Shown in pieces: positions 1 to 64,000 of a DNA stretch of 64,000 nt. Source of the DNA: Candidatus Dojkabacteria bacterium. GTDB lineage: Bacteria; Patescibacteriota; Dojkabacteria; SC72. Below the pieces are notes generated by a model. That model was not told the origin of the DNA. It ran no database searches and was given only the letters and a program-made list of their open reading frames with translations. The stretch spans positions 167,995 through 231,994 of the forward strand of contig JAGPFQ010000001.1 in the NCBI GenBank assembly GCA_018056375.1. The letters are read 5' to 3'. The position numbers were made by a program, and so were the translations under genes. Each line of letters begins with the position of its first letter. Positions within the stretch are counted from its first letter, which is position 1.

Positions 1-231
1 GCTTCTTATAAACTGTTTGAACTTGGATGCTTGATGTACAATAGGAGACCTACAGTAAAAGAGATAGTGACTTTCTTGTTTCAGGGTAAGAAAAAAGATT
101 AACACTATCTTTACATCCAGAATTTATGGTATAATATAGATAGCTATGGAAGCTTTCTGTGATAGACTGCTTAGAGTGTAATCTCCCATATTTGTGGTGT
201 AGCGAATTTAATTTTTATTTATATATAAATA

Positions 232-492
232 ATGGGTAAAAAGTTATTTGTAGGCAACCTCAGCTGGAACGTCAGAGACGAGGAGTTGAAGGAAGCATTT
301 GCTCCATTTGGTACTGTTGAAGAAGCAGTAGTTATCATTGATAGAATGAAGAATAGATCCAAAGGTTTTGGATTTGTTACTTTTTCTACAGAAGATGAAG
401 CACAGAAAGCAATGACTGAAATGAATGGTAAAGAGATTGATGGCAGAGCTGTCAATGTATCTTTAGCCAGAGAAGAGAGAAGAGAGGAGTAA
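232..492 (+). CDS. RRM-domain RNA-binding protein (single RNA-recognition motif with a short Arg/Glu tail)
   Basis: RNP-2-like LFVGNL and RNP-1-like KGFGFVTF motifs; 86 aa; upstream TTTACA / extended -10 TGgTATAAT near 110-136. Confidence 0.75.
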   Translation: MGKKLFVGNLSWNVRDEELKEAFAPFGTVEEAVVIIDRMKNRSKGFGFVTFSTEDEAQKAMTEMNGKEIDGRAVNVSLAREERREE

Positions 493-513
493 TCCTTTTT
501 ATCTAGGAATTGC

Positions 514-543
514 AGAGGGGGTAGAAATACCTCCTCTTTTTTG
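514..543 (+). terminator. intrinsic terminator of the RRM gene
   Basis: 10-bp stem AGAGGGGGTA/TACCTCCTCT with GAAA loop, followed by a run of six T. Confidence 0.75.
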
Positions 544-558
544 TATGACCTCTTTTAA

Positions 559-739
559 GGTCTGACCTAGGTCTGTCCCTCTTTTTCCTTAGCTATCTGC
601 CTGTCTATCAAGGTTTGTTGGTTTGGATACTGCTGAGTTCGGCTTACAAAACCCAACCGAAATATGACGCTGTGGACTAGGAAACCGTTGTACAATGCGA
701 AAACCGAAGGAAATTGAAGGTCTGACCTGGACCAGACCC
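559..739. repeat. palindrome-bounded intergenic repeat element, copy A (related to 49672..49878)
   Basis: termini GGTCTGACCTAGGTCTG (559-577) and GGTCTGACCTGGACCAGACC (719-739); interior carries an AAGGTTTGT motif; lies between convergent gene ends. Confidence 0.45.
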
Positions 740-745
740 TTAGGG

Positions 746-2656
746 CTATGCCTCTGCGTTTAGCTTGTCGAGCTGTTGTTTGGCATAGAAGGTGAGGTTT
801 TTTCTCTTTGCCCACACCCTTTCTGTGCTTTTGAGGAGCTTCTTTCTAAGTCGGATATGCTTAGGTGTTACCTCTATCAACTCGTCATCTTTTATAAATG
901 ACAATGCATATTCAATGGTAAGTTGGATTGGTGTTTTAAGTGCAATCTCTGTCACCTGTGCATGGGACATCCTAACATTTGTCTTATGCCTCTCCTTACA
1001 TGGGTTTACCTCTATATCATCCGTTGTGTTAGTAACACCAATTATCATACCCTCATATACCTCTGTTGAACCTGATATAAAGAGTCTACCTCTCTCTTGA
1101 ACACTCATAAGGGCATATGCAAGAGCTGTACCAGTCTCTGATGATATGATAACTCCTTTTCTAAATAGTTCATCTCCTTTCTCATGAGGGACATATTCTA
1201 AAACAGCACTGTTGATAATGGCAGTACCCTTTGTTGCTGTCATTAAGTTCCTATGCAACCCAATTAAATTCCTAGTTAGAATATGATATGTAAACCTACT
1301 CTGTCCCTCTTCACTCTCCATATTAACCATCTTTCCTTTTCTCCCACTAACTTCTTCTGTAATTGCACTTAGGTATTCTTCTGGTGCATCAATGATTAAC
1401 TCCTCTAATGGCTCACACTCTACACCATCAATGTTTTGCAAAATAACCTCAGGCTTTCCTAATTCAAACTCATATCCTTCTCTTCTTAACTGTTCAACCA
1501 AGATTGCAAGTTGTAGTTCCCCTCTTCCAGAAACATAGTGGGCATTTGCACCTTTACTTTCAATCTTTAGACTAATATTTAACCTTTTCTCTTGGTCTAA
1601 CCTCTGTTGTAATTGTTTTGCAGTAACGAACTTACCTTCTTTTCCAACAAATGGAGATGTGTTAGCAGAGAACTTTACTCTAACTGTTGGAGGTGTAATC
1701 TTAATATCAGGCAATGGCTCTGGATTATCAACACTACAAAGTGTGGCACCAATATCTGTAGAATCAATACCAGTAACTGCAACAATCTCCCCTACTCCAG
1801 CTTCATTAATTGGAGTCCATTCTAACCCAACTTTAGTAAAAAGCTCATTAACTCTTCCCTGTTTCTTTTCAAAATCTTCTTGGTTAGAAACAAGAACAAT
1901 TGGATCTCCTACCTTTACTTTTCCATTTGATATCTTTCCAATCAAGTATCTTCCTAGATGTTCATCATATTCAATACTTGTTATCTGCATCTGAAATGGT
2001 TTGTTAATATCTCCACTTGGAGCAGGAAGATTTGTAACTATCTCATCTAATATTGGAGTTAGATCTCCTGTAGTACTATTTGGAATAGTCAAGTCTCCAG
2101 TAGGCATCTCTTTGAAAACTTTTCCTTCTCTGGATATTGCATAGTATATTGGGAAGTCTAGTTGCTCTTCTTTGGTAGCCAAAGAGAGGAAAAGATCATT
2201 GATTTTAGATGTAGTCTTTTCAATGTTAGCCAACTTCCTATCTATCTTGTTAATTATTACAACTGGCTTTAATCCTAATTCAAGAGCTTTCTTAAGAACG
2301 AATTTTGTTTGAGGCATAGTTCCTTCTTTTGCATCTACAAGTAGAAGACAACTATCTGCCATATTGAGAGTTCTTTCTACCTCTCCACCAAAATCAGAGT
2401 GTCCGGGTGTGTCAATTATATTTATCTTTACACCCTTGTACTTAATAGCGATATTCTTTGCACTGATTGTAATACCCTTCTCTTTTTCTAGTTCTCCTTT
2501 ATCTAGTATTCTTGTTTGTTGCATCTCCTCTTGGTTCTCTCTGAAGAGGTGTGTTTGCTTCATGAAGGCATCAACCAAGGTAGTTTTACCATGGTCTACA
2601 TGTGCGATGATAGCGATGTTTCTTAGGTTGTTTTTATCATTTATATTCTCTGACAT
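746..2656 (-). CDS. typA: translational GTPase TypA/BipA
   Basis: G1 motif AHVDHGKTT, DTPGH, NKID; EF-G-like domain order; 636 aa. Confidence 0.9.
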   Translation of the reverse strand: MSENINDKNNLRNIAIIAHVDHGKTTLVDAFMKQTHLFRENQEEMQQTRILDKGELEKEKGITISAKNIAIKYKGVKINIIDTPGHSDFGGEVERTLNMADSCLLLVDAKEGTMPQTKFVLKKALELGLKPVVIINKIDRKLANIEKTTSKINDLFLSLATKEEQLDFPIYYAISREGKVFKEMPTGDLTIPNSTTGDLTPILDEIVTNLPAPSGDINKPFQMQITSIEYDEHLGRYLIGKISNGKVKVGDPIVLVSNQEDFEKKQGRVNELFTKVGLEWTPINEAGVGEIVAVTGIDSTDIGATLCSVDNPEPLPDIKITPPTVRVKFSANTSPFVGKEGKFVTAKQLQQRLDQEKRLNISLKIESKGANAHYVSGRGELQLAILVEQLRREGYEFELGKPEVILQNIDGVECEPLEELIIDAPEEYLSAITEEVSGRKGKMVNMESEEGQSRFTYHILTRNLIGLHRNLMTATKGTAIINSAVLEYVPHEKGDELFRKGVIISSETGTALAYALMSVQERGRLFISGSTEVYEGMIIGVTNTTDDIEVNPCKERHKTNVRMSHAQVTEIALKTPIQLTIEYALSFIKDDELIEVTPKHIRLRKKLLKSTERVWAKRKNLTFYAKQQLDKLNAEA

Positions 2657-2724
2657 ACAAGCGGTGATTTTATCACTAAATTTGAATCATGGAAAGGTGC
2701 TTGTAGAAGGTATATATGGGGGTA

Positions 2725-2753
2725 TTGAAAATCTTATAGGGTTTTGGTATAAT
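2725..2753 (+). promoter_or_regulatory. sigma70-like promoter for the giant surface-protein gene
   Basis: TTGAAA, 17-nt spacer, TGgTATAAT; about 70 nt upstream of the ATG at 2824. Confidence 0.45.
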
Positions 2754-2823
2754 CCGAATATGTAGAGCATTGTTTCTACTTAAGTTATGATAACTTTATT
2801 TATTAATTTTTAATTACAAATTA

Positions 2824-5800
2824 ATGAAGTTAAACAAAAAATCTTTTTTGAAATCTTTGTATAAGGTTTCAACAGTCCTATTTTTAGTAGGATATAACTT
2901 TGCCCAACCATTTTTAGCTATTAGACAGTTGTTAGATATAGGAGGGGAAATTACTCCTGTGGCGGCTGCTGATGGGCCATATACTATTTCTTCTACTAGT
3001 GGTATTTGGACTAAGGTTGAAGGAACAAGTAACTATTCTGGTGTGAATACCAGTGAGATAAGATGGGGAACTGGAAACCCAAGAAGTGGACTGAAATTTA
3101 CTTCTGCTGGTACTCAAACTTTTGATGCTGATCAGAAATTCCTCATAGGAGATTTGACACATATGAACTGGCCAGTTTCTGGAGGTACTGCAGATTCTGC
3201 AACTCTAAAAGTTACTTTAAATTTTTCCCAACCTCCTCTTTCTCCAAATCCAACATTTTCATACAAGTTCAATATAAATGAGACAAGTAATGGCTATTCT
3301 CCTTATACAAATTGTCCAGGATATGCTATTGGTGAACAGTTAAGTAAAACCCCATGTGATGATGTAATTACATTTCCGAATGCATATGGTCAGGGAGTTT
3401 TTACAATTGGAGATATGAAATATACATTGAAGATTGATGGGTTCCAGAGTCAATATCCAACAGGGGATCCTGTATCTAAATTCATAACAGAAGAGAAGAA
3501 AAATAATGTAGCATACTTAGTTGGTCATTTAAGTTCTGTTTTAGTTGAAAAACCAGCAATTTCAATTGAAAAATATGTTGCTGCAGTTGTTGAAGGGGAG
3601 GAAGATGTTTGGCATGATGCAGATACTGCACCAGGTATGTATATTGGAAAAGGTGATGAGGTTAAATTTAAATATGTAGTTCAAAATACAGGTAATGTTA
3701 AATTGACAAACATAGTAGTAACAGATAATAAAGGAGTAACTGTATCTTGTCCTTCTCCTGCAGAATTAGAAGCTGGTGGTAAAATGACTTGTAATAGTGT
3801 TGGTAACTATTATGCAGATTTAGGACTTTATACAAATATTGGAACTGTTGAAGGAACTCATGCAGGAGGCACTGTTACAGCAAGTGATCCTGCAAACTAT
3901 ACAGGTGTGAATAAAATTAGAATTTGTCATGCAACTAAAAGTGGTGAGGTAAATCCATACAATAATGCACAGGCAAGTATGACAGGTGATGTTCAAGGAC
4001 ATGATTCTCATCATGGTAATGTTCCTCCAAGAGTTTGGTATCCAGGTATTCAAGGAACTTGGGATGATATTATTCCTCCGTTTAATAATGAAGGTATTAG
4101 TTATCCTGGGAAGAACTGGGATGCATACGGACAATCTGTATATTACAACAACTGTACAATTCCTACAGGGACACTAAAGGTTAATAAGGTAACCGTACCT
4201 GCTGGAGATAATACAGAATTTGCAATAACAGGTTCAGGAGAATCAGCAGTAACAGGTGCTCCTACATTTATGAATGGAAATACAGGAACAATATCAAGTG
4301 CTTCTTCACATACATTTACAGTGTATCCAGGTACCTACTCTGTTGCAGAAACAAAGACTGATGGTTGGAAAGAAGTAAGCAATACTTGTAAGGATATTGT
4401 AGTTGCAAATGGTAAGAATGAAGAATGTACAATTACTAATACTAAGTATAGTTCATTAACAATTATTAAGAATGCAACACCGAGAAGTGAAGAAGAATTT
4501 AGCTTTACCACAACAGGTGAAGGTTTGGAAAATTTCAAATTAGTAGATAACTCAGATACAAGTAATCCAAGTAAGGTGTTTGAGAATCTCTTACCAGGAA
4601 ATTACTCTGTTAATGAGATAATCCCAGAACAGTGGAATTGGTATTTAGATAAAGTTGAGTGTACAGATGGAAAAAACCATGAAGCACTTACACTCTCTGC
4701 AGGAGAAAATATTACATGTACATTTAATAATGTTGAGTATGGATCTATCTCAGGTCATAAATGGAATGACTTCGATGGTATTCCAGGTACTGCAGATGAT
4801 AAGCTCAACCCTATTAAAGATTGGACAATCTTCATTGATGCAAATAATAATAATATATTAGATCCAGGTGAGACATCTATGCTCACAGGTGTTGATGGTA
4901 AATACTCATTTACTAAGTTGGAACCAGGTACATATAAGATAATGGAAGTACTACAATTAGGTTGGATCAATATTACAGGTAAAAGTCAAAGTATTACAAT
5001 AACTGCAGGAGAGAACAGAGTAGATGTTGATTTCAGCAATGTTAAATATCCAACAATTCAGGTTATTAAGAATGTAGATACAGATGGTAATGGTTCAGTT
5101 GATAAGGAGAATGCAAAAGATTGGACATGGAAACTAGGAGTTAATGAGACATATGATACAGGTATAGATCCTGTTGAGAAGATGCCAGGTACATATACTA
5201 TCTCAGAGGTTCAGAAAGATAACTATCATGTGACATCATTAGTATGTACTAAGAATGGTACTGAAATAGTTAATAAAGTAAGTGAAAGTACAGATATTAC
5301 ATTACAATCAGGAGATAAAGTAGTATGTACATTTACTAACACAAGAGATACAGGTACATTGATTGTCCAGAAAGTAGTTGTTAATGATAATGGTGGAGAA
5401 CTCAAGGCAGGTAATTTCTCATTCAAAGTAAATAATGGTGCTACTGTAACATTCAATCAAAGTACAGCAAATCCTTTATTCGGTGAGAATACAATTACAA
5501 AAGTTCCAACAGGTTCCTACTCTATTGTAGAGGTAGAAGCAGATCAAAGAGGATATGCTACTACATACAGTAATGATTGTAATGGACAATTAAATAAAGG
5601 TGATATTAAAACCTGTGTAATTACAAATAATGATAATGCACCAAAATTAGAGTTAGTAAAAACAGTTACAAATGATAATGGAGGTACATTAGGTATAGAG
5701 AATTGGAAACTAATAGCTGATGATGGAGAGGCATCAATTAGTGGATTTGGTGGTGTTGTAAGTGGAGATAACTTCAAAGCAGGAACATATACATTAAGTG

Positions 5801-8646
5801 AAGAAGGTAAAGAAGGTGTAGATGTATCAGGATACAAAGCAGGTAACTGGAGTTGTGAAGGTGCAACTGTAAATGGTAATCAAGTAGTTGTTCCATTCCA
5901 AGGAAATGTTAAATGTACAATTAACAATAATGATATTGCACCCAAACTTACACTTAACAAAATAGTTTCTAATACACATGGAGGAAACAATCCAGAGTCT
6001 GATTGGATGCTCTACGCTACTAAAGATAATGTTGTTGCACTCTCAGGAGCAGGAGCAGAAGGAGATGCAGATGTAGTAAGTGGAGAAACATTCCAAGCAG
6101 GTACATATACATTAAGTGAAGAAGGTAAAGAAGGTGTAGATGTCTCAGGATATACAGCAAGTGATTGGGAATGTATTGGTGGTGTACAAAATGGAAGTAC
6201 TATAAAATTAGGTGTTGGCGAAGAAGCAGTATGTAGTATTACAAATAGTGATACTCCTGCTCAATTGACTGTCATCAAACAAGTTAAGAACGATGATGGT
6301 GGACAAGCAACAGTAGAAGAGTTTGAAATTAAGAATAACGGTACCAAACTTACATTTGGAACAGGTTCTACAACAGGTGATATTACAGAATATAAATCTA
6401 CTCCAGCTGTAGAATCTAATACAACATATACACTTACTGAAAAAGATCACTATGGATACACAGAAGGTACTTGGACATGTATTGATGATGTTGCTAAAAC
6501 ACCAGTTGATCACCCAGTAACCTTGAAAGAAGGACAGAAAGTAACTTGTACAGTTCTAAACGATGATATTGCACCAAAGTTAACAATAGTTAAAAACCTT
6601 AATATTCAATATGGTGGTACAGCACAACCAGATGACTTTAAATTAACAGTTGGTGGTGTCGGAGTATTATCTGGCGAAACAAACGAGTATCTTGCAAATA
6701 CACCTTATGCAATAAATGAGAAATCATTCGTTGGTTATGAGTTTGTATCAATCACAGGAAGTAATAAATGTCCTGCTGTATTAGGAGGAACAATAACTCT
6801 TGATTTGGCTGATAATATTACTTGTACAATTACAAACAAAGATTTACCAGCAACAGTTACAGTATACAAAGATGTCTTAGATGGATTCTCTAACGATATC
6901 TTTAAGGTTCAGCTTGAAGATGGAGGTGAGAAGCTAGATATCAGCGATACAAAAGAAGCTGATGATAGATTAGTAGCAGTATTTAGAGACTTAGATCGTG
7001 GAGAATACTACCCAGAGGAAGTTGAACTTCCAGATGGATATATAGCTGAAGGTTGTGTTCCATTAGAAGGTTCTAGCAATACTGTTGAGAATGGTATGGG
7101 AATTGAGTTTGTATGTACAAACAAAGTAATTGATCCTCTTCTTAATATTGAAAAGAGCAATGATAAACAACATATAGATCAATATGCAGGTGATGAGGTT
7201 ACATACACAATCACAGTAACAGCACCTGAAGATGGAGAGAAAGGTACATATGTATTAAATAATGTAGTAGTCTCAGACATTGCTCCAGCAGGATTCAAAT
7301 ATATCTCTGGAACATGGACAGCACAGAAGAATGGTGTTGATATCTCAGTACCAGAGCCTACATACGATGATAAAGGTCAAGCAAAATGGAATATTGGAGA
7401 TATGAAAGAAGGAGATGTAGTTGTATTAACATACAAGACTAGAATCTCTCTTCTACAAGATCCAGGTAACTATCCAGATATTGCATGGGTAGAAGGTAAA
7501 TCACTAATAGATGGTCAAGTATTAGGTGCTTCTACAGTAGATCCAGAAACACCATTTGTAGGTACTGATGTAACAGTAATAGATCCAATTGAAACAGAAG
7601 AAGGAGAAGTATTAGGTGCATCAATTACTCTACCAGTAACAGGTGCAAGTACATATCTAACATTAGGTGCATTAATTATGATGTTCTTAGGTGCAATTAC
7701 CCTACTCCTTAAACCATTCAAGAAGTTAAGCTATGCTCTTCTTACTGGTTTAATGGCACTATCATTTGTAACTCTACTTACTCCTAACAGAGTATTAGCA
7801 GCAGACAGTGATATTCAGGTAAGAATAATGCAACCTGCAACTCCAACAAACAAAACTAGCTTTAATGTTGGATTTGTAGCACTAGACCTTAACAACAAAG
7901 AGGTTACAGTAGAATGTTACAAAGATGGTACATTGTTCAAAACAATTCCTAATGCAAATGCAGGAAATTGTCCAGCAACAGTAGATGCAAGTGGAACATA
8001 TACTTTCTATGTCATTGCAAAATCTGCTTCTGGTGAACAAAAATCAGAAGATGCAATAGTTGTTGTAGACTTAGTAAAACCATCACCTGTAATTGACTAC
8101 TCAAAGGCAGGTAATGTGATTAAGTTCAAAACAGGAAATGATGCAAAGGTTGTGAAGGTTGAAATTCACAGATCTACAACTCCTAAATATACTGCAAATG
8201 AAAGTACGAGGGTTAAGACCATGAATGTAGAGCCAAATGAAGAGTATTCATGGACAGATACAACAGCAGAAGCAGGAAAGACATACTACTATGCTCTTAG
8301 AACAGTAGATGCTATCGGTAATACATCTACAATTGTATCAGACCCTGAGGTAGTAGAAGTACCTGCAGCAACTACAGGTACTGCAACCACAATAGCAACT
8401 ACAAATACAAGAACAGGAGATGTTGCAGGTCAAACAGATACAAAGAAAGAAGGAGAAGTTGCAGGTGAGACAGATGATATTACAGAAGGTGAAGATACAG
8501 AAGTAAAGAAGACAGAAGAAGGTAAAGAGAAAGTAGATATTAAGGAAACAGGAAAGAATATTTTAAGTAAATGGTACTTCTGGGTAATAGTAGTTGTAGT
8601 CATTGGAGGAGTAGCATTCTATGTCAGAAAACAAAAGAGTAATTAA
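2824..8646 (+). CDS. giant multi-domain surface adhesin / pilin-like sortase substrate (Cna-B/SpaA-type repeats) with internal LPVTG sorting signal and in-frame C-terminal Fn3 module
   Basis: N-terminal signal peptide; more than 8 repeats of G-T-Y-x-[LI]-x-E...G[YW] motifs typical of Cna-B/SpaA domains; LPVTG plus 22 hydrophobic residues plus KPFKK at aa 1603-1634; the ORF then continues for 306 aa (signal-peptide-like stretch, Fn3-like YYYALRTVDAIGNTS, IKETG plus TM plus RKQKSN). Confidence 0.8.
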   Translation: MKLNKKSFLKSLYKVSTVLFLVGYNFAQPFLAIRQLLDIGGEITPVAAADGPYTISSTSGIWTKVEGTSNYSGVNTSEIRWGTGNPRSGLKFTSAGTQTFDADQKFLIGDLTHMNWPVSGGTADSATLKVTLNFSQPPLSPNPTFSYKFNINETSNGYSPYTNCPGYAIGEQLSKTPCDDVITFPNAYGQGVFTIGDMKYTLKIDGFQSQYPTGDPVSKFITEEKKNNVAYLVGHLSSVLVEKPAISIEKYVAAVVEGEEDVWHDADTAPGMYIGKGDEVKFKYVVQNTGNVKLTNIVVTDNKGVTVSCPSPAELEAGGKMTCNSVGNYYADLGLYTNIGTVEGTHAGGTVTASDPANYTGVNKIRICHATKSGEVNPYNNAQASMTGDVQGHDSHHGNVPPRVWYPGIQGTWDDIIPPFNNEGISYPGKNWDAYGQSVYYNNCTIPTGTLKVNKVTVPAGDNTEFAITGSGESAVTGAPTFMNGNTGTISSASSHTFTVYPGTYSVAETKTDGWKEVSNTCKDIVVANGKNEECTITNTKYSSLTIIKNATPRSEEEFSFTTTGEGLENFKLVDNSDTSNPSKVFENLLPGNYSVNEIIPEQWNWYLDKVECTDGKNHEALTLSAGENITCTFNNVEYGSISGHKWNDFDGIPGTADDKLNPIKDWTIFIDANNNNILDPGETSMLTGVDGKYSFTKLEPGTYKIMEVLQLGWINITGKSQSITITAGENRVDVDFSNVKYPTIQVIKNVDTDGNGSVDKENAKDWTWKLGVNETYDTGIDPVEKMPGTYTISEVQKDNYHVTSLVCTKNGTEIVNKVSESTDITLQSGDKVVCTFTNTRDTGTLIVQKVVVNDNGGELKAGNFSFKVNNGATVTFNQSTANPLFGENTITKVPTGSYSIVEVEADQRGYATTYSNDCNGQLNKGDIKTCVITNNDNAPKLELVKTVTNDNGGTLGIENWKLIADDGEASISGFGGVVSGDNFKAGTYTLSEEGKEGVDVSGYKAGNWSCEGATVNGNQVVVPFQGNVKCTINNNDIAPKLTLNKIVSNTHGGNNPESDWMLYATKDNVVALSGAGAEGDADVVSGETFQAGTYTLSEEGKEGVDVSGYTASDWECIGGVQNGSTIKLGVGEEAVCSITNSDTPAQLTVIKQVKNDDGGQATVEEFEIKNNGTKLTFGTGSTTGDITEYKSTPAVESNTTYTLTEKDHYGYTEGTWTCIDDVAKTPVDHPVTLKEGQKVTCTVLNDDIAPKLTIVKNLNIQYGGTAQPDDFKLTVGGVGVLSGETNEYLANTPYAINEKSFVGYEFVSITGSNKCPAVLGGTITLDLADNITCTITNKDLPATVTVYKDVLDGFSNDIFKVQLEDGGEKLDISDTKEADDRLVAVFRDLDRGEYYPEEVELPDGYIAEGCVPLEGSSNTVENGMGIEFVCTNKVIDPLLNIEKSNDKQHIDQYAGDEVTYTITVTAPEDGEKGTYVLNNVVVSDIAPAGFKYISGTWTAQKNGVDISVPEPTYDDKGQAKWNIGDMKEGDVVVLTYKTRISLLQDPGNYPDIAWVEGKSLIDGQVLGASTVDPETPFVGTDVTVIDPIETEEGEVLGASITLPVTGASTYLTLGALIMMFLGAITLLLKPFKKLSYALLTGLMALSFVTLLTPNRVLAADSDIQVRIMQPATPTNKTSFNVGFVALDLNNKEVTVECYKDGTLFKTIPNANAGNCPATVDASGTYTFYVIAKSASGEQKSEDAIVVVDLVKPSPVIDYSKAGNVIKFKTGNDAKVVKVEIHRSTTPKYTANESTRVKTMNVEPNEEYSWTDTTAEAGKTYYYALRTVDAIGNTSTIVSDPEVVEVPAATTGTATTIATTNTRTGDVAGQTDTKKEGEVAGETDDITEGEDTEVKKTEEGKEKVDIKETGKNILSKWYFWVIVVVVIGGVAFYVRKQKSN

Positions 8647-9289
8647 CAAAAAGGTTCTAGTAGGAGTAATATTACTCCTGCTAGGCCTCACTGCCCTTCT
8701 TTTGACATACAGGCCAGTAATCAAGGCTAAGATATCGCAATATAGATTTTCAGAACCATCAACTAGCAATGTAGTTCTCTCTAAGGATGGAGATATTACT
8801 AAAGAGATTAAACCAGAAACAAAAGAAGTAATCCTAGATTCAAAGTTTGGTTTGTATATTCCAAAGATTAAATCAAATGCATCAGTAGTTGCTAATGTAA
8901 GTCCATACAAAGAAGCTGAATATATTAAAGCATTAGAAACAGGTATTGCACATGCAAAAGGTACAGTCACACCAGACAAGAAAGGTAATGTATTTCTCTT
9001 TGCACACTCAGCAGTAAATTTCTATGAAAGAAACAAATATGATGTATACTTCTATCTCCTTCATGAATTAAAGAAAGATGATGAAATATTTGTAAGTTAT
9101 AACGGTATTATCTACAAATACAGAGTTCAAGAGGTAAAGATTGTTAACAGAGATGATGTTAAATATCTAAGTAAGTACTCTGATGAGGATACTCTAACCT
9201 TAATGACCTGCTATCCTGCAGGTACAGACTGGAAGAGAACAATAGTTATCGCTTACAGAGACTCTCAAGAACCTATTGTTGAGAAATAA
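8621..9289 (+). CDS. sortase (transpeptidase), membrane-anchored
   Basis: N-terminal TM; active-site His (FLFAHS), TLMTC catalytic Cys motif and downstream Arg; start overlaps the adhesin stop by 26 nt. Confidence 0.8.
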   Translation: MSENKRVINKKVLVGVILLLLGLTALLLTYRPVIKAKISQYRFSEPSTSNVVLSKDGDITKEIKPETKEVILDSKFGLYIPKIKSNASVVANVSPYKEAEYIKALETGIAHAKGTVTPDKKGNVFLFAHSAVNFYERNKYDVYFYLLHELKKDDEIFVSYNGIIYKYRVQEVKIVNRDDVKYLSKYSDEDTLTLMTCYPAGTDWKRTIVIAYRDSQEPIVEK

Positions 9290-9359
9290 TCTGTCTCTTC
9301 GTTTTCCGTACACAATCATGTATACTAAAACTAGCTAATTAAGTTGTTAGTTAATATAT

Positions 9360-9743
9360 ATGACAAAAAGACATCAAGTATACAAATGTAATATTTGTGG
9401 AAATATTGTAGAAGTACTACATGAAGGAGCAGGTACATTAGTATGTTGTGCTCAAGATATGGTTCTTTTTGAAGAGAAAAAAGAAGAAGAAGGTAATGAA
9501 AAGCATCTTCCTGTTGTAAAGGTAGAAGGAAACAAAGTTATTGTAGAAGTTGGTTCAGTCCCCCATCCTATGGAAGAAGTTCACTACATTGAGTGGATTG
9601 AAGTAATTAATGGAGATGAAAGTAAAAAAGTATTCCTTAAACCAAATCAAGAACCTAAAGCAGAATTCCTTTTTGAAAATATTGGTGAATTAAGAGTTAG
9701 AGAATATTGCAATCTACATGGTCTTTGGGAAACAGTAGTTTAA
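9360..9743 (+). CDS. desulfoferrodoxin-type superoxide reductase
   Basis: N-terminal desulforedoxin CxxC...CC cluster and C-terminal neelaredoxin His/Glu ligands (HPMEEVHYIEWI). Confidence 0.8.
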   Translation: MTKRHQVYKCNICGNIVEVLHEGAGTLVCCAQDMVLFEEKKEEEGNEKHLPVVKVEGNKVIVEVGSVPHPMEEVHYIEWIEVINGDESKKVFLKPNQEPKAEFLFENIGELRVREYCNLHGLWETVV

Positions 9744-10160
9744 CTACTTCATAACCGAAAAAGAGACTTTTGCCTTCTCACTTGCTGTGAACTGGCCTTT
9801 CTCTTCAAACTCCTCAATAACTTGAACACAAGCAGTATCTTCTTCAGGTTTTGCTATCTTAAGTACAACAGACACCTGTTCTGGATATGACTCTAAAATT
9901 AATGTTTCTACTGATGCTTTATGACATGGAGATGGTAATTGTCCTTTTACAGTATATTCCCAAGTATTTTCTTTAGTATATTCTGCTACAAAATCAAAAC
10001 CCTCCTTACTATCCTCTATTCTTAAATTCTCTGTTGTTTTACTATTATCAACATCAGCTACCCTATCTTTAACAAAAAATACTTGGTAGAGAATACCTCC
10101 AACTACAATTAGTAAAAAAAGTAAAACTCCTATTCCTATAACTCCTTTCTTGTTATCCAT
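9744..10160 (-). CDS. hypothetical membrane-anchored protein (single N-terminal TM)
   Basis: ORF of 138 aa with a hydrophobic N-terminus; no recognisable domain. Confidence 0.45.
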   Translation of the reverse strand: MDNKKGVIGIGVLLFLLIVVGGILYQVFFVKDRVADVDNSKTTENLRIEDSKEGFDFVAEYTKENTWEYTVKGQLPSPCHKASVETLILESYPEQVSVVLKIAKPEEDTACVQVIEEFEEKGQFTASEKAKVSFSVMK

Positions 10161-10781
10161 TTATTTCTTCTTTTTAATATTACTTTTTCTTGTCTTAACA
10201 GAATATATTAAGAGAGCCCAAAGACTTCCAGCCATCATAATGCATCCTGATGCCATCATAATAATATCAAAATGTGTCTGTCCTAAGCTAGCCAATGATC
10301 CTACTAGTAAACTGATAACTGCAGTACTAAAGCTGATGAGGGTTTCGTAGAATGCATACTGAAATCCCTCTATACCACTATCTACATTCATTGCAAAGAG
10401 CTTTCTCCAATTTGTAACATTAAAACAAGCTCCTAAACCAAAAACAAATTGAAGGATATAGTAATGAATCGGTTGAGAAATCAGTGGATACATAGTGTAA
10501 GGTAGGCCCATTAATATGATTCCTGCGGCTAAAAGTAGTATCTCATCCTTATCTCCCTTAATCTTGTCTGTTAGTGTGCCCATTGGTATTTGGAAAATTG
10601 CTCTAGTAGTGAAATATATTGCAGTACCGATACCTACAAACTTTACAGCATCTACACCTAATCTAGTTGAAAGATAGACACCAGAAAGTGAAGTGATGAT
10701 AAGGAAAGGTCCCCATGTAAATACATCAGCGAGAGTTAACAACGTTACAATTTTGTTTCCTTTCTTCAACCATCTCTTCAT
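10161..10781 (-). CDS. polytopic membrane protein (about 6 TM, possibly a half-size MFS-like transporter)
   Basis: 206 aa, multiple hydrophobic segments, basic C-terminus. Confidence 0.45.
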   Translation of the reverse strand: MKRWLKKGNKIVTLLTLADVFTWGPFLIITSLSGVYLSTRLGVDAVKFVGIGTAIYFTTRAIFQIPMGTLTDKIKGDKDEILLLAAGIILMGLPYTMYPLISQPIHYYILQFVFGLGACFNVTNWRKLFAMNVDSGIEGFQYAFYETLISFSTAVISLLVGSLASLGQTHFDIIMMASGCIMMAGSLWALLIYSVKTRKSNIKKKK

Positions 10782-10832
10782 ACTAATACTCTACCTTGTT
10801 GGAAAAGATTTATCAATATGATAAATTAAAGT

Positions 10833-12449
10833 ATGAATCTGCTCCAATCTGAATATTTAAATATTGTTTTAATAGCGATATCTTCTGTAATTCTATTTCT
10901 TTTTGCTATTGAAAGTCTAAGTTCTCAGCTACAAAAAGTAGCTACAGAAGGTTTTAGAAAGAAAATATCTGTATTTGTAAAGAATAGGTTCTCAGGAGCA
11001 CTTGTAGGTGCGGTTTTTACAGCATTTGTTCAATCTAGCTCTGCTGTTACAGCCATAGCTATATCCTTAGTTAATCTAGGAGTAATATCTTTTAGAAGTA
11101 GTTTAGGAATAATATTTGGTAGTAGTATTGGAACAACAATTACTGCACAATTGGCTCTGGTTTCCTCTACATCAATTGGTGCAATTATTCTAATCATTGG
11201 TTTTCTATTGAGATTTTTAGGTCCTAAGTTTAAAGAGATTAGTAAATCTGTATTCTTCTTAGGTTTTGTATTGTTTGCATTAAATATTATTACAACCAGT
11301 ATTGAACCTTTAAAAACAAATCCTGCATTTGTTAATCTTTTTAGCTATCTTTCTAATCCATTAGTTTCATACACAGTATCTTGTCTGTTTACAATATTAG
11401 TGCATTCTAGTTCTATTACATCAGGTCTTCTGGTTGTTTTGGTAGCACAGGGAATTATACCTGTGGAGATAGCAATACCTGTGGTTCTTGGAGCTAACTT
11501 AGGTACAGGTATTTCAACATTCTTGGTTTCTAAAGATTTAAATCTTTTTGGTAAGAGAGCAGGATATGCAAATGTAGTGTTTAGGGCTGTAGGGACTCTT
11601 GCTTTTATGCTCTTTGTACCATCTTTCATATCGTTACTTGAATCTCTTACCTCTAACCCGGCACAGCAGGTTGCACTTGGACATTTACTTTTTAATTTAA
11701 TCAACTCTTTGGTTTTCTTAATATTCTTAACACCTTTTGAGAAGTTTATAGTGAAAATAGTACCTGGAGAGGAAGAGGAGATACTCTTTGAAACAAAGTA
11801 TATTGATATGAAGAAGAAAAAGGGTTTGAAAGGAAGATTGTTGGATATTAAAAAAGAGATAGCCTACTCTCTTGAGAATACACAGAAGATATACAAGAAA
11901 GCATTAAGCATGTACTATGATCCCTCTCCTGTTACTTCTATAGATATTGATAAATTTGAGACATTAAACGACTATCTGGATGATGAAATTACTGCTGCTT
12001 TGCTCTCTCTCTCTGAGTACCAATTAGATAAGAAGAGAGCAAAAGAAACAGTAACTCTTGTAAAGGTGTCAAATACAATTGAACAATTGGGAGATTTAGC
12101 TTTAGATTTGGAGAATGTTTTTACTAAGTTACATAAAAGGGGAATTTCAAAAGATGATGTTCAGATAGAGAAGATCACTGAGATGTTTAATAAATTGATG
12201 GTACTTTTTGATTTGATAAAGGAGCAAGTTCTATCACCAAAGGAGAAGGAGTTGGTGAAGGTTAAGGAGAAGGAAGAGGAAATCTACTTTGTCGTGAACA
12301 GTGCCTTTAATTCCCATGTACAGAAACTACAAGAAGAAGGGAAATATCATGGAAATACATTTGTAGACTCAGTATCTATTATAGAAGCATCTGTCTCTAA
12401 GCTGAGAGACATTAGAAAACTACTCTTAAGACATGTAAGAAGTAGTTAG
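10833..12449 (+). CDS. Na+/phosphate cotransporter (NptA/YjbB family) with C-terminal PhoU-like domain
   Basis: duplicated QSSSA/S-rich Na/Pi cotransporter motifs in the membrane domain; long helical cytoplasmic tail. Confidence 0.75.
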   Translation: MNLLQSEYLNIVLIAISSVILFLFAIESLSSQLQKVATEGFRKKISVFVKNRFSGALVGAVFTAFVQSSSAVTAIAISLVNLGVISFRSSLGIIFGSSIGTTITAQLALVSSTSIGAIILIIGFLLRFLGPKFKEISKSVFFLGFVLFALNIITTSIEPLKTNPAFVNLFSYLSNPLVSYTVSCLFTILVHSSSITSGLLVVLVAQGIIPVEIAIPVVLGANLGTGISTFLVSKDLNLFGKRAGYANVVFRAVGTLAFMLFVPSFISLLESLTSNPAQQVALGHLLFNLINSLVFLIFLTPFEKFIVKIVPGEEEEILFETKYIDMKKKKGLKGRLLDIKKEIAYSLENTQKIYKKALSMYYDPSPVTSIDIDKFETLNDYLDDEITAALLSLSEYQLDKKRAKETVTLVKVSNTIEQLGDLALDLENVFTKLHKRGISKDDVQIEKITEMFNKLMVLFDLIKEQVLSPKEKELVKVKEKEEEIYFVVNSAFNSHVQKLQEEGKYHGNTFVDSVSIIEASVSKLRDIRKLLLRHVRSS

Positions 12450-13489
12450 ATAATATTTACCTCGCTAGTTAATTCTACTCCATACTCATCCATAACACTC
12501 TTTTTCATTGCTTCGATATAGTCGAGAATTTCCTTTCCTGTTGCTTTCATATTTGTTACTACACAGAGTGCATGTCTTTCAAATGTTGCTACATTACCAA
12601 TCTTCTTTCCTTTCCAACCTAGCTCATCTAGTAATCTTCCAGCAGGAATCTTTAGATACTCTTCACTGTATCCTTCTGCAGGGTATGATTGAAGTTCCTC
12701 TATTATTTTAGATAGCTCATTAAATTTCTCTACAGTTACAATTGGATTAGCAAAGAAACTTCCAGCTGTTCCATATTCTTCTACACTAGGTAATCTCTTT
12801 CCTCTCTGCCTAATGATAGCTTCCATAACTTCTTGAATACTGTATGGCTCTTTAGCAAAAGAGTCTAATTCTTCTTTTAGAGACCCATATCTTCCTGCTC
12901 TTTCATGGTAGCTAAGTTCAAATTCTTTTGTATGTTTTGTTAGTTTAAATATTGTTGATGTAATTAGGTATTTGTTTTGCCATATGTTCTTAAAATTGCT
13001 TTTTCTGTATCCATATCCACACTCTTCTGGTTTTATAACCTTCTCTTCGAATGTTTTGATATCTAGGATATTTATCTTTTCAACAACCTTACTTATCTCT
13101 TGTCCATATGCACCGATATTTTGAGATACACCACCTCCAACAGTACCTGGTATCATAACCATATTCTCAATTCCAGCATAGTCATTCTTAACACACCATC
13201 TTACAAATTCATCCCAAATCTCTCCTGCACTAGCTTGAACATATACATATTTTTCATCTTCTTTAACTACATTTATTCCTTTTAACTTAGGGATTAGTAC
13301 TAGTCCATCCCAATCTTTTGTGAACAATGTGTTACTTCCACCTCCAAGGATAATGAGGTTTTCATCTTTGAACTTTTCTAGAACCTCTTTTATCTCTTCA
13401 ATTGTTTGAGGTATTGCTAGATATTTAGCTTTTACATCTACCTTAAAGGTATTGTAATCCTTTAATGAGGTGTTTTTTTTGATGTTCAT
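12446..13489 (-). CDS. murB: UDP-N-acetylenolpyruvoylglucosamine reductase MurB
   Basis: FAD-binding GGGSN motif, MurB C-terminal domain. Confidence 0.8.
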   Translation of the reverse strand: MNIKKNTSLKDYNTFKVDVKAKYLAIPQTIEEIKEVLEKFKDENLIILGGGSNTLFTKDWDGLVLIPKLKGINVVKEDEKYVYVQASAGEIWDEFVRWCVKNDYAGIENMVMIPGTVGGGVSQNIGAYGQEISKVVEKINILDIKTFEEKVIKPEECGYGYRKSNFKNIWQNKYLITSTIFKLTKHTKEFELSYHERAGRYGSLKEELDSFAKEPYSIQEVMEAIIRQRGKRLPSVEEYGTAGSFFANPIVTVEKFNELSKIIEELQSYPAEGYSEEYLKIPAGRLLDELGWKGKKIGNVATFERHALCVVTNMKATGKEILDYIEAMKKSVMDEYGVELTSEVNII

Positions 13490-13502
13490 ATATTTTAATT
13501 GT

Positions 13503-14639
13503 TTATTTTATATATCTCCTTGGAACTCTCTCAGTTACATTTGCTAAGAGGTTCCACATTGAGTGTCCAGACCATTTTGATACTTCCCAGAGTTTAATAT
13601 TCTCTCCCCACAATTCAACATCGTCATTAACATATGCAGTTCCATCTGTTCCTAATCCAACCATCATTTGATCCATGCAAATCCTACCTAGGACTGGAAA
13701 GATATTCTTACTCTGTTTGTATTTAGGATTGTTAATATACACCCACCCTTTGTTTGACAAGTCTCTTGAATATCCATCAGCATATCCAACAGGAATGGTA
13801 ATGATTCGTTCATCTTCCTTTGTCTTGTATGTTCTTGCATATCCAACACTATTTCCCTTTTCTAATACTTTAAAGAAGAGTACTTTTGTTTTGAAATGCA
13901 TTACTGGTTTTAGTTTTTTCTGTAGATTTCTGTTTAGACTGTAGCCATACATCATTATTCCAGGTCTTACCATTGTGAAGAATGAGGATTCTAAATTTCT
14001 TGAGATTGCACCACTATTTGCTAGGTGTATCAATGGAGGAAGTTTGTAATTTAACTCTATGTATTTAAGAACTTCATTAAATCTCTTTAATTGAATTGTT
14101 GTAAACTTAGGGTCTTGGTATGAATCTACAAAATGTGAGAATATTCCAACAATATCTAAATTAGGGAGAGTATATGCTTTCTTAATGAATTCTTCCTTTC
14201 TATCCCACTGTACCCCTATTCTTCCCATACCGGTATCGATTTTAAGGTGTACCTTAGCTGTCTTTTTCAACTTTTTAGCTCTTCTAGAAATCTTTTCTAA
14301 CTTCTCGATGGAAGAACCTGTGAAATCAACATCATGTTTGAGATAAGGATCTAGTTGTGAGTCATCTGTCTCCCCTAGTACTAGAATGGGTATTTTAATA
14401 CCATTCTCTCTTAGATATACAGCTTCTTCTATATATGCGACTCCTAGATAGTCAATTTTAAGTTTTTGTAGTCTTTTTGAGATTTCTACAAGTCCATGAC
14501 CGTATGCATTAGCTTTCACTATACCTAATATTTTTCTTTTACCAACAATCCTTTTAATGACCTTAATATTCTCATCTATATTTTTTAGATATATTTCTGC
14601 TCTTGTTGGTCTGTTTTCAAAGATTTTACTTGTAAACAT
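13503..14639 (-). CDS. alr: alanine racemase
   Basis: PLP-lysine motif VKANAYGHG; N-terminal TIM-barrel plus C-terminal beta domain; 378 aa. Confidence 0.85.
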   Translation of the reverse strand: MFTSKIFENRPTRAEIYLKNIDENIKVIKRIVGKRKILGIVKANAYGHGLVEISKRLQKLKIDYLGVAYIEEAVYLRENGIKIPILVLGETDDSQLDPYLKHDVDFTGSSIEKLEKISRRAKKLKKTAKVHLKIDTGMGRIGVQWDRKEEFIKKAYTLPNLDIVGIFSHFVDSYQDPKFTTIQLKRFNEVLKYIELNYKLPPLIHLANSGAISRNLESSFFTMVRPGIMMYGYSLNRNLQKKLKPVMHFKTKVLFFKVLEKGNSVGYARTYKTKEDERIITIPVGYADGYSRDLSNKGWVYINNPKYKQSKNIFPVLGRICMDQMMVGLGTDGTAYVNDDVELWGENIKLWEVSKWSGHSMWNLLANVTERVPRRYIK

Positions 14640-14721
14640 AGTATATTCTACAAGTTTGGAAGTAGAAAGTTAAGATGGTAGAATGATAAGGTAGTTTACT
14701 TAAATTTATTAATATAAATAT

Positions 14722-15126
14722 ATGAAAGGATACGTAGATGATATTGAGAAGATTACAGAAGAGAATACAAGCTTTAGAAAGGTAGTATATACTGGAAATC
14801 ATCTTCAGTTAGTAGTTATGTCTCTAAAACCAGGTGAGGATATTGGTGAGGAAGTTCATCCTAAGGTAGATCAATTCTTTAGAGTTGAAGAAGGTAAAGG
14901 AAAGGTGGTTATGGATGGTGAAGAGACAGAGTTTGAGGATGGTTTTGCAATTGTTGTACCTTCTGGTGTTAGACATAATGTGGTTAACACATCAGATACT
15001 GAAGAATTAAAACTCTATACTATCTATACTCCAGCAAATCATATTGATGGTATTGTACATGCTACTAAGGAAGATGCTATGGCAGATGAAGAGGATGAGG
15101 CATTTTCTGAGAGTGTTAATGCATAG
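14722..15126 (+). CDS. cupin-domain protein
   Basis: cupin_2-like two-motif His/Glu pattern; 134 aa. Confidence 0.55.
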   Translation: MKGYVDDIEKITEENTSFRKVVYTGNHLQLVVMSLKPGEDIGEEVHPKVDQFFRVEEGKGKVVMDGEETEFEDGFAIVVPSGVRHNVVNTSDTEELKLYTIYTPANHIDGIVHATKEDAMADEEDEAFSESVNA

Positions 15127-15136
15127 TTATTAAAGA

Positions 15137-15195
15137 GAAGGAAGTGGGTCAATTCTGTTTGAACTAAGTCTAGAAAAGACCCACCTTCTTTTTGT
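15137..15195 (+). terminator. hairpin plus T-run downstream of the cupin gene (possibly bidirectional)
   Basis: GAAGGAAGTGGGTC ... GACCCACCTTC stem followed by TTTTTGTTCTTG. Confidence 0.45.
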
Positions 15196-15225
15196 TCTTG
15201 TATTAATGCTGATTAGAAAAAACTG

Positions 15226-15363
15226 TTAATGCCGGTTTGTTCCACCAGCATTTCGACAGGGTTTTTGTCTCCTTTTTTCTTTGTCTTTACACCCTTTACG
15301 GGTGTTTTGGCTTTTTTCATTTGTGGTTTTATCGTTTGTATTTGTTGTTTTATTTGTACTCAT
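15226..15363 (-). CDS. possible small basic protein (45 aa; not in the ORF track because it is under 60 aa)
   Basis: minus-strand ATG...TAA in a strongly purine-biased stretch; candidate promoter TTGAAG-N17-TAGAAT at 15424-15452; AAAGGTAAG ribosome-binding site. Confidence 0.25.
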   Translation of the reverse strand: MSTNKTTNTNDKTTNEKSQNTRKGCKDKEKRRQKPCRNAGGTNRH

Positions 15364-15531
15364 ATCTTACCTTTCTTTTATTATGGTTTGTTAAACAGCA
15401 GCGATTCTACAAGAACAGCCACAATTCTACCTTTTTTAACACAATTCTTCAAATTTTCTACTATCTAACCTACTTTTCTCTCTTTCATGGTAAAATGTAA
15501 TGCATAAAAAATAATAGAGATATATTAATAT

Positions 15532-16293
15532 ATGAAAAATAGTACTAATCTAGAAAGAACATTAAAAGAAAGAGGTATTAAAGCCTTAATTTTTGATTTA
15601 GATAATACTGTATTTGATACAAATCCATACTATATTGATAAAAAAGAAGCATCCTTTTTAGAAATAGTAAATAATTTTCCTGTTGAAAATGAGGAACCTG
15701 CTATTACAGCAAAGAAAATCTCTCAAGATGTTAGTAGGAAGTTCTATGAGAGAAATTGTAAGCCTTTACCAGTAAAAGTTGAATATGAAATTGGTTTAAG
15801 GGATTTCTACAAAGATAATTATCACCCATTGATGGATGAGATACTGGATAAACACTTAGAAGGTTTTTATGATAATACTCCTGAAATATTTCCAGAAGCA
15901 ATAAATCTTTTTCATTTCTTTTACCATTATCCTAATATGAAATTTTTTGCTGCAAATACTTTAGCTGGTGAGGATTGGACCAAGGTAAAGATTGAATATA
16001 TGGAAGAGAAGTGTGATATCCCAGATATCCCCTACTATACAACAGATATTGAACATCCTAAGGATTGGAAGAAACCGATAAGTGATGCTTTGAAGAAAGG
16101 GGTTGCATTAGAGGAAATTTTAGTTATTGGAGATAGTTTGAGTTCTGATATTCAACCGTCAATAGAGGAAGGTGTTGAGCATTTAATATGGATAGATAGG
16201 ATAGGTGAGAGAAATAGAGAGGCATCTTCTCTGTCAGATCTTGATAAAGTGATGGTTGTAAATGCTCTTGAGGAGATTTGGGATTTGGTATAA
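15532..16293 (+). CDS. HAD-superfamily hydrolase
   Basis: motif I FDLDNTV; HAD-like downstream motifs. Confidence 0.6.
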   Translation: MKNSTNLERTLKERGIKALIFDLDNTVFDTNPYYIDKKEASFLEIVNNFPVENEEPAITAKKISQDVSRKFYERNCKPLPVKVEYEIGLRDFYKDNYHPLMDEILDKHLEGFYDNTPEIFPEAINLFHFFYHYPNMKFFAANTLAGEDWTKVKIEYMEEKCDIPDIPYYTTDIEHPKDWKKPISDALKKGVALEEILVIGDSLSSDIQPSIEEGVEHLIWIDRIGERNREASSLSDLDKVMVVNALEEIWDLV

Positions 16294-16691
16294 AAATAAT
16301 TATTGATGAAATCCTAGAACTGTGAAATATGTATATACGAAAAAAAAGGATGGTAGCTCCAATTAACCCCATCCAATACTAGCAGAATATGGCTTACACC
16401 ATATAGATTGGACTTAGCAACAAGCAAAAGGGCTTTTGACCCAATTACCGCTACTAAGTTGTTAATGTTCGAATCATTAACATATCCTTTAAAACCTCAG
16501 TAATCATCGATATAGAAAATTGGTTCTATACCTAGACTGGTACCAACACTGATAGGCTTTAAATGTGCTAATGATTAATACTAACGAGGGGTCAAATAGA
16601 TGTCAAGGGTAGAATACTAAGGGTTTGGAGCTTTTTCTTTGAATTTTCAGTTTGACTTTAAAAAGGCTTTTTCTTTTGTTAAGTAAAAACA

Positions 16692-17909
16692 CTATAACGT
16701 TAACAAACCTTCATTTAAGAGCCCATACTTAATTTTCATTTTCAAAATTTTCAATACCTTCTCCTCTATCTCAATATCTCCATCTTGAACTTTCTTAAGA
16801 ACATAGTTGTAAATACTTTTTTGAGAACCTTGCTCCTTTTCACTATAGACACTATATATTAAAATATCAACCCCAGCGTCTAATGCCTTAACTGCAATCT
16901 CTTCCTTACTACCCATACTTTTTAATGCCATCATCTCCATATCATCAGAAACTACTAATCCATTGTAATCTAAATCCTCAATCAATCTCTTTTGAATAAT
17001 CTCCTTAGAAAGAGAAGCTGGCATCTTGTCTATATCAGGAAAAAGAATATGCCCTATCATAACAGCATCAACATCAATTTGTTTAATTGTTTTACTAAAA
17101 GGTTGAATATATCTATCCCATTGATTCTTTGAAACTTTAATTTCAGGAAGTACAAAGTGAGGATCTTTAGGAGTATCCCCATGTCCAGGATAGTGTTTAA
17201 TTACTGATAAGATAGAAGCATTCTTGTATCCACTGACTGTAAAGACAGATTTCTGTATTACTTCATCTAAAGCACCTCTGTATGTTCTGTTGTATATAAA
17301 TGACCTTCTATCTTGTGTATATTCTACAACTGGAGCTAAGTTCGTATTAACACCTAATTCTTTTAGTTTCTCTCCCCTACTCTTAGCAATTTCATATGCC
17401 TCTTGGTTATCTCCAATGGCATTTTGAGGCTCTGTAAGCACCCTATCCCATTCAATTCGAGATACAACCCCTCCTTCCTGATCTATTGCTACAAAAAGAG
17501 GAATCTTTGGGTCTGTAGATTGTATTTCATTAGTAAGTTTCTTTAGTTGTTTTTCATCTGTAATATTTTTTGCAAACAAGAGAACAGAACCAGGTTTTAC
17601 TTCTTTTAAGAATTTTTTGTTGTTTGGTTCTAAACTAGTATTACCATCAATACCAAACATGAAGAGTTGACCAACTCTTTCTTCAATACTCATTTGGTCA
17701 TAGATGCTTTTTTCAAGAGGGATGGCATTTAGTTCTTTTTCTCTGGTAATTCTTGCTTCTTCGTAGAGGTCTACCATACTTTTAGGAATTTCTATTTCTT
17801 CTACTATTGGGTTTTGTATGAGCTTAAAGTGTAGAATTAAGACAAAAATACCAAAGAAAAAGCCAAGTAGGAGTGTTGATATGAAAAAGTCTTTCTTTTT
17901 AGACTTCAT
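16692..17909 (-). CDS. beta-N-acetylhexosaminidase (glycoside hydrolase family 3, NagZ-like), membrane-anchored
   Basis: GH3 catalytic motif KHYPGHGDT; N-terminal TM. Confidence 0.75.
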   Translation of the reverse strand: MKSKKKDFFISTLLLGFFFGIFVLILHFKLIQNPIVEEIEIPKSMVDLYEEARITREKELNAIPLEKSIYDQMSIEERVGQLFMFGIDGNTSLEPNNKKFLKEVKPGSVLLFAKNITDEKQLKKLTNEIQSTDPKIPLFVAIDQEGGVVSRIEWDRVLTEPQNAIGDNQEAYEIAKSRGEKLKELGVNTNLAPVVEYTQDRRSFIYNRTYRGALDEVIQKSVFTVSGYKNASILSVIKHYPGHGDTPKDPHFVLPEIKVSKNQWDRYIQPFSKTIKQIDVDAVMIGHILFPDIDKMPASLSKEIIQKRLIEDLDYNGLVVSDDMEMMALKSMGSKEEIAVKALDAGVDILIYSVYSEKEQGSQKSIYNYVLKKVQDGDIEIEEKVLKILKMKIKYGLLNEGLLTL

Positions 17910-18000
17910 TACTAATTATATCATAGTGAAAAATATGGTATAATATACTATAGGTTGTGAAAATATTGAAAATCACAATTTAGGTAATGAGCCAAGAGAT

Positions 18001-18654
18001 TTGGATGATATGAGAGGTAAATATGATGTAGCTATCATTGTTTTAAGTGGTCCTGATGAAGATGAAGAGTATAGGGAGTATGCAGGAGCTCTTGCTCATT
18101 TTGAAGCAGAGCTAATGGGTAGGAAAGCTGTTATCATTACTGCTGGTAGTCGTTCTCATTTGATAAAAGACAGGCTTGTTAATGAAAGAGATATTCCTGA
18201 AGAGGATATAGTTGTTGAGAACCATTCCTATGATACTTCTAGTAATGCTATCTTTACTAGTGAGATGTTAATGAGATTAGGATTTGAGGAACAAGGAGAT
18301 GTTCTGTTGATAACAAATGGATATCATTTACCTAGGTCAGAGATGTTGTTTAGAAGATATTGGGGATCTAGTTTTAAGCCAATCAATGCTGAGAGGTTTC
18401 TTTATGAGAATCGTCCTGATAGTTATTCTTTACCAGGTGATACAGAGCCTTATCCATATGGTTTAGATGCAAAGAATCATGAGAATGAACTTAGAACCAG
18501 AATCCTTAAGTTTATAGATGGTGTTGTATTCAAAACTATTTATAAATATCCTGCTGGAGAGTTACTTATGAGAAGTTTGGCTAAAAGTAGGTTGCAACAG
18601 AGAAAGAAATCAAGTAGTCAAATTAATCAAGAAAACCTTCACTTTTCTTCTTGA
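18001..18654 (+). CDS. DUF218 / YdcF-SanA-ElyC family protein
   Basis: VLSG...ITAGS...SYDTSSNA...LLITNGYHLPRS pattern characteristic of DUF218. Confidence 0.55.
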   Translation: MDDMRGKYDVAIIVLSGPDEDEEYREYAGALAHFEAELMGRKAVIITAGSRSHLIKDRLVNERDIPEEDIVVENHSYDTSSNAIFTSEMLMRLGFEEQGDVLLITNGYHLPRSEMLFRRYWGSSFKPINAERFLYENRPDSYSLPGDTEPYPYGLDAKNHENELRTRILKFIDGVVFKTIYKYPAGELLMRSLAKSRLQQRKKSSSQINQENLHFSS

Positions 18655-18787
18655 AATCTTCTTTGTAGATTTTTTAAGATATCATATGGGGTGGAGGTGT
18701 AAATATTTGTAAAGAAAAAGTCTCTCATGTTTGTTATAATTTAGGGAAGTTAAAGTGTACATATTTAAGATTTTTTAATTTTAAGCT

Positions 18788-19480
18788 ATGTCTTATCTTC
18801 CTTTTATTACTGATGAAAAGTTGGTAGATGTTGTTTCAGAATTCCTAAATGATATTGAGAAAATACAGTCACAAGCTCCTATGAAATTTAGAAAAAGTAC
18901 ATTAGATCCTTTCTCTGCCGTTTTATTTTCTCTATGTTGTGGAAAGAATTTGAGTGATTGGTTAGATAATGAGTTGCACAGACAGATAGGTAAGAGTTTT
19001 CAGAATAAAATAGGAGAATTACATCAAAATATATTAGGAAATTGTGATGGATGTGAGGTTGTCGATGATATTATTGATATAAGAAATGTTGAAAAGAAGG
19101 TAATTGCAGAGATAAAGAACAAATATAATACTACAAAAGGAAGTGATAGAAAAACTTTGTATGATAATCTTTCAATTGTTTTACAACAATCGGAGTATTC
19201 AAATTTTACAGGATACTATGTAGAGATTATTCCTAAGGATAAGCAGAGGTATAATAATTGTTTTACTCCTTCAGATAATACAAGTAGAAAAAATAGACCA
19301 TGTAGAGAAGATATTAGAATTGTAGATGGTTATACATTCTATGGAATCATAACAGGATATGAGGATGCTATTAAAATGGTTTATGACATATTACCAAAAG
19401 TTATTAATGATATTACGGGTTCTGGTATAGAAATAGAGTCTGAACCTCTTTTTGAAAAACTTTTCAATAGAACATATTAG
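18788..19480 (+). CDS. putative type II restriction endonuclease (partner of the downstream m5C methyltransferase)
   Basis: operon position immediately upstream of the methyltransferase; possible PD-(D/E)xK catalytic motif (DIIDI ... AEIKNK). Confidence 0.4.
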   Translation: MSYLPFITDEKLVDVVSEFLNDIEKIQSQAPMKFRKSTLDPFSAVLFSLCCGKNLSDWLDNELHRQIGKSFQNKIGELHQNILGNCDGCEVVDDIIDIRNVEKKVIAEIKNKYNTTKGSDRKTLYDNLSIVLQQSEYSNFTGYYVEIIPKDKQRYNNCFTPSDNTSRKNRPCREDIRIVDGYTFYGIITGYEDAIKMVYDILPKVINDITGSGIEIESEPLFEKLFNRTY

Positions 19481-19521
19481 TAACCCTTGCATAAGGTTTC
19501 TCTCTCTGATAAATTATAAAT

Positions 19522-20760
19522 ATGGATGTTCATAATCTCACAATAGGTGAAGTTGCTAATAGATTAAATGTATCTGAGGATACGATTCGTAGGTGGGCAA
19601 AAAAAGGTCTTATTAAATCAACTCGTGGAAAGAATAATTATAGATTGTTTAATCTTAAGGAAATCGAAAGAGTTAAGAAACGTACACAGGGGGATTCGTG
19701 CCATAGAGGGTTTAAGGTTTTAAAATCAAAGAAAAACTATAATTACACAGTTATAGATCTATTCTCAGGTGCTGGTGGAACATCTCTTGGATTGGAAAAT
19801 GCAGGTTTGCAACATAAGCTTTTAGTAGAATTTGATAAATATGCTGTAGAGACATTAAGAACAAATAGACCTAATTGGAATGTTGAGTTTAAAGATATAA
19901 AAGAAGTTGATTTCAGGGGTACGTCTGCAGATATTGTAGAAGGGGGTTTTCCTTGTCAAGCATTTAGTTATGCTGGTAAAAAATTAGGTTTCTCTGATGT
20001 TAGAGGTACATTGTTTTTTGAGTTTGCAAGGTGTGTTTCTGAAGTTAGACCTAAGATTGCAATTGCAGAGAATGTTAAAGGTTTATTAAGGCATGATAAA
20101 GGAAGAACTTTACAGATAATGGTTTCTGTTTTAGAGGAGTTAGGGTATAGAGTTGAATATAAAGTATTAAGAGCACAATATTATGATGTCGCTCAAAAAA
20201 GGGAGAGATTAATCATTATTGGAGTGCGTGATGATTTAAAAATACCAATAATTTTTCCTAAGGAGAATGACTATTTAATTACCTTAAGGGATGCTTTAGA
20301 AGATGTGCCACACTCGGAAGGACAGACATATCCTGAGAAGAAGAGAAAGATTATGGAAATGATTCCTGAAGGTGGTTATTGGAGAGAGTTACCTGAGAAG
20401 TATCAAAAGGAATATATGGGTGCTAGTTATTATCATACAGGAGGTCGTACAGGTATGGCTAGAAGATTATCTTGGGATGAACCTTCTTTAACATTAACTA
20501 CAAGTCCTGCACAAAAACAAACAGAACGTTGTCATCCTTCTGAAACCAGACCTCTTACTGTGAGAGAGTATGCTAGGATACAAAGTTTTCCAGATGATTG
20601 GATGTTTGCAGGGTCAGTAAGTCAACAGTATAAACAGATAGGAAATGCAGTCCCTGTAAATCTAGGTTTTCATATTGGTACTGCATTAATCAAAATGCTT
20701 GAAAATGCCTCTTTAGGTTGTACAACAAACAAAGTTGAAGGTCAGCTAAGTTATTTATAA
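19522..20760 (+). CDS. DNA (cytosine-5)-methyltransferase with N-terminal MerR/excisionase-like HTH
   Basis: motif I FSGAGG, motif IV GFPCQ, motif VI ENV, motif X QIGNAVPV; C-terminal similarity to GGCC-type methyltransferases (recalled from memory). Confidence 0.9.
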   Translation: MDVHNLTIGEVANRLNVSEDTIRRWAKKGLIKSTRGKNNYRLFNLKEIERVKKRTQGDSCHRGFKVLKSKKNYNYTVIDLFSGAGGTSLGLENAGLQHKLLVEFDKYAVETLRTNRPNWNVEFKDIKEVDFRGTSADIVEGGFPCQAFSYAGKKLGFSDVRGTLFFEFARCVSEVRPKIAIAENVKGLLRHDKGRTLQIMVSVLEELGYRVEYKVLRAQYYDVAQKRERLIIIGVRDDLKIPIIFPKENDYLITLRDALEDVPHSEGQTYPEKKRKIMEMIPEGGYWRELPEKYQKEYMGASYYHTGGRTGMARRLSWDEPSLTLTTSPAQKQTERCHPSETRPLTVREYARIQSFPDDWMFAGSVSQQYKQIGNAVPVNLGFHIGTALIKMLENASLGCTTNKVEGQLSYL

Positions 20761-20772
20761 CTTAAAAGTATC

Positions 20773-22242
20773 CTACTGCAACTTCTCAAACTTCCCATCT
20801 TCTAATAGTCTGTAATATCCTGATCCCTCAGGTCCATATAGACTCCATGAGTTAATAGGAACTTGATATGTTTGACCTGTACTTGGTGAAGATAATGTCT
20901 CATACCCTCTCATACCCTCTACCCATTTCTCATTAGATTCAGTTATTAAACCTTTATGATAAGCACTACTTTGAACAGTAAAAGGAGCTCTTCGATTCTC
21001 AGTAGGTTCAACTATTGGTAGTAATGTATTCTTCCTTATAATACTACTATCAACAAAGTCAAAACTGTCTTGCATCTTCTGTAAAGTATCTTTTACATTA
21101 TCCCAATTCTCAGCTAATGTCATCTGTCCAAATCCATAAGCTGATGCATATTTAGTTCCACTAGCAGAGTATGGAGGTTGATATATTCCCACAGTTATTT
21201 TACCTAGAATAGGTATACCTTGCATCTTAGCACTAAGGTTAAACTCCTGTACACTATACCCTAATACTTGAGAAGGTAATACTGTTTCATCTGTTAATGT
21301 AAGATCTGTTATTTCCTTAACCTCTGCGAACGTCTCTTCTACCCAAAATTTAGGTGTATAGTCACCTTTTAATTCTGTTGTGTACATGTAGCTAAGTAAT
21401 GTTCTTTGATCAGGTCCTACTAATTGAATAAAACCTTCTTTCTCTTCAGAGATGGTATAACCGGTAGCCTTATCTAACTGGAAGTATTTTCCTTTGTATT
21501 TCTTAAAACCTTCAGGAGTTTCTTCCTTTACTTCTTCTTTGGGTTTTGCTGTTAAAATATCATCTGTAAGTACTTTTGTTCTTGCAAAACACCCTGAAAT
21601 CTCCTTTAAGAAACCTTCTCTCTCTTCAAATATCTCTGCAGGTGCCCAATATACTTTAAATGTAACAAAATCTTTTGTTTTAGAAACATGCATTTTTCCT
21701 TTAATATCATACTCGTTGATTTGAGCTATGACATCTGCATAAATCTCATCCTCTAACTCTTCTATCTTTTGAATCTCCTGCATCTCAAATGTCCCACCTC
21801 CTTCTTCAGTAGTTTCTTTTAAGATTTTAGAGAATGTGTTTAGGAAATCCTCTTTTGTTAATTCTGGCTGTGATTTAGCAGTATATATGAGTACTGCAGT
21901 AGTATTTGTCTCATCTTCCATTATTGAGACAGTACCGCTTTCAACCGCATAGTACCATCCATTTGGAACACCAATACTAAAGGCATTCTCAGGATACTCT
22001 ATCCTCTTAAACGAACAACTAGGGTTGTCGTTTTCTACAGTCTCAGCGTAATACTCATCTCTACCAATACCTAAATCCTTTAGAATTGTTTCTAAAGATC
22101 CTGTTAGATAGAGGGCACCTAAGAGTGCGACTACGAGGATTATTATGGTTGAAATAATTATAGATTTCTTGTGTTTTGTAAAGAAATCTGTAGACTGGGC
22201 TTCTTTCATATCGCTTAATGATATAAAATTATGTCTTTTCAA
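20773..22242 (-). CDS. hypothetical membrane-anchored extracellular protein
   Basis: 489 aa, single N-terminal TM, no recognisable domain. Confidence 0.45.
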   Translation of the reverse strand: MKRHNFISLSDMKEAQSTDFFTKHKKSIIISTIIILVVALLGALYLTGSLETILKDLGIGRDEYYAETVENDNPSCSFKRIEYPENAFSIGVPNGWYYAVESGTVSIMEDETNTTAVLIYTAKSQPELTKEDFLNTFSKILKETTEEGGGTFEMQEIQKIEELEDEIYADVIAQINEYDIKGKMHVSKTKDFVTFKVYWAPAEIFEEREGFLKEISGCFARTKVLTDDILTAKPKEEVKEETPEGFKKYKGKYFQLDKATGYTISEEKEGFIQLVGPDQRTLLSYMYTTELKGDYTPKFWVEETFAEVKEITDLTLTDETVLPSQVLGYSVQEFNLSAKMQGIPILGKITVGIYQPPYSASGTKYASAYGFGQMTLAENWDNVKDTLQKMQDSFDFVDSSIIRKNTLLPIVEPTENRRAPFTVQSSAYHKGLITESNEKWVEGMRGYETLSSPSTGQTYQVPINSWSLYGPEGSGYYRLLEDGKFEKLQ

Positions 22243-22432
22243 AGTTGTAGCAGATATGAGGATTGTGTCAAGTGGGTGTAAAAATATGCCTTCTATAGAT
22301 ACTGTAACAAACTTAATCTCAAACTCAACCTAATTAGTAGGTATCACAAGAAGATGCCTGCCTTTTCTTTTTCATATTGTTTTTGCGAAAATTGTTGAAC
22401 TAGAGTATTTGAGGTGTAATTGAGGAGAAAGT

Positions 22433-22924
22433 TTATAAACCAAATCTCCTGGCTATCTCTGCTGCTTTGTCATACTCAGAGGCTACTAATTCCTGAACAA
22501 TATGACGCCTAGGAGAAAAGATGTTAAGATCGGCTCTTCTATTAATTTTCGCTGATTTAAGTGCTTCAAATGTTGTAATATTTATCTTTCCTACGCGATC
22601 AAAAATGTTGTGTATCTCAACAAACTTGTGTACTTCGCAATTATCCCAACAGTAGTAACTTTCGACTAACTTACCTGAGTATGCAGGTTCAATCTCTTCA
22701 AAATCACTGGGCATAATTGTTAAGGATTCTGGAACCCCTCTCTTATATCGTTTGGTCGTAGCTACGATAAAACCATAGATATCCAGTTTGTTAACAAGAA
22801 TGACAAGAAGTTTGTATTTATTTCGTCTTTCTTGGGTAGAAGGATTAATTGAATTTGGGTGATAATAAACTGTTCGTTTCTTTAAATCTAGACGATTAGA
22901 TACCTTACTCATTTGTAGTGTCAA
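22433..22924 (-). CDS. candidate toxin partner (PanT-like) of the Panacea antitoxin; unknown fold
   Basis: 163-aa basic protein, 20-nt overlap with the upstream antitoxin gene. Confidence 0.4.
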   Translation of the reverse strand: MTLQMSKVSNRLDLKKRTVYYHPNSINPSTQERRNKYKLLVILVNKLDIYGFIVATTKRYKRGVPESLTIMPSDFEEIEPAYSGKLVESYYCWDNCEVHKFVEIHNIFDRVGKINITTFEALKSAKINRRADLNIFSPRRHIVQELVASEYDKAAEIARRFGL

Positions 22925-23450
22925 GGTTTAAATCTTCATTTAAGTGTTCTGTTCCTCCCAAGGTTGCTCCGAGAACTTCCATAGGTTTGGTTTTATAGGT
23001 AATTTCTGTCAATGTTTTTGCACTATAGTCTTTTAATTCTGTGAGAACTTCATTTATGATGTCCTTTTCTGGTTGTGTAAGACATTGTAAAGTGTAGGAT
23101 TTCTTTGCCTTGTATACAGCATAACAAGATAATTTGTCTTCAGAAAAAATAAGCTCTGCGGAAATAAGATCCTGATTTTGCATTTTTTCTACTATTGAAT
23201 ATATTGAAGAATCAAAAGGTCCATAGAAGTATCGTTTATAGGAGAAATTGCTAATTTTTTGTCCTGTTTGCTTCTTTGAGACCAAATCTATAATATATGA
23301 CAGTTTCATTAAAACAGTAATGGTAGCTACCTTATGTTGCTTTATAATACAATAAAGCAACTCTTTTGTTTTATCCATATTTGAGTATATCATAAGTTCA
23401 TAGAAATGACTAAGGGAGCTATATGAATGAAGAATATGATAATTTTTCAA
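22905..23450 (-). CDS. Panacea-domain (DUF4065, SocA-like) antitoxin
   Basis: KLSYIIDLVS ... YFYGPFDSSIY matches the DUF4065 core (KLqKLlY...GPv..ly). Confidence 0.6.
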   Translation of the reverse strand: MKNYHILHSYSSLSHFYELMIYSNMDKTKELLYCIIKQHKVATITVLMKLSYIIDLVSKKQTGQKISNFSYKRYFYGPFDSSIYSIVEKMQNQDLISAELIFSEDKLSCYAVYKAKKSYTLQCLTQPEKDIINEVLTELKDYSAKTLTEITYKTKPMEVLGATLGGTEHLNEDLNLDTTNE

Positions 23451-23550
23451 AAATGCTGTTCTACAACCTTAGGTTAGGTGATAAGAAAGTCGTAGACTAT
23501 CAACTAAATGAGCTATTCAAAAGCTATGCAAAAGTGGTAAAACTACCATC

Positions 23551-23628
23551 TGGGGTGAGTAATGGGAGTTGAACCCACAACCTCTGGTGCCACAAACCAG
23601 CGCTCTAACCAATTGAGCTATACCCACC
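23551..23628 (-). tRNA. tRNA-His (GTG) with G-1
   Basis: reverse complement folds as a cloverleaf; 8-bp acceptor stem with G-1:C73, anticodon loop TTGTGGC, T-loop TTCAACT, CCA encoded. Confidence 0.85.
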
Positions 23629-23668
23629 ATATCTATATATAATTATACTACATATCCATTCTCTAAAT

Positions 23669-25450
23669 CTACTTAACCGTAACAGACTTAGCTAAATTCC
23701 TAGGTCTATCCACATTGTTCCCTAACTTAACAGATAGGAAATATGAGATTAATTGGAATGGTATAGCATTACTAATACTAGAAATATTACCAACCTCTGG
23801 AGTCTCAACATACCTATCAAATACCTCCATCTTACTAAAATCCTTACTACCAATACCTACAGTAAAAGCACCTCTTGTCTTTACCTGTTCCATAGCACTG
23901 ATAAGGTCAGCACTATCCTCACTCTCCTTTGATGGAATAATACCAAATACAACTGTACCCTTCTCTATCAATGCAATCACACCATGCTTAAGTTCTCCTG
24001 CTGCAAAACCCTCAACATGCTTGTATGATATCTCCTTAATCTTAAGAGCTCCTTCAAGTGCAATAAATGCATTCTCTCCTTTACCTAGGATAAAAGCACT
24101 ATCTTTCTTTACCATGTAGTTTGAAATATCTTTAATATTTTTAAAACTCTTCTCTGTAAATAGCTTTACTATCTCCTTAGACACCTCTTTAATATTCTTT
24201 TTAGCTGTTCGATATTTCCCTACAATACTCATGGCTAAGAGATAACCCCATGCACACTGTGCTGTAAATACTTTTGTAGATGCTACACATATTTCAGGAC
24301 CTGAGTTTGTGTAATATTCAAAATCAGAAAGCATACTCATAGCAGTAGCATGCATATTAACAATGCTTGCAACCTTACATCCTTTCTCCTTCATCTGTTC
24401 AATAGCTTCAATTGTATCTGCTGTCTCACCACTCTGTGAAAATGCAATTACAATATCTCCTTTTTTAACAATAGGTAGGTAAGATTTAAATTCATAACTC
24501 TTAACCTCTTGAGCATCAATATTAGCAATATTCCTTAAGAAATATGCTGTCTGTCCTGCTGCAAAACCAGCAGTACCAGCACCTACTAGATATACTTTCT
24601 TTCCTTTCTTAATCTCTTTAACTAACGGTTCTAAATCTTTCTCTGTGTAGTTTGTTGCAAAGAGTAATGTCTCTTTCTGGTCTACTATTTCCTTTATCAT
24701 AAAATGGTCAAACTTCCCCTTCTCTATCTTGTTGTATTGATACTTCAACTCCTTTATCTCAACCTTTTTCTTTTTGTTTTTAAGAATATTAAATATTTCA
24801 ATATCCTTACCATCAATCTCTACCATATCGTAGTTTTCTAGTAATACAGCTTTGTTTGTTGCTGGTGAGAAAGAGAGTGTGTCTGAAGCTAGATATATAC
24901 CATCTTTAGCAATACCAGCAACTAGTGGAGACCCATTTCTAAGGGCATATATCTTTCTATCTTCATGACTTAATACAGCTACTGTATTCCTACCTTCTAA
25001 CTTTTTGAAAACATGAATGATAGCTTCTTTGAGAGACATCTTATCTAATTCTTCCTCTATTAGTCTTACAATTACCTCTGTATCTGTTTGTGAGATAAAT
25101 TTAACACCTTTTTTAATTAATTTTTCTTTTAATTCAGCAAAGTTTTCCACTATACCATTCTGTACAAGAGTAAAATCACCTCTTGTTGAAATGTGAGGAT
25201 GTGTATTTATTTTCGTTACACCACCGTGTGTAGCCCATCTAGTATGTCCAATACCAACAGTGCCTTTTGGTAGTTTCTTGAAAGCATCATGTTCTTTGAT
25301 TTCACCAATATCTTTGTATTGATATATTTTATCTTTTCCTAATATTGCAATACCCCATGAATCATACCCTCTATATTCTAATCTTTTTAAACCTTCAAAA
25401 ATCATATCATTACACTCTTTAGTTCCAGAATATCCAAATATGCCACACAT
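23669..25450 (-). CDS. glmS: glutamine--fructose-6-phosphate aminotransferase
   Basis: N-terminal MCGIFGY nucleophile Cys2, two SIS domains, 593 aa. Confidence 0.95.
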   Translation of the reverse strand: MCGIFGYSGTKECNDMIFEGLKRLEYRGYDSWGIAILGKDKIYQYKDIGEIKEHDAFKKLPKGTVGIGHTRWATHGGVTKINTHPHISTRGDFTLVQNGIVENFAELKEKLIKKGVKFISQTDTEVIVRLIEEELDKMSLKEAIIHVFKKLEGRNTVAVLSHEDRKIYALRNGSPLVAGIAKDGIYLASDTLSFSPATNKAVLLENYDMVEIDGKDIEIFNILKNKKKKVEIKELKYQYNKIEKGKFDHFMIKEIVDQKETLLFATNYTEKDLEPLVKEIKKGKKVYLVGAGTAGFAAGQTAYFLRNIANIDAQEVKSYEFKSYLPIVKKGDIVIAFSQSGETADTIEAIEQMKEKGCKVASIVNMHATAMSMLSDFEYYTNSGPEICVASTKVFTAQCAWGYLLAMSIVGKYRTAKKNIKEVSKEIVKLFTEKSFKNIKDISNYMVKKDSAFILGKGENAFIALEGALKIKEISYKHVEGFAAGELKHGVIALIEKGTVVFGIIPSKESEDSADLISAMEQVKTRGAFTVGIGSKDFSKMEVFDRYVETPEVGNISSISNAIPFQLISYFLSVKLGNNVDRPRNLAKSVTVK

Positions 25451-25469
25451 ATCTTTACATAGTTATTTT

Positions 25470-25605
25470 AAATTTGGGAACTGTTAGTTACTTTTTGGAA
25501 TTGTAGTAACTTTTAGGTCAACAGTATGACCTGAAGGTGTCCGCTGATAGTTCGATAACCTTCACCTCGTAGTAGTTTCCTTAAGACTACCCATACGCTT
25601 TTATA
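25470..25605 (-). promoter_or_regulatory. glmS ribozyme (GlcN6P-responsive self-cleaving leader) upstream of glmS
   Basis: the minus-strand leader contains ACGAGGTGAAGGTTATCGAACTATCAGCGGACACC, matching the conserved glmS-ribozyme core GACGAGG-UGGAGGUUAUCGAAUUUUCGGCGGAUGCC; preceded by an AAGCG cleavage-site-like start. Confidence 0.7.
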
Positions 25606-25656
25606 TTAAATATCCCTGCTTACATATTACAGGATATATAGAAACAGTCAAGATAC

Positions 25657-26343
25657 TTATCTTCTCTTCTGTCTACTGTTTAGCAAGCTTGCATAGTACA
25701 TTAGATTTAGGATTGAAGAAACTAATCCAGCAAAGTATGTTAGTGCTGCTGCATTTAATACCTCTCTAGCACCTCCTCTCTTTCCCTCTGTTATGAGGTT
25801 ATACTTCTCTATGAACTTCATCCCCCTCTTACTTGCATCTAATTCTACAGGTATTGTAATGAGAGAGAAAAGAACACCTGTTGAGAAGAGTATTAGACCT
25901 AGTTGTGCTAATTTGAATTGTGTTATGAGAAGTCCAATAAAGAAGAGTATATATCCTATGTTTGTTCCAATATTTGTTATCGGTACAAGTGTTCTTCTAA
26001 AGTTGTATATACCAGATGCTGAGAATTTCTGTTGTACATGTCCCATCTCATGAGCTACAACAGCTATATTTGAAACTGATTTAGAAGACATATTTTCAGA
26101 AGATATAGCAACTATGTTTTGTGTTGGATCAAAGTAATCCCCTAATGGTTGTCTATTAGGTAATATATCAACAGAGAAGTTTTCTCCTTTTTTAATCTCT
26201 TCTGCTGCATCTAATCCTGTCTTTCCGCTTTCTGCATCTTCTTTTGAGTATTTGTTAAATGTAGTTTTTACATATATCTGAGCAAAGATTGAGAGAAGAA
26301 GTCCTGGTATTGCAAACATCCAATATATTGGTTCTATTCCCAT
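25657..26343 (-). CDS. membrane zinc metallopeptidase (Zn_peptidase_2 / YugP-like)
   Basis: HEMGH zincin motif, flanking TM segments. Confidence 0.7.
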   Translation of the reverse strand: MGIEPIYWMFAIPGLLLSIFAQIYVKTTFNKYSKEDAESGKTGLDAAEEIKKGENFSVDILPNRQPLGDYFDPTQNIVAISSENMSSKSVSNIAVVAHEMGHVQQKFSASGIYNFRRTLVPITNIGTNIGYILFFIGLLITQFKLAQLGLILFSTGVLFSLITIPVELDASKRGMKFIEKYNLITEGKRGGAREVLNAAALTYFAGLVSSILNLMYYASLLNSRQKRR

Positions 26344-26466
26344 ATTATTACTAACTTAATTTAAAACTTTTCTATATTCATTTTATCATAGAATGTAAAA
26401 TGGATAGTTATTCTGTTTCTTTATTCTCTTTTTGCTTGCTTGACTTTTTTGTAGTATATTTTATCT

Positions 26467-27318
26467 ATGGAATTTAAAAAAGGTGAAAAATATATCTGTC
26501 TATTAGCTCCATCTTTCATAACTGAGTACCCCTATCCTAATATTGTATACAGATTAAGGAAGCTAGGGTTTGATAAGGTGATGGAGGTAACATTTGGTGC
26601 TAAGATGACCAATCTTACCTACTACAACATAATTAAAGAAAGTATTGCTAAAGGAGAGAAGAAAACATGGATTGCTAGTCCATGTCCAACTATCGTTAAC
26701 TTCATTCGAGTAAAGTATCCTCACTTGGTTGAGAATCTAGTTCCTTCACACTCTCCAATGGGTTGTATGGCTCTCATTGCTAGAAAGATGCATCCTAAGC
26801 ACAAGATTGTATTTATCGGTCCTTGCATGACTAAGAAGATGGAAGCAGGAGAAACAGGATTAGTAGACCATGTGCTTACATTTGTAGAATTAGAACAACT
26901 CTTTAAAGAGAAAGATATTCCAGAGGAGATAGAGGAAGGTAAGTATTGTATTGGGTTTGATAAATTGTACAATGACTATACCAAGATATATCCTGTTTCT
27001 GGAGGTCTCTCTGATACATTAAACTACAGACATATTCTTAAAAAGAGAGAAATACTTGTAATGGAAGGACTTAACAATCTTATGCCAGTATTTGATAAGT
27101 TTAAGGATGGTGTATACAAGCATTACAAGTTTTTAGATATTCTTAACTGTGATGGAGGATGTATTAATGGTCCTGCTATGATTAGTGAAAAATCATTAAC
27201 ACAAAGAAGAAAGAAGGTTTTTAAATACAGAGATTATGCAAGAAGATATGAAAAAGATTTAGGTAGAACAGGATTGAAGGCTCATGCAGATGGTATTAAT
27301 TTTGAGAGGAAATTCTAA
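26467..27318 (+). CDS. [FeFe]-hydrogenase H-cluster-domain-like protein (short, Nar1/sensor-like)
   Basis: LLAPSF...LRKLGFDKV...FGA start of the H-domain; L1-like ASPCP, L2-like GPCMTKK, L3-like CDGGCINGP; only 283 aa and L1 lacks the first Cys. Confidence 0.55.
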   Translation: MEFKKGEKYICLLAPSFITEYPYPNIVYRLRKLGFDKVMEVTFGAKMTNLTYYNIIKESIAKGEKKTWIASPCPTIVNFIRVKYPHLVENLVPSHSPMGCMALIARKMHPKHKIVFIGPCMTKKMEAGETGLVDHVLTFVELEQLFKEKDIPEEIEEGKYCIGFDKLYNDYTKIYPVSGGLSDTLNYRHILKKREILVMEGLNNLMPVFDKFKDGVYKHYKFLDILNCDGGCINGPAMISEKSLTQRRKKVFKYRDYARRYEKDLGRTGLKAHADGINFERKF

Positions 27319-27755
27319 TGAATCCTTTTATGCAGTTAGCTATATACAAGGCTAGAGAGGGTATGCAGAGAGGTCATGGAGGTCCTTTTGGTGCCGTTAT
27401 CGTAAAGGATGGTGAGGTTATTGCTTCAGCACATAATGAGGTGTTGAAAGAAGATGACCCCACTTCTCATGCAGAGATTCAAGCAATTAGAGAAGCAAGT
27501 GAGAAATTAAATACACATGACCTTTCAGGTTGTGAGTTGTATACAACAGGCAAACCTTGTCCAATGTGTAAGGGTGCTATACAGTGGGCAAAGATAGAGA
27601 AAGTGTATTATGGTTGTGATTATGAGGATGCAAGAAGGATAGGTTTTAATGAGCTGAGTGGTAACAGTGAGAACTATGTGGAGGAACAAATAAATCAGGA
27701 AGAATGCCAAGAACTCTATGATGAGTATCTTACTACAGATAGAGAAACTTACTAG
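27318..27755 (+). CDS. CDA-fold deaminase, probably guanine deaminase (GuaD-type)
   Basis: HAE zinc motif and PCPMC motif; PFGAVIVKDG N-terminal stretch resembling B. subtilis GuaD (recalled from memory). Confidence 0.6.
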   Translation: MNPFMQLAIYKAREGMQRGHGGPFGAVIVKDGEVIASAHNEVLKEDDPTSHAEIQAIREASEKLNTHDLSGCELYTTGKPCPMCKGAIQWAKIEKVYYGCDYEDARRIGFNELSGNSENYVEEQINQEECQELYDEYLTTDRETY

Positions 27756-27764
27756 TCTTTAAAG

Positions 27765-29873
27765 TTACTTCTTAGCATACAACTTAATATCTACAACAAC
27801 AGCCCTCTCTTCATTTAACATAACAGGATTGATATCCATAGAAACAATCTCAGGATATGTCACAAGCATACTCTGTATCTTCATTATCAAATCTATCAAC
27901 TTCTCTCTTGCTAACTTAGGTTTACCTCTGTATCCATCAATTATCTTAGATACATTTGTTTCAGATAGTATTGCATCTACTTTCTCTCTTCTTTCTGGTA
28001 TTAAGATATGCTTAATATCTTTGTAAACCTCTGTATATATACCACCTTTTCCTACAGCTAGTAAGTGACCAAACCCTACTCCATCTTTCTCATAAATATG
28101 ACTATCACCCTCCCTATTTGCACCTATGAATATTTCTAAATTAGCTTCAATCATTTCTTGGATAAGGATATTAGGTGCAGGATTACCAGTAATCTTCATG
28201 ATAGTTTCTCTTAACTCCTCAAACTTCTCTTCAAACTCAGTTATTGTTCGTATATCAAGATAGAGAGCTTTGTAATCTGTCTTATGTGCTAGGTCATCTG
28301 CTGTTGCTTTGATTGCTACAGGAAAGATTGTTGATGCAAAATCTCTTGCTTCTTCTAAACTACTAGTAACAAGTTGTTTAGGATAATCTATCCAGAATTC
28401 GCTCATAATGCTAATGGCTAAAGAATCAGGTAATACTACAACTTCATCTGTATTCTCAACATACTCAAGAATCTCTCTCTTGTTTCTAGTCTTTTTAAGG
28501 AACTTACCAGCATCTATTGGTTTGTTTAGGTCTCTTCCCAACTCAAAGTTAACTAGTTTAGCAATTAGATGCATTGCTTCTTGTACATCATTAAACCATG
28601 GAGTTTTCTTTTCATCGAGAATCTTAAAACCTTTCTTAACTTCCTTTCCTCCTAAATAGCAGGCAAAGATAGGTTTTGGTGATTGAGACACTATCTCATT
28701 TATTGCTCTGGATGTTTCTTCTACTTCTGTCATTAACTGTGGTGTTAGAAGTACCAATACACAGTCTACATCAATATCTTCTAGCACTATCTTTATACTA
28801 TTAGCAAATCTATCACTTTTAGCATCTCCAAGTATATCGATTGGATTTTTAATAGATGCCTCAACTGGTAACTCTCTTTTTAGTTTTGCTTGTGTTTTCT
28901 CTCCTAGTTCTGTAATTTCTAGTTCTTCATTCTCAGCACAGTCAACAGCTGTGATACCTGGACCACCTGCATTTGAAACTATTGCAACCTTTTTACCTTT
29001 TGGGAAACTTGCATAATCTACTAATTCTATTAATTTGTATAGTTCTTCTGAATTTTCAGCTAGTATGATATTTGCTTTCTTAACAGCTGCTAGTACTGTA
29101 TCGTAAGAGGATGCTAGAGAACCTGTGTGTGATGAGATAGCTTCTTTTGATTTCTCAGAGCTTCCAGGTGCTATTAGTAATATTGGTTTCTTTGATCTCT
29201 GTACTATTGATACAAATTCTTTTCCATCAGAGAATTCTTCTAGATATATTGCTATTGCTTTTACTTCTGGATGTGAGATGAAGTATGGTATTAATTCATT
29301 TTCATTGATATCAGCTTTGTTGCCAACAGATATGACATGTGAGAAGCCTGAATTTCCTTCATTTGCCATATCTAATACTGCTGTACAGAATGCTCCAGAT
29401 TGTGATATGAATGCTACATTTCCATCTGGTGCATTCTCTTTAGCAAATGTTAGATTAATATTTGCTTTGTTGTTGATAAAGCCAAGGCAATTTGGTCCAA
29501 TTAATCTAATCTTTGCATTCTTTAGTTTGTTTGTAATTCTCTCTTCTAATTCTCTACCTTCTACACCAGTTTCTCCAAATCCTGCAGAGATGATAAGGAC
29601 TGTTTTTACTTTCTTCTCAATACATTGGTCTACTGATTCTTCTACCATTTGATATGGGAGAGCAATACATGCTAAGTCTACATTCTCTTCTATTTCTAGG
29701 ATTGAAGGATATGCTTTTCTTTCTTGTAGTACTTCATATTTAGGATTTATTGGATATATCTTCCCATTGTATCCACCTTCAATTAGATTTCTTAATAGAA
29801 CTGCTCCTACTTTTTCGCTGTCTTGGGAGACTCCGATGATAGCAATAGATTTTGGTGATAGTGTTTCTTCCAT
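27765..29873 (-). CDS. acetyl-CoA synthetase (ADP-forming), fused alpha-beta subunits
   Basis: CoA-binding Rossmann N-terminus, succinyl-CoA-synthetase-like flavodoxin domain, ATP-grasp C-terminus; 702 aa. Confidence 0.8.
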   Translation of the reverse strand: MEETLSPKSIAIIGVSQDSEKVGAVLLRNLIEGGYNGKIYPINPKYEVLQERKAYPSILEIEENVDLACIALPYQMVEESVDQCIEKKVKTVLIISAGFGETGVEGRELEERITNKLKNAKIRLIGPNCLGFINNKANINLTFAKENAPDGNVAFISQSGAFCTAVLDMANEGNSGFSHVISVGNKADINENELIPYFISHPEVKAIAIYLEEFSDGKEFVSIVQRSKKPILLIAPGSSEKSKEAISSHTGSLASSYDTVLAAVKKANIILAENSEELYKLIELVDYASFPKGKKVAIVSNAGGPGITAVDCAENEELEITELGEKTQAKLKRELPVEASIKNPIDILGDAKSDRFANSIKIVLEDIDVDCVLVLLTPQLMTEVEETSRAINEIVSQSPKPIFACYLGGKEVKKGFKILDEKKTPWFNDVQEAMHLIAKLVNFELGRDLNKPIDAGKFLKKTRNKREILEYVENTDEVVVLPDSLAISIMSEFWIDYPKQLVTSSLEEARDFASTIFPVAIKATADDLAHKTDYKALYLDIRTITEFEEKFEELRETIMKITGNPAPNILIQEMIEANLEIFIGANREGDSHIYEKDGVGFGHLLAVGKGGIYTEVYKDIKHILIPERREKVDAILSETNVSKIIDGYRGKPKLAREKLIDLIMKIQSMLVTYPEIVSMDINPVMLNEERAVVVDIKLYAKK

Positions 29874-29881
29874 ATGTTTTG

Positions 29882-30751
29882 TTAGTTACAATATTTTAAT
29901 AATCCAGTTATATCATATTCCCTAACTTCATCAACAAGTTCTGATTGTATCCCTTTTCGACTTTGTAGTCTATCGTAGAAGGTAGGAATGGTGTTATCCT
30001 GATGTATTACACCTGTATATATTTTACCTGTTTGGGACATATCTTTTGCTAATTTTAGAGCATGATCAATTGATGTTTTATCATACTCTTGTAGAGTTTC
30101 CAGCTTAACAATGTGCTCATTGAACCATTGTGGAGTGCACTCTTTATTGTATGTTGGACAGCTTTGAGCAATCTGTATAACACTACATCCTTTATGCTCT
30201 ATTCCCTCCTTTATTATCTCTGTTAGTTGTTGTGGGTCACCACTGTATGCTTTTGCAAAGAAAGAAGGTTTTAGAGAGAGTATGAAGTGATTGATATCTA
30301 AATCTCTTTCTGGTTTTCCTTCTGGTAGTGCATACATCTTTTTTCCTTGTTTTGTTGTTACTGTTGCTTGTCCAGTAGTTAGTGCAAAGTTTTGATTGTC
30401 ATGAATTAGAATGGTCATATCATAGTTGGATTTGATAGCATTGATTAAGTGATCTATACCCTCGTGGAAACATGCTCCATCTCCTTGGTCTGCAATGACA
30501 GTATATTTTCTGTTTGCTAGATGTGCTCCTGTAGCTAGTGCAACTGCTCTTCCATGTAATCCTTTGAATGCATATGTATTTACTGTATCTGCACCATTTC
30601 CATTACATCCAATATCAAAAGAGATGAATGCTTCTGATGGTGAGATATTTAATTCAGCTAGAGCTTTTTTAAGTGCTACATGGATAGCGAAGTTTCCACA
30701 TCCTGGGCACCATGTAGGTTTTCTTTCTGTGTTGTATATATTGATATCCAT
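29882..30751 (-). CDS. 2-oxoacid:ferredoxin oxidoreductase beta subunit (TPP-binding)
   Basis: CPGCG N-terminal motif, GDG TPP-binding motif. Confidence 0.85.
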   Translation of the reverse strand: MDINIYNTERKPTWCPGCGNFAIHVALKKALAELNISPSEAFISFDIGCNGNGADTVNTYAFKGLHGRAVALATGAHLANRKYTVIADQGDGACFHEGIDHLINAIKSNYDMTILIHDNQNFALTTGQATVTTKQGKKMYALPEGKPERDLDINHFILSLKPSFFAKAYSGDPQQLTEIIKEGIEHKGCSVIQIAQSCPTYNKECTPQWFNEHIVKLETLQEYDKTSIDHALKLAKDMSQTGKIYTGVIHQDNTIPTFYDRLQSRKGIQSELVDEVREYDITGLLKYCN

Positions 30752-30753
30752 AC

Positions 30754-32475
30754 CTATACCTCCTTTTTTTCTAAATAGTTAAGTATGTCTTCGATGAAGA
30801 ATGGTCTTCCATCGAATTTTAGTAGTTTTTCATTGAACTTGTATCCTGTTTCTTCTGTTAGTAGCTTTCCTAGTTGTCCTGTTTCATTGTTTTCAATTAG
30901 TATTAATCTTTTACCTTGTTCTATTAATTCTTTTAGTCTTTCTGTTTTAACTGGGTATATGTATTCATAGTGGAGATATCCAATATCTTCATTTGAGAGG
31001 GAGGTGTTTATAATATCAAGAACGGGGTTTTTAGTATTCCCTGAGCCTACTAATATAGTTGAGGCATCTAGGCTACCAAAGTATTCTGGTTCTGGTATTT
31101 CTGCTTTTAGTTTTTCTAACTTCTTTGTTCTTTTTTTACTCATTTCCCATACTTTTTGAGCATTTTCTGTTGAGTAACCTTCTTCTGTATGTTCATCACT
31201 TGTGTGTAGGTATGGTTTTTGATCTTTTGATGGTATCCATCTTGGTGATATTCCATCTGTAGTTAGTTGGTATCTCTTTTCTCCATGTTGTAGTCCTCTT
31301 TCAATTCTTTCATTAGGTGGTAGAGCATCCAGAGAGAAGAGTCCTTCTGCTATTTGTTTTTCTGTTAGTACAATTACTGGTAGTTGGTATTTGTCTGCTA
31401 TATTGAAAGCTTTTTGTATGAGTGTGAAAGCACTTTTTGCATCTGCAATCTGTATTACACATCTTGGGAAGTCTCCGTGTGCTATCTTTGTTGCTGCTGT
31501 TATATCTCCACTACCTGTCCATGTTGGAACTCCTGTACCTGACCCTATTCTCTGTGCTACAACTATGACTAGTGGTGTTTCAGACATTCCTGAACATGAT
31601 ATTGTCTCACACATGAGGTCAAATCCTCCTCCTGATGTGGCTGTCATAGCTCTTGTTCCCATGTACATAGCTCCCATTGTCATTTGTATTGCTGTTATCT
31701 CGTTCTCTGCTTGTTTTACCAATATTTTAGTATCATTGGCACTTTCTCCTAGGAATTTAAATATGGATGTGGCTGGTGTCATAGGGTATCCAAAGAATGC
31801 TCTCATACCTCCTGCTAGTGCTCCTAGACTGATTGCATCGTTTCCTGTCATAGTCATTTTTCTGTTATTAGATGTTTCTAACTCTTCTATATCAATATTT
31901 TCACTAAGGGTTGGTTCATAGAGAGGTGAGTTATACCCTGCTTGTAGACAGGCTCTCTCTGCATCCATATCTATATTTTTACCTTCAAACATCTCTTCCA
32001 CTGCTTCGTTTAGTATTTCTAAGTTCTGTTTTAATATTTTCCATATGAAGCCTGCTAGTACAGCATTTGCCATGATTGGAGGAGCATTGTTTTCTTTTGC
32101 TATCTCTTCTGAGTCTATGAGGATTACTTTAATGTTATTCTGTTTGATATATTCTTCTTCACTTGGAGTTAGTTCTAACTCTTTGCCATCATATATTACT
32201 ATTCCATTAGGTAATACATCTGTGATGTATTCTTCAAGGGATCTTTCAGACATACAGCATAGTATGTTGGTTTTAGAAGAAGAACTATTTATACTACTGT
32301 TTGATATATCTATTTGGTAGTTTGCAAAACCTCCTTTTATTAAGGATGGGTATTCTCGGTTGGAGAAAGTATAGTAGCCTGCTCTGTTTAGAGATTTGGT
32401 TAGGATAGTGCCAACACTATTTATTCCTTGTCCGCTTTCACCACCGAATTTTACTATTATTCTTTTTAAATACAT
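30754..32475 (-). CDS. 2-oxoacid:ferredoxin oxidoreductase alpha subunit with fused N-terminal gamma domain
   Basis: gamma-domain GGxGQG motif at the N-terminus, followed by the pyrimidine-binding alpha domain. Confidence 0.85.
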   Translation of the reverse strand: MYLKRIIVKFGGESGQGINSVGTILTKSLNRAGYYTFSNREYPSLIKGGFANYQIDISNSSINSSSSKTNILCCMSERSLEEYITDVLPNGIVIYDGKELELTPSEEEYIKQNNIKVILIDSEEIAKENNAPPIMANAVLAGFIWKILKQNLEILNEAVEEMFEGKNIDMDAERACLQAGYNSPLYEPTLSENIDIEELETSNNRKMTMTGNDAISLGALAGGMRAFFGYPMTPATSIFKFLGESANDTKILVKQAENEITAIQMTMGAMYMGTRAMTATSGGGFDLMCETISCSGMSETPLVIVVAQRIGSGTGVPTWTGSGDITAATKIAHGDFPRCVIQIADAKSAFTLIQKAFNIADKYQLPVIVLTEKQIAEGLFSLDALPPNERIERGLQHGEKRYQLTTDGISPRWIPSKDQKPYLHTSDEHTEEGYSTENAQKVWEMSKKRTKKLEKLKAEIPEPEYFGSLDASTILVGSGNTKNPVLDIINTSLSNEDIGYLHYEYIYPVKTERLKELIEQGKRLILIENNETGQLGKLLTEETGYKFNEKLLKFDGRPFFIEDILNYLEKKEV

Positions 32476-32492
32476 GGGTAGTTTTTAATATA

Positions 32493-33476
32493 TTATTGTA
32501 CACCAGTACCAATGTTACCATTTCCATTGAAGAAGACATAGTTGAATATGGAATGGGTGTATCTCTCTGCAGGGATTATTACTTCTTTTGCTCTATATGT
32601 TCCTCCACATGTTGCAGAGGCTTGGAGTTTGTATACATTAAAGTTTGCTGTACAACCACCAGGACCTAAAGGTGGTATAGGAGTGATGGTAAAGGTAAAA
32701 TTGACTTCTTGATTTATGGCTGTTAACCCTATTACTAAGATATCATTATCTAAATCTATTGGTAGTCCATCATTTGGGAATAGAGTCCAATTATGAGTAA
32801 AGTTAGGATTAAGACCAAATCGGTAGCTAATAGTGTCTTCGTAATTATATTCCCTAATACTACCACCTTCTTCATATATTTTGTTTACAACCAATCCGGC
32901 TTCGTTACTTGGATTATGAACAAATATTCCAAGTCTACAATTGGAAAAGTTCCTATCTTCTTTTAGAAATGAAAATGTTTGTCCTGGTTTTATTGTTATT
33001 ACATCACCGGGAGCTATTTGTGTTAAAGAAAGTGTATATTTGTTATCTAAACCTTCTATTAATGGACAGATATCTAGATTCTGTAAATTTAATGGATGTC
33101 CTAGTTGTGCAGTTAACTCTGTAATGTCTCTATCTCCACTCTCATAGCCAGCTTCTATACCCATTTGAGCATTAGTTTGAAAGACTAATTGACCATACTC
33201 CTCCTCAGGAGGATTTATTCCTTGACCTGCTTGGTAATATGTTTCTACATATGTTTTACCAAGCATACCTTTCTCTAACCATTGTTCTAATGTACTTAGT
33301 AAAAGATTGTCTAGTATCATATCTGATACTTGATATGCTTCTGCTGAGTTTCTTTCTTGTATAGCCATACTCTTTGATTTCTGTGATCTAGAGAATACAG
33401 CAAAACCAATCATCGAGGATATGATTAGTATTACCATGATTATTGCTAGTGCTTGTGCTTTGTAGTATTTCTTCAT
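32493..33476 (-). CDS. hypothetical secreted/membrane-anchored protein (last gene of the secreted-protein operon)
   Basis: 327 aa, N-terminal TM, no recognisable domain. Confidence 0.45.
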   Translation of the reverse strand: MKKYYKAQALAIIMVILIISSMIGFAVFSRSQKSKSMAIQERNSAEAYQVSDMILDNLLLSTLEQWLEKGMLGKTYVETYYQAGQGINPPEEEYGQLVFQTNAQMGIEAGYESGDRDITELTAQLGHPLNLQNLDICPLIEGLDNKYTLSLTQIAPGDVITIKPGQTFSFLKEDRNFSNCRLGIFVHNPSNEAGLVVNKIYEEGGSIREYNYEDTISYRFGLNPNFTHNWTLFPNDGLPIDLDNDILVIGLTAINQEVNFTFTITPIPPLGPGGCTANFNVYKLQASATCGGTYRAKEVIIPAERYTHSIFNYVFFNGNGNIGTGVQ

Positions 33477-33485
33477 ATTTATATT

Positions 33486-36400
33486 TTACAACGGTTTAAA
33501 TCCAACTTCTTTCTTGTATACAGATCTATCTACATCAAAGAAGTTTTCTGCAAATTTAGTATATTTAGGATGGTAGTTAATGATTAAAGCTGGTCTTAGA
33601 GGATTATCTGCACCTAGGTTTCTTTGTAGAACGAATGAAGGAGATTCTCCTCCAATACCAAAGGCAATTAGTCCTCCTACTAGTAATACTTGGTCATGGT
33701 TTTCACTTACAGCTGCATCTTGAGCTATCGTTATTCTCTCTTTAGCAAGTAGGAATGCATCTATTCTGTCTGTACCACCAGTAGCATGTCCATCGTTTAC
33801 AATGATGTTCTTTTCTGAGAATACAAATATTGCATCATTGTTACTAGTTGCTTGGAGAGCTCCTGTTATTGTTATGTTTCCTTGGGAATATATTAAAATT
33901 TTACCAGTGTATTTAAAACTTCCTATTGTTAAATCTTTGTCAGATTTAATATAGCATCCCTTATCGGAAGAGCAGTGCCAATGAGTTGCACTTGGGATTA
34001 TTTCATCTGACAGCTTTTTGTCCATAGATGAGTTTGCTTCTCTCTTTAGTGCTTCATAGAGGTTTACTTTGTTTTGCTCATTTGTATCTTCTACTCCTTT
34101 TGCTACTGCTGGGTTTCTATGCTGTTCTGTACCTCCAAACATGAGGACTTCCCTTATTGGGTCTATACCATTTGCTTTTGTTGTTAATAGTTCTGAACCT
34201 AAGTTGTAAAAGTTAATATTAGGTTCTAGTTTTTTAGTTTCGTACTTAACTGTACCTTCTGAGTAAAATATTCCTCCTTTGGTAGACATCCATCTGTTGT
34301 AATCAAAAGGATCTGGGTCATCTGGGAATGGAGGTTCATCTGGATCTGGGTTTTGGTCTTGTCTACCAGTTCCACCAAAGTTACATGCTCTGTCATAGAG
34401 GGTTACATCGAACTTCAATGTACCAGAGGCTGTGTCACCTGTGTTAACAATCATATTTGTGGAATTACCATTGGAGTTTGTAGGATGATACCAACCACTT
34501 GTAATTACGATATTACCTTGTGCATCATAGCCGATATTACCCATCTCATCTGCACTGAGATTACCTGGTATTACTGCTTTTACTGGAATCGGAAGTGTTC
34601 TTGTTACCTCCTTTTTAGATGAAGAGCTAACATTTACAACTGTATGAACAATTTGAGAGTTAGGATGTCCTTTATCTGTACTGGTCCATTTGAGTTGTAG
34701 GTTTTTTTGATCTTCTGTTGCAAGTCTATCAAGTGTTATTGCTGTTAATCTAGGATTTTTAAAATCAAAGTTCCATATCTGTCCTGTATTTTTAACAGAC
34801 CTAATATCTGCAAAGTATCCATGTGGTTGGGTTGGGAAGAGTGTTAGATTATCCATCATACCTGTCCATATTTGGTATCTACCAGACAATGGTATGTTCT
34901 TTTCAAATTCGATTTTAATTGTCATATCTGTTGTATCTGTAGGATTTTGTGCATTCTTTACACTTTCCAGTGTTATTGTAGCTATTTTTGTTCTTTTACC
35001 ATTATTGTTTACATATATGTATGGTTGTTGAATATTTGAGTTCTGTGGTACATCTCTACCCCAACCTTCAAAACCATTTCCATTATGTGATTTATATATG
35101 CCACCCATGGTATGAACCATTATCCCTATCTTATTTGGGTCTGATAATGTTGCACCTGGTCCTACGCCTGTGAGTGTGTTTCGTTCATTATCGATTGTAC
35201 TTCCTTCTTTAACTAACCAGAGTACTGCAGCATTTATTCTGTGGTTTGCATCATCTTGTTCTGCTGCAAGATTAGTATTTATATCTCTTCCCTTTATTGT
35301 AAATGTGAGAATTCTGTTAGCTTCATTACCAGTGTATCTTGCTTCTGGTGTACATCCTTTAGCAGTGTTACCGGTTGTATTGCCTGTTACAGTTGTAGAG
35401 ATTACAGTAGGTGGTGTGTTTACTACGAAGTTGACTGATTTTGTAGTACCTTTGACCCAATTATCATCACATTTGTTTAGTGTTTCAAAAAAGGAAGAGA
35501 GTGTACCTTGATTTCCAGGGTTAAGTGATGGTGCTGTAGTTGGGATGTTGATAAAAGAGTTGAAGGGATTATCAACATTTAAGGTTCTTAGAATACCATT
35601 TAGTGTTACTCTTAAACCTCTTGCAGTGCTAGGTATACCAGGATTGTTTGTTTCTGTCCTTATCTCTGATGTTTTGTATGGATATCGAATTACTGTTCTT
35701 CTTGTAGAAGAGAGTGGTTGGTATGTCGTCCATTCGAAATTATTAATACCTAATCTTTCATATATTTTAATACTTGTAACATCAGCAGGAGATATGTTTG
35801 TTTCTGGTTTATAACAACTTTTGGTATTACAAATATTCATACCTCCACAACCGTTTTCTTGTATACAGTATGCATCTTGTCCTTTACATAGAGGACCTCC
35901 TTGTTCTGTCATTACATATTGATTATATTCTGTGGGGTCAAATGGTTGATTAGCTTCTTTGCAGTTATCCTCTACAACACATTTATTTGGAGGACATTGG
36001 GGTGTACAACCACCTCCTCCACCTCCTCCACCATGGCAACATTGTCCACTAAACAGTGTTCTTCCGGAATATTGATCAGGAAAGCCTCCTGGAATACAAT
36101 TACAATCATAATATGAAGGGATCGTTGGTGGACAACTGCCTGAATCACAAACCCCAACATCAAAACAGGGAGCAGTAGATCCTCGTTTGCAACACAAAGA
36201 TTCGTTATAGCAATAACGACCAGATGGTTTATCTCGACCTTGACATCTTTTATTAACACAATCTGTTATGCATCGAGGATCCTTTGTACATGTTTCTGGG
36301 GTTTCTTTTCTACATACACCGTTTGATACATCTTCATATGTCCAGCCTATTACAGGGGGTGGTTCTTGAGAGCACTCAAAAATAACTCCTTGAGGTGTTT

Positions 36401-36671
36401 CCCTATATCCTTCTGATCGACATTGTATTGAGACAGTTTCATTTACTTTTTTTTCATGTCCTCGCCCATCACACAGATAATAACTTCCAGGAAACTTAGG
36501 AGCAAAATCACCATAAGGACCATAACAGAGAGCAGGTATTACTCCTGTCTCATGATAACAATCATATGTTACATATGCAAATGATTGTTTTGATTTCAAA
36601 AACAGAGTAAATACTACTAAAACAAGTAAAAGACTTAAAAACAGTTTTTTAGTTGTATTTTGGACAGTCAT
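33486..36671 (-). CDS. large secreted protein with extremely Cys-rich N-terminal module and Gly8 tract
   Basis: signal peptide; about 36 Cys in the first ~260 mature residues; CHGGGGGGGGC; long beta-rich C-terminal region. Confidence 0.6.
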   Translation of the reverse strand: MTVQNTTKKLFLSLLLVLVVFTLFLKSKQSFAYVTYDCYHETGVIPALCYGPYGDFAPKFPGSYYLCDGRGHEKKVNETVSIQCRSEGYRETPQGVIFECSQEPPPVIGWTYEDVSNGVCRKETPETCTKDPRCITDCVNKRCQGRDKPSGRYCYNESLCCKRGSTAPCFDVGVCDSGSCPPTIPSYYDCNCIPGGFPDQYSGRTLFSGQCCHGGGGGGGGCTPQCPPNKCVVEDNCKEANQPFDPTEYNQYVMTEQGGPLCKGQDAYCIQENGCGGMNICNTKSCYKPETNISPADVTSIKIYERLGINNFEWTTYQPLSSTRRTVIRYPYKTSEIRTETNNPGIPSTARGLRVTLNGILRTLNVDNPFNSFINIPTTAPSLNPGNQGTLSSFFETLNKCDDNWVKGTTKSVNFVVNTPPTVISTTVTGNTTGNTAKGCTPEARYTGNEANRILTFTIKGRDINTNLAAEQDDANHRINAAVLWLVKEGSTIDNERNTLTGVGPGATLSDPNKIGIMVHTMGGIYKSHNGNGFEGWGRDVPQNSNIQQPYIYVNNNGKRTKIATITLESVKNAQNPTDTTDMTIKIEFEKNIPLSGRYQIWTGMMDNLTLFPTQPHGYFADIRSVKNTGQIWNFDFKNPRLTAITLDRLATEDQKNLQLKWTSTDKGHPNSQIVHTVVNVSSSSKKEVTRTLPIPVKAVIPGNLSADEMGNIGYDAQGNIVITSGWYHPTNSNGNSTNMIVNTGDTASGTLKFDVTLYDRACNFGGTGRQDQNPDPDEPPFPDDPDPFDYNRWMSTKGGIFYSEGTVKYETKKLEPNINFYNLGSELLTTKANGIDPIREVLMFGGTEQHRNPAVAKGVEDTNEQNKVNLYEALKREANSSMDKKLSDEIIPSATHWHCSSDKGCYIKSDKDLTIGSFKYTGKILIYSQGNITITGALQATSNNDAIFVFSEKNIIVNDGHATGGTDRIDAFLLAKERITIAQDAAVSENHDQVLLVGGLIAFGIGGESPSFVLQRNLGADNPLRPALIINYHPKYTKFAENFFDVDRSVYKKEVGFKPL

Positions 36672-36677
36672 AGTGCT

Positions 36678-38507
36678 TTATTTATAAAAATCTGCTTTAC
36701 TCGCTGGAGTATAAATAGCATTAAGTACTTGTTTTAATTTCTCAAAACCTTCAGGTGATTTAGGGCTGTAAAACACACAGGATGTAGCATCTTCAGATAA
36801 TGGTTCTTCTTCTCCCTTCTCCCAGTCTAAGTGTTTTTGATATACCTCCTCTATTCTTTTAAGACTTGCTTCTAATTCTCCTTCTTCTAGTTCACTTTTA
36901 ATATAGTAGGTTACATATCCAACTCTTCCAGTATATCCATCTTTAATTCCTGTCATATCTCCTATTATGTAATACTCTGTTTCTCCATTCTCTCCTTCTT
37001 GGAAAGTTAAGACAACATCATTCTCTGGTGCATTACCACCATCTATAGTAACTCCACATGTATGCTCATCTGAAAGAGTTACACCCAAACCTATTGGGGC
37101 TCCATGCACCCTAATCTTCTCACCTACTTTAGAAGGTGTACGAGTAGCTATATTGTTTTCATTAATTAAGAGATGTGTTAAAGTTGCCACGAGCGTATCG
37201 AGAGTCCCATTATTACCTCTTGGCCAGTTAAGTAATCTCTTAAATTCCTCTGTACTTATAATCTTTGCAACCTCTACTATTGAATACTCTTCCCCTGCTT
37301 TAAATGGTCCATTTTCCTTTTGATATTCTAAAAGGTTTCTAAAAAAGAGAGAGAGAACTAATTGTTCAGTAGTACTACCTTCTGCAAAGAGATTTCCAAC
37401 AGCAATTTCTTCACTTTCAGAACTTTTGGTAAAATTGATAGTTTCTCCTTCCTCTGTTTCTGCAGAGAGTACTACCACACCTACAGCAACATTCATAGCA
37501 ACTCCAGAGTGATTCCTAAGAGTCCCTACGGTGACACTCTCACCATTCTCACTTGTAATCTTTCTAGTTTCTAATAGTTCAAACTTTGTTTTTTCTGGAA
37601 TATCAAGGATTGTGACATGGTTCCAATAAGACTCTTTTACTTTATCTTCTCCAAATTCTCCCAATGAGAATAAAGGTAATTCATATAAGACAGTCCTGTA
37701 TCCTTCTTTAACTTCTACAATATAACCAGGTTCATGTTTTTCTATGTTGCTTGCTTTAAGTTCTCCTTCCCATTGCATAATGTCTAACATAGAATAATCA
37801 AACTCTTGTGGATCTATCTCTGGTATAGGTGTAGGTGTTGGGTCTAATGTCATAGTAGGTGTAGGTTCTAATGTTGGTGTTGGTTCTATCGTTTTTGTTG
37901 GTACCTCTTGATTAGGAATAGTTGTGTCTTCTATCTCCACATCGTTAGGAATAGAAGTGGAAGAAGATATAGGTATGTGTTCTTTAGGTTGTTCTACCTC
38001 TTTTACTGTCTGACAAGCAGGTGCAGATAATATGAAAGCTAAAGGTGCAGTAGTACGGAATATAGTCTCTGCTACTTCCTTTGGTGTTACATTGTATAAG
38101 GAATTAAGTACTTTATCTCTAACCCTTTTAAAAGTATCATCTTTTTCTCCTTTTACTGACTTCTGAGATTCTTGTAAAGCAAATTGAATGTAACTTCCAA
38201 CTGCATTACGAAAATCATCTGTCTTTTTTTCATCCCACTCTTCCATACCATCTACTAGGTCTTGATAGTCTTTCCTCAATTTCTCTCCATTATCTTCTTC
38301 ATATTTGTCATCTTGCATAAAACCAGAATTGGCAAGATGTTTTTTTAACTCAGCTAATTCCCATGTAGACATTTCACTTTTACCACTTTGTCCAAATGAT
38401 ATGACATCATCTATTTCAGAATCTATCAGCCAATCATCTATATGTTCTGTGTTGTTATAATTATTCGTGGCAGTTTGGTCGAACTTGTTTTTTTCTATAT
38501 CTCCCAT
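36678..38507 (-). CDS. hypothetical protein with acidic N-terminus, Pro/Thr-rich linker and C-terminal domain
   Basis: 609 aa; EPTPTLEPTPTMTLDPTPTP linker; no recognisable domain. Confidence 0.45.
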   Translation of the reverse strand: MGDIEKNKFDQTATNNYNNTEHIDDWLIDSEIDDVISFGQSGKSEMSTWELAELKKHLANSGFMQDDKYEEDNGEKLRKDYQDLVDGMEEWDEKKTDDFRNAVGSYIQFALQESQKSVKGEKDDTFKRVRDKVLNSLYNVTPKEVAETIFRTTAPLAFILSAPACQTVKEVEQPKEHIPISSSTSIPNDVEIEDTTIPNQEVPTKTIEPTPTLEPTPTMTLDPTPTPIPEIDPQEFDYSMLDIMQWEGELKASNIEKHEPGYIVEVKEGYRTVLYELPLFSLGEFGEDKVKESYWNHVTILDIPEKTKFELLETRKITSENGESVTVGTLRNHSGVAMNVAVGVVVLSAETEEGETINFTKSSESEEIAVGNLFAEGSTTEQLVLSLFFRNLLEYQKENGPFKAGEEYSIVEVAKIISTEEFKRLLNWPRGNNGTLDTLVATLTHLLINENNIATRTPSKVGEKIRVHGAPIGLGVTLSDEHTCGVTIDGGNAPENDVVLTFQEGENGETEYYIIGDMTGIKDGYTGRVGYVTYYIKSELEEGELEASLKRIEEVYQKHLDWEKGEEEPLSEDATSCVFYSPKSPEGFEKLKQVLNAIYTPASKADFYK

Positions 38508-38528
38508 ATATGTTTGTATAATAATATA

Positions 38529-39578
38529 TTACTTTTCTACTGATATCATATAAAACAATATCGTATTCTGCAAATCTTTTTTATTTGCCCCAGATAGTAT
38601 TTCTTCAATTATTTTATCTTTTGTAGTTGGTTTAAAACTGTTGCTTAAAACTATATCGATATTTCCACATAAACGTGTGAGTAGTATAGGTACTTCTTCT
38701 CGATTACATTCTTTTTTAAGATTTTCAACCAGAGTATCCGATTTATCTGTTAGAAAAAAGAATTGTAATTGATAATTACCACCCACTTTTAGTAAATCTT
38801 TGTTCTCAACGGTTATTGTGGTAAACAAATCCTCTCCTTCTGAGAACTCTATCTGTCTTGAAGGTAAAGTAAAGATAACATCTTTGCCTTCTATTGTAGA
38901 TTTGAAAGTAAGTTCTAAAATATCACCTTTAGTCTCAATGTTCTGTAATTGGTTTGTGAATGTATATATATGTCCAGCTTCTTCAATACCAAAAGTATTT
39001 TCCTTCATGACAACATAGTTGTAATAATCATCGGACGTGGCATTCTCTAGTGATACTACAAACCCTGTTTGGGCAATATCCTTGTTTTTATAAAACTCTT
39101 CATAGTATTCAGTATCGCTAACATTTGCTATTTCTAGACTAGAATATTCAAAAGTAAAGAGTTTACTCTTGCTATATATTATTGAGTATTTTAGAGGTAA
39201 AAACGAATCAACTTCTAACCATTCACCCATCCCTTCCCATTTAACTCTGTTATTACCTTCACATATGTTAAATACAAAAGTTTTGTCCTCTTCTTTTTTT
39301 GGGATAGTAATGAAGTTATAACAATGTGTCATTAACCTTTTATCTAACTCCTGAGGGGGATAAAGAAGTCCTTTACACTTAACCTCTACTGTATCTTTTG
39401 TTTTAACATAATCACAATCATCTAATAGTTCTTCATACTTATCTAATACAAACCATCTACCATACTTAAAACCATTCCTAATTACATCTTTATAAACAAA
39501 TACAAAAACACCTAAGAGTAGTAATAAAAAACTAATGGATAATATAACAATTGTCTTCTTAGAAGCAGTAATCTTCAT
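38529..39578 (-). CDS. hypothetical membrane-anchored protein (first gene of the secreted-protein operon)
   Basis: 349 aa; N-terminal TM. Confidence 0.45.
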   Translation of the reverse strand: MKITASKKTIVILSISFLLLLLGVFVFVYKDVIRNGFKYGRWFVLDKYEELLDDCDYVKTKDTVEVKCKGLLYPPQELDKRLMTHCYNFITIPKKEEDKTFVFNICEGNNRVKWEGMGEWLEVDSFLPLKYSIIYSKSKLFTFEYSSLEIANVSDTEYYEEFYKNKDIAQTGFVVSLENATSDDYYNYVVMKENTFGIEEAGHIYTFTNQLQNIETKGDILELTFKSTIEGKDVIFTLPSRQIEFSEGEDLFTTITVENKDLLKVGGNYQLQFFFLTDKSDTLVENLKKECNREEVPILLTRLCGNIDIVLSNSFKPTTKDKIIEEILSGANKKDLQNTILFYMISVEK

Positions 39579-39592
39579 ATATATAATATATC

Positions 39593-40339
39593 CTACATAG
39601 AACTTAAAACCCTGTCAATATTGTATAGTAAGTCTTTCTTATCCTGTGCATTCTCCATTAACCATTCTAAATACTCTCTATCTGTCTTAACAACATCCTC
39701 AAGGTTATACCCTGCATACTTACCAAATGTAAGTGTACGAATATACTGTGGTTCTTTAGATATAGTCATCATATTCTCTGGTGTAAGTACAGAATTATGT
39801 TGTAAATAATCAAAAAGATTCTTAAGTACAATCACATCACCCATAGCATCATGTGGTAATATTTCAGTATCTTTTTCTTTTTTGTAAAGACCTAAATAAT
39901 ATCTAAGATATTGTAATGAATAGCTCTCAAGGTCTCTCTTGTTCTCATCTTCTAACATATTCCTAGCTACCTTAAGTGTACATATATATTTAGGTATCTC
40001 TATACCTTTCTTCTTAAGTACTTCCATATCAAACTCTACATTATGTGCTACCCATATATATTCCTTACCCAGGTTATTAAGATGTTCTTTTAGTGTAATC
40101 TCTGAGAAAAGAGTCATAGAGGTAGTATCTTGTACCATCCTCTCTTTAAACATAGGTTTGTCTTCTAGAAATTCAGGTGTAATATGGTGTACAGCCATAG
40201 CTCCAAACGATATATCTTGTTCAGGTTTAAAATATTCATTAAACTCCTTACCATCACTAGTTAGAAAAGCTAGTTGAATGATATCTTTACTCTGTACATC
40301 AGTTGTTTCTGTATCAAAAAAAAGAAATTTCTGTTCCAT
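39593..40339 (-). CDS. DEDDh 3'-5' exonuclease (DnaQ-like) with C-terminal extension
   Basis: Exo I motif FFDTETTD; later H/D motifs. Confidence 0.7.
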   Translation of the reverse strand: MEQKFLFFDTETTDVQSKDIIQLAFLTSDGKEFNEYFKPEQDISFGAMAVHHITPEFLEDKPMFKERMVQDTTSMTLFSEITLKEHLNNLGKEYIWVAHNVEFDMEVLKKKGIEIPKYICTLKVARNMLEDENKRDLESYSLQYLRYYLGLYKKEKDTEILPHDAMGDVIVLKNLFDYLQHNSVLTPENMMTISKEPQYIRTLTFGKYAGYNLEDVVKTDREYLEWLMENAQDKKDLLYNIDRVLSSM

Positions 40340-41148
40340 TACCTGACTATACTATCATATATGCTTCCAATTTTCCCACCATTCTCTTTAGCTATCTGTA
40401 TGAGTTCATTAAAATTATTCTTCAACCATTCTACGTCTCCTTCCCTGTTATGAAGGAGAAGTACTCTACCCTTTTGTTTGTAGTAGAGCTTTCTTAGATA
40501 GTCCATATCTTCTAACTCTGTCATGGTCCATCTCATGTTAAGGAGGTTGTTATCAGTAACCCACTTTATCCATACCCTATCAAAGTATCCATATGGAGCT
40601 CTTACACTCTTTATACTAAAGCTTTGATCTTGAAGTATATTTCTAAATATATCTGTAAAAGCATTAAAATCTTTATCTAACTCCTCTACACTTCTTTTTC
40701 TAGTATGGTCTGTGGTGTGATACCCTATCTCATATCCAGAGTTGTATATATCTCTCCATAGTTCTAGATGTTCTGGATTATGTGGATTGATATATATTGT
40801 GTTTGGGAAGAATGTTGCTGTGATATTGTATTCTCTTAATAACTGATACATTCTTTTTGTTTGTTCAAAGTTATACGAATCATCTATTGTTAGTACTAGG
40901 TTTTTACCAAATATTTCCCAGTTTTCTAGTGTATCATGTGGTAGTTTAAATCTATGAAAGCTATGTGCATTAATCTTAGGTCTGTGGGGTATGTAGTAGG
41001 TGAAGTGTTGTATTTGATTATCTGGTAATTGAAGGGTATATGTGTAGTGGTATTGTGATGATATATCATCGGTGTATTCATAGACGACTTTGTATTTGAT
41101 TGGTTTTGAGATAGGTTTTGTAAAGAAGAACATGTAGTATTTTAACAT
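40339..41148 (-). CDS. polysaccharide deacetylase (NodB homology, CE4)
   Basis: TIDDS motif 1; GYEIGYHTTDH motif. Confidence 0.7.
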   Translation of the reverse strand: MLKYYMFFFTKPISKPIKYKVVYEYTDDISSQYHYTYTLQLPDNQIQHFTYYIPHRPKINAHSFHRFKLPHDTLENWEIFGKNLVLTIDDSYNFEQTKRMYQLLREYNITATFFPNTIYINPHNPEHLELWRDIYNSGYEIGYHTTDHTRKRSVEELDKDFNAFTDIFRNILQDQSFSIKSVRAPYGYFDRVWIKWVTDNNLLNMRWTMTELEDMDYLRKLYYKQKGRVLLLHNREGDVEWLKNNFNELIQIAKENGGKIGSIYDSIVR

Positions 41149-41203
41149 ATTTAGAGGTAATAATATTGAGGTTAAAATTTATAGAAGGTATAATTAGGAT
41201 AGG

Positions 41204-41941
41204 ATGTTTAAACCAACTACAGAGAAAATAAAAAAGATTTACAAAGAGAGAAAGTCTCAAGTAGATTTTTTAGATAAAAAGGTATTTAAAGGTAAAACTA
41301 ATATATATATTGACTGGGCTAATGTGTTTTTTTGGCAAGAAAAACTTGGTTGGCATATTGAAGTCAAAAGGTTGAAGCAATTTCTATCCTCTTTTCAACA
41401 GGTTAATTCTATAAAAATATACCAAGGATATTTTGAAGGGAACAAGGTTGCTGAGCAGGAACTACTTGATTGGGAATCTTGGGGTTTAGAGGTTCGAAAA
41501 AAGCCCATTAAAGAGATAAATATTAGTATAGATTTGACTCCTTTTAGATCAGATGATACGACCGTTATTAATCGAGTAATGCTAAAACAGTTAGTTAAAA
41601 AATTACCAGTTAAAAGTATTGAAATAATAAATAAAGAGATAAGAGAATTGAATAGCAATGGAATTAAGAAACTTTCTATGCATAAATGTAACTTTGATGT
41701 TGAAATGACTAGTGATATGAGGATTGATTCAAGAGATGATGAGAAAGTAAAAACATTTGTAGTATGGAGTGGAGATAGTGATTTTGTAGATACAGTAAAT
41801 GCTTTAGGTAGTGATAATAAAAAAGTTGTTATTTTCTCAACAAAAGGGATGATTTCTTATGAACTTTCTCATTCTAAAGCATATTTCTATGATGTTAAAA
41901 ATATTAAAAACTTTATTTGTTGGAATAAAGAGATAGGGTAA
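41204..41941 (+). CDS. NYN-domain (LabA-like, PIN-like RNase) protein
   Basis: IYIDWANV N-terminal Asp box; VVWSGDSDF C-terminal motif. Confidence 0.6.
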   Translation: MFKPTTEKIKKIYKERKSQVDFLDKKVFKGKTNIYIDWANVFFWQEKLGWHIEVKRLKQFLSSFQQVNSIKIYQGYFEGNKVAEQELLDWESWGLEVRKKPIKEINISIDLTPFRSDDTTVINRVMLKQLVKKLPVKSIEIINKEIRELNSNGIKKLSMHKCNFDVEMTSDMRIDSRDDEKVKTFVVWSGDSDFVDTVNALGSDNKKVVIFSTKGMISYELSHSKAYFYDVKNIKNFICWNKEIG

Positions 41942-41950
41942 TAAAAGCAA

Positions 41951-41976
41951 AAAAGGGCTCTATTCAGAGTCCTTTT
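41951..41976 (+). terminator. hairpin plus T-run after the NYN gene
   Basis: GGGCTCT-attc-AGAGTCC followed by TTTT. Confidence 0.45.
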
Positions 41977-42090
41977 AAGCCATTGTCTTCTTGACATTAA
42001 GTCAACTGCATTATATCTAAAAGGTTTGTAGATGTCAAATGATGCATTAGTTTACATTAGCTGCGTCCAAGTATAATCTTGTAGTTAAAA

Positions 42091-42597
42091 CTAGAATCTA
42101 GGTTTTTCTTCACAATCTTTTATTATCTCAAGAAGACTTTTCCAATATTTAGAATTAACAAATTTTTCTACTTCTTTATTTGCAATCCTATTTATCTCTT
42201 TCTTTCCTACATTCTTTTTACCAATTACCTTCTTCATTTCATCTTCTAGACAATCCTCATGCCAGAATATATGTATATTAGGAAATTGTTTTTCTATCTT
42301 CTTCTTCTCTTTTTCCCAATTTTTAGGGAAATCCTCTTTTAGTTTATCTAAGTCAATGAAACAAATAACTATGTCAAAGTCTCTGTTAGAAGATGTTTGA
42401 TAGCATTTTTGTAGTATTGTTTCAGGACAACCACCTGATGCATTGTCTAAAAGAAAAATCCATTTTGATGTATGATACTTAAACTTCTTGAGAGAAGAGA
42501 GATTTTTTATGAAGGTTTTATCTTTCCTTCCTTCACCAAAGAGCAGTCCTGTATATGGATGCCCTGTACTAGATTTTGATGTTTGGGAATGCTCCAT
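42091..42597 (-). CDS. small TOPRIM-like protein (DUF4276-like), partner of the upstream ATPase
   Basis: GEG glutamate followed about 60 aa later by DLD (TOPRIM E...DxD pattern); 29-nt overlap with the ATPase gene. Confidence 0.5.
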   Translation of the reverse strand: MEHSQTSKSSTGHPYTGLLFGEGRKDKTFIKNLSSLKKFKYHTSKWIFLLDNASGGCPETILQKCYQTSSNRDFDIVICFIDLDKLKEDFPKNWEKEKKKIEKQFPNIHIFWHEDCLEDEMKKVIGKKNVGKKEINRIANKEVEKFVNSKYWKSLLEIIKDCEEKPRF

Positions 42598-43753
42598 ATT
42601 TTCCAGCTAGATATTTATTTAAAAAATTATCATCACTTCTTACACCATCTATTTTGTTTAATCTTTTAACAATGCTTTCTCCATCATTGTTCTTTTCTGT
42701 TAGATAGATTTGGTGCATATCTAGCTTGTTCATACTAGCAAGTGAGAGTGAGGAGAAGATTAGTTGTGCATGTCCATCAGCATTTTCATCAATGAAATAT
42801 GTAATTATCTTGTTTAGAGCCTCCGGGTGCAATCCTAGTTCTATTTCATCTATGATTGCGACTCCATTGTATTTGAGGGCTTTAAGTATCTTTGTCATTA
42901 AGAAGAAAATACTCTGTGTTCCTCTTGATTCGTAGAGGAAAGGAAGCCTTTTATCTCCGTGAGAGGTTGTATGTATACCTGATACCATATAGTCGGTAAA
43001 TGCACTTCCTTTTTTTACTTCTTTTTCTATTTCTATACTAGTTAACCCCAAGTCAAAATTCTTCATAACATCAAGAGTCTTCTCTTTTATCTCTGTGTCT
43101 CTTTCATATGATTCAAAGGCATCTATTTGGTAAGGAATGATATTGTGTTGTCCAATCTCATTTATATTAGTGTAGAAATTATTGAAATATTCTATGAGTG
43201 TATTGATTACTTCTATATCATAGAGAGATTTTAGGAATGGGATAAAGGAGATATCTTCTCTAATTCTTGGCAATATTGATGGTTTAAGATTTTTAAAATA
43301 CCTCTTGTTTAATTCTAATATATTATCTTTCTCCCTTTTGAAGAGAGTAACAGGCTGTGCTCCTTTTTTAATCTCTTTTACTATTAATATTTCTTTGTTT
43401 ACACTGTTTTCTTTTAATACCAATTTGTATGTAAATATGTTTTCTTTAATCTCAAAAACTATTTCAATATTGGTAGGTTTCTTGTTATTGAAGAAATTAC
43501 TGTATGGAATGAATATATTTTCTACATTACCATTTCTATTTAGATTTGTGAGAAAGTATCCAAGAAATCCAAAAAGTCTGATAACATTAGTTTTACCAGA
43601 AGCATTCGCACCTATGAAAGACGCTACTTTAGTTATCTGGTCTCCTTTGGGAGAGTTAAAGTAATCGTAGGAATCTTTTTTGTTTGCAGTAAAATCAATT
43701 TCTTGTCTCTCTTTAAAGGAGTAGAAATTGTCAAATGTTATACTTCTAATCAT
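42569..43753 (-). CDS. AAA_21/ABC-type ATPase of the OLD/AbiL/PARIS-AriA class
   Basis: Walker A GANASGKT, Q-loop/signature region, Walker B AIIDEIELGLHP, H-loop. Confidence 0.75.
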   Translation of the reverse strand: MIRSITFDNFYSFKERQEIDFTANKKDSYDYFNSPKGDQITKVASFIGANASGKTNVIRLFGFLGYFLTNLNRNGNVENIFIPYSNFFNNKKPTNIEIVFEIKENIFTYKLVLKENSVNKEILIVKEIKKGAQPVTLFKREKDNILELNKRYFKNLKPSILPRIREDISFIPFLKSLYDIEVINTLIEYFNNFYTNINEIGQHNIIPYQIDAFESYERDTEIKEKTLDVMKNFDLGLTSIEIEKEVKKGSAFTDYMVSGIHTTSHGDKRLPFLYESRGTQSIFFLMTKILKALKYNGVAIIDEIELGLHPEALNKIITYFIDENADGHAQLIFSSLSLASMNKLDMHQIYLTEKNNDGESIVKRLNKIDGVRSDDNFLNKYLAGKYGAFPNIKI

Positions 43754-43872
43754 AAGTTTTGTTAATTTTGAATATATTATACTTACCTAAACTAAGTATA
43801 CAGAAAAGAGACAAAGATTGCAAGTTGCTACAGATTGTTGTAGTAAACACCAAAGTGGTACTCTCTTAAATT

Positions 43873-45057
43873 GTGTATAATGAACTCATGGATGTAGAAC
43901 TTTCATCTAAACAGAAAAAGGTAGTAGATAGTATCTTAGATTGGTACAAGAGTAAGAAGACTCAGTATGTGACTCTAGGTGGATATGCAGGTACTGGTAA
44001 GACTACCCTACTTGGTCATCTTGGGAATATGTTGCATAGGGAGTATAAAGGGATTTCAATTGCATATTGTTCATTTACTGGTAAGGCTTCTTTAGTGTTA
44101 AAAAAGAAATTAGAAGAGAGTAAGTCTTTAGATCCTTCTGATTACATAGGTACTATTCATAGATTGATATACAAAGCTATTGTAGATGAGGATGACAACA
44201 TTATCGGTTGGGAGAAGATACCTGTTGATTCGTTTGAATATGATTTAATTGTTGTAGATGAAGCATCTATGGTCTCTGAAGATATATGGAATGATCTTCT
44301 TAGTTTTGAGAAACCAATTCTTGCTGTTGGAGACCATGGTCAGTTACCACCTGTTGAAGGTAAGTTTAATCTCATGGCTTCCCCTATGCTTCGTCTTGAG
44401 GAGATATATCGTCAAGAGAGAGGTAATCCAATTATCATGGTTTCAGAGCTAGCAAGAAAGTATGGAGATATCCCTGTTATGGAGTTCTCCTCTACTGTTA
44501 GGAAGTTTAGTAAGGAAGATGAGAACCTCCAAGAGTTTCTTTCAGAGAAGTTGTCTGGATATGATGAGAATATGATGGTATTGGTGGGATACAATCATAC
44601 TAGGGTGAAGTTAAATAACGGGATTAGGCAATTCTTAGAATTTGACAGTCCAAAACCTCAAATTGAAGACAGAGTTATATGTCTTAGAAACAATGCAGAG
44701 TTAGGTATATTTAATGGTATGTTAGGTACAGTTCAATCAATTGAGAAGAAGAATTTAGCAGATATGCTTGAATATTATGATGTTGATATACAGTTTGATG
44801 GAGAGGATAACCTATTCCATGGGAGTATGTCCGCTGAACAGTTTGGTCAGAGAGAAACTATGAGGAGTATTGGAAGAGAGATAGATCTTTTTGATTTCGG
44901 TTATGCTTTGACTGTACACAAAGCACAGGGTAGTCAAGCTGAGAAGGTTATACTTTTTGAAGAGAGATTTCCCAAGATGGATGATGATATGTGGAGGAGA
45001 TGGTTGTATACAGGTGTTACTAGGGCTGTTAGTGAGTTGTATATTGTTGGGAGGTAG
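43873..45057 (+). CDS. SF1B RecD/Dda/Pif1-like DNA helicase
   Basis: motif I GGYAGTGKT, motif II VVDEASMV, motif III AVGDHGQLPPV, C-terminal HKAQGSQ. Confidence 0.8.
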   Translation: MYNELMDVELSSKQKKVVDSILDWYKSKKTQYVTLGGYAGTGKTTLLGHLGNMLHREYKGISIAYCSFTGKASLVLKKKLEESKSLDPSDYIGTIHRLIYKAIVDEDDNIIGWEKIPVDSFEYDLIVVDEASMVSEDIWNDLLSFEKPILAVGDHGQLPPVEGKFNLMASPMLRLEEIYRQERGNPIIMVSELARKYGDIPVMEFSSTVRKFSKEDENLQEFLSEKLSGYDENMMVLVGYNHTRVKLNNGIRQFLEFDSPKPQIEDRVICLRNNAELGIFNGMLGTVQSIEKKNLADMLEYYDVDIQFDGEDNLFHGSMSAEQFGQRETMRSIGREIDLFDFGYALTVHKAQGSQAEKVILFEERFPKMDDDMWRRWLYTGVTRAVSELYIVGR

Positions 45058-45097
45058 AATATTATGTTATTTAAGAGAACATTCTACTATACTAGAA

Positions 45098-45153
45098 ATC
45101 ATGGATAAACCTAAGAGGACATTAAATCATGGATAAACCTAAGAGGACATTAA
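45098..45153 (+). repeat. perfect 2 x 28-bp tandem duplication spanning the start codon of the downstream ORF
   Basis: ATCATGGATAAACCTAAGAGGACATTAA present twice, head-to-tail. Confidence 0.9.
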
Positions 45154-45416
45154 ACAAACAAGAAGGGGAACTATTTCAACGAGCTGTTGCTTTTACAATC
45201 TCTGTTGCAGATAAATACAAAAATGACAGAGCATATGAAGCCGCTTTAGTAGGTCTTTATGTAGGGTTAAAAGCTTATACAGATAACGAACTCTCATTCA
45301 ACTTGGAAACATACTTACATTGGTTTGTTAAAACATCTATAGAATACGAGTTGGGGTACAAGAATAAGGATACAAAAATTTGGGGAGAGAAAAAAGAAAG
45401 TGCAGGGGAAAAATAA
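45129..45416 (+). CDS. small protein with weak similarity to sigma-70 region 2
   Basis: ALVGLYVGLKAYTDNELSFNLETYLHWFVKTSIEYEL resembles sigma region 2.1-2.2 (DLIQEGNIGL...FSTYATWWIR); 95 aa. Confidence 0.3.
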   Translation: MDKPKRTLNKQEGELFQRAVAFTISVADKYKNDRAYEAALVGLYVGLKAYTDNELSFNLETYLHWFVKTSIEYELGYKNKDTKIWGEKKESAGEK

Positions 45417-45570
45417 ATTCTTATTTCTCCCCTGAGGGTAGCTGTATTGTTGTTATTTATCGTTTACCTTACTTTGCTTGTGTGTCTGTTTTTGAGTCAC
45501 GATCTCTATCGAAAAGTTTCCCAAGAGGATTAGATATTACATCTAAATTTTGGTATAATGTTAAGTAGAG

Positions 45571-45622
45571 AGGTGGAAGCCACCTGGCCCCTTTGTGCCA
45601 GGACTAAGCTTCCACCTTTTTT
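45571..45622 (+). terminator. strong nested hairpin plus T-run, directly preceded by an extended -10 (TGgTATAAT at 45551-45559)
   Basis: AGGTGGAAGC...GCTTCCACCT outer stem with inner CCTGG...CCAGG stem, followed by TTTTTTG. Confidence 0.6.
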
Positions 45623-45717
45623 GTTATTTCCAAGATATCTATAACTCTTCTGTTTTTGATAATAATGATATTTAGATTTTCATTAAGCTTTTAGTTTACT
45701 TGTGTTAAAATTCCCAC

Positions 45718-46695
45718 ATGGTAAGTAAAGCATCTTTAAGTATAGAGAAGTTTAAACATATACTTTACTCTTGTTATGACTCCTCTACTGCATATGAAGC
45801 AACTAAAAAGATTTGGAGTAAAGAGAATAGATTTCTTGGTCAATGTGTAGTAACAGCACTTTTAGTTCAAGAATATTTTGGTGGAGATATTAAGAGAGGA
45901 TATATACCAGAGATGAATATGTCTCACTATTGGAATTATATTGATAGTAAGAAGGTTGTTTTAACAATAGAACAGATGGGTGATATATCAGATGTTAAGA
46001 TAAAGGATATAACTACTAAATCTAGAAATAACCTGCTAGAAAATGATTCAATTTCTACTAGATACTTCTTACTTAAGGAAAGAGTAGAGAAAAGGATAAA
46101 GGAGTGGGAAAGTTTAGAAAAGAAGATGTCTTTGTGTAGGAAGTGTAATATGCCATCATATTTTGAACATGATAGTGTACACTTTGGTAGTAATTGTGAT
46201 TTACTGTTTGTAGGAGAAGCTCCAGCAAAGAATGGTTGGAGGGTTACAGGTAGAGCTTGGTACAACCCTTCTGGTAATTTAGTTCCATCAGGTAAGGTTT
46301 TTGCTAAGTTGTTGGAGATAATAGATATTAGTGAGGTATCGGATATAACATTTTTAGAAGCAGTTCAGTGCTATCCGTTAGAAGGGAAAGTGAGGAGTGA
46401 GCATATAAAGAATTGTCAGCCTTTGTTAAGAGAACAGATATACCTGTTAGATCCATTAGTTATTATTCCTATGGGAGTAAAAGCTACGAAGGCATTATTA
46501 AATTTTACGAACTTTTCAGATGTTGTTGGTAAGTTTTCATCTGTTAGAATAAAAGGTAACGATTATAATGTTTTTCCAATGTATCATCCTTCCCCTATTT
46601 CACCAAAAAGTTTGAAAGATAATATTGTAGTATTTGAGAATCTTAAGAGGTATCTGTTAGAGATAGAGGATGAGAAGAGAAATGTAGTACTTTAA
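45718..46695 (+). CDS. uracil-DNA glycosylase superfamily (family 4-like) domain fused to an unknown ~150-aa N-terminal domain
   Basis: motif A GEAPAKNG; motif B HPSPISP; internal Cys cluster. Confidence 0.55.
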   Translation: MVSKASLSIEKFKHILYSCYDSSTAYEATKKIWSKENRFLGQCVVTALLVQEYFGGDIKRGYIPEMNMSHYWNYIDSKKVVLTIEQMGDISDVKIKDITTKSRNNLLENDSISTRYFLLKERVEKRIKEWESLEKKMSLCRKCNMPSYFEHDSVHFGSNCDLLFVGEAPAKNGWRVTGRAWYNPSGNLVPSGKVFAKLLEIIDISEVSDITFLEAVQCYPLEGKVRSEHIKNCQPLLREQIYLLDPLVIIPMGVKATKALLNFTNFSDVVGKFSSVRIKGNDYNVFPMYHPSPISPKSLKDNIVVFENLKRYLLEIEDEKRNVVL

Positions 46696-46860
46696 ACTCC
46701 TATATTTTATAAGTAATAATTCTTCTAATAGCTTATATCTATCTGAAAACAAGGTTAGTATTTTCATCTATTTTTTGATATAATTATAGATAGGAAGCAG
46801 GGTAGCACCCTCTGCTGTATTGAAATAATATACACAAGGCGGAGGTAGACGCCCTGCTTG

Positions 46861-47331
46861 CTATTTAAGTACAATCTTGTGCAGTCCTTTCTTATCATAA
46901 ACTATTATATTATTAATATATCTCTTCTTTGCTTTATTCTTAATACGAGAAGAATTATACTCACATAATCGTTTTAGAAGTTTTTCTTGAAGAATATTGT
47001 TTCCTAGATCTAAAAATATATTTCTTTTTCCTTTATCTACTGACTCATTAATCCTTTTAATAACAGTTCTTTCTGAAAAATTCTTTTTTAATATGCTTTT
47101 TAATTCCCATTCTTGATTATTCCAAATAAAATCATTGGTTGGATAATATCCTCCTGTTTTAGTATCTACAAGACTATCTCTCTTTATCCATTTAATATCT
47201 TCTCCTCTTTCTGTAAACCTTTTTACAAAATTTCTTTCATGTACCCTAAGAATATTGTTATCCTCATATTCTTTCTTTGTTAAACCAATTCTTCTGTATA
47301 TGGGAGTATTTAGAAAATTTTTCTTTCTCAT
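46861..47331 (-). CDS. basic hypothetical protein, possible PD-(D/E)xK nuclease
   Basis: NDFIW...EWELK pattern; 156 aa; Lys/Arg-rich. Confidence 0.3.
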   Translation of the reverse strand: MRKKNFLNTPIYRRIGLTKKEYEDNNILRVHERNFVKRFTERGEDIKWIKRDSLVDTKTGGYYPTNDFIWNNQEWELKSILKKNFSERTVIKRINESVDKGKRNIFLDLGNNILQEKLLKRLCEYNSSRIKNKAKKRYINNIIVYDKKGLHKIVLK

Positions 47332-47419
47332 ACCTACAGATTACTCTATAAATATGAAATATAGATTAAATGTAAAGGAAAGATTGGAATATGAAATGTA
47401 TTCGTAATATAATAAAACT

Positions 47420-48187
47420 ATGATAATCCAAAATGATAGAGAAGAAAATTTAATTACAGAAGCAGCTAAGATATCAGTAGAGATACTATCTAAGCTTGGA
47501 GATATGGTTAAGGAAGGTGTTACACCTCTTGAGATTGATGAATATGCTGGAGAGCTCTGTAGAGAGTACAAGGTACATCCTAGTTTTAAGAGAGTTAAAG
47601 ACTATTACCATAATACTTGTATCTCTGTTAATGATGTAGCTGTACATGGTATTCCTAAGGATATTCCTCTTAAGAAAGGAGATTTAGTATCTATTGATTT
47701 TGGAATTGTATACAAAAAGATGTATACAGACCATTGTTGGACATGGTGTGTAGGTAAGGCAGATGAAAAGAAGATGAAATTACTTCTTGCTGGTAGAAAA
47801 GCAGTTGAAAATGCTATACCTAAAGCTGTAGTAGGTAACAGAACAGGTGATTTAGGTTATGAAATGGAGAGAGAAGCTTTAAGGAATGGTTTTAATACAT
47901 TAAGTATTTATGTAGGACATGGTATTGGTAAGAGTTTACATGAATATCCAGAGATACCTGCATTTGGTAAAAGAGGTACAGGCTCTCTCCTAGAGGATGG
48001 TATGGTTATCTGCATAGAGTGTCAGGTTGTAGATGATGTTGATGATGTTAATATTGGTGAAGATAATTGGAGTGCAAGGACTATTAATGGTGGTAATTCT
48101 GTTATGTTTGAATATATGGTTATTGTTAGAAAAGATTCCCCTACTATACTTACTAATACTCTTGATTGGGGTGTGGAGAAGGTATAG
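47420..48187 (+). CDS. map: methionine aminopeptidase type I
   Basis: pita-bread fold metal-ligand motifs (D...D...HGIG...E...E). Confidence 0.9.
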   Translation: MIIQNDREENLITEAAKISVEILSKLGDMVKEGVTPLEIDEYAGELCREYKVHPSFKRVKDYYHNTCISVNDVAVHGIPKDIPLKKGDLVSIDFGIVYKKMYTDHCWTWCVGKADEKKMKLLLAGRKAVENAIPKAVVGNRTGDLGYEMEREALRNGFNTLSIYVGHGIGKSLHEYPEIPAFGKRGTGSLLEDGMVICIECQVVDDVDDVNIGEDNWSARTINGGNSVMFEYMVIVRKDSPTILTNTLDWGVEKV

Positions 48188-48362
48188 GTTGCTTTTATTT
48201 ATCATTTCATGGTATAATACTATAGGATTGTAAAAGATCCTAAACTGCTCATTAATAATAGATTCATTTATTCCTCAACTCCCGTTTTTATCCTACACAT
48301 AGGTCTTAATATGTGTATTTAGGTTTGTGTGTAGGATAAAAAACAAATAAAAGGAGAAGAAA

Positions 48363-48581
48363 ATGAAAAAAAATAAAACCCAAGGGGAAAACCCTTGGAC
48401 AATAGTAGTCCTTGTGGCGATTTTATTCGCCCATGGACTCCAAGATCTCTATATATTGTATGAAGGCGAGCCTTCATTAGTCTTCTCAATTTTGAAGTAC
48501 ATTTTATTGTTTGTTCTCTCTATCAAAATCCTATTATGGGTCAACAAGGTAGGGGCAAAAGAAAAGGAGGAAAAAGAATAA
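48363..48581 (+). CDS. small 2-TM membrane protein
   Basis: 72 aa; strong AAAAGGAG ribosome-binding site; two hydrophobic helices; KEKEEKE tail. Confidence 0.35.
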   Translation: MKKNKTQGENPWTIVVLVAILFAHGLQDLYILYEGEPSLVFSILKYILLFVLSIKILLWVNKVGAKEKEEKE

Positions 48582-48592
48582 GTCTATTATAA

Positions 48593-48678
48593 GTAGCCGA
48601 GACAGGTATGTATAAATAAAGTTTTTGTATTTTTAATAATACTTAAACCGAATTTTACACTAGTACCTGTCTCGCTAC
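48593..48678. repeat. long inverted repeat (15-16 bp perfect stem, ~55-nt AT-rich loop)
   Basis: GTAGCCGAGACAGGTA ... TACCTGTCTCGCTAC. Confidence 0.6.
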
Positions 48679-48747
48679 GACTCCCCATATAACCAACATC
48701 TATGCTAAAATACATCTGTCTAAGTTGTATTTAAAACATATATAAAA

Positions 48748-49671
48748 ATGAAAAACCTCTATGATATAGCCATAATCGGAACAGGACCAGCAGGACTAAG
48801 TGCAAGCATATATTCAAGTAGATACAAACTAAAAAATATTGTATTTGGTAAAACACCAGGAGGTACTATTACAGAAGGTCATAAAATATGTAACTATCCC
48901 GGATATGAAGAAATTACTGGTATGGAATTAGGTATGAAGATGTATAACCATGCTAAAAAGGAAGGTGGAGAGATAGTTAATGAAAGTATTGTTGATATTA
49001 AGAAGGATGGTGATATATTCAAACTAACTTCTGATAATGAGAAGGTGTACGAAGCTAAAACAGTCATACTAGCTACAGGTACAGATAGGAATAAATTAGC
49101 TATACCAGGTGAAGATAAATACTTAGGAAAAGGAGTATCATACTGTGCTACATGTGATGGTATGTTTTACAGAGGTAAGACAGTTGGAGTAATTGGAGGT
49201 AGTAGTGCTGCAACTATGGCTGCTGTAATGCTCTCTGATATTGCTGAGAAGGTATATATTATCTACAGAGGTAATGAGCTAAGAGGAGAACCTGCATGGG
49301 CTTCTCAAGCACAAGAGAAAGAGAATATTGAAATTATATATCAAACCCTATTGACTGAACTTAATGGTAATGGACGATTAGAGGGGGTAAAGCTTTCTAA
49401 GCCTTACAATGGCTCTGAGAGCCTTAAATTAGATGGTATTTTCATAGAGATTGGTTCTGAGCCTAATATCACTCTTCCATTAGAGATGGGTGTTAAGGTA
49501 GATGACCATAACTATATTGTTGTAGATCAAGAACAAAAAACAAATATGGAGGGTATATGGGCTGCAGGAGACTGTACTACAAATTCAAACTATCTAAAAC
49601 AGGCTGTCACAGCTGCAAGTGAAGGTGCAGTTGCTGCAAACTCCATATATATGTACCTCAAACAATCTTAG
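48748..49671 (+). CDS. trxB: thioredoxin reductase
   Basis: GTGPAG FAD motif; CATC redox-active disulfide; NADPH GGSSAA motif. Confidence 0.9.
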   Translation: MKNLYDIAIIGTGPAGLSASIYSSRYKLKNIVFGKTPGGTITEGHKICNYPGYEEITGMELGMKMYNHAKKEGGEIVNESIVDIKKDGDIFKLTSDNEKVYEAKTVILATGTDRNKLAIPGEDKYLGKGVSYCATCDGMFYRGKTVGVIGGSSAATMAAVMLSDIAEKVYIIYRGNELRGEPAWASQAQEKENIEIIYQTLLTELNGNGRLEGVKLSKPYNGSESLKLDGIFIEIGSEPNITLPLEMGVKVDDHNYIVVDQEQKTNMEGIWAAGDCTTNSNYLKQAVTAASEGAVAANSIYMYLKQS

Positions 49672-49878
49672 AGGTCTGGCCTAGGTCTGCCCCACGGTAA
49701 GAAAATTTTAATCTCAAGGTTTGTGCACATGCCAAAAGGTTTCCTAGCCCTCGGCTTTGGTAGACTATCCATCTTACAAGTCCAGACACAGGAACACACA
49801 CCTCAAAAAGGTTTGTAAGAAGTGAAGATGTTGAACTTATTAAAAAGTTCTGAACAAAGGCCAGACCTAGGTCAGGCC
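49672..49878. repeat. palindrome-bounded intergenic repeat element, copy B (related to 559..739)
   Basis: terminal inverted repeats GGTCTGGCCTAGGTCTGCC (49673-49691) and GGCCAGACCTAGGTCAGGCC (49859-49878); interior AAGGTTTGT motifs; inserted exactly between two convergent stop codons. Confidence 0.5.
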
Positions 49879-50360
49879 TGTTGTGAGTTTACAAAATCAA
49901 CCCATTCTTGTAGATAGTTGGAGCTAGACCAATATTTGGGATCTCCCACATTAAATTCAATTCTTCCACCATTTTTTTCAATCGTATCATACTCCGGAAT
50001 ATCTTCTCTTGCTGCTCTATCACCACCTTTAGTAAAAACATCTGGTTTGATAATATCTACAGCTTCAATACAATCATTTTTTGTTGGGTGATTGTAAATA
50101 ACAACATAGTCTACACCTTTAATTCCATCAACTATCCTTGCTCTGTCTAACTCTGCCATGAATGCTTTACCCTTTTTAGTAACAGCTCTTTGATCTCCAT
50201 CAACAATTACAACTAAAACATCTCCAAACTTCTTAGATTCCATTATATATGACACATGTCCTGGGTGGATTGGATCAAAAAAACCTGATGCGGCTACAAT
50301 CTTCTTACCTTTTAACTTCTCTTCCCTTAACTTAGGGAAATCTTCTAGGGGTATAATCAT
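49872..50360 (-). CDS. cytidylyltransferase-family nucleotidyltransferase (HldE domain II / TagD-like)
   Basis: GFFDPIHPGHVSY HxGH motif; KGGD motif. Confidence 0.65.
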   Translation of the reverse strand: MIIPLEDFPKLREEKLKGKKIVAASGFFDPIHPGHVSYIMESKKFGDVLVVIVDGDQRAVTKKGKAFMAELDRARIVDGIKGVDYVVIYNHPTKNDCIEAVDIIKPDVFTKGGDRAAREDIPEYDTIEKNGGRIEFNVGDPKYWSSSNYLQEWVDFVNSQQA

Positions 50361-50555
50361 ATTAAAATATTTACAACTTAATTAGATATCTTACCTACCC
50401 TACTCTCAATTGTCAAAATTTTGTAATGAAGCTTATAACATTTTTCTCTTTTGTTGTTTCTGTTGAATTGACGAATATAGTTTAATTTGGATGAAAATTA
50501 TCATACTATAAGTCGTTGACCAACCACAACAGGTTGGGTTATGGTTTATCACATA

Positions 50556-50571
50556 ACACAATATGTTGTAT
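50556..50571 (+). promoter_or_regulatory. putative NrdR box upstream of nrdR-nrdDG
   Basis: ACACAATATGTTGTAT, a near-palindrome resembling the NrdR-box consensus acaCwAtATaTwGtgt; adjacent palindrome CCAACCACAACAGGTTGG at 50521-50538. Confidence 0.4.
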
Positions 50572-50578
50572 GTAAAGT

Positions 50579-51025
50579 ATGAAATGTCCTTTTTGTGAAT
50601 GTCAAATTACAAAAGTTGTAGATAAGAGGGATAACAACGAAGAGAACTCGACAAGAAGGAGAAGGCAATGTCTAAGATGTAACAAGAGATTTACAACATA
50701 TGAGAGATTGGAGAAGTTGGATATTAGTGTTGAAAAGAAAGATGGCTCTTTAGAAAAATTTGATATACAGAAGGTAGTAAAAGGTATTAAAAAGGCTGTT
50801 GATTTGGATAAGGTTACTGAAGAGGAGATATCTCTTTTTGCAGAGGAGATAGAGAGGTTTGTATTTAACAGTGAGGAGATTGTAAAGACTAAAGATATTG
50901 GACTTAAAACTTTGGAATGGTTGAAGGATAAGGATCCTCTTGCATATATAAGATTTGCTTCTGTATACAAGGAGTTTGAGAATTTAGATGATATTAAAAA
51001 AGAAATAAAAGAACTAGAGAATTAA
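50579..51025 (+). CDS. nrdR: transcriptional repressor NrdR
   Basis: CPFC...CLRC zinc ribbon plus ATP-cone. Confidence 0.9.
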   Translation: MKCPFCECQITKVVDKRDNNEENSTRRRRQCLRCNKRFTTYERLEKLDISVEKKDGSLEKFDIQKVVKGIKKAVDLDKVTEEEISLFAEEIERFVFNSEEIVKTKDIGLKTLEWLKDKDPLAYIRFASVYKEFENLDDIKKEIKELEN

Positions 51026-51042
51026 ATTTACTGTCTAAAAAC

Positions 51043-53127
51043 ATGCCCGACAAAAAAAGAGTTTCTGTAAAGAATAAAAAGCCTCTACAAGTTGAGAAAC
51101 GAGATGGTAGGATTGTTGATTTTAGTAGAGAGAGAATTGTAAGTGGGATATTTAAAGCTGCTGAGAGTGTTGGTGGTAAGGATAGAGAGAGAGCTGAGGA
51201 GGTAGCTGATGAGGTAATTAAAAGAATTAACGAGAAGTTTAAAGGTGTTGTAAAGACTAAAGATATTGGAGAGATTGTTATCGAGACTTTGCTAGATATG
51301 GGACACGGTAAGACTTCTGTTGCTTTTAATCTTTTTGTTGATTTAAGAAACAAAGTTAAGAATATTAAGTCTTTGATAGATGTTAACTCTCTTATTAATG
51401 ATTATATTGACAAGTCGGATTGGCAGGTTAATGAGAACAGTAGTAAGTCTTACTCATGGCAAGGTTTAAACTACTATATCTCTACTGCTATTCAATCTAA
51501 CTATTGGCTTCATAGTATATATCCTAAGGAGATTTCCAATGCAAATATTAACAAGGATTTACATATTCATGATTTAGGGATGTTAGCTACATATTGTTGT
51601 GGTTGGAGTTTGGAAGATTTGTTACTAAAAGGGTTTACAGGTGTTCCTGGTAAAATTTCTTCTGCACCTCCTAAACATTTTAGTACAGCTCTTGGTCAGT
51701 GTGTAAACTTTCTTTATACTCTTCAGCACGAGGCTGCAGGTGCCCAGGCATTCTCCAGTTTTGATACATATCTTGCTCCTTTTATTAGATATGACAAGCT
51801 TTCCTACAAAGAAGTGAAGCAAAAGATGCAGGAGTTCCTATACAATATGAATGTACCTACTAGAGTTGGTTGTCAGACTCCATTTACTAATATAACTATG
51901 GATTTGATCCCCAGTGGTGAATTAGCAGAGCAAGGTGTAATTATTGGAGGTAAAGTCCAGAAAGAGAAGTACAAGGATTTCCAGAAAGAGATGGGGATGC
52001 TTAACAAAGCATTCTGTGAGATTATGGTTGAAGGAGATGCTCAAGGGAGACTCTTCTCTTTCCCTATTCCAACTTACAATATAACTAAGGACTTTGATTG
52101 GGATAATCCAGACTATGAACCTATTTGGGATATGACTGCTAAGTACGGAATACCTTATTTCTCAAACTTCATTAATTCTGACATGAGTCCTGATGACGCA
52201 AGAAGTATGTGTTGCAGGTTAAGACTTGATAATAGGGAGTTGAGAAAGAGAGGAGGTGGACTATTTGGAGCAAATCCTTTGACAGGTAGTATTGGTGTTG
52301 TAACAATCAATCTTCCTAGAATTGGTTTCTTAGCTAAAGATAAGAAGGATTACTTTAAAAGGTTAGATGATTTGATGGATCTTGCAAAAGAAAGTCTGAT
52401 AATTAAGAGGAGCTTCATTGAAAAATATGCAGATAAAGGTCTTTATCCATACTCCAAATTCTACCTTGCAGACATTAAGAAGAGGTTTGGAGAGTACTAT
52501 AAGAATCACTTTAATACAATTGGTATTCTTGGTCTTAATGAGTCCTTAATTAATTTCTTTGGTGATACAAAGAAAGATATTACCTCTAAGGAAGGAAGAA
52601 GGTTCGGTCTTGAGATTATGGAACATATGAGAGATAGGCTTAAGGATTATCAGAACGAAACAAATGAGTTATTTAATCTAGAGGCAACACCAGGAGAAAG
52701 TACTACATACAAGTTTGCAAAAGCTGACAAAAAGAAATTTGGAGATGCAATTATTACAGCTGCGGATATAGGTGTTCACAAAGGTAAGAATATTGAGCCT
52801 TACTATACTAATAGCTCTCAGTTAGCAGTCGGTGCTACAGATGATATTTTTGAGGCTTTGGAAATCCAAGATGATTTTCAAACTGCCTATACAGGAGGTA
52901 CGGTACAGCATATATATGTTGGTGAAAGAATATCTTCAACTGAGGCTGTGAAGAATTTAGTAAGAAAAGTTGCTGAGAATTACAAGCTACCCTATTTTTC
53001 ATTGACTCCTACATTTAGTGTTTGTCCTAAACATGGGTATATTTCTGGAGAACATAAGTACTGTCCTAAGTGTGATGCAGAAGTTGGTTACAAAGAAGGT
53101 ATGCCGTTTAATGAGAAGTTTAATTAA
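51043..53127 (+). CDS. nrdD: anaerobic ribonucleoside-triphosphate reductase
   Basis: N-terminal ATP-cone; C-terminal glycyl-radical region and CxxC zinc site (CPKHG...CPKCD). Confidence 0.9.
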   Translation: MPDKKRVSVKNKKPLQVEKRDGRIVDFSRERIVSGIFKAAESVGGKDRERAEEVADEVIKRINEKFKGVVKTKDIGEIVIETLLDMGHGKTSVAFNLFVDLRNKVKNIKSLIDVNSLINDYIDKSDWQVNENSSKSYSWQGLNYYISTAIQSNYWLHSIYPKEISNANINKDLHIHDLGMLATYCCGWSLEDLLLKGFTGVPGKISSAPPKHFSTALGQCVNFLYTLQHEAAGAQAFSSFDTYLAPFIRYDKLSYKEVKQKMQEFLYNMNVPTRVGCQTPFTNITMDLIPSGELAEQGVIIGGKVQKEKYKDFQKEMGMLNKAFCEIMVEGDAQGRLFSFPIPTYNITKDFDWDNPDYEPIWDMTAKYGIPYFSNFINSDMSPDDARSMCCRLRLDNRELRKRGGGLFGANPLTGSIGVVTINLPRIGFLAKDKKDYFKRLDDLMDLAKESLIIKRSFIEKYADKGLYPYSKFYLADIKKRFGEYYKNHFNTIGILGLNESLINFFGDTKKDITSKEGRRFGLEIMEHMRDRLKDYQNETNELFNLEATPGESTTYKFAKADKKKFGDAIITAADIGVHKGKNIEPYYTNSSQLAVGATDDIFEALEIQDDFQTAYTGGTVQHIYVGERISSTEAVKNLVRKVAENYKLPYFSLTPTFSVCPKHGYISGEHKYCPKCDAEVGYKEGMPFNEKFN

Positions 53128-53288
53128 ATTATTATTTTAACTGCCATGGAAAAGGTAGAAAGACAAAGATGTGAGGTGTATTCTAGAGTTGTTGGGTATA
53201 TTAGACCAATCTCTCAGTGGAATATTGGTAAACAAGCCGAATGGTCTGATAGAAAGATGTTTAAAGTTTGCGGATGTAATTAAAGAAT

Positions 53289-53984
53289 ATGCCTAAAATT
53301 GGTGGTTTAGAGAAAGTATCTTTGCTTGATTATCCAGGCAAGGTATCAACGATTCTCTTTACTTATGGTTGTAATTTAAAATGTTCTTTTTGTCATAATC
53401 CAGAGTTAGTTATACACCCTCTGGATAGTGATATCGAGATTAAAGAAGAAGAGTTATTCCATTATCTTAAAGGAAGGAAAGGTTTGATTGATGCTGTTGT
53501 GATAACAGGAGGAGAACCTCTAATATGGAAGGATATCGATTTACTTATAGAGAGAATTAGGGAGATGGGTTTTCTAATTAAACTTGATACTAATGGTTTT
53601 TTTCCAAAAGAATTAAAACAGTTACTTAAAAAAGGACTATTAGATTACATAGCAATGGATGTTAAGTGGTCTAAAGATGATTATACAAAGTTTAGTGGTG
53701 ATAAAAAGGCTGTTGAGAAAGTTAAGAAATCAATTGAGATTATTATGAACTCAGGAATAGATTATGAGTTTAGAACGACCTTTGTAAAAGGAATACATAC
53801 TATTGAAGATGGAGAAAAGATTACTTCAATGATTAAAGGGGCTAAAAAATATTATATTCAGAATTTTAGATCAGGCAAAACAATAGACAAGACCTTAGAT
53901 AGTTCAAACTCTTTTACTGTAGAAGAGCTCAAAAATATTCTACGAGGTGCTAAAAAACATGTTAAAAACAGTTACATTAGATAG
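53289..53984 (+). CDS. nrdG: anaerobic RNR activating protein (radical SAM)
   Basis: CNLKCSFCHN CxxxCxxC motif. Confidence 0.85.
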   Translation: MPKIGGLEKVSLLDYPGKVSTILFTYGCNLKCSFCHNPELVIHPLDSDIEIKEEELFHYLKGRKGLIDAVVITGGEPLIWKDIDLLIERIREMGFLIKLDTNGFFPKELKQLLKKGLLDYIAMDVKWSKDDYTKFSGDKKAVEKVKKSIEIIMNSGIDYEFRTTFVKGIHTIEDGEKITSMIKGAKKYYIQNFRSGKTIDKTLDSSNSFTVEELKNILRGAKKHVKNSYIR

Positions 53985-54627
53985 CAGGGTTTTCTAGAAC
54001 CTTCACAACCTTTCCATTTATTAAAATGTCTGTATTCTTATCTATATATATTGGTGTGTTTGCTGGGTTACTAGAGTCAGGATAGAGAACAATCATATCT
54101 CTCCCTCTCTTAAACCTCTTTATTGTAGCACAGTTATCTATAATTGCCACTACAATATCACCGTCATCAAAATCGGCATCCTTCTCAACAACAACATACT
54201 TACCATTCTTTAAAGTATGACCGTCTATCACTGCTTGATCCATAGAATCTCCCTTAATAATTAACGAGAAAAGATTTCTCCTCTTTCCTAAAATATTTTT
54301 ATCTATTTTTAATACACCCATATTCTCTTCCTCAGCACTTACCATTGGAATACCAGCATTTGCATAACCAAGAATTGGTACACCTACTAAGTAGTCGTAT
54401 ACTATCTCATCATCATTTTCTGCCATATGTATACCCCTAGGTTGGCTTGTTCTAAAAATATATCCTTTTTTCTCTAAAGCATCTAGGTGAACAACTACTC
54501 CTCTCTTTGTTGTTATGCCTAATTCATCCTTAAGTTCATTCAGAGAAGGAGCAACACCTTGCTCTAAATAGTATCGTTTAATTATTCCTAAAACAGCCTC
54601 TTGTTTCTTTGTGAGTATACTGTCCAT
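53977..54627 (-). CDS. lexA: LexA repressor
   Basis: N-terminal winged HTH; S24 peptidase with GDSM serine and downstream KR. Confidence 0.85.
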   Translation of the reverse strand: MDSILTKKQEAVLGIIKRYYLEQGVAPSLNELKDELGITTKRGVVVHLDALEKKGYIFRTSQPRGIHMAENDDEIVYDYLVGVPILGYANAGIPMVSAEEENMGVLKIDKNILGKRRNLFSLIIKGDSMDQAVIDGHTLKNGKYVVVEKDADFDDGDIVVAIIDNCATIKRFKRGRDMIVLYPDSSNPANTPIYIDKNTDILINGKVVKVLENPAI

Positions 54628-54812
54628 TTTTGTAAAACATAATTTTAATATATACCCAGTATACCCTTCTTAGGAACCATTGCAAGTACTTATAGTATAT
54701 TAAATAATCACAGTAAAAGCTCATATAGCCTTCTTGTACAGTGGCTATACCATTGAGGTAACCTTCTATGATATACTAGTATTATTAATTTATTTTATTT
54801 ACTCAAACTTAT

Positions 54813-55148
54813 ATGGCAGAAGTAAAAAATGCTAAAAAGGTCTATACACTAGACGAAATAAAGTTCAAGGAAGAGAATAAGACAATAAGTATTCTCTCTT
54901 GGATTTTTATTGTAGGTCTAATAATGTTCTTTGTAGAAAAGGAAGATAGTTTTGTAAGATATGTTGGAGCACAAGCAGCTATAATGGGGCTTTTCAGTAT
55001 GCTTACATTTATCCCTATAATTGGTTGGTTATTAGGTCCAATAGCTTTTGTTTGTATGATTATTGGAATGGTTAAGACTGCTAAAGGTGAGAGATTTGAT
55101 GTTCCTCTAGTATCAGACCTTGCACTTAAAGCTATGGCAGCTCTTTAA
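54813..55148 (+). CDS. DUF4870-family small membrane protein
   Basis: FVRYVGAQAA and IPIIGWLLGP...KGERF motifs. Confidence 0.5.
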   Translation: MAEVKNAKKVYTLDEIKFKEENKTISILSWIFIVGLIMFFVEKEDSFVRYVGAQAAIMGLFSMLTFIPIIGWLLGPIAFVCMIIGMVKTAKGERFDVPLVSDLALKAMAAL

Positions 55149-55233
55149 ACTATATTTTAGTAGAAATTGAGGGGAGAGTGATCTCCCCTTTTTATTGTCA
55201 ATCATTCTTAATATATGATAGAATGACAAAGCT

Positions 55234-55310
55234 CGGGGAGTAGTTCAGATGGCTAGAACGCTGCATTTGGGATGCAGAGGTCGCAGGTTCAAGTCCTGTC
55301 TCCCCGACCA
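55234..55310 (+). tRNA. tRNA-Pro (TGG)
   Basis: cloverleaf with acceptor CGGGGAG/CTCCCCG, anticodon loop TTTGGGA, T-loop TTCAAGT, CCA encoded. Confidence 0.85.
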
Positions 55311-55345
55311 AATAGACTTTTCATCTATGTTATAATTCTTTTAAT

Positions 55346-56248
55346 ATGATACTACACTACATTGTTAACTATTTTATTAACTACACCTCATTTCTCCTAC
55401 TAATTACCCCTATTCTACTTTTTCTTCTCTACTCAAAGATTAAAGACAAGTTTACAAATAAACCTCTTTTTAAAATAGTTGTAATTTTTCTTTTCCTAAT
55501 CAATTTTCTGTTAATCTATGCAAGATTTGTAGAACCAAATATTATAGTAGAGAAACAAACAAGTATTGAAACAGGATTTAAAGCTAAAATAGTACTCATA
55601 TCAGACCCTCATATTGGTGCATATAACTCAACAAGGTTTTTAGAGAGAGTTATTGAGAAAGTTAATAATATAGATGATGCAGATTTTGTAGTAATAGCTG
55701 GAGATATTACATATTATCCAATAGGGGATTTAACTACTCTACTCTCTCCTTTTAAAAATCTTAAGAGACCCGCATACGCAGTTTTAGGTAATCATGACAG
55801 TCAAGCCCCAGGACCATATATCGAGAAAGAATTAAAGGAAGCATTAGAAAAAAATAATGTGATATTCTTAAAGAATGAAGATCTGTATCTTGAAGATTTA
55901 AATATACATGTTGTAGGTTTAGGCGATCTTTTAGCTGAGGAGGTGGACACCAAAAAGTTAGACGAGTTTAAAGATGTAGAAAATTTATTAGTAATAGCTC
56001 ACTCACCAGACACTGTTTATTCATATGAGGATATTAAACCTGATTTAACACTCTCTGGTCATACACATGGAGGACAGATTCGTATTCCTTTTATATATAA
56101 ATATTTTATACCTACTAAATATGGTTTTGACGAAGGGTTTTATGAAACTGAGAAAGGAAAAGTATATGTGTCTTCAGGACTAGGTATGACTGGATTGCCC
56201 TTTAGACTTGGTATTCCTTCTGTTATTGATATTATTGAGACTTACTAG
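55346..56248 (+). CDS. membrane-anchored metallophosphoesterase (calcineurin-like)
   Basis: DPH, GDITYY, GNHD, GHTHGGQ motifs. Confidence 0.75.
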   Translation: MILHYIVNYFINYTSFLLLITPILLFLLYSKIKDKFTNKPLFKIVVIFLFLINFLLIYARFVEPNIIVEKQTSIETGFKAKIVLISDPHIGAYNSTRFLERVIEKVNNIDDADFVVIAGDITYYPIGDLTTLLSPFKNLKRPAYAVLGNHDSQAPGPYIEKELKEALEKNNVIFLKNEDLYLEDLNIHVVGLGDLLAEEVDTKKLDEFKDVENLLVIAHSPDTVYSYEDIKPDLTLSGHTHGGQIRIPFIYKYFIPTKYGFDEGFYETEKGKVYVSSGLGMTGLPFRLGIPSVIDIIETY

Positions 56249-56258
56249 ATTATTCAGA

Positions 56259-57353
56259 TTACCAATCTGTTGTATGTCCTTTCAGCTTTGTTCTAATTGT
56301 TGAGTAGATATAGTAAAGATAATACTTCACTTTGTTTAATGGATAATCTCTACTATGCATATATGTTACTTTTGTACCTCCTAGACTTCTCTTAAACTCA
56401 CTGACACCTCTCCATGGATGCTTTTTGTTTTCAAAACTATTGGGTACAACTCCACCAAATAAATCATATGTCTTCAGTCCTAATTCTTTTCCTAATTCTA
56501 AACTCCTCCAGAAAAGTAAAGTTGTTACCATTAAGTTATTCAATCTAAAATCTGTTGATGCTCCTGCTTGGTATAAATGCATATTCTCACCATACACTGT
56601 ATTTTGCCATATTGAGAAAGGTTTTCCTTCATAATAGGCAGTAACCATATAACACATACCCCTACTCTGTTGTTCTTCCAATTCTTTCATTAGAAGTTTT
56701 GTAGGCTTATCTACATAGCCTTTAAACTTAACTGTCTCATCATGAAATCTTGCAAAATCATCAAACACTTCCTTTCCTGTTAATATCTTCACAATAACAT
56801 CTTTGTTCTCAAGGAGTCTATTTAATAAATTCCTCCTTGTTTTGTTCATCTCTCTTCTTAATTCCTCCAATGTTTTACTTAAATCCATCTGTTGAGAGAT
56901 TAAAGCGTCCACATTGTGTGTAGGGGCTTTGATAAATCCGTTTTCTTCATAGAATTCTGCTAATAGTTCATTCTCTGTTAATAAAGGAGAGAACCTAAAC
57001 ATAAAACAACTGTTTTCTTTAGCAAGATTTTTAAGAAATTCAGTAACTTCTCCCCATTCTTCTTTTGTTCCGTCTAATAACATGGGTGAGTGTTTGCATT
57101 CTAGAAATTTACCAAAAAGTTTTGAATTACCAATATTACCAGTAATGATTCCTTTTAACTCATCTTTCTTAAATATTGCATACCTAAATGTATCAACTCC
57201 TACATTCTTATTGTAGGTATATCTTGCACTACTATTAAGAAATGAATATTTGGGCATAGCAAAAACATAGCTATCCCACTCTTTATCATCTTCAACCTGT
57301 TTAAATGTTAATTCCATTTGTTGAATATTTATCAATTTAGATTTCTTTACCAA
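56259..57353 (-). CDS. FemAB-family (Acetyltransf_6) aminoacyl/peptidyl transferase-like protein
   Basis: C-terminal YQAGAS...LLFWRSLELGKELGLKTYDLFGG resembles the FemABX core. Confidence 0.55.
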   Translation of the reverse strand: MVKKSKLINIQQMELTFKQVEDDKEWDSYVFAMPKYSFLNSSARYTYNKNVGVDTFRYAIFKKDELKGIITGNIGNSKLFGKFLECKHSPMLLDGTKEEWGEVTEFLKNLAKENSCFMFRFSPLLTENELLAEFYEENGFIKAPTHNVDALISQQMDLSKTLEELRREMNKTRRNLLNRLLENKDVIVKILTGKEVFDDFARFHDETVKFKGYVDKPTKLLMKELEEQQSRGMCYMVTAYYEGKPFSIWQNTVYGENMHLYQAGASTDFRLNNLMVTTLLFWRSLELGKELGLKTYDLFGGVVPNSFENKKHPWRGVSEFKRSLGGTKVTYMHSRDYPLNKVKYYLYYIYSTIRTKLKGHTTDW

Positions 57354-58605
57354 TAGAGTTAATTATACTAACAATATTTTTAGCAATATCTTCTGTTACC
57401 TCTATATTTGTTGGTAGGTTAATAATATTTCTACAACAAAATTCTGCTTCTGTACAGTTTCCTTTTTCGTATCCTACAGTATGTAGGTTTTCTGTGCTAA
57501 TTGGAAATACTGGTGTTGTATACCATCTACCTGATATGACTTTAATTTTTCTTAGTTCTTCTCGTACCTGCTCTGGGTTTTGTAAGAGAATAGGATATCT
57601 TAATAGAACTGATGGCTCTTCTATTTCTTCAGTATCGAACTTAAAACTCTCCTTCAGTCCTTCTGTATATATCTTTGAAATATTTCTCCTATGATTATTA
57701 AATTCTTCTATTCTTTCTAATTGTTTATCTAATAACTTAGCTTGCACATCACTTAGTTTGTAGATTCCTTCAAACTCTATACTATTACTTGAAGCTTGTC
57801 TTTTAATTAATCCTGCCAATTTATACATCACAAAAAGTAACTTCCCAATACTAAATTTTAACAATGGAATATCTACAGTAAAGTAATATCTCTTTATTTT
57901 ATCCCAAAGAGTAATGTATTTAGCATTGTAAAGAGCATCTTTTTCTGACATTTCATCAACCTCTTTATATTTCTCTACCAAATTATGCTTTAATTTGTAC
58001 GATCTATTCATTACTAACAAAGCTCCTTGTGTACAGCTAATTGCCTTGTCTTGTGCAAAACTAAAGAGGAGAGCGTCTGAATACTCACCTAAATCTTTAT
58101 CTTTAGTATTAAAAAGATGAGCACAATCTTCAAGCAGAAAGATTTGATTACTTTCTTCTCTGTTCCTGTTTTCTTCATCTACAATTTTTCTAATTTCCTG
58201 TATATCGACAAGGTTTCCAAATGTGTGTTGTATAATAACAACTTTTGTTTTAGATGTAATCGCTTCTTTAAGTTTTCCAAAATTAGTATTGAATGTCTTT
58301 CTGTTTACATCAACAAATACAGGTTTTGCTTTACTCCAAAGTATTGGTGCAACTACAGCTATACATGTAAATGCTTGTAAAATTACTTCATCATCTTTCT
58401 GTAATGGAATATTTTGAAAAAGAAAATGCATTGCTTCTCTTCCTCTGTTAAAAAGAAAAATATCTTTTTTAGGAAACATATCCTGAAATTTTCTTTCTAG
58501 AATATGTCGTGCACTTGTTGTGCAAATCTTACCATTAAGAATACCTTTAGCTAGCTTGATATCTTCGTTTGTAGTATTGGGTATTGAACCGATAAATACT
58601 CCCAT
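57337..58605 (-). CDS. DegT/DnrJ/EryC1-family PLP-dependent aminotransferase-like protein
   Basis: SFAQDKAIS putative PLP-Lys region; family-typical C-terminal domain. Confidence 0.55.
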   Translation of the reverse strand: MGVFIGSIPNTTNEDIKLAKGILNGKICTTSARHILERKFQDMFPKKDIFLFNRGREAMHFLFQNIPLQKDDEVILQAFTCIAVVAPILWSKAKPVFVDVNRKTFNTNFGKLKEAITSKTKVVIIQHTFGNLVDIQEIRKIVDEENRNREESNQIFLLEDCAHLFNTKDKDLGEYSDALLFSFAQDKAISCTQGALLVMNRSYKLKHNLVEKYKEVDEMSEKDALYNAKYITLWDKIKRYYFTVDIPLLKFSIGKLLFVMYKLAGLIKRQASSNSIEFEGIYKLSDVQAKLLDKQLERIEEFNNHRRNISKIYTEGLKESFKFDTEEIEEPSVLLRYPILLQNPEQVREELRKIKVISGRWYTTPVFPISTENLHTVGYEKGNCTEAEFCCRNIINLPTNIEVTEDIAKNIVSIINSIGKEI

Positions 58606-60449
58606 TAGTATGTCCTTTCAAAGTGTGAATCTATCTCACTTAATGTAAGTTTCCATACAGCAGGTCTTCCATGAGGACAACTGTATGGGTTTTTACAACT
58701 CTTCAAACTTCTAAAGAGGTTTAACATCTCTTCATATGCTAATTTTTGCCCAGATCTAATACTTCCATGACAAGCAATTGTTGCCAGTAAATCCTCTTTT
58801 CTTTTTTTGTAGTTCTTTTTAAGAAGTTCAATATTATCTTCAAGCTCAAATATATCTAAAAATATTTTTTCAAAATTAGATTCTGCATATTCAGCAGGAA
58901 CTGTTTGTATATTAATTGAATCTTTTTCAACCGAATACACAAAACCTAGGTCATTAAAGAAATCTTTTGATTCTTCAAGAAAAAGCAACTGGTTAGATGA
59001 GAACTTGATATTGGTAGGAACAAGAAGATTCTGTAATGTCTTTTTGTTTTCCTCTCTATTTAACAATCTCTCAAAGTTTATTCTTTCTGCAGCTGCATGT
59101 TGATCAATTATCCAAAGTTTTTCATCGGTAAATTCAATTACAATATATTTATTAAAAATTTGGAATATGGATCGAATATCACCATCCTGTTGTTCTTGAT
59201 TTTCTTCTACTGGCTCTATTTCTTTAAACAGTTCTTTAGAAAACATAATGCTATCCTGTACTGATGTTGGTTTGTTTTGTGAATACAAGGATTGTTGCTG
59301 ATATTGTTTGACGCCCTCAGATGCCCTAGGAAGCGAAGTTTGAGGTACTTGGGTGTTGTAGGTCTCCCTTATCGATTTAAAATCAATATCACTGCCAATC
59401 TGCCCTGCTCCTTTACTTTCTTCATTTCTGTAAGAAAGATTCTTTTCTAAAACATGCCTAACTGCTTCCTCCACTGCTGAATATATTCTAAATGGATTCT
59501 CAAACCTAACTTCTTCTTTTCTTGGGTGAACATTGACATCAACAAGTTCTGGATTAATGTTTATATTAATCACAAAATCAATTCTCTGTCCAAAAGGTAA
59601 ATATCTAGAGTAACCTTCCATAATTGCTCTAATAATACCTCTATCTGTAATTGGTCGATTATTAACAAAGATATATTGATTGGTCGCTTTCTTTTTAAAC
59701 TTAGATGGGTGAGAAACAAAACCTGATATTCTTGTACCAGAACCTTCATATCTTAATTTCAACATATCATCACTAAAATCTTTGCCAAGAACCTCTCTTA
59801 CTCTTTCTTCATGCAGTTCTCCTGCTTTGCTATTTGTTATAGCATGAAGTTCTGTGACTGTTTTACCATCTTTTTCTAAGGTAAAAGATATATTTGGATA
59901 GATTAGAAAATACCTATTTAACATTTCGAATATCTTTCTGTATTCAGTATTGGCTGTTTTAAGATACTTAGCCCTAGCCGGAATATTGTAGAAAAGTTTT
60001 TCAACTTTAATGGTAGTTCCTTTTTCTTTTGCTATTGTTGATATCTCTGAAGCTCCTTTTTCATTAAAAAATATTGCATTTGCTCTCTCTTCCCCTTCAT
60101 ATTTAGACTCGGTTCTTACCTTTGCTACAGAAGTAATTGTAGAGAGAGCTTCACCTCTAAAACCCATACTAAGTAGTGTGTTTAAATCTTCAATACTATT
60201 AAGCTTTGATGTTGTATGTGATTGAAAAATTAAAGGAAGATTCTCTTTTGGAATACCAATACCATCATCAGAAACTTCTATTAGATCTATTCCTCCATTT
60301 TTTACTTTTACTGTAATCTTACTTGCCTTTGCATCAATAGAGTTATCTACTAATTCTTTAACCACAGATGCTGGCCTCTCTATTACCTCTCCTGCTGCAA
60401 TCTGTCTAACAACTTCATCTGATAATTTGTTTAGTTTTACACCTTTCAT
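58605..60449 (-). CDS. mutL: DNA mismatch repair protein MutL
   Basis: GHKL ATPase motifs (ELVDNSIDA, DDGIGI), C-terminal dimerisation domain. Confidence 0.9.
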   Translation of the reverse strand: MKGVKLNKLSDEVVRQIAAGEVIERPASVVKELVDNSIDAKASKITVKVKNGGIDLIEVSDDGIGIPKENLPLIFQSHTTSKLNSIEDLNTLLSMGFRGEALSTITSVAKVRTESKYEGEERANAIFFNEKGASEISTIAKEKGTTIKVEKLFYNIPARAKYLKTANTEYRKIFEMLNRYFLIYPNISFTLEKDGKTVTELHAITNSKAGELHEERVREVLGKDFSDDMLKLRYEGSGTRISGFVSHPSKFKKKATNQYIFVNNRPITDRGIIRAIMEGYSRYLPFGQRIDFVINININPELVDVNVHPRKEEVRFENPFRIYSAVEEAVRHVLEKNLSYRNEESKGAGQIGSDIDFKSIRETYNTQVPQTSLPRASEGVKQYQQQSLYSQNKPTSVQDSIMFSKELFKEIEPVEENQEQQDGDIRSIFQIFNKYIVIEFTDEKLWIIDQHAAAERINFERLLNREENKKTLQNLLVPTNIKFSSNQLLFLEESKDFFNDLGFVYSVEKDSINIQTVPAEYAESNFEKIFLDIFELEDNIELLKKNYKKRKEDLLATIACHGSIRSGQKLAYEEMLNLFRSLKSCKNPYSCPHGRPAVWKLTLSEIDSHFERTY

Positions 60450-60490
60450 ATCTACATTCTAACATATTAGGATATCTGCTAAAATATAGT

Positions 60491-62458
60491 ATGGAAAAGT
60501 TTAATCTAGTAGCAAAATACAAAGTTTCAGAAGACCAAAAGAAGGCTGTAGACCAAATAGTAGAGAGGTTTAGAGAAAAGAAAAAAGGTAACAAACAAAC
60601 ACTATTAGGAGTTACTGGTTCTGGAAAAACTTTTGTGATGGCTAATATTATCAATGAGCTTAACAAACCTACTTTAGTACTATCACACAACAAAACTCTT
60701 GCAGCACAACTTTATGAAGAATTTAAGGAATTCTTTCCAGAGAACTCTGTTAGGTATTTTGTTTCATACTATGATTACTATCAACCAGAAGCATATATTC
60801 CAGCAAAAGACCTCTACATCGAGAAAGAATCTCAAACCAACAAAGAGATAGAGAACTTAAGGTTTGCAGCTATGAATTCAGCGTTAACAAGAAAGGATAC
60901 TGTTGTGGTTGCAAGTGTATCTTGTATTTACAATATTGGACAACCTGAGAACTATGAGAACAGGGCTATCTCCTTCTTCTTAGGACAGAAGGTTGAGTTA
61001 TCAGAGATTGCTTTGGAATTAGTTGAGATGAGGTATGAGAGGGATACATATTCATTTACAAATGGTGTTTTTAGAATTACAGGTGATATTATCGAAATCT
61101 TTCCTCCCTATGAAGATATCTCTGTTAGAATAGAACTCTTTGGGAATACCGTTGAGAGAATTACAAAGGTTAATCCAATATCAAAACATGTTCTAAGTGA
61201 AGAAAAAGAAATTATCATATTCCCTGCTACATCATTAGTTTTTCCTAAAGAAGTTATCAATGATGCAATATTAAAAATACAGAAAGATTTAGAACAGAGG
61301 ACAGCTTTTTTAAGGAATATTGGAAAAGAGTTGGAGGCATATAGATTGGAACAGAAAACAAATTATGACATTGAAATGTTACAAGAAGTTGGATACTGCA
61401 AGAGTATGGAGAACTACAGTATATATTTTGATGGTAGAAAACCAGGTCAACCACCCTATACTCTTTTAGATTACTTTCCTGAAGATTATCTTCTTTTCAT
61501 TGACGAGTCTCATATTACTATTCCTCAAGTTGGAGGTATGTACAATGGTGATAAGGCAAGAAAAGACAACCTTATCGAATATGGTTTTAGATTGCCAACA
61601 GCTAGAGATAATAGACCGTTAAATTTTGAAGAGTTTAGGAAAAAACAAGGTGATACACTCTACATTTCAGCAACTCCTGCTGATTGGGAGATGCAAGATA
61701 GCAATATGCAGATTACAGAGCTTCTAACGAGACCTACAGGGCTTCTAGATCCCCTTGTTGTTGTTAAACCTACAGAGAACCAAATAGATGATGTTATAGC
61801 TGAGATAAAGGAGTGTGTTAAGAAAAAGCAGAGGGTGTTGATAACAACACTAACTAAGAGGTTTGCAGAAGATTTAACAACATATCTAAAAGATATTGAT
61901 ATTAAAGTACAATATATACATTCAGACATTGAAACAATTGAAAGAGTTGATATCTTGAGGGATTTGAGATTGGGAGAATATGATGTTGTAGTAGGTATTA
62001 ATCTATTAAGAGAAGGTATTGATCTACCTGAAGTATCCTTAGTAATCATATTAGATGCAGATAAGGAAGGATTCTTGAGGTCTAAAACTAGTCTTGTACA
62101 AACAATCGGAAGAGCTGCAAGACATGTTGATGGTAAAGTAATTATGTATGCAGATGAGATAACAGAAAGCATGAAATATGCTATCGATGAGACAAAGAGA
62201 AGAAGAAAATATCAGGAAGAATACAACAAAAAATACAATATTACACCTAAAAGCATTGTAAAAGAGATAAGAGGGAGATTGGTAGAGAAAGAAGAAGATA
62301 CAGATGTAGATTTAGATATAGAGAGAATGGATATTAAACAGAAGAAGATGTTAATTAAAGAATTAAATGAAAGAATGTTGATTGCTTCTGACCTACTACA
62401 GTTTGAGAAAGCTGCAGAGCTGAGGGATAGGATAAGAGATATAAATTTAAGTATCTGA
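60491..62458 (+). CDS. uvrB: excinuclease ABC subunit B
   Basis: GVTGSGKT Walker A, helicase motifs, C-terminal UVR domain. Confidence 0.95.
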   Translation: MEKFNLVAKYKVSEDQKKAVDQIVERFREKKKGNKQTLLGVTGSGKTFVMANIINELNKPTLVLSHNKTLAAQLYEEFKEFFPENSVRYFVSYYDYYQPEAYIPAKDLYIEKESQTNKEIENLRFAAMNSALTRKDTVVVASVSCIYNIGQPENYENRAISFFLGQKVELSEIALELVEMRYERDTYSFTNGVFRITGDIIEIFPPYEDISVRIELFGNTVERITKVNPISKHVLSEEKEIIIFPATSLVFPKEVINDAILKIQKDLEQRTAFLRNIGKELEAYRLEQKTNYDIEMLQEVGYCKSMENYSIYFDGRKPGQPPYTLLDYFPEDYLLFIDESHITIPQVGGMYNGDKARKDNLIEYGFRLPTARDNRPLNFEEFRKKQGDTLYISATPADWEMQDSNMQITELLTRPTGLLDPLVVVKPTENQIDDVIAEIKECVKKKQRVLITTLTKRFAEDLTTYLKDIDIKVQYIHSDIETIERVDILRDLRLGEYDVVVGINLLREGIDLPEVSLVIILDADKEGFLRSKTSLVQTIGRAARHVDGKVIMYADEITESMKYAIDETKRRRKYQEEYNKKYNITPKSIVKEIRGRLVEKEEDTDVDLDIERMDIKQKKMLIKELNERMLIASDLLQFEKAAELRDRIRDINLSI

Positions 62459-62461
62459 AGT

Positions 62462-63214
62462 ATGAGAATAAAATATTTAAAAAATGAAAAGTATCCCAAA
62501 GCCCAAGAATTCAACCTCTTTATTGAAAGAGTGTTTCCACAATTGCTAGAAGAGAAAAAACCAGAGCTTTATCTAGTAGCTGGTGGTGATGGTAGTATGT
62601 TACATAGTATCCAAGCTAACATTGACTCTAAAATTCCTTTTTTCGGTAAAGCGTACGGAACAGTTAATTTCTTGTTGAATGAATTTAAAAACGATCAAGA
62701 GACTATCCAAAACATTCTTGATGATAAAATAAAACTCGATATTTTTGAAACATATGCTATTAGTGCATACTTAGATGGGAAAAAATTAGGAGAAGCTGTA
62801 AACGATGTTATACTTGGGGATGAGATTATGAGCAATCACTATTTTACTTTATCTACAAAGAGTGGTGATTTCCTAAACTTTGAGTTTAGAGGTTCTGGAC
62901 TCTGTATTAGTACTCCTATCGGTTCTACTGCTTTTAATTATAATAACAATGGAAGAATACTACCTCTAGATTCAGACCTCTTATCTATAACTGGTGTTGT
63001 TTGTAATAAACAGATTAATGATATCATTCATTTTGAAAAGGTTTCTATTAAGAGTAACGGTGTTAGGGTCTATCTTACAAATGTAAAATCTAAAATACTA
63101 AAAGAAGGATCTGAATTAATCCTAAAGAAAGGTTCTAAAATTAGAATAGCATTTTTAAACAAAAAAGATTTTTTACAGAAGAGAATTGAATTGGGACATA
63201 GATTTAGAAAGTAG
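62462..63214 (+). CDS. nadK: NAD kinase
   Basis: GGDGS motif, NAD-kinase fold. Confidence 0.8.
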   Translation: MRIKYLKNEKYPKAQEFNLFIERVFPQLLEEKKPELYLVAGGDGSMLHSIQANIDSKIPFFGKAYGTVNFLLNEFKNDQETIQNILDDKIKLDIFETYAISAYLDGKKLGEAVNDVILGDEIMSNHYFTLSTKSGDFLNFEFRGSGLCISTPIGSTAFNYNNNGRILPLDSDLLSITGVVCNKQINDIIHFEKVSIKSNGVRVYLTNVKSKILKEGSELILKKGSKIRIAFLNKKDFLQKRIELGHRFRK

Positions 63215-63247
63215 TTTCTAATTATTTAAAATTAATATATCTATATT

Positions 63248-63514
63248 ATGCAAAGAGGAGTATTACAACTAACTAGAGAAGAAGTTTTAGCATTGGATAC
63301 TGCTTTTGATTGGCAGAACAATAGTGGAAGTATATTTGCACCAAAACTTCAGTATGCAAAAGAAAACTTGTTAGATATAAATGAACTTTTTGTTTCAGAA
63401 GAAGATTTAGAATTATTACTGGATAGTATTGCACCTGTTGACCCTAATAATATTCCTTTAAGTAGTACTTTTGAAAAAATAGGTTTGCTTTTACGACAGT
63501 TCAGAGGAGCATAA
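63248..63514 (+). CDS. hypothetical small acidic protein
   Basis: 88-aa ORF, no recognisable domain. Confidence 0.35.
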   Translation: MQRGVLQLTREEVLALDTAFDWQNNSGSIFAPKLQYAKENLLDINELFVSEEDLELLLDSIAPVDPNNIPLSSTFEKIGLLLRQFRGA

Positions 63515-63517
63515 ACA

Positions 63518-63591
63518 TGGTTGCGGGACATGGATTCGAACCATGATTCTCGGCTTCAAAGACCGGCATCCTACCATTAGATGATCCCGCA
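63518..63591 (-). tRNA. tRNA-Gln (TTG)
   Basis: reverse-complement cloverleaf with U1:A72 (as in E. coli tRNA-Gln), anticodon loop CTTTGAA, perfect T-arm CATGG-TTCGAAT-CCATG, CCA encoded. Confidence 0.8.
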
Positions 63592-63713
63592 ATTTCGAGT
63601 AGATTATACAATATATACCTGTTTAAAAGAAATGTTATACTATTTCAACCAATATGTGTATTAGAAGAAAGAAAAGCAAGGATAATAGAGAGTTTAGAAC
63701 AAAAGGTGTTTAC

Positions 63714-64000
63714 ATGCCTCAAAGAAAACCTCAAAATCCAAAAATTCAAAGAAGAAGAAAAGGATTATTCTTTACTAAATCCTCAAAAGGTATTAAAAGA
63801 AAGAAGAGAATAGATAGTAGTAAACTAAAAGCGGGTATACTTATATTCTTCTCTGTTCTACTTGTTGGTGCACTACTCTTTTCACTGGTCTTTTTTGTAA
63901 ATAGAATGCGTCAAGGTAAAAAGGTTCAAAGTAGTGGAGATGTTATAGGGATGAAAGATATTCCAGCTTATCCTGGAGCAGACTTTGTTTTTAAGAATGA
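63714..64000 (+). CDS. partial ORF (5' part) of a membrane protein with a basic N-terminus and one TM; runs off the window
   Basis: ATG at 63714 with no stop codon before the window end; Lys/Arg-rich start followed by a hydrophobic segment. Confidence 0.3.
   Translation, partial: MPQRKPQNPKIQRRRKGLFFTKSSKGIKRKKRIDSSKLKAGILIFFSVLLVGALLFSLVFFVNRMRQGKKVQSSGDVIGMKDIPAYPGADFVFKN

Follow-up and report, generated by a model that had tools for sequence, protein, structure and literature searches.

The window is a stretch of 64,000 nucleotides from a Candidatus Dojkabacteria chromosome, in which all seven ORFs of the initial annotation were found at their assigned coordinates. These ORFs and the features around them are as follows:

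40339..41148, minus strand: polysaccharide deacetylase gene (Pfam PF01522, E 1e-16)
41156..42102, no strand: 947-bp strain-variable segment, delimited by a blastn break
41204..41941, plus strand: LabA-like NYN-domain protein, 245 aa, predicted RNase (Pfam PF01936)
41940..42038, minus strand: sigma-70 promoter of perfect consensus (TTGACA, 17 nt, TATAAT), then a hairpin and T-run, from the sequence
42091-43753, minus strand: putative AbiL-type ATPase/TOPRIM module, ATPase gene first and Toprim gene second
42091..42597, minus strand: compact, divergent RloB/AbiLii-like Toprim protein, 168 aa (sub-threshold RloB match and profile evidence)
42569..43753, minus strand: AbiLi-like ABC ATPase of the AAA_21/AAA_15 family, 394 aa (AAA_21 E 7.9e-30)
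43873..45057, plus strand: SF1B RecD2/Dda-like helicase (AAA_30, AAA_19, UvrD_C_2 and SH3_13 domains)
45096..45151, plus strand: 28-nt perfect tandem duplication across the 95-aa gene's start codon
45129..45416, plus strand: lineage-restricted protein, 95 aa (14 homologue clusters)
45718..46695, plus strand: fusion of YunG and a putative family-4-like Fe-S uracil-DNA glycosylase (UDG), 325 aa (PF24585, PF03167)
46861..47331, minus strand: free-standing basic PD-(D/E)xK-like protein, 156 aa (invariant residues, weak fold matches)

The polysaccharide deacetylase gene lies beyond the cluster under study, yet within the block between an ExoX-like exonuclease gene and the helicase gene. It occupies this site only in strains of the same species and in the sister genome L011, and is absent there in all other relatives.

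The ATPase was matched by the PADLOC models AbiLi (E 2e-62), AriA (E 7.8e-30) and, weakly, GajA (E 5.4e-7), the last match being confined to the C-terminal part of the protein. Its Walker A (position 48), signature (276), Walker B (298) and H-loop (307) motifs were intact, which, together with the AAA_21 match, confirms the ATPase of the proposed ATPase + TOPRIM pair. No relatives of the ATPase were detected in the viral contig collection.

The 168-aa partner matched Pfam RloB below the cut-off (E 6.4e-4; 20.4 bits vs 31.5) and PADLOC AbiLii likewise below threshold (E 0.083). The protein contains the acidic residues E22, D82-x-D84, and E118-D-E120, and positions E22, G23, D82, D84, E118, and E120 were invariant in 27 sequences. 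A profile of this Toprim family reached proteins that do pass the Pfam RloB cut-off (51.2, 38.3, and 34.3 bits vs 31.5) and that match PADLOC AbiLii at 5e-12 to 8e-9. Comparison of the family with these RloB-positive proteins by hhalign aligned the E, DxD, and E motifs (probability 99.3%, E 1e-20) and is partly circular, as the sequences of the second alignment had been gathered with the first profile. The predicted structure (pLDDT 87) has a four-strand parallel alpha/beta core, with weak fold matches to the OLD and GajA Toprim domains (E 0.02-0.05) that ranked below generic flavodoxin-like folds. No match to DUF4435/AriB was obtained with Pfam, or with PADLOC even at E values up to 10. The invariant acidic residues and the profile evidence support the assignment as a TOPRIM protein, of the RloB/AbiLii kind, although the direct RloB match is sub-threshold. 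The subfamily is small, with 95 representatives among 1.84 billion. Because the protein falls below both the Pfam RloB and the PADLOC AbiLii thresholds, a standard PADLOC or DefenseFinder run might fail to call the system.

The ATPase and Toprim genes lie on the same strand with a 29-nt overlap, through which the ATPase is translationally coupled to the Toprim protein. At this locus, the two genes occur only in same-species strains, L011, and L014. Elsewhere, three distant metagenomic contexts (L076, L077/L078, and L079/L080) have a Toprim homologue immediately after an AAA_21 ATPase of 392-406 aa, and their flanks are unrelated and contain no SF1B helicase. Behind each plasmid relative of the ATPase (L081 and L082) comes a protein annotated as 'RloB domain-containing protein', and one plasmid carrying the pair measures 5.3 kb and has only four genes. 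A small Toprim gene always followed the ATPase homologues. The pair was thus present in at least five other contexts, none of them with an adjoining SF1B helicase; it is an autonomous mobile unit. The AbiLi match and the conservation of the pair in unrelated contexts and on plasmids bear out its reading as a defence-type module. Judged by sequence, the pair is a predicted AbiL-type defence module and the only coherent system of the region.

The closest known system is AbiL of Lactococcus lactis (AbiLi + AbiLii; AAA_21 + RloB pairs). Common to both are two co-oriented, overlapping genes, of which the first encodes an AAA_21/AAA_15 ATPase and the second, as predicted for the pair here, a small RloB/AbiLii-type Toprim protein with conserved E and DxD, and AbiL-type pairs likewise are autonomous, mobile, and also plasmid-borne. 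In contrast to AbiL, the Toprim partner here is shorter (about 160-170 aa vs the 195-position RloB model) and divergent, lying under both model thresholds; it belongs to a small subfamily, and the host is an uncultivated CPR bacterium. PARIS, which combines the AriA ABC ATPase with the DUF4435 Toprim nuclease AriB and is mechanistically the best studied of the separate ATPase/Toprim pairs, also has its ABC ATPase and Toprim effector as separate proteins. However, the effector here resembles RloB instead of DUF4435/AriB and is roughly half as large as AriB, and for the ATPase AbiLi is a far better match than AriA. Membership in PARIS was therefore rejected.

AAA ATPases neutralise RloB/TOPRIM_OLD toxins, the toxic effector being AbiLii (PMC10440598), and AAA_21 + RloB/TOPRIM_OLD pairs act as toxin-antitoxin pairs in toxicity-neutralisation assays (PMC10440598). 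Such ATPase/Toprim pairs are classed among abortive-infection defence systems (PMC10440598, PMC11464382). In PARIS, the ATPase serves as scaffold and sensor, and the released nuclease cleaves tRNA (PMC11464382). By analogy with AbiL, PARIS, and the ATPase-neutralised Toprim toxins, the ATPase is the predicted sensor and regulator of the pair, and the 168-aa protein its predicted nuclease effector. In an uninfected cell, an oligomer of the ATPase would keep the Toprim nuclease inactive while sensing for a phage cue. Upon infection, the ATPase would release or activate the nuclease, which may then cleave tRNA or another nucleic acid; this cleavage would stop growth of the infected cell, resulting in abortive infection.

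The pair could instead serve as a toxin-antitoxin or addiction module unrelated to phage defence, or else be a remnant in decay, within a region that is a neutral dumping ground for selfish and orphan genes. The neutralisation assays show such behaviour for AAA_21 + RloB/TOPRIM_OLD pairs (PMC10440598), the four-gene plasmid fits plasmid addiction, and the viral contig collection yielded no relatives of the ATPase. Decay is contradicted by the catalytic motifs of both proteins, which are intact and conserved across the family, whereas the loss of a defence role is contradicted by the classification of such pairs as abortive-infection systems (PMC10440598, PMC11464382), toxin-antitoxin behaviour and defence being compatible. 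We regard this alternative as improbable, and prefer the AbiL-type defence module.

The helicase gene has a different history. The encoded protein matched phrog_325 'Dda-like helicase' (E 1.8e-93) and the RecD2 model (E 8e-39) with its motifs intact, as expected of the divergently transcribed RecD/Dda-like helicase in the initial annotation; gene callers take an ATG five codons downstream as its start, giving 389 aa. Comparison of relatives revealed an ancestral order of ExoX-like exonuclease (minus), helicase (plus), and methionine aminopeptidase (plus), separated by no more than 20-60 nt of intergenic DNA. Of 65 Dojkabacteria relatives, about 45, all without the ATPase pair, have the helicase gene directly upstream of the aminopeptidase gene, at 55-78% identity and with a gap of 22-60 nt. 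Its identity tracks that of the aminopeptidase (Spearman 0.71, n=39), comparable with ExoX (0.76) and NrdD (0.65). In 16 relatives, ExoX and the aminopeptidase gene have no helicase gene between them, and the helicase is hence not universally fixed there. This ancestral layout indicates that the helicase is an inherited, housekeeping-type gene, passed on vertically and standing outside the defence pair. The statement that the region holds no housekeeping genes was thus wrong for the helicase, which is conserved in synteny across the lineage, the very pattern that had been set against its being an island gene.

The initial annotation had likened the helicase and the ATPase/TOPRIM pair to Gabija. 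A single Gabija-like multi-gene system would comprise an OLD-type ATPase/Toprim and an SF1 helicase, perhaps along with the NYN, UDG, and PD-(D/E)xK genes, gained and lost as a unit. Gabija, formed by GajA (an OLD-class-2 ATPase-Toprim protein) and GajB (a UvrD-like helicase), does share with the locus an ABC ATPase, a Toprim domain, and an SF1 helicase side by side. The pair adjoins the helicase across a divergent intergenic region of 119 nt, weak PADLOC matches link the ATPase to GajA and the helicase to GajB (1.4e-7), and the pair, the helicase, and the 95-aa gene all occur in L011 and L014 at 95-99% identity. However, the GajB matches are limited to the generic C-terminal helicase motif; the helicase is of the SF1B RecD/Dda class and divergently transcribed, rather than UvrD-like and in the same operon; and the ATPase and Toprim domains reside in separate ORFs of 394 and 168 aa. 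Furthermore, the helicase is kept without the pair at the same position in the roughly 45 relatives, where its divergence tracks that of core genes, and the pair is found elsewhere without the helicase. The NYN, UDG, 95-aa, and 156-aa genes each have their own presence/absence pattern in the table of 75 loci, so the genes were not gained or lost as a unit across relatives. Gabija membership was rejected, as both the GajA-type fusion and a co-occurring UvrD-like SF1A operon helicase are missing, and we consider a Gabija-like unit very unlikely. The helicase is an accidental neighbour of the pair, not its partner.

The remaining genes vary independently. The NYN protein matched PF01936 (E 1.3e-15) above the curated cut-off and PADLOC 'NYN' (E 3.8e-9), and contains the hallmark motifs IDWAN36 and GDSDF190, in agreement with its annotation as an NYN RNase, an activity that is predicted. 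The 947-bp segment supplies the gene with a promoter-like site and a terminator hairpin of its own, and alters the last codons of the Toprim gene. In strains that lack NYN, 16 bp are found at the blastn break (window positions 41154/42103). The segment is missing from L001, L003, L005, and L007-L010 and present in L002, L004, and L006; NYN presence thereby differs among near-identical strains with identical ATPase. The sigma-70 promoter matches the consensus at 12/12 positions, and the hairpin between the NYN and Toprim genes has a folding energy of -17.5 kcal/mol (z -3.5). No Rfam family matched this element, from which a transcript of ~60 nt could be produced.

The 95-aa protein had been described as sigma-region-2-like, a resemblance that proved to be pattern-level and not significant. 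No family match was significant: other than DUF3217 (0.031), Pfam gave no match at E values up to 10, and the sole PDB match of the family profile was RpoD region 2 (E 0.95). Its homologues sit in unrelated contexts in other genomes. The 28-nt duplication at its start codon is found in strains L001-L003 and not in the sister genomes L011 and L014. The segment from the ATPase through the helicase to the 95-aa gene is 96% identical to L014, whereas the adjoining aminopeptidase gene is just 82% identical, suggesting that the ATPase, helicase, and 95-aa genes may have been exchanged together by homologous recombination among very close lineages.

The UDG-family fusion was corroborated by matches to YunG (PF24585, E 3.9e-24) and UDG (PF03167, E 2.4e-18). 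The UDG portion contains GEAPA166 (motif A, GE[AG]PG-like), HPS290 (motif B), and the predicted Fe-S cysteines 140, 143, 218, and 233 (C-x2-C...C-x14-C); scores against the NCBIfam family-4 UDG models were far under the cut-offs (54.5 vs 125.3 and 62.8 vs 250). The fusion is absent from the sister genomes L011, L012, and L014, and full-length YunG-UDG homologues exist in other places where the remaining genes of the cluster are missing.

For the 156-aa protein, only five homologue clusters were found, and D67...E76-x-K78 is invariant. The best folds for its model (pLDDT 83) were XisH, Bax1, EcoT38I, BamHI, and RecU, all weak and consistently restriction-endonuclease-like, and its designation as a basic PD-(D/E)xK-like protein holds. 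Homologues showed weak CdiA_C matches. L012 and L064 have the gene but lack the UDG fusion; in a third relative, a distant analogue takes the place of the gene. In 19 viral loci, a homologue forms a C-terminal domain. The 156-aa protein is 28-37% identical to the last ~130 residues of phage proteins of the minor-capsid, MuF, and portal-fusion types, and has the motif PTNDF[IV]W...E[IL]K in common with them. The nearest known group is the MuF-family polymorphic toxins of temperate phages, which have C-terminal toxin domains, with CdiA_C-like PD-(D/E)xK nucleases. Unlike these toxins, the protein is free-standing and lacks an N-terminal virion or trafficking domain. No immunity ORF was found downstream of the gene, either here or in the viral loci examined. 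Since the homology is limited to the C-terminal domain and an immunity-like ORF is missing, membership among MuF-type polymorphic toxins was rejected. On sequence grounds, the slot between the helicase and aminopeptidase genes could hold alternative, highly divergent alleles of a free-standing nuclease domain of phage capsid-associated type, which may point to an undescribed single-gene conflict function. A separate proposal, which we likewise advance only tentatively, is that the 168-aa protein and its ~95 representative relatives constitute a distinct minimal Toprim subfamily (~160 aa), sub-threshold for the RloB/AbiLii models, always coupled to a ~395-aa ABC ATPase and missed by annotation tools.

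The viral homologues of the 156-aa protein also fit a region left by a prophage or integrative element, with a phage origin for the Dda-like helicase, the UDG, and the MuF-type C-terminal nuclease domain. The phrog_325 match of the helicase fits, as do matches of the UDG domain to a phage DNA polymerase phrog and of the 156-aa protein to the phrog_13257 C-terminus. In contrast, no integrase, capsid, terminase, or tRNA attachment site was found within 38-50 kb, the closest tRNAs lying at 23.5 and 55.2 kb, and a Pfam search of the genes in the region returned no integrase or transposase domain. Region GC (0.31-0.35) shows no shift from the window range (0.31-0.38). The viral collection contains no close relatives of the helicase, NYN, or ATPase, the helicase is syntenic and vertically inherited, and the acquisition of the genes was spread over different times and lineages. 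An element remnant thus has very little probability. Flanking repeats were not found either, the repeats of the region being only short and chance-like.

Relative to the ancestral order, insertions to the left of the helicase comprise the deacetylase gene, the two-gene AbiL-type module, and, in some strains only, the NYN-RNase cassette; those to the right comprise the 95-aa lineage-specific gene, the YunG-UDG fusion, and the small PD-(D/E)xK-like nuclease gene. We estimate a probability of about 80% that this 6-kb stretch of the CPR/Patescibacteria chromosome is a mosaic variable region and not a single system, with the AbiL-type pair as its sole coherent system. On either side of an inherited helicase gene lie a two-gene module and several unrelated accessory genes, which were acquired separately. 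The NYN, UDG, and PD-(D/E)xK genes most likely provide independent accessory functions, each by a single gene, and came together at one permissive site. Of the defence/mobile island originally proposed, the accessory and defence character stands, with conflict-type genes varying among close relatives, but not the island, for which an integrase, tRNA, flanking repeat, GC shift, and block gain or loss are all absent. The locus is a variable-gene hotspot, and the module it carries adds a new and divergent member to a known defence family.

Among CPR/Patescibacteria, genomes are tiny and CRISPR-Cas is rare. The Dojkabacteria population here carries a compact AbiL-type ATPase/Toprim module that standard models just half recognise. 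Conflict genes here accumulate singly at a permissive site beside conserved genes, not as a packaged island. The locus also carries a warning: an OLD-like ATPase/Toprim beside a helicase is not evidence for a Gabija-like system unless both co-occur across genomes. If the minimal Toprim subfamily is real, these systems, missed by annotation tools, could be among the few abortive-infection systems in the CRISPR-poor CPR.

The seven open reading frames named in the initial annotation were all recovered in the region. The window has a GC content of ~33% and comes from Candidatus Dojkabacteria (WS6, CPR/Patescibacteria), and the nearest genomes in public databases are, without exception, metagenome-assembled ones from Dojkabacteria. 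In window coordinates, the frames are as follows.

41204-41941, + strand: NYN protein (PF01936, E = 1.3e-15)
42091-42597, − strand: Toprim-like protein (RloB, 20.4 bits against a cut-off of 31.5, and AbiLii, E = 0.083; both sub-threshold)
42569-43753, − strand: ATPase (AAA_21, E = 7.9e-30; PADLOC AbiLi, E = 2e-62)
43873-45057, + strand: SF1B helicase (AAA_30, UvrD_C_2, and SH3_13; phrog_325 'Dda-like', E = 1.8e-93; RecD2, E = 8e-39)
45129-45416, + strand: 95-aa protein, matching no family
45718-46695, + strand: YunG-UDG fusion (YunG, E = 3.9e-24; UDG, E = 2.4e-18)
46861-47331, − strand: 156-aa protein without a Pfam match, resembling the C-terminus of phrog_13257

The catalytic or nucleotide-binding motifs of the ATPase, helicase, NYN, UDG, and Toprim-like proteins are intact. 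Ordinary genes flank the region, encoding a polysaccharide deacetylase and an ExoX-like DEDDh exonuclease on the left, and methionine aminopeptidase, thioredoxin reductase, and NrdR/NrdD/NrdG on the right.

The ATPase and Toprim genes, which are co-oriented with a 29-nt overlap, constitute an AbiL-type module. The Toprim protein has only 33 homologue clusters in a 5.8-billion-protein collection and 95 representatives among 1.84 billion proteins. E22-G23, D82-x-D84, and E118-D-E120 are invariant in the alignment, representing the Toprim glutamate and DxD signature. The AlphaFold model is confident (pLDDT 87), with a four-stranded parallel α/β core. In Foldseek, no PDB entry matched the model at E ≤ 0.001; GajA and C-terminal regions of OLD surfaced weakly, at E = 0.02-0.05, amid generic α/β folds. 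Neither the family profile of the Toprim protein nor the ATPase found a meaningful match among PDB sequences. The tie to RloB/AbiLii is drawn from profile evidence. The family profile picked up remoter proteins that pass the Pfam RloB cut-off (51.2, 38.3, and 34.3 bits) and match PADLOC AbiLii at 5e-12 to 8e-9, and hhalign aligned the Toprim family with this RloB-passing set at 99.3% probability (E = 1e-20) and brought their acidic motifs into line; this comparison is partly circular, as the second alignment's set was recruited by the first family's profile.

The genomic context was examined in 65 Dojkabacteria loci (≤10 kb on each side), using a search anchored on the aminopeptidase gene, and all window genes were compared with these loci by tblastn and gap analysis. 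Of these relatives, only L011 and L014, the two sister genomes, carry the ATPase/Toprim pair. Three distant metagenomic contexts have unrelated flanks, and in each an AAA_21 ATPase of 392-406 aa, 41-53% identical to the window ATPase (tblastn), is followed directly by a Toprim homologue. The best plasmid relatives of the ATPase are 27-29% identical over the full length, and each directly precedes a gene annotated as 'RloB domain-containing protein'; a 5.3-kb Photobacterium plasmid bears one of them, and another adjoins an IS481 on a Vibrio plasmid. A tblastn search of plasmids for the Toprim protein yielded no match. In one of the metagenomic contexts (L076), positions 8488-12995, ~1 kb downstream of the AbiL-like pair, encode a UvrD helicase of 622 aa and an AAA_15/AAA_21 protein of 604 aa, which may form a Gabija-like system. 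An integrase lies at the edge of this contig, and the locus looks like a true defence island.

The helicase has a different history. In ~45 loci it lies 22-60 nt upstream of the aminopeptidase gene on the same strand, with 55-78% identity, and in the next-nearest relatives (L015, L017, and L018) the order is ExoX, 60 nt, helicase, 24 nt, and aminopeptidase gene, with no other gene between. Its identity correlates with that of the aminopeptidase (Spearman 0.71, n = 39), as do those of the flanking ExoX (0.76) and NrdD (0.65). The helicase is thus vertically inherited. It is absent from the site in 16 loci, where ExoX directly adjoins the aminopeptidase gene, and is therefore lineage-conserved but not universal there. 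The initial annotation had likened the helicase and the ATPase/Toprim pair to a Gabija-like logic, which is contradicted by the architecture, the helicase class, and the co-occurrence: the helicase occurs without the pair, and no SF1B helicase stands beside the pair in its metagenomic and plasmid contexts.

In the sister genome L014, positions 1-2661 share 95.8% DNA identity with window 42840-45528 (ATPase, helicase, and 95-aa gene), while positions 2958-3805 share 81.7% with window 47408-48255, the adjacent aminopeptidase gene. This contrast suggests recent recombination or transfer of the ATPase-helicase-95-aa segment between close lineages; alternatively, the same step in identity could reflect an assembly chimera.

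The proposal that the cluster is gained and lost as a unit was not borne out, as the NYN, deacetylase, 95-aa, YunG-UDG, and 156-aa genes vary independently. The deacetylase gene is confined to the same-species strains and L011. The 95-aa gene is found at this site only in L011 and L014 among the relatives, and its homologues, in 14 clusters, occupy unrelated positions in other Dojkabacteria, one example being the space between a peroxiredoxin gene and that of ribosomal protein L28; the sigma-like reading of its product found no statistical support. A perfect 28-nt tandem duplication (window 45096-45151) covers its ribosome-binding region and start codon, creating an upstream 11-codon mini-ORF. 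This duplication is present in strains L001-L003 of the same species and not in L011 and L014. The YunG-UDG fusion is missing from both sister genomes and from another relative, L012; full-length fusion homologues (35-43% identity) occur in 11 metagenome loci, none of which carries other genes of the cluster.

The NYN gene varies even among strains. Seven of the contigs encoding an identical ATPase lack it and three carry it, the difference being a 947-bp segment (window 41156-42102) versus 16 bp, which also alters the Toprim C-terminus (168 aa with the segment, 166 aa without). A functional link between NYN and the pair was considered and rejected: most strains with the identical ATPase have no NYN gene, and the NYN gene located 5 kb from the pair in the metagenomic locus L079 encodes a protein without detectable homology to that of the window. 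Inside the variable segment, a 12/12 sigma-70 consensus promoter (window 42010-42038, − strand; TTGACA, 17 nt, TATAAT) faces away from the Toprim gene, and a hairpin and T-run come ~35 nt after it (fold z of −3.5 for window 41940-42003, − strand). These elements could produce a ~60-nt small RNA or a transcript antisense to the 3' end of NYN. An Rfam search of the region (E ≤ 1) returned a single, spurious plant miRNA and no family for this candidate.

The 156-aa gene lies between the helicase and aminopeptidase genes, without the UDG fusion, in L012 (90%) and in a further relative, L064 (62%). At the corresponding position of L011 (~9396-9884, − strand) is a basic 162-aa protein, which has 23% identity and retains the T-x-D...E-x-K...D motif; here a nuclease-like gene seems to have been replaced by another allele within a fixed slot. 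The 156-aa protein has only five homologue clusters, two of which weakly match CdiA_C (PF18451). Its model (pLDDT 83) gave weak fold matches to XisH, Bax1, EcoT38I, BamHI, RecU, and a splicing endonuclease, all of the restriction-endonuclease-like fold. Together with the D...E-x-K motif, these matches make the suggested PD-(D/E)xK assignment plausible, and a nuclease function would follow by inference. Our viral-contig scan found 19 loci in which the homologous domain (28-37% identity; motif PTNDF[IV]W...E[IL]K) sits at the C-terminus (~130 residues) of larger phage proteins, whose N-terminal parts match VG15, Phage_min_cap2, or Phage_portal and Mu_F models. MuF polymorphic toxins have been described with this architecture (PMC5576092). 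We found no small ORF of the immunity type downstream of the window gene or of its homologues in the viral loci inspected; what follows the phage homologues are scaffold-like ORFs, of which the window contains no relatives.

In other clades, the corresponding intergenic slots are occupied by housekeeping genes (for a DsbD-like membrane protein, FKBP, MarR, enolase, or phosphoglycerate mutase) or by the gene of an IS200-like transposase. In four relatives (L037, L039, L046, and L057), sequence reading identified a 157-173-aa IS200/REP-associated tyrosine-transposase-like ORF in the helicase-aminopeptidase slot, which fits this slot as an insertion hotspot. The mobile island first envisaged found no backing, since the region contains no integrase, tRNA, flanking repeats, or GC deviation, and repeat and inverted-repeat searches revealed no boundaries for any insertion. 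A prophage origin of the ATPase, helicase, and NYN genes was rejected because the viral-contig scans contained no relatives of any of the three. The most apt description of the region is a permissive hotspot for insertions to either side of a conserved gene, and not a mobile island.

Elsewhere in the window, a glmS ribozyme (25476-25610, − strand; Rfam RF00234, 49.1 bits, exceeding the gathering score) lies upstream of a 593-aa ORF (23669-25450). Very large ORFs of 1940, 1061, and 609 aa occupy 2824-8646 (+ strand) and 33486-38507 (− strand); the contig records give no Pfam match for the 1061- and 609-aa proteins. The low identity of their relatives (22-36%) suggests fast-evolving surface proteins typical of CPR genomes.

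AAA-ATPase/RloB-TOPRIM pairs have been reported to act as toxin-antitoxin-like abortive-infection modules, in which the Toprim protein is the toxic effector (PMC10440598). By analogy, an oligomeric ATPase would sequester or regulate the Toprim nuclease and sense infection; the released nuclease would then cleave tRNA or another nucleic acid, and the infected cell would stop growing. This corresponds to the mechanism of PARIS and to that of AbiL, for which it is itself a proposal, and we give it slightly better than even odds for the present pair. The analysis demonstrates the gene content, the intact motifs, the coupled and autonomous pair, the vertical helicase, and the independent variation of the rest; for the structural and evolutionary conclusion, we estimate a probability of about 80%. 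Apart from the pair, the region reflects ordinary turnover of accessory genes. The pair itself adds a compact and divergent new member to a known kind of system, within a lineage whose defence repertoires are poorly known.

Follow-up and report, generated by a model that had tools for sequence, protein, structure and literature searches.

RloA and RloB were first described inside type I restriction–modification (R-M) loci of Campylobacter, and the OLD and GajA nucleases are DNA cutters. [quoted passage not shown] In PARIS, a hexamer of AriA sequesters AriB, and phage Ocr leads to the release of AriB and to cleavage of its target, tRNA (PMC11464382). AbiLii of F. nucleatum is toxic in E. coli and, in the one published test, AbiLi supplied in trans failed to neutralise this toxicity (PMC3985639). 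In other pairs AAA ATPases have been validated as neutralising TOPRIM_OLD toxins, and the NetFlax network joins RloB-type nodes to the same ATPase node as these toxins (PMC10440598).

The gene pair described here has as its closest systems AbiL (AbiLi and AbiLii, Lactococcus lactis) and RloA–RloB (Campylobacter, and many plasmids and phages), with which it shares a co-oriented operon where an AAA_21/AAA_15 ABC ATPase is followed by a RloB-family TOPRIM protein of about 170–200 aa. On sequence grounds the pair is assigned to a divergent subfamily of this known module of ATPase and TOPRIM protein, a subfamily that occurs mainly in genomes of the candidate phyla radiation (CPR). We put at roughly 70% the reading that it is an AbiL/RloAB-type two-component module, in which a divergent RloB-family TOPRIM nuclease is co-translated with a sensor ATPase that restrains it.

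Organisation of the gene pair

The window is the whole stretch of 64,000 nucleotides of Candidatus Dojkabacteria DNA that was analysed; its features relevant to the pair are as follows.

42569..43753, minus strand: ATPase ORF, 394 aa, ATG start
42091..42597, minus strand: small TOPRIM-like ORF, 168 aa, ATG start
43754..43872, minus strand: 119-bp intergenic region between the ATPase gene and a divergent RecD-like helicase gene
41946..41981, minus strand: hairpin with a trailing U-run, 110 nt past the stop of the small ORF

The two ORFs overlap by 29 nt, with the ATG of the small ORF inside the 3′ end of the ATPase ORF, and the stop codon of the latter (42569–42571) makes them two separate ORFs. 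No in-frame ATG, GTG or TTG lies between the ATG of the small ORF and its conserved core, so the assigned start is likely correct. The overlap may couple translation of the two genes and in this way fix the stoichiometry of the subunits. Neither ORF is a chance occurrence, since a word-indexed search with the small protein gave 33 homologues (97–185 aa, most of them 150–185 aa), an exhaustive HMM search, which covered 1.84 billion cluster representatives, gave 96 at E ≤ 1e-3, 65 of them at E ≤ 1e-10, and for the ATPase more than 442 homologues were found, nearly all of 388–400 aa.

An AbiLi-type ATPase

The initial annotation, made from the sequence alone, had ascribed ABC-type ATPase motifs to the 394-aa ORF, and these are present. 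The protein matches AAA_21 (7.9e-30) and AAA_15 (2.2e-11) in Pfam, and its best match by far in PADLOC-DB 2.0 is the AbiLi model PDLC02335 (E 2e-62, 209 bits, residues 1–393). Lower-ranked PADLOC models are AriA (7.8e-30), then HEC-01A, mad3, PtuA and GajA, the last matching the C-terminal ATPase segment alone (5.4e-7). The Walker A motif is GANASGKTN (residues 48–56), the signature-like motif YESRGTQ (274–280), the Walker B motif IIDEIE (299–305) and the H-loop GLHP (307–310). In an alignment of 41 sequences G48, N50, A51, G53, K54 and T55 are invariant, as are YESxGT (274–279), the Walker B residues D302-E303, E305 and H309, and from these motifs the protein is expected to bind and hydrolyse ATP.

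The AlphaFold (AF2) model of the ATPase (pLDDT 84.9, pTM 0.86) is matched by Foldseek to the ATPase heads of Rad50, SMC and PtuA at E 1e-10 to 1e-11, those of Rad50 being best, and a profile search of PDB sequences gave marginal matches to Thermus OLD (the best) and PtuA. Named sources of the homologues are Patescibacteria, Paceibacterota, Margulisbacteria and Wirthbacteria. We class the protein as a Rad50/SMC-like ABC ATPase of AbiLi/RloA type, presumed to be the sensor or scaffold subunit.

The small protein and its predicted TOPRIM-like active site

The GEG motif (E22) and the DLD motif (D82, D84) 60 residues on, which had been pointed out in the overlapping 168-aa ORF, are accompanied by a further acidic cluster, EDE, at 118–120. 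In a set of 44 sequences, comprising the window protein and 43 full-length representatives, E22, D82, D84 and E118 are kept throughout, position 26 is D or E throughout and E120 is found in all except one (43/44). The spacings of these residues (E22–D26 +4, E22–D82 +60, D82–D84 +2, D82–E118 +36) are almost those of the two-metal site of AriB, formed by E26, D30, D88, E90 and E122 (PMC11464382). With this complete acidic metal-binding set the small protein is presumed to be a metal-dependent nuclease effector. A more speculative parallel is that the basic residues R24, K25 and K27 directly after E22 recall R28 and R31 after E26 of AriB, which make contacts with AriA (PMC11464382).

The predicted model (pLDDT 86.7, pTM 0.81) has a beta-alpha-beta-alpha-beta-alpha-beta core with strands at 15–21, 46–52, 76–82 and 109–113, preceded by residues 1–11, which are predicted to be disordered. 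In this model E22 follows directly on strand 1, the DxD closes strand 3 and E118-D-E120 lies a few residues past strand 4, so that the acidic residues are predicted to sit in the TOPRIM arrangement on a Rossmann-like beta-alpha core. In structural searches the TOPRIM regions of OLD and GajA rank first or close to first, which agrees with this reading but is not decisive for it, as Foldseek gave no PDB match at E ≤ 1e-3. Single-sequence and profile searches of PDB sequences gave no meaningful match, NCBIfam gave no useful one, and a search of viral contigs for the small protein’s family found no relative.

A divergent member of the RloB/AbiLii family

The small protein scores 20.4 bits (E 6.4e-4) on Pfam RloB (PF13707), residues 22–118 aligning with positions 6–110 of the 195 in the profile, which is under the gathering threshold of 31.5 bits. 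Weak RloB matches are seen for 13 of 29 family members, the best at E 2.5e-5, and two of the 29 match DUF3226; RloB and DUF3226 are the only related families seen. The best AbiLii model in PADLOC, PDLC02338, gives E 0.083 and 11.3 bits, so that the protein is missed, and three close relatives (P0154, P0155 and the partner at L004) gave no match to PADLOC AbiLii.

The family link becomes clear at the level of alignments. The weak tail of the exhaustive search (alignment A3) consists of proteins of 163–206 aa, 15 of 19 of which match Pfam RloB, the best at 2.3e-13, and hhalign aligns the small protein’s own family (A1) with A3 at 99.5% probability and E 1e-22, pairing GEG-x2-(D/E), GGSP, YD, DxD and a downstream Glu. 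A1 also aligns with A6 (99.0%, E 3e-18, 128 columns), an alignment whose members include proteins recognised by PADLOC AbiLii and by Pfam RloB (up to 113 bits), as well as an ‘abortive phage resistance protein’ of the Lactococcus prophage proPhi7. Because of the RloB-rich weak tail, the RloB partners on plasmids and the phage-borne relatives, we assign the small ORF to a divergent branch of the RloB/AbiLii family. The original picture, in which an ABC ATPase and a small TOPRIM-like protein are encoded by two genes as in AbiL, is upheld by the matches of the ATPase to AAA_21 and AbiLi, the invariance of E...DxD...E in the small protein and the alignment of its family to RloB/AbiLii.

The motifs GEG-x2-(D/E), GGSP, YD, DxD and the downstream Glu are shared with RloB, whereas the third motif differs: the small protein has xLEDE preceded by an invariant Trp where canonical RloB has PCxEG, and the conserved Cys is absent. 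The C-terminal quarter, from about residue 130 to 168, can be aligned with RloB in part at best: the alignment ends at residue 118 for Pfam RloB, 129 for A3 and 147 for A6. Further differences from AbiL/RloAB are that the small protein lies under the Pfam RloB score and escapes the PADLOC AbiLii models, and that its clade comes mostly from Patescibacteria/CPR-type MAGs.

The likeness to AbiLii-type partners that had been suggested therefore holds in profile–profile comparison, whereas the likeness to DUF4276 does not, as neither the window protein nor any of the 29 family members matched DUF4276 (PF14103) in Pfam at E ≤ 0.1.

Relatives on plasmids and phages

A tblastn search with the ATPase against annotated plasmids found 160 records at 26–29% identity over the full length. 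Three of these records were inspected, and in each the gene that follows bears an RloB domain or RloB family annotation; the products, of 170, 206 and 179 aa, score 30.7, 113.3 and 39.4 bits respectively on Pfam RloB and match PADLOC AbiLii at 1e-10 to 1e-21. A plasmid RloA-type ATPase matches PADLOC AbiLi at 4.6e-82. Relatives occur on small mobilisable plasmids of 4–5 kb. In a Stenotrophomonas phage a homologous ATPase adjoins a 174-aa RloB protein, and in the Lactococcus prophage proPhi7 two ‘abortive phage resistance’ genes follow the lysin, the second encoding a 192-aa product that scores 89.4 bits on RloB; this AbiL-like pair of proPhi7 stood in for the prototype L. lactis AbiL in the comparison. 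The identity of the ATPase to its plasmid and phage relatives is only 24–31%, or 26–31% for those that adjoin annotated RloB proteins.

The sizes of these partners (170, 174, 179, 192 and 206 aa) also bear on the suggestion that the small ORF is a half-size or minimal variant. The RloB partners of homologous ATPases being 170–206 aa long, 168 aa is ordinary for the family, and the minimal-variant reading is rejected.

Distribution, strict pairing and portability

When 185,579 species genomes were scanned by pattern, 27 loci were found, most of them in CPR genomes of Dojkabacteria, Saccharibacteria, Peribacteria, Gracilibacteria, Falkowbacteria, Moranbacteria, Uhrbacteria, Paceibacteria, Minisyncoccia and Wirthbacteria, with six labelled as Gammaproteobacteria or Pseudomonadales MAGs. 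When these loci were combined with those reached via ATPase homologues, all 25 distinct loci with enough upstream sequence had the ATPase directly before the small gene in the same orientation, the two genes overlapping or being separated by a gap of a few tens of nucleotides. Comparison of three ORFs per side across the 25 loci revealed one similarity between different loci; flanks range from ClpB, bactofilin and RNase HII to a methyltransferase and DHO dehydrogenase. This strict pairing, with a single flank similarity among 25 loci, identifies the pair as a self-contained portable cassette and not part of a conserved housekeeping operon. The ATPase homologues do lie amid housekeeping genes, yet in non-conserved positions and as a portable two-gene cassette, and their small partner does have TOPRIM-like/RloB homology.

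A near-identical Candidatus Dojkabacteria MAG contig, L010, carries the same gene block at 91–99% amino-acid identity, which places the window in that CPR/Patescibacteria lineage or one very near to it. Flanks differ even among close strains: L010 lacks the NYN gene with about 950 bp of surrounding sequence (roughly 41155–42104), and the YunG-UDG gene and orf156 are missing too. The NYN gene was considered as a third component of the system and rejected, being missing from L010 and from every other locus. The neighbours identified in the window by a Pfam scan, a RecD-like helicase, an ExoX-like exonuclease and a UDG, accompany the pair in same-species contigs only. A Gabija-like tie to the adjacent RecD-like helicase was likewise rejected, as the helicase does not accompany the pair outside the same species.

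Comparison with PARIS, OLD, Gabija and Septu

Considering the AbiL/PARIS-like label first given to the locus, the AbiL part stands, on the AbiLi model and the RloB homology, and the PARIS part does not. PARIS (AriA and AriB) resembles the pair in having a split ABC ATPase and a separate TOPRIM effector. AriB is a DUF4435 protein of about 35 kDa with a dimerisation region, whereas the small protein has 168 aa and no match to DUF4435 (PF14491) at E ≤ 0.1, on which ground membership of PARIS is rejected. AriA is about 55 kDa, and the 394-aa ATPase scores far higher on AbiLi than on AriA. The PADLOC AriB and AriAB models gave no match to the small protein at E ≤ 1, and PDB sequence searches with both proteins gave none to AriA or AriB. 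PARIS is the best mechanistic model at hand for the pair.

The combination of an ABC ATPase with TOPRIM chemistry is also that of OLD, both class 1 (P2 Old, Ts OLD) and class 2 (Gabija GajA). A single polypeptide carries both domains in OLD and GajA, whereas here they are encoded by separate genes; Gabija moreover needs the UvrD-like GajB, whereas the neighbouring helicase is RecD-like, divergently transcribed and does not travel with the pair. The ATPase fold and C-terminal motifs are PtuA-like, as in the Septu/retron pair PtuA and PtuB, but PtuB is an HNH nuclease and the partner here is TOPRIM-like.

Proposed mode of action and alternative readings

The most likely mode of action, judged by PARIS, OLD, Gabija and the ATPase-neutralised TOPRIM toxins from which it is drawn, is that a sensor ATPase restrains a toxic nuclease. 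The ATPase would oligomerise and keep the TOPRIM nuclease inactive; a phage-derived cue would shift the state of the ATPase, freeing or activating the nuclease; and the freed nuclease would cut host or phage nucleic acid, with growth arrest aborting the infection. It is by the same analogies that we infer formation of a complex, the nuclease activity and its substrate, the trigger and an anti-phage phenotype. Sequestration may not transfer from PARIS to this class, because AbiLi failed to neutralise AbiLii in trans.

The same two activities could instead form a selfish toxin–antitoxin (addiction) cassette without a role in phage defence, in which the ATPase neutralises a TOPRIM toxin and which would persist by post-segregational killing or horizontal transfer. 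A portable two-gene cassette with unrelated flanks, and relatives on mobilisable plasmids of 4–5 kb, are what such an element would look like; NetFlax places AAA and RloB/TOPRIM pairs in a type II toxin–antitoxin network with validated AAA antitoxins (PMC10440598), and the toxicity of F. nucleatum AbiLii (PMC3985639) fits as well. The two roles are compatible, however, PARIS being both toxin–antitoxin-like and anti-phage (PMC13064643), the prototype AbiL was discovered through a phage-resistance phenotype, and the copies found here are chromosomal, in small CPR genomes to which plasmid addiction does not apply. We regard a pure addiction cassette as unlikely.

RecF and RecR are an ABC ATPase and its Toprim partner, and Rad50-like ATPases act with nucleases, Mre11 among them. 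A housekeeping role in DNA repair or recombination, in which the pair stands in for a RecF/RecR-like or Rad50–nuclease-like system in a reduced CPR genome, would agree with the Rad50 heads being the best Foldseek matches of the ATPase model, with the DNA-metabolism neighbours in the window and with the occurrence of the pair among housekeeping genes in other loci. Such a function is very improbable for a family which is so sparsely spread (27 loci in 185,579 species genomes, 96 representatives in 1.84 billion proteins), which shows no conserved synteny across loci and whose RecD-like, ExoX and UDG neighbours co-occur in same-species contigs only. The strongest family match, moreover, is to a defence model, AbiLi, and relatives are carried by plasmids and phages. 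An accessory that modulates or backs up an adjacent R-M system, as might be supposed from the name of RloB and its first description in type I R-M operons (PMC10440598, PMC13064643) and from the Stenotrophomonas phage copy, which adjoins an MT-A70 methyltransferase, is scarcely credible, as no hsdR, hsdM, hsdS or other R-M gene was found among the scanned window neighbours and no flanking gene family recurs across the 25 loci.

Recognition of AbiL-type systems in CPR genomes

The genomes of CPR/Patescibacteria are tiny and usually reported to be poor in recognisable defence systems. What is new here is modest: a divergent, mostly-CPR subfamily whose presumed effector escapes current Pfam and PADLOC detection, and the result extends a known family incrementally and does not amount to a new kind of system. 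The description of the pair as an uncharacterised variant is accordingly apt in the narrow sense that the small protein lies under the Pfam cut-off and goes unrecognised by PADLOC AbiLii; as a class, the pair belongs to the known AbiL/RloAB. The PADLOC comparison suggested earlier recovered the AbiLi component (2e-62) and failed to recover AbiLii (E 0.083), so PADLOC-style rules would not call AbiL at this locus. Since the ATPase is easily recognised while its presumed effector passes neither the Pfam threshold nor the PADLOC models, automated surveys would score the pair as an orphan ATPase and AbiL-type systems would be undercounted in CPR; RloB/AbiLii profiles widened with this subfamily would correct this. 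The compact pair of 394 and 168 aa could also suit structural and biochemical work on the AbiL/RloAB class.

A stronger version, in which the CPR-type clade is a functionally distinct branch of ATPase and TOPRIM systems and a common CPR defence module overlooked by current tools, is doubtful. The clade could differ in metal site, substrate or trigger, because an invariant W-x5-E-D-E replaces PCxEG and the last 40 or so residues are alignable with RloB in part at best, and a distinct branch might perhaps fit the phages that ultra-small Patescibacteria meet or their host-attached way of life.

Candidate signals flanking the operon

The intergenic region 43754..43872 is likely to hold the promoter of the two-gene operon. 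It contains a single weak sigma-70-like match, TTGCAA-17-TATACT at 43823–43795 on the minus strand (9/12), which is a match to consensus only and does not imply function. An Rfam scan of 41100–44000 gave no credible match. The hairpin at 41946..41981 is a possible operon terminator, acting bidirectionally with the convergent NYN gene; the RNA fold of 41940–42004 (minus strand) has −17.5 kcal/mol and z −3.1, the hairpin is not among the sites reported by a terminator scan, and it lies within the segment missing from L010. The window is AT-rich, at about 33% GC, and both genes are unremarkable in composition.

Strain-variable segments flanking the ATPase and RloB-like genes

The pair formed by the AbiL/RloAB-type ATPase and the RloB-like TOPRIM protein is bordered by DNA that varies at the strain level, as seen by comparison with L010, a contig of a Candidatus Dojkabacteria MAG that carries the same block of genes at 91–99% amino-acid identity.

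Features around the pair
33486–38507, minus strand: two very large ORFs (1061 and 609 aa) directly downstream of this region
41204–41941, plus strand: gene for an NYN-domain (LabA-like) nuclease
42038–42010, minus strand: perfect sigma-70 consensus match (TTGACA, 17 nt, TATAAT; 12/12)
43873–45057, plus strand: compact RecD2/SF1B-like helicase of 394 aa, GTG start (AAA_30, UvrD_C_2; PADLOC PDC-M16A, 1.2e-41)
45718–46695, plus strand: YunG + uracil-DNA-glycosylase-superfamily fusion protein
46861–47331, minus strand: unannotated 156-aa ORF with a 'DFIWNNQEWELK' stretch, D...ExK-like

The NYN gene, which is convergent with the RloB-like gene in the window, lies within a segment of ~950 bp (41155–42104) that is missing from L010, where a polysaccharide deacetylase gene immediately adjoins the RloB-like gene; the segment is a strain-level insertion or deletion immediately beside the module. 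Among the loci compared, the NYN gene and the pair occur together only in the window. The variable segment also holds the sigma-70 match, which precedes a stretch of ~60 nt containing two hairpins and a U-run (41940–42038, minus strand; fold z −3.1). This element has no match in Rfam and could represent either a small RNA or merely a terminator common to the convergent genes.

A second variable spot (45718–47331) is located on the opposite side of the ATPase/RloB/RecD-like block, as L010 has no counterpart of either the YunG fusion or the 156-aa ORF, and the distance between the flanking genes, orf95 and MetAP, is shorter there than in the window.

The helicase gene is divergent from the ATPase gene, with a gap of 119 bp, and is probably not a component of the module, since it is found beside the pair in the same-species contig only.

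The two very large ORFs are unrelated to the ATPase and RloB-like finding. As read from the translations alone, the first has a signal-like N-terminal segment and a region rich in Cys and Gly, and they may encode CPR surface or secreted proteins.

Other loci of the family

A CPR-type ATPase and RloB-like pair was also seen on six contigs (L014, L018, L020, L022, L030 and L032) from MAGs labelled Pseudomonadales or Gammaproteobacteria, which could reflect either mis-binned CPR contigs or horizontal transfer. In a further locus, L034, there is no ATPase gene in the 6 kb upstream, and the RloB-like protein is present as a C-terminal fragment only (residues 79–158; 6001–6240), which may be the remnant of a decayed module.
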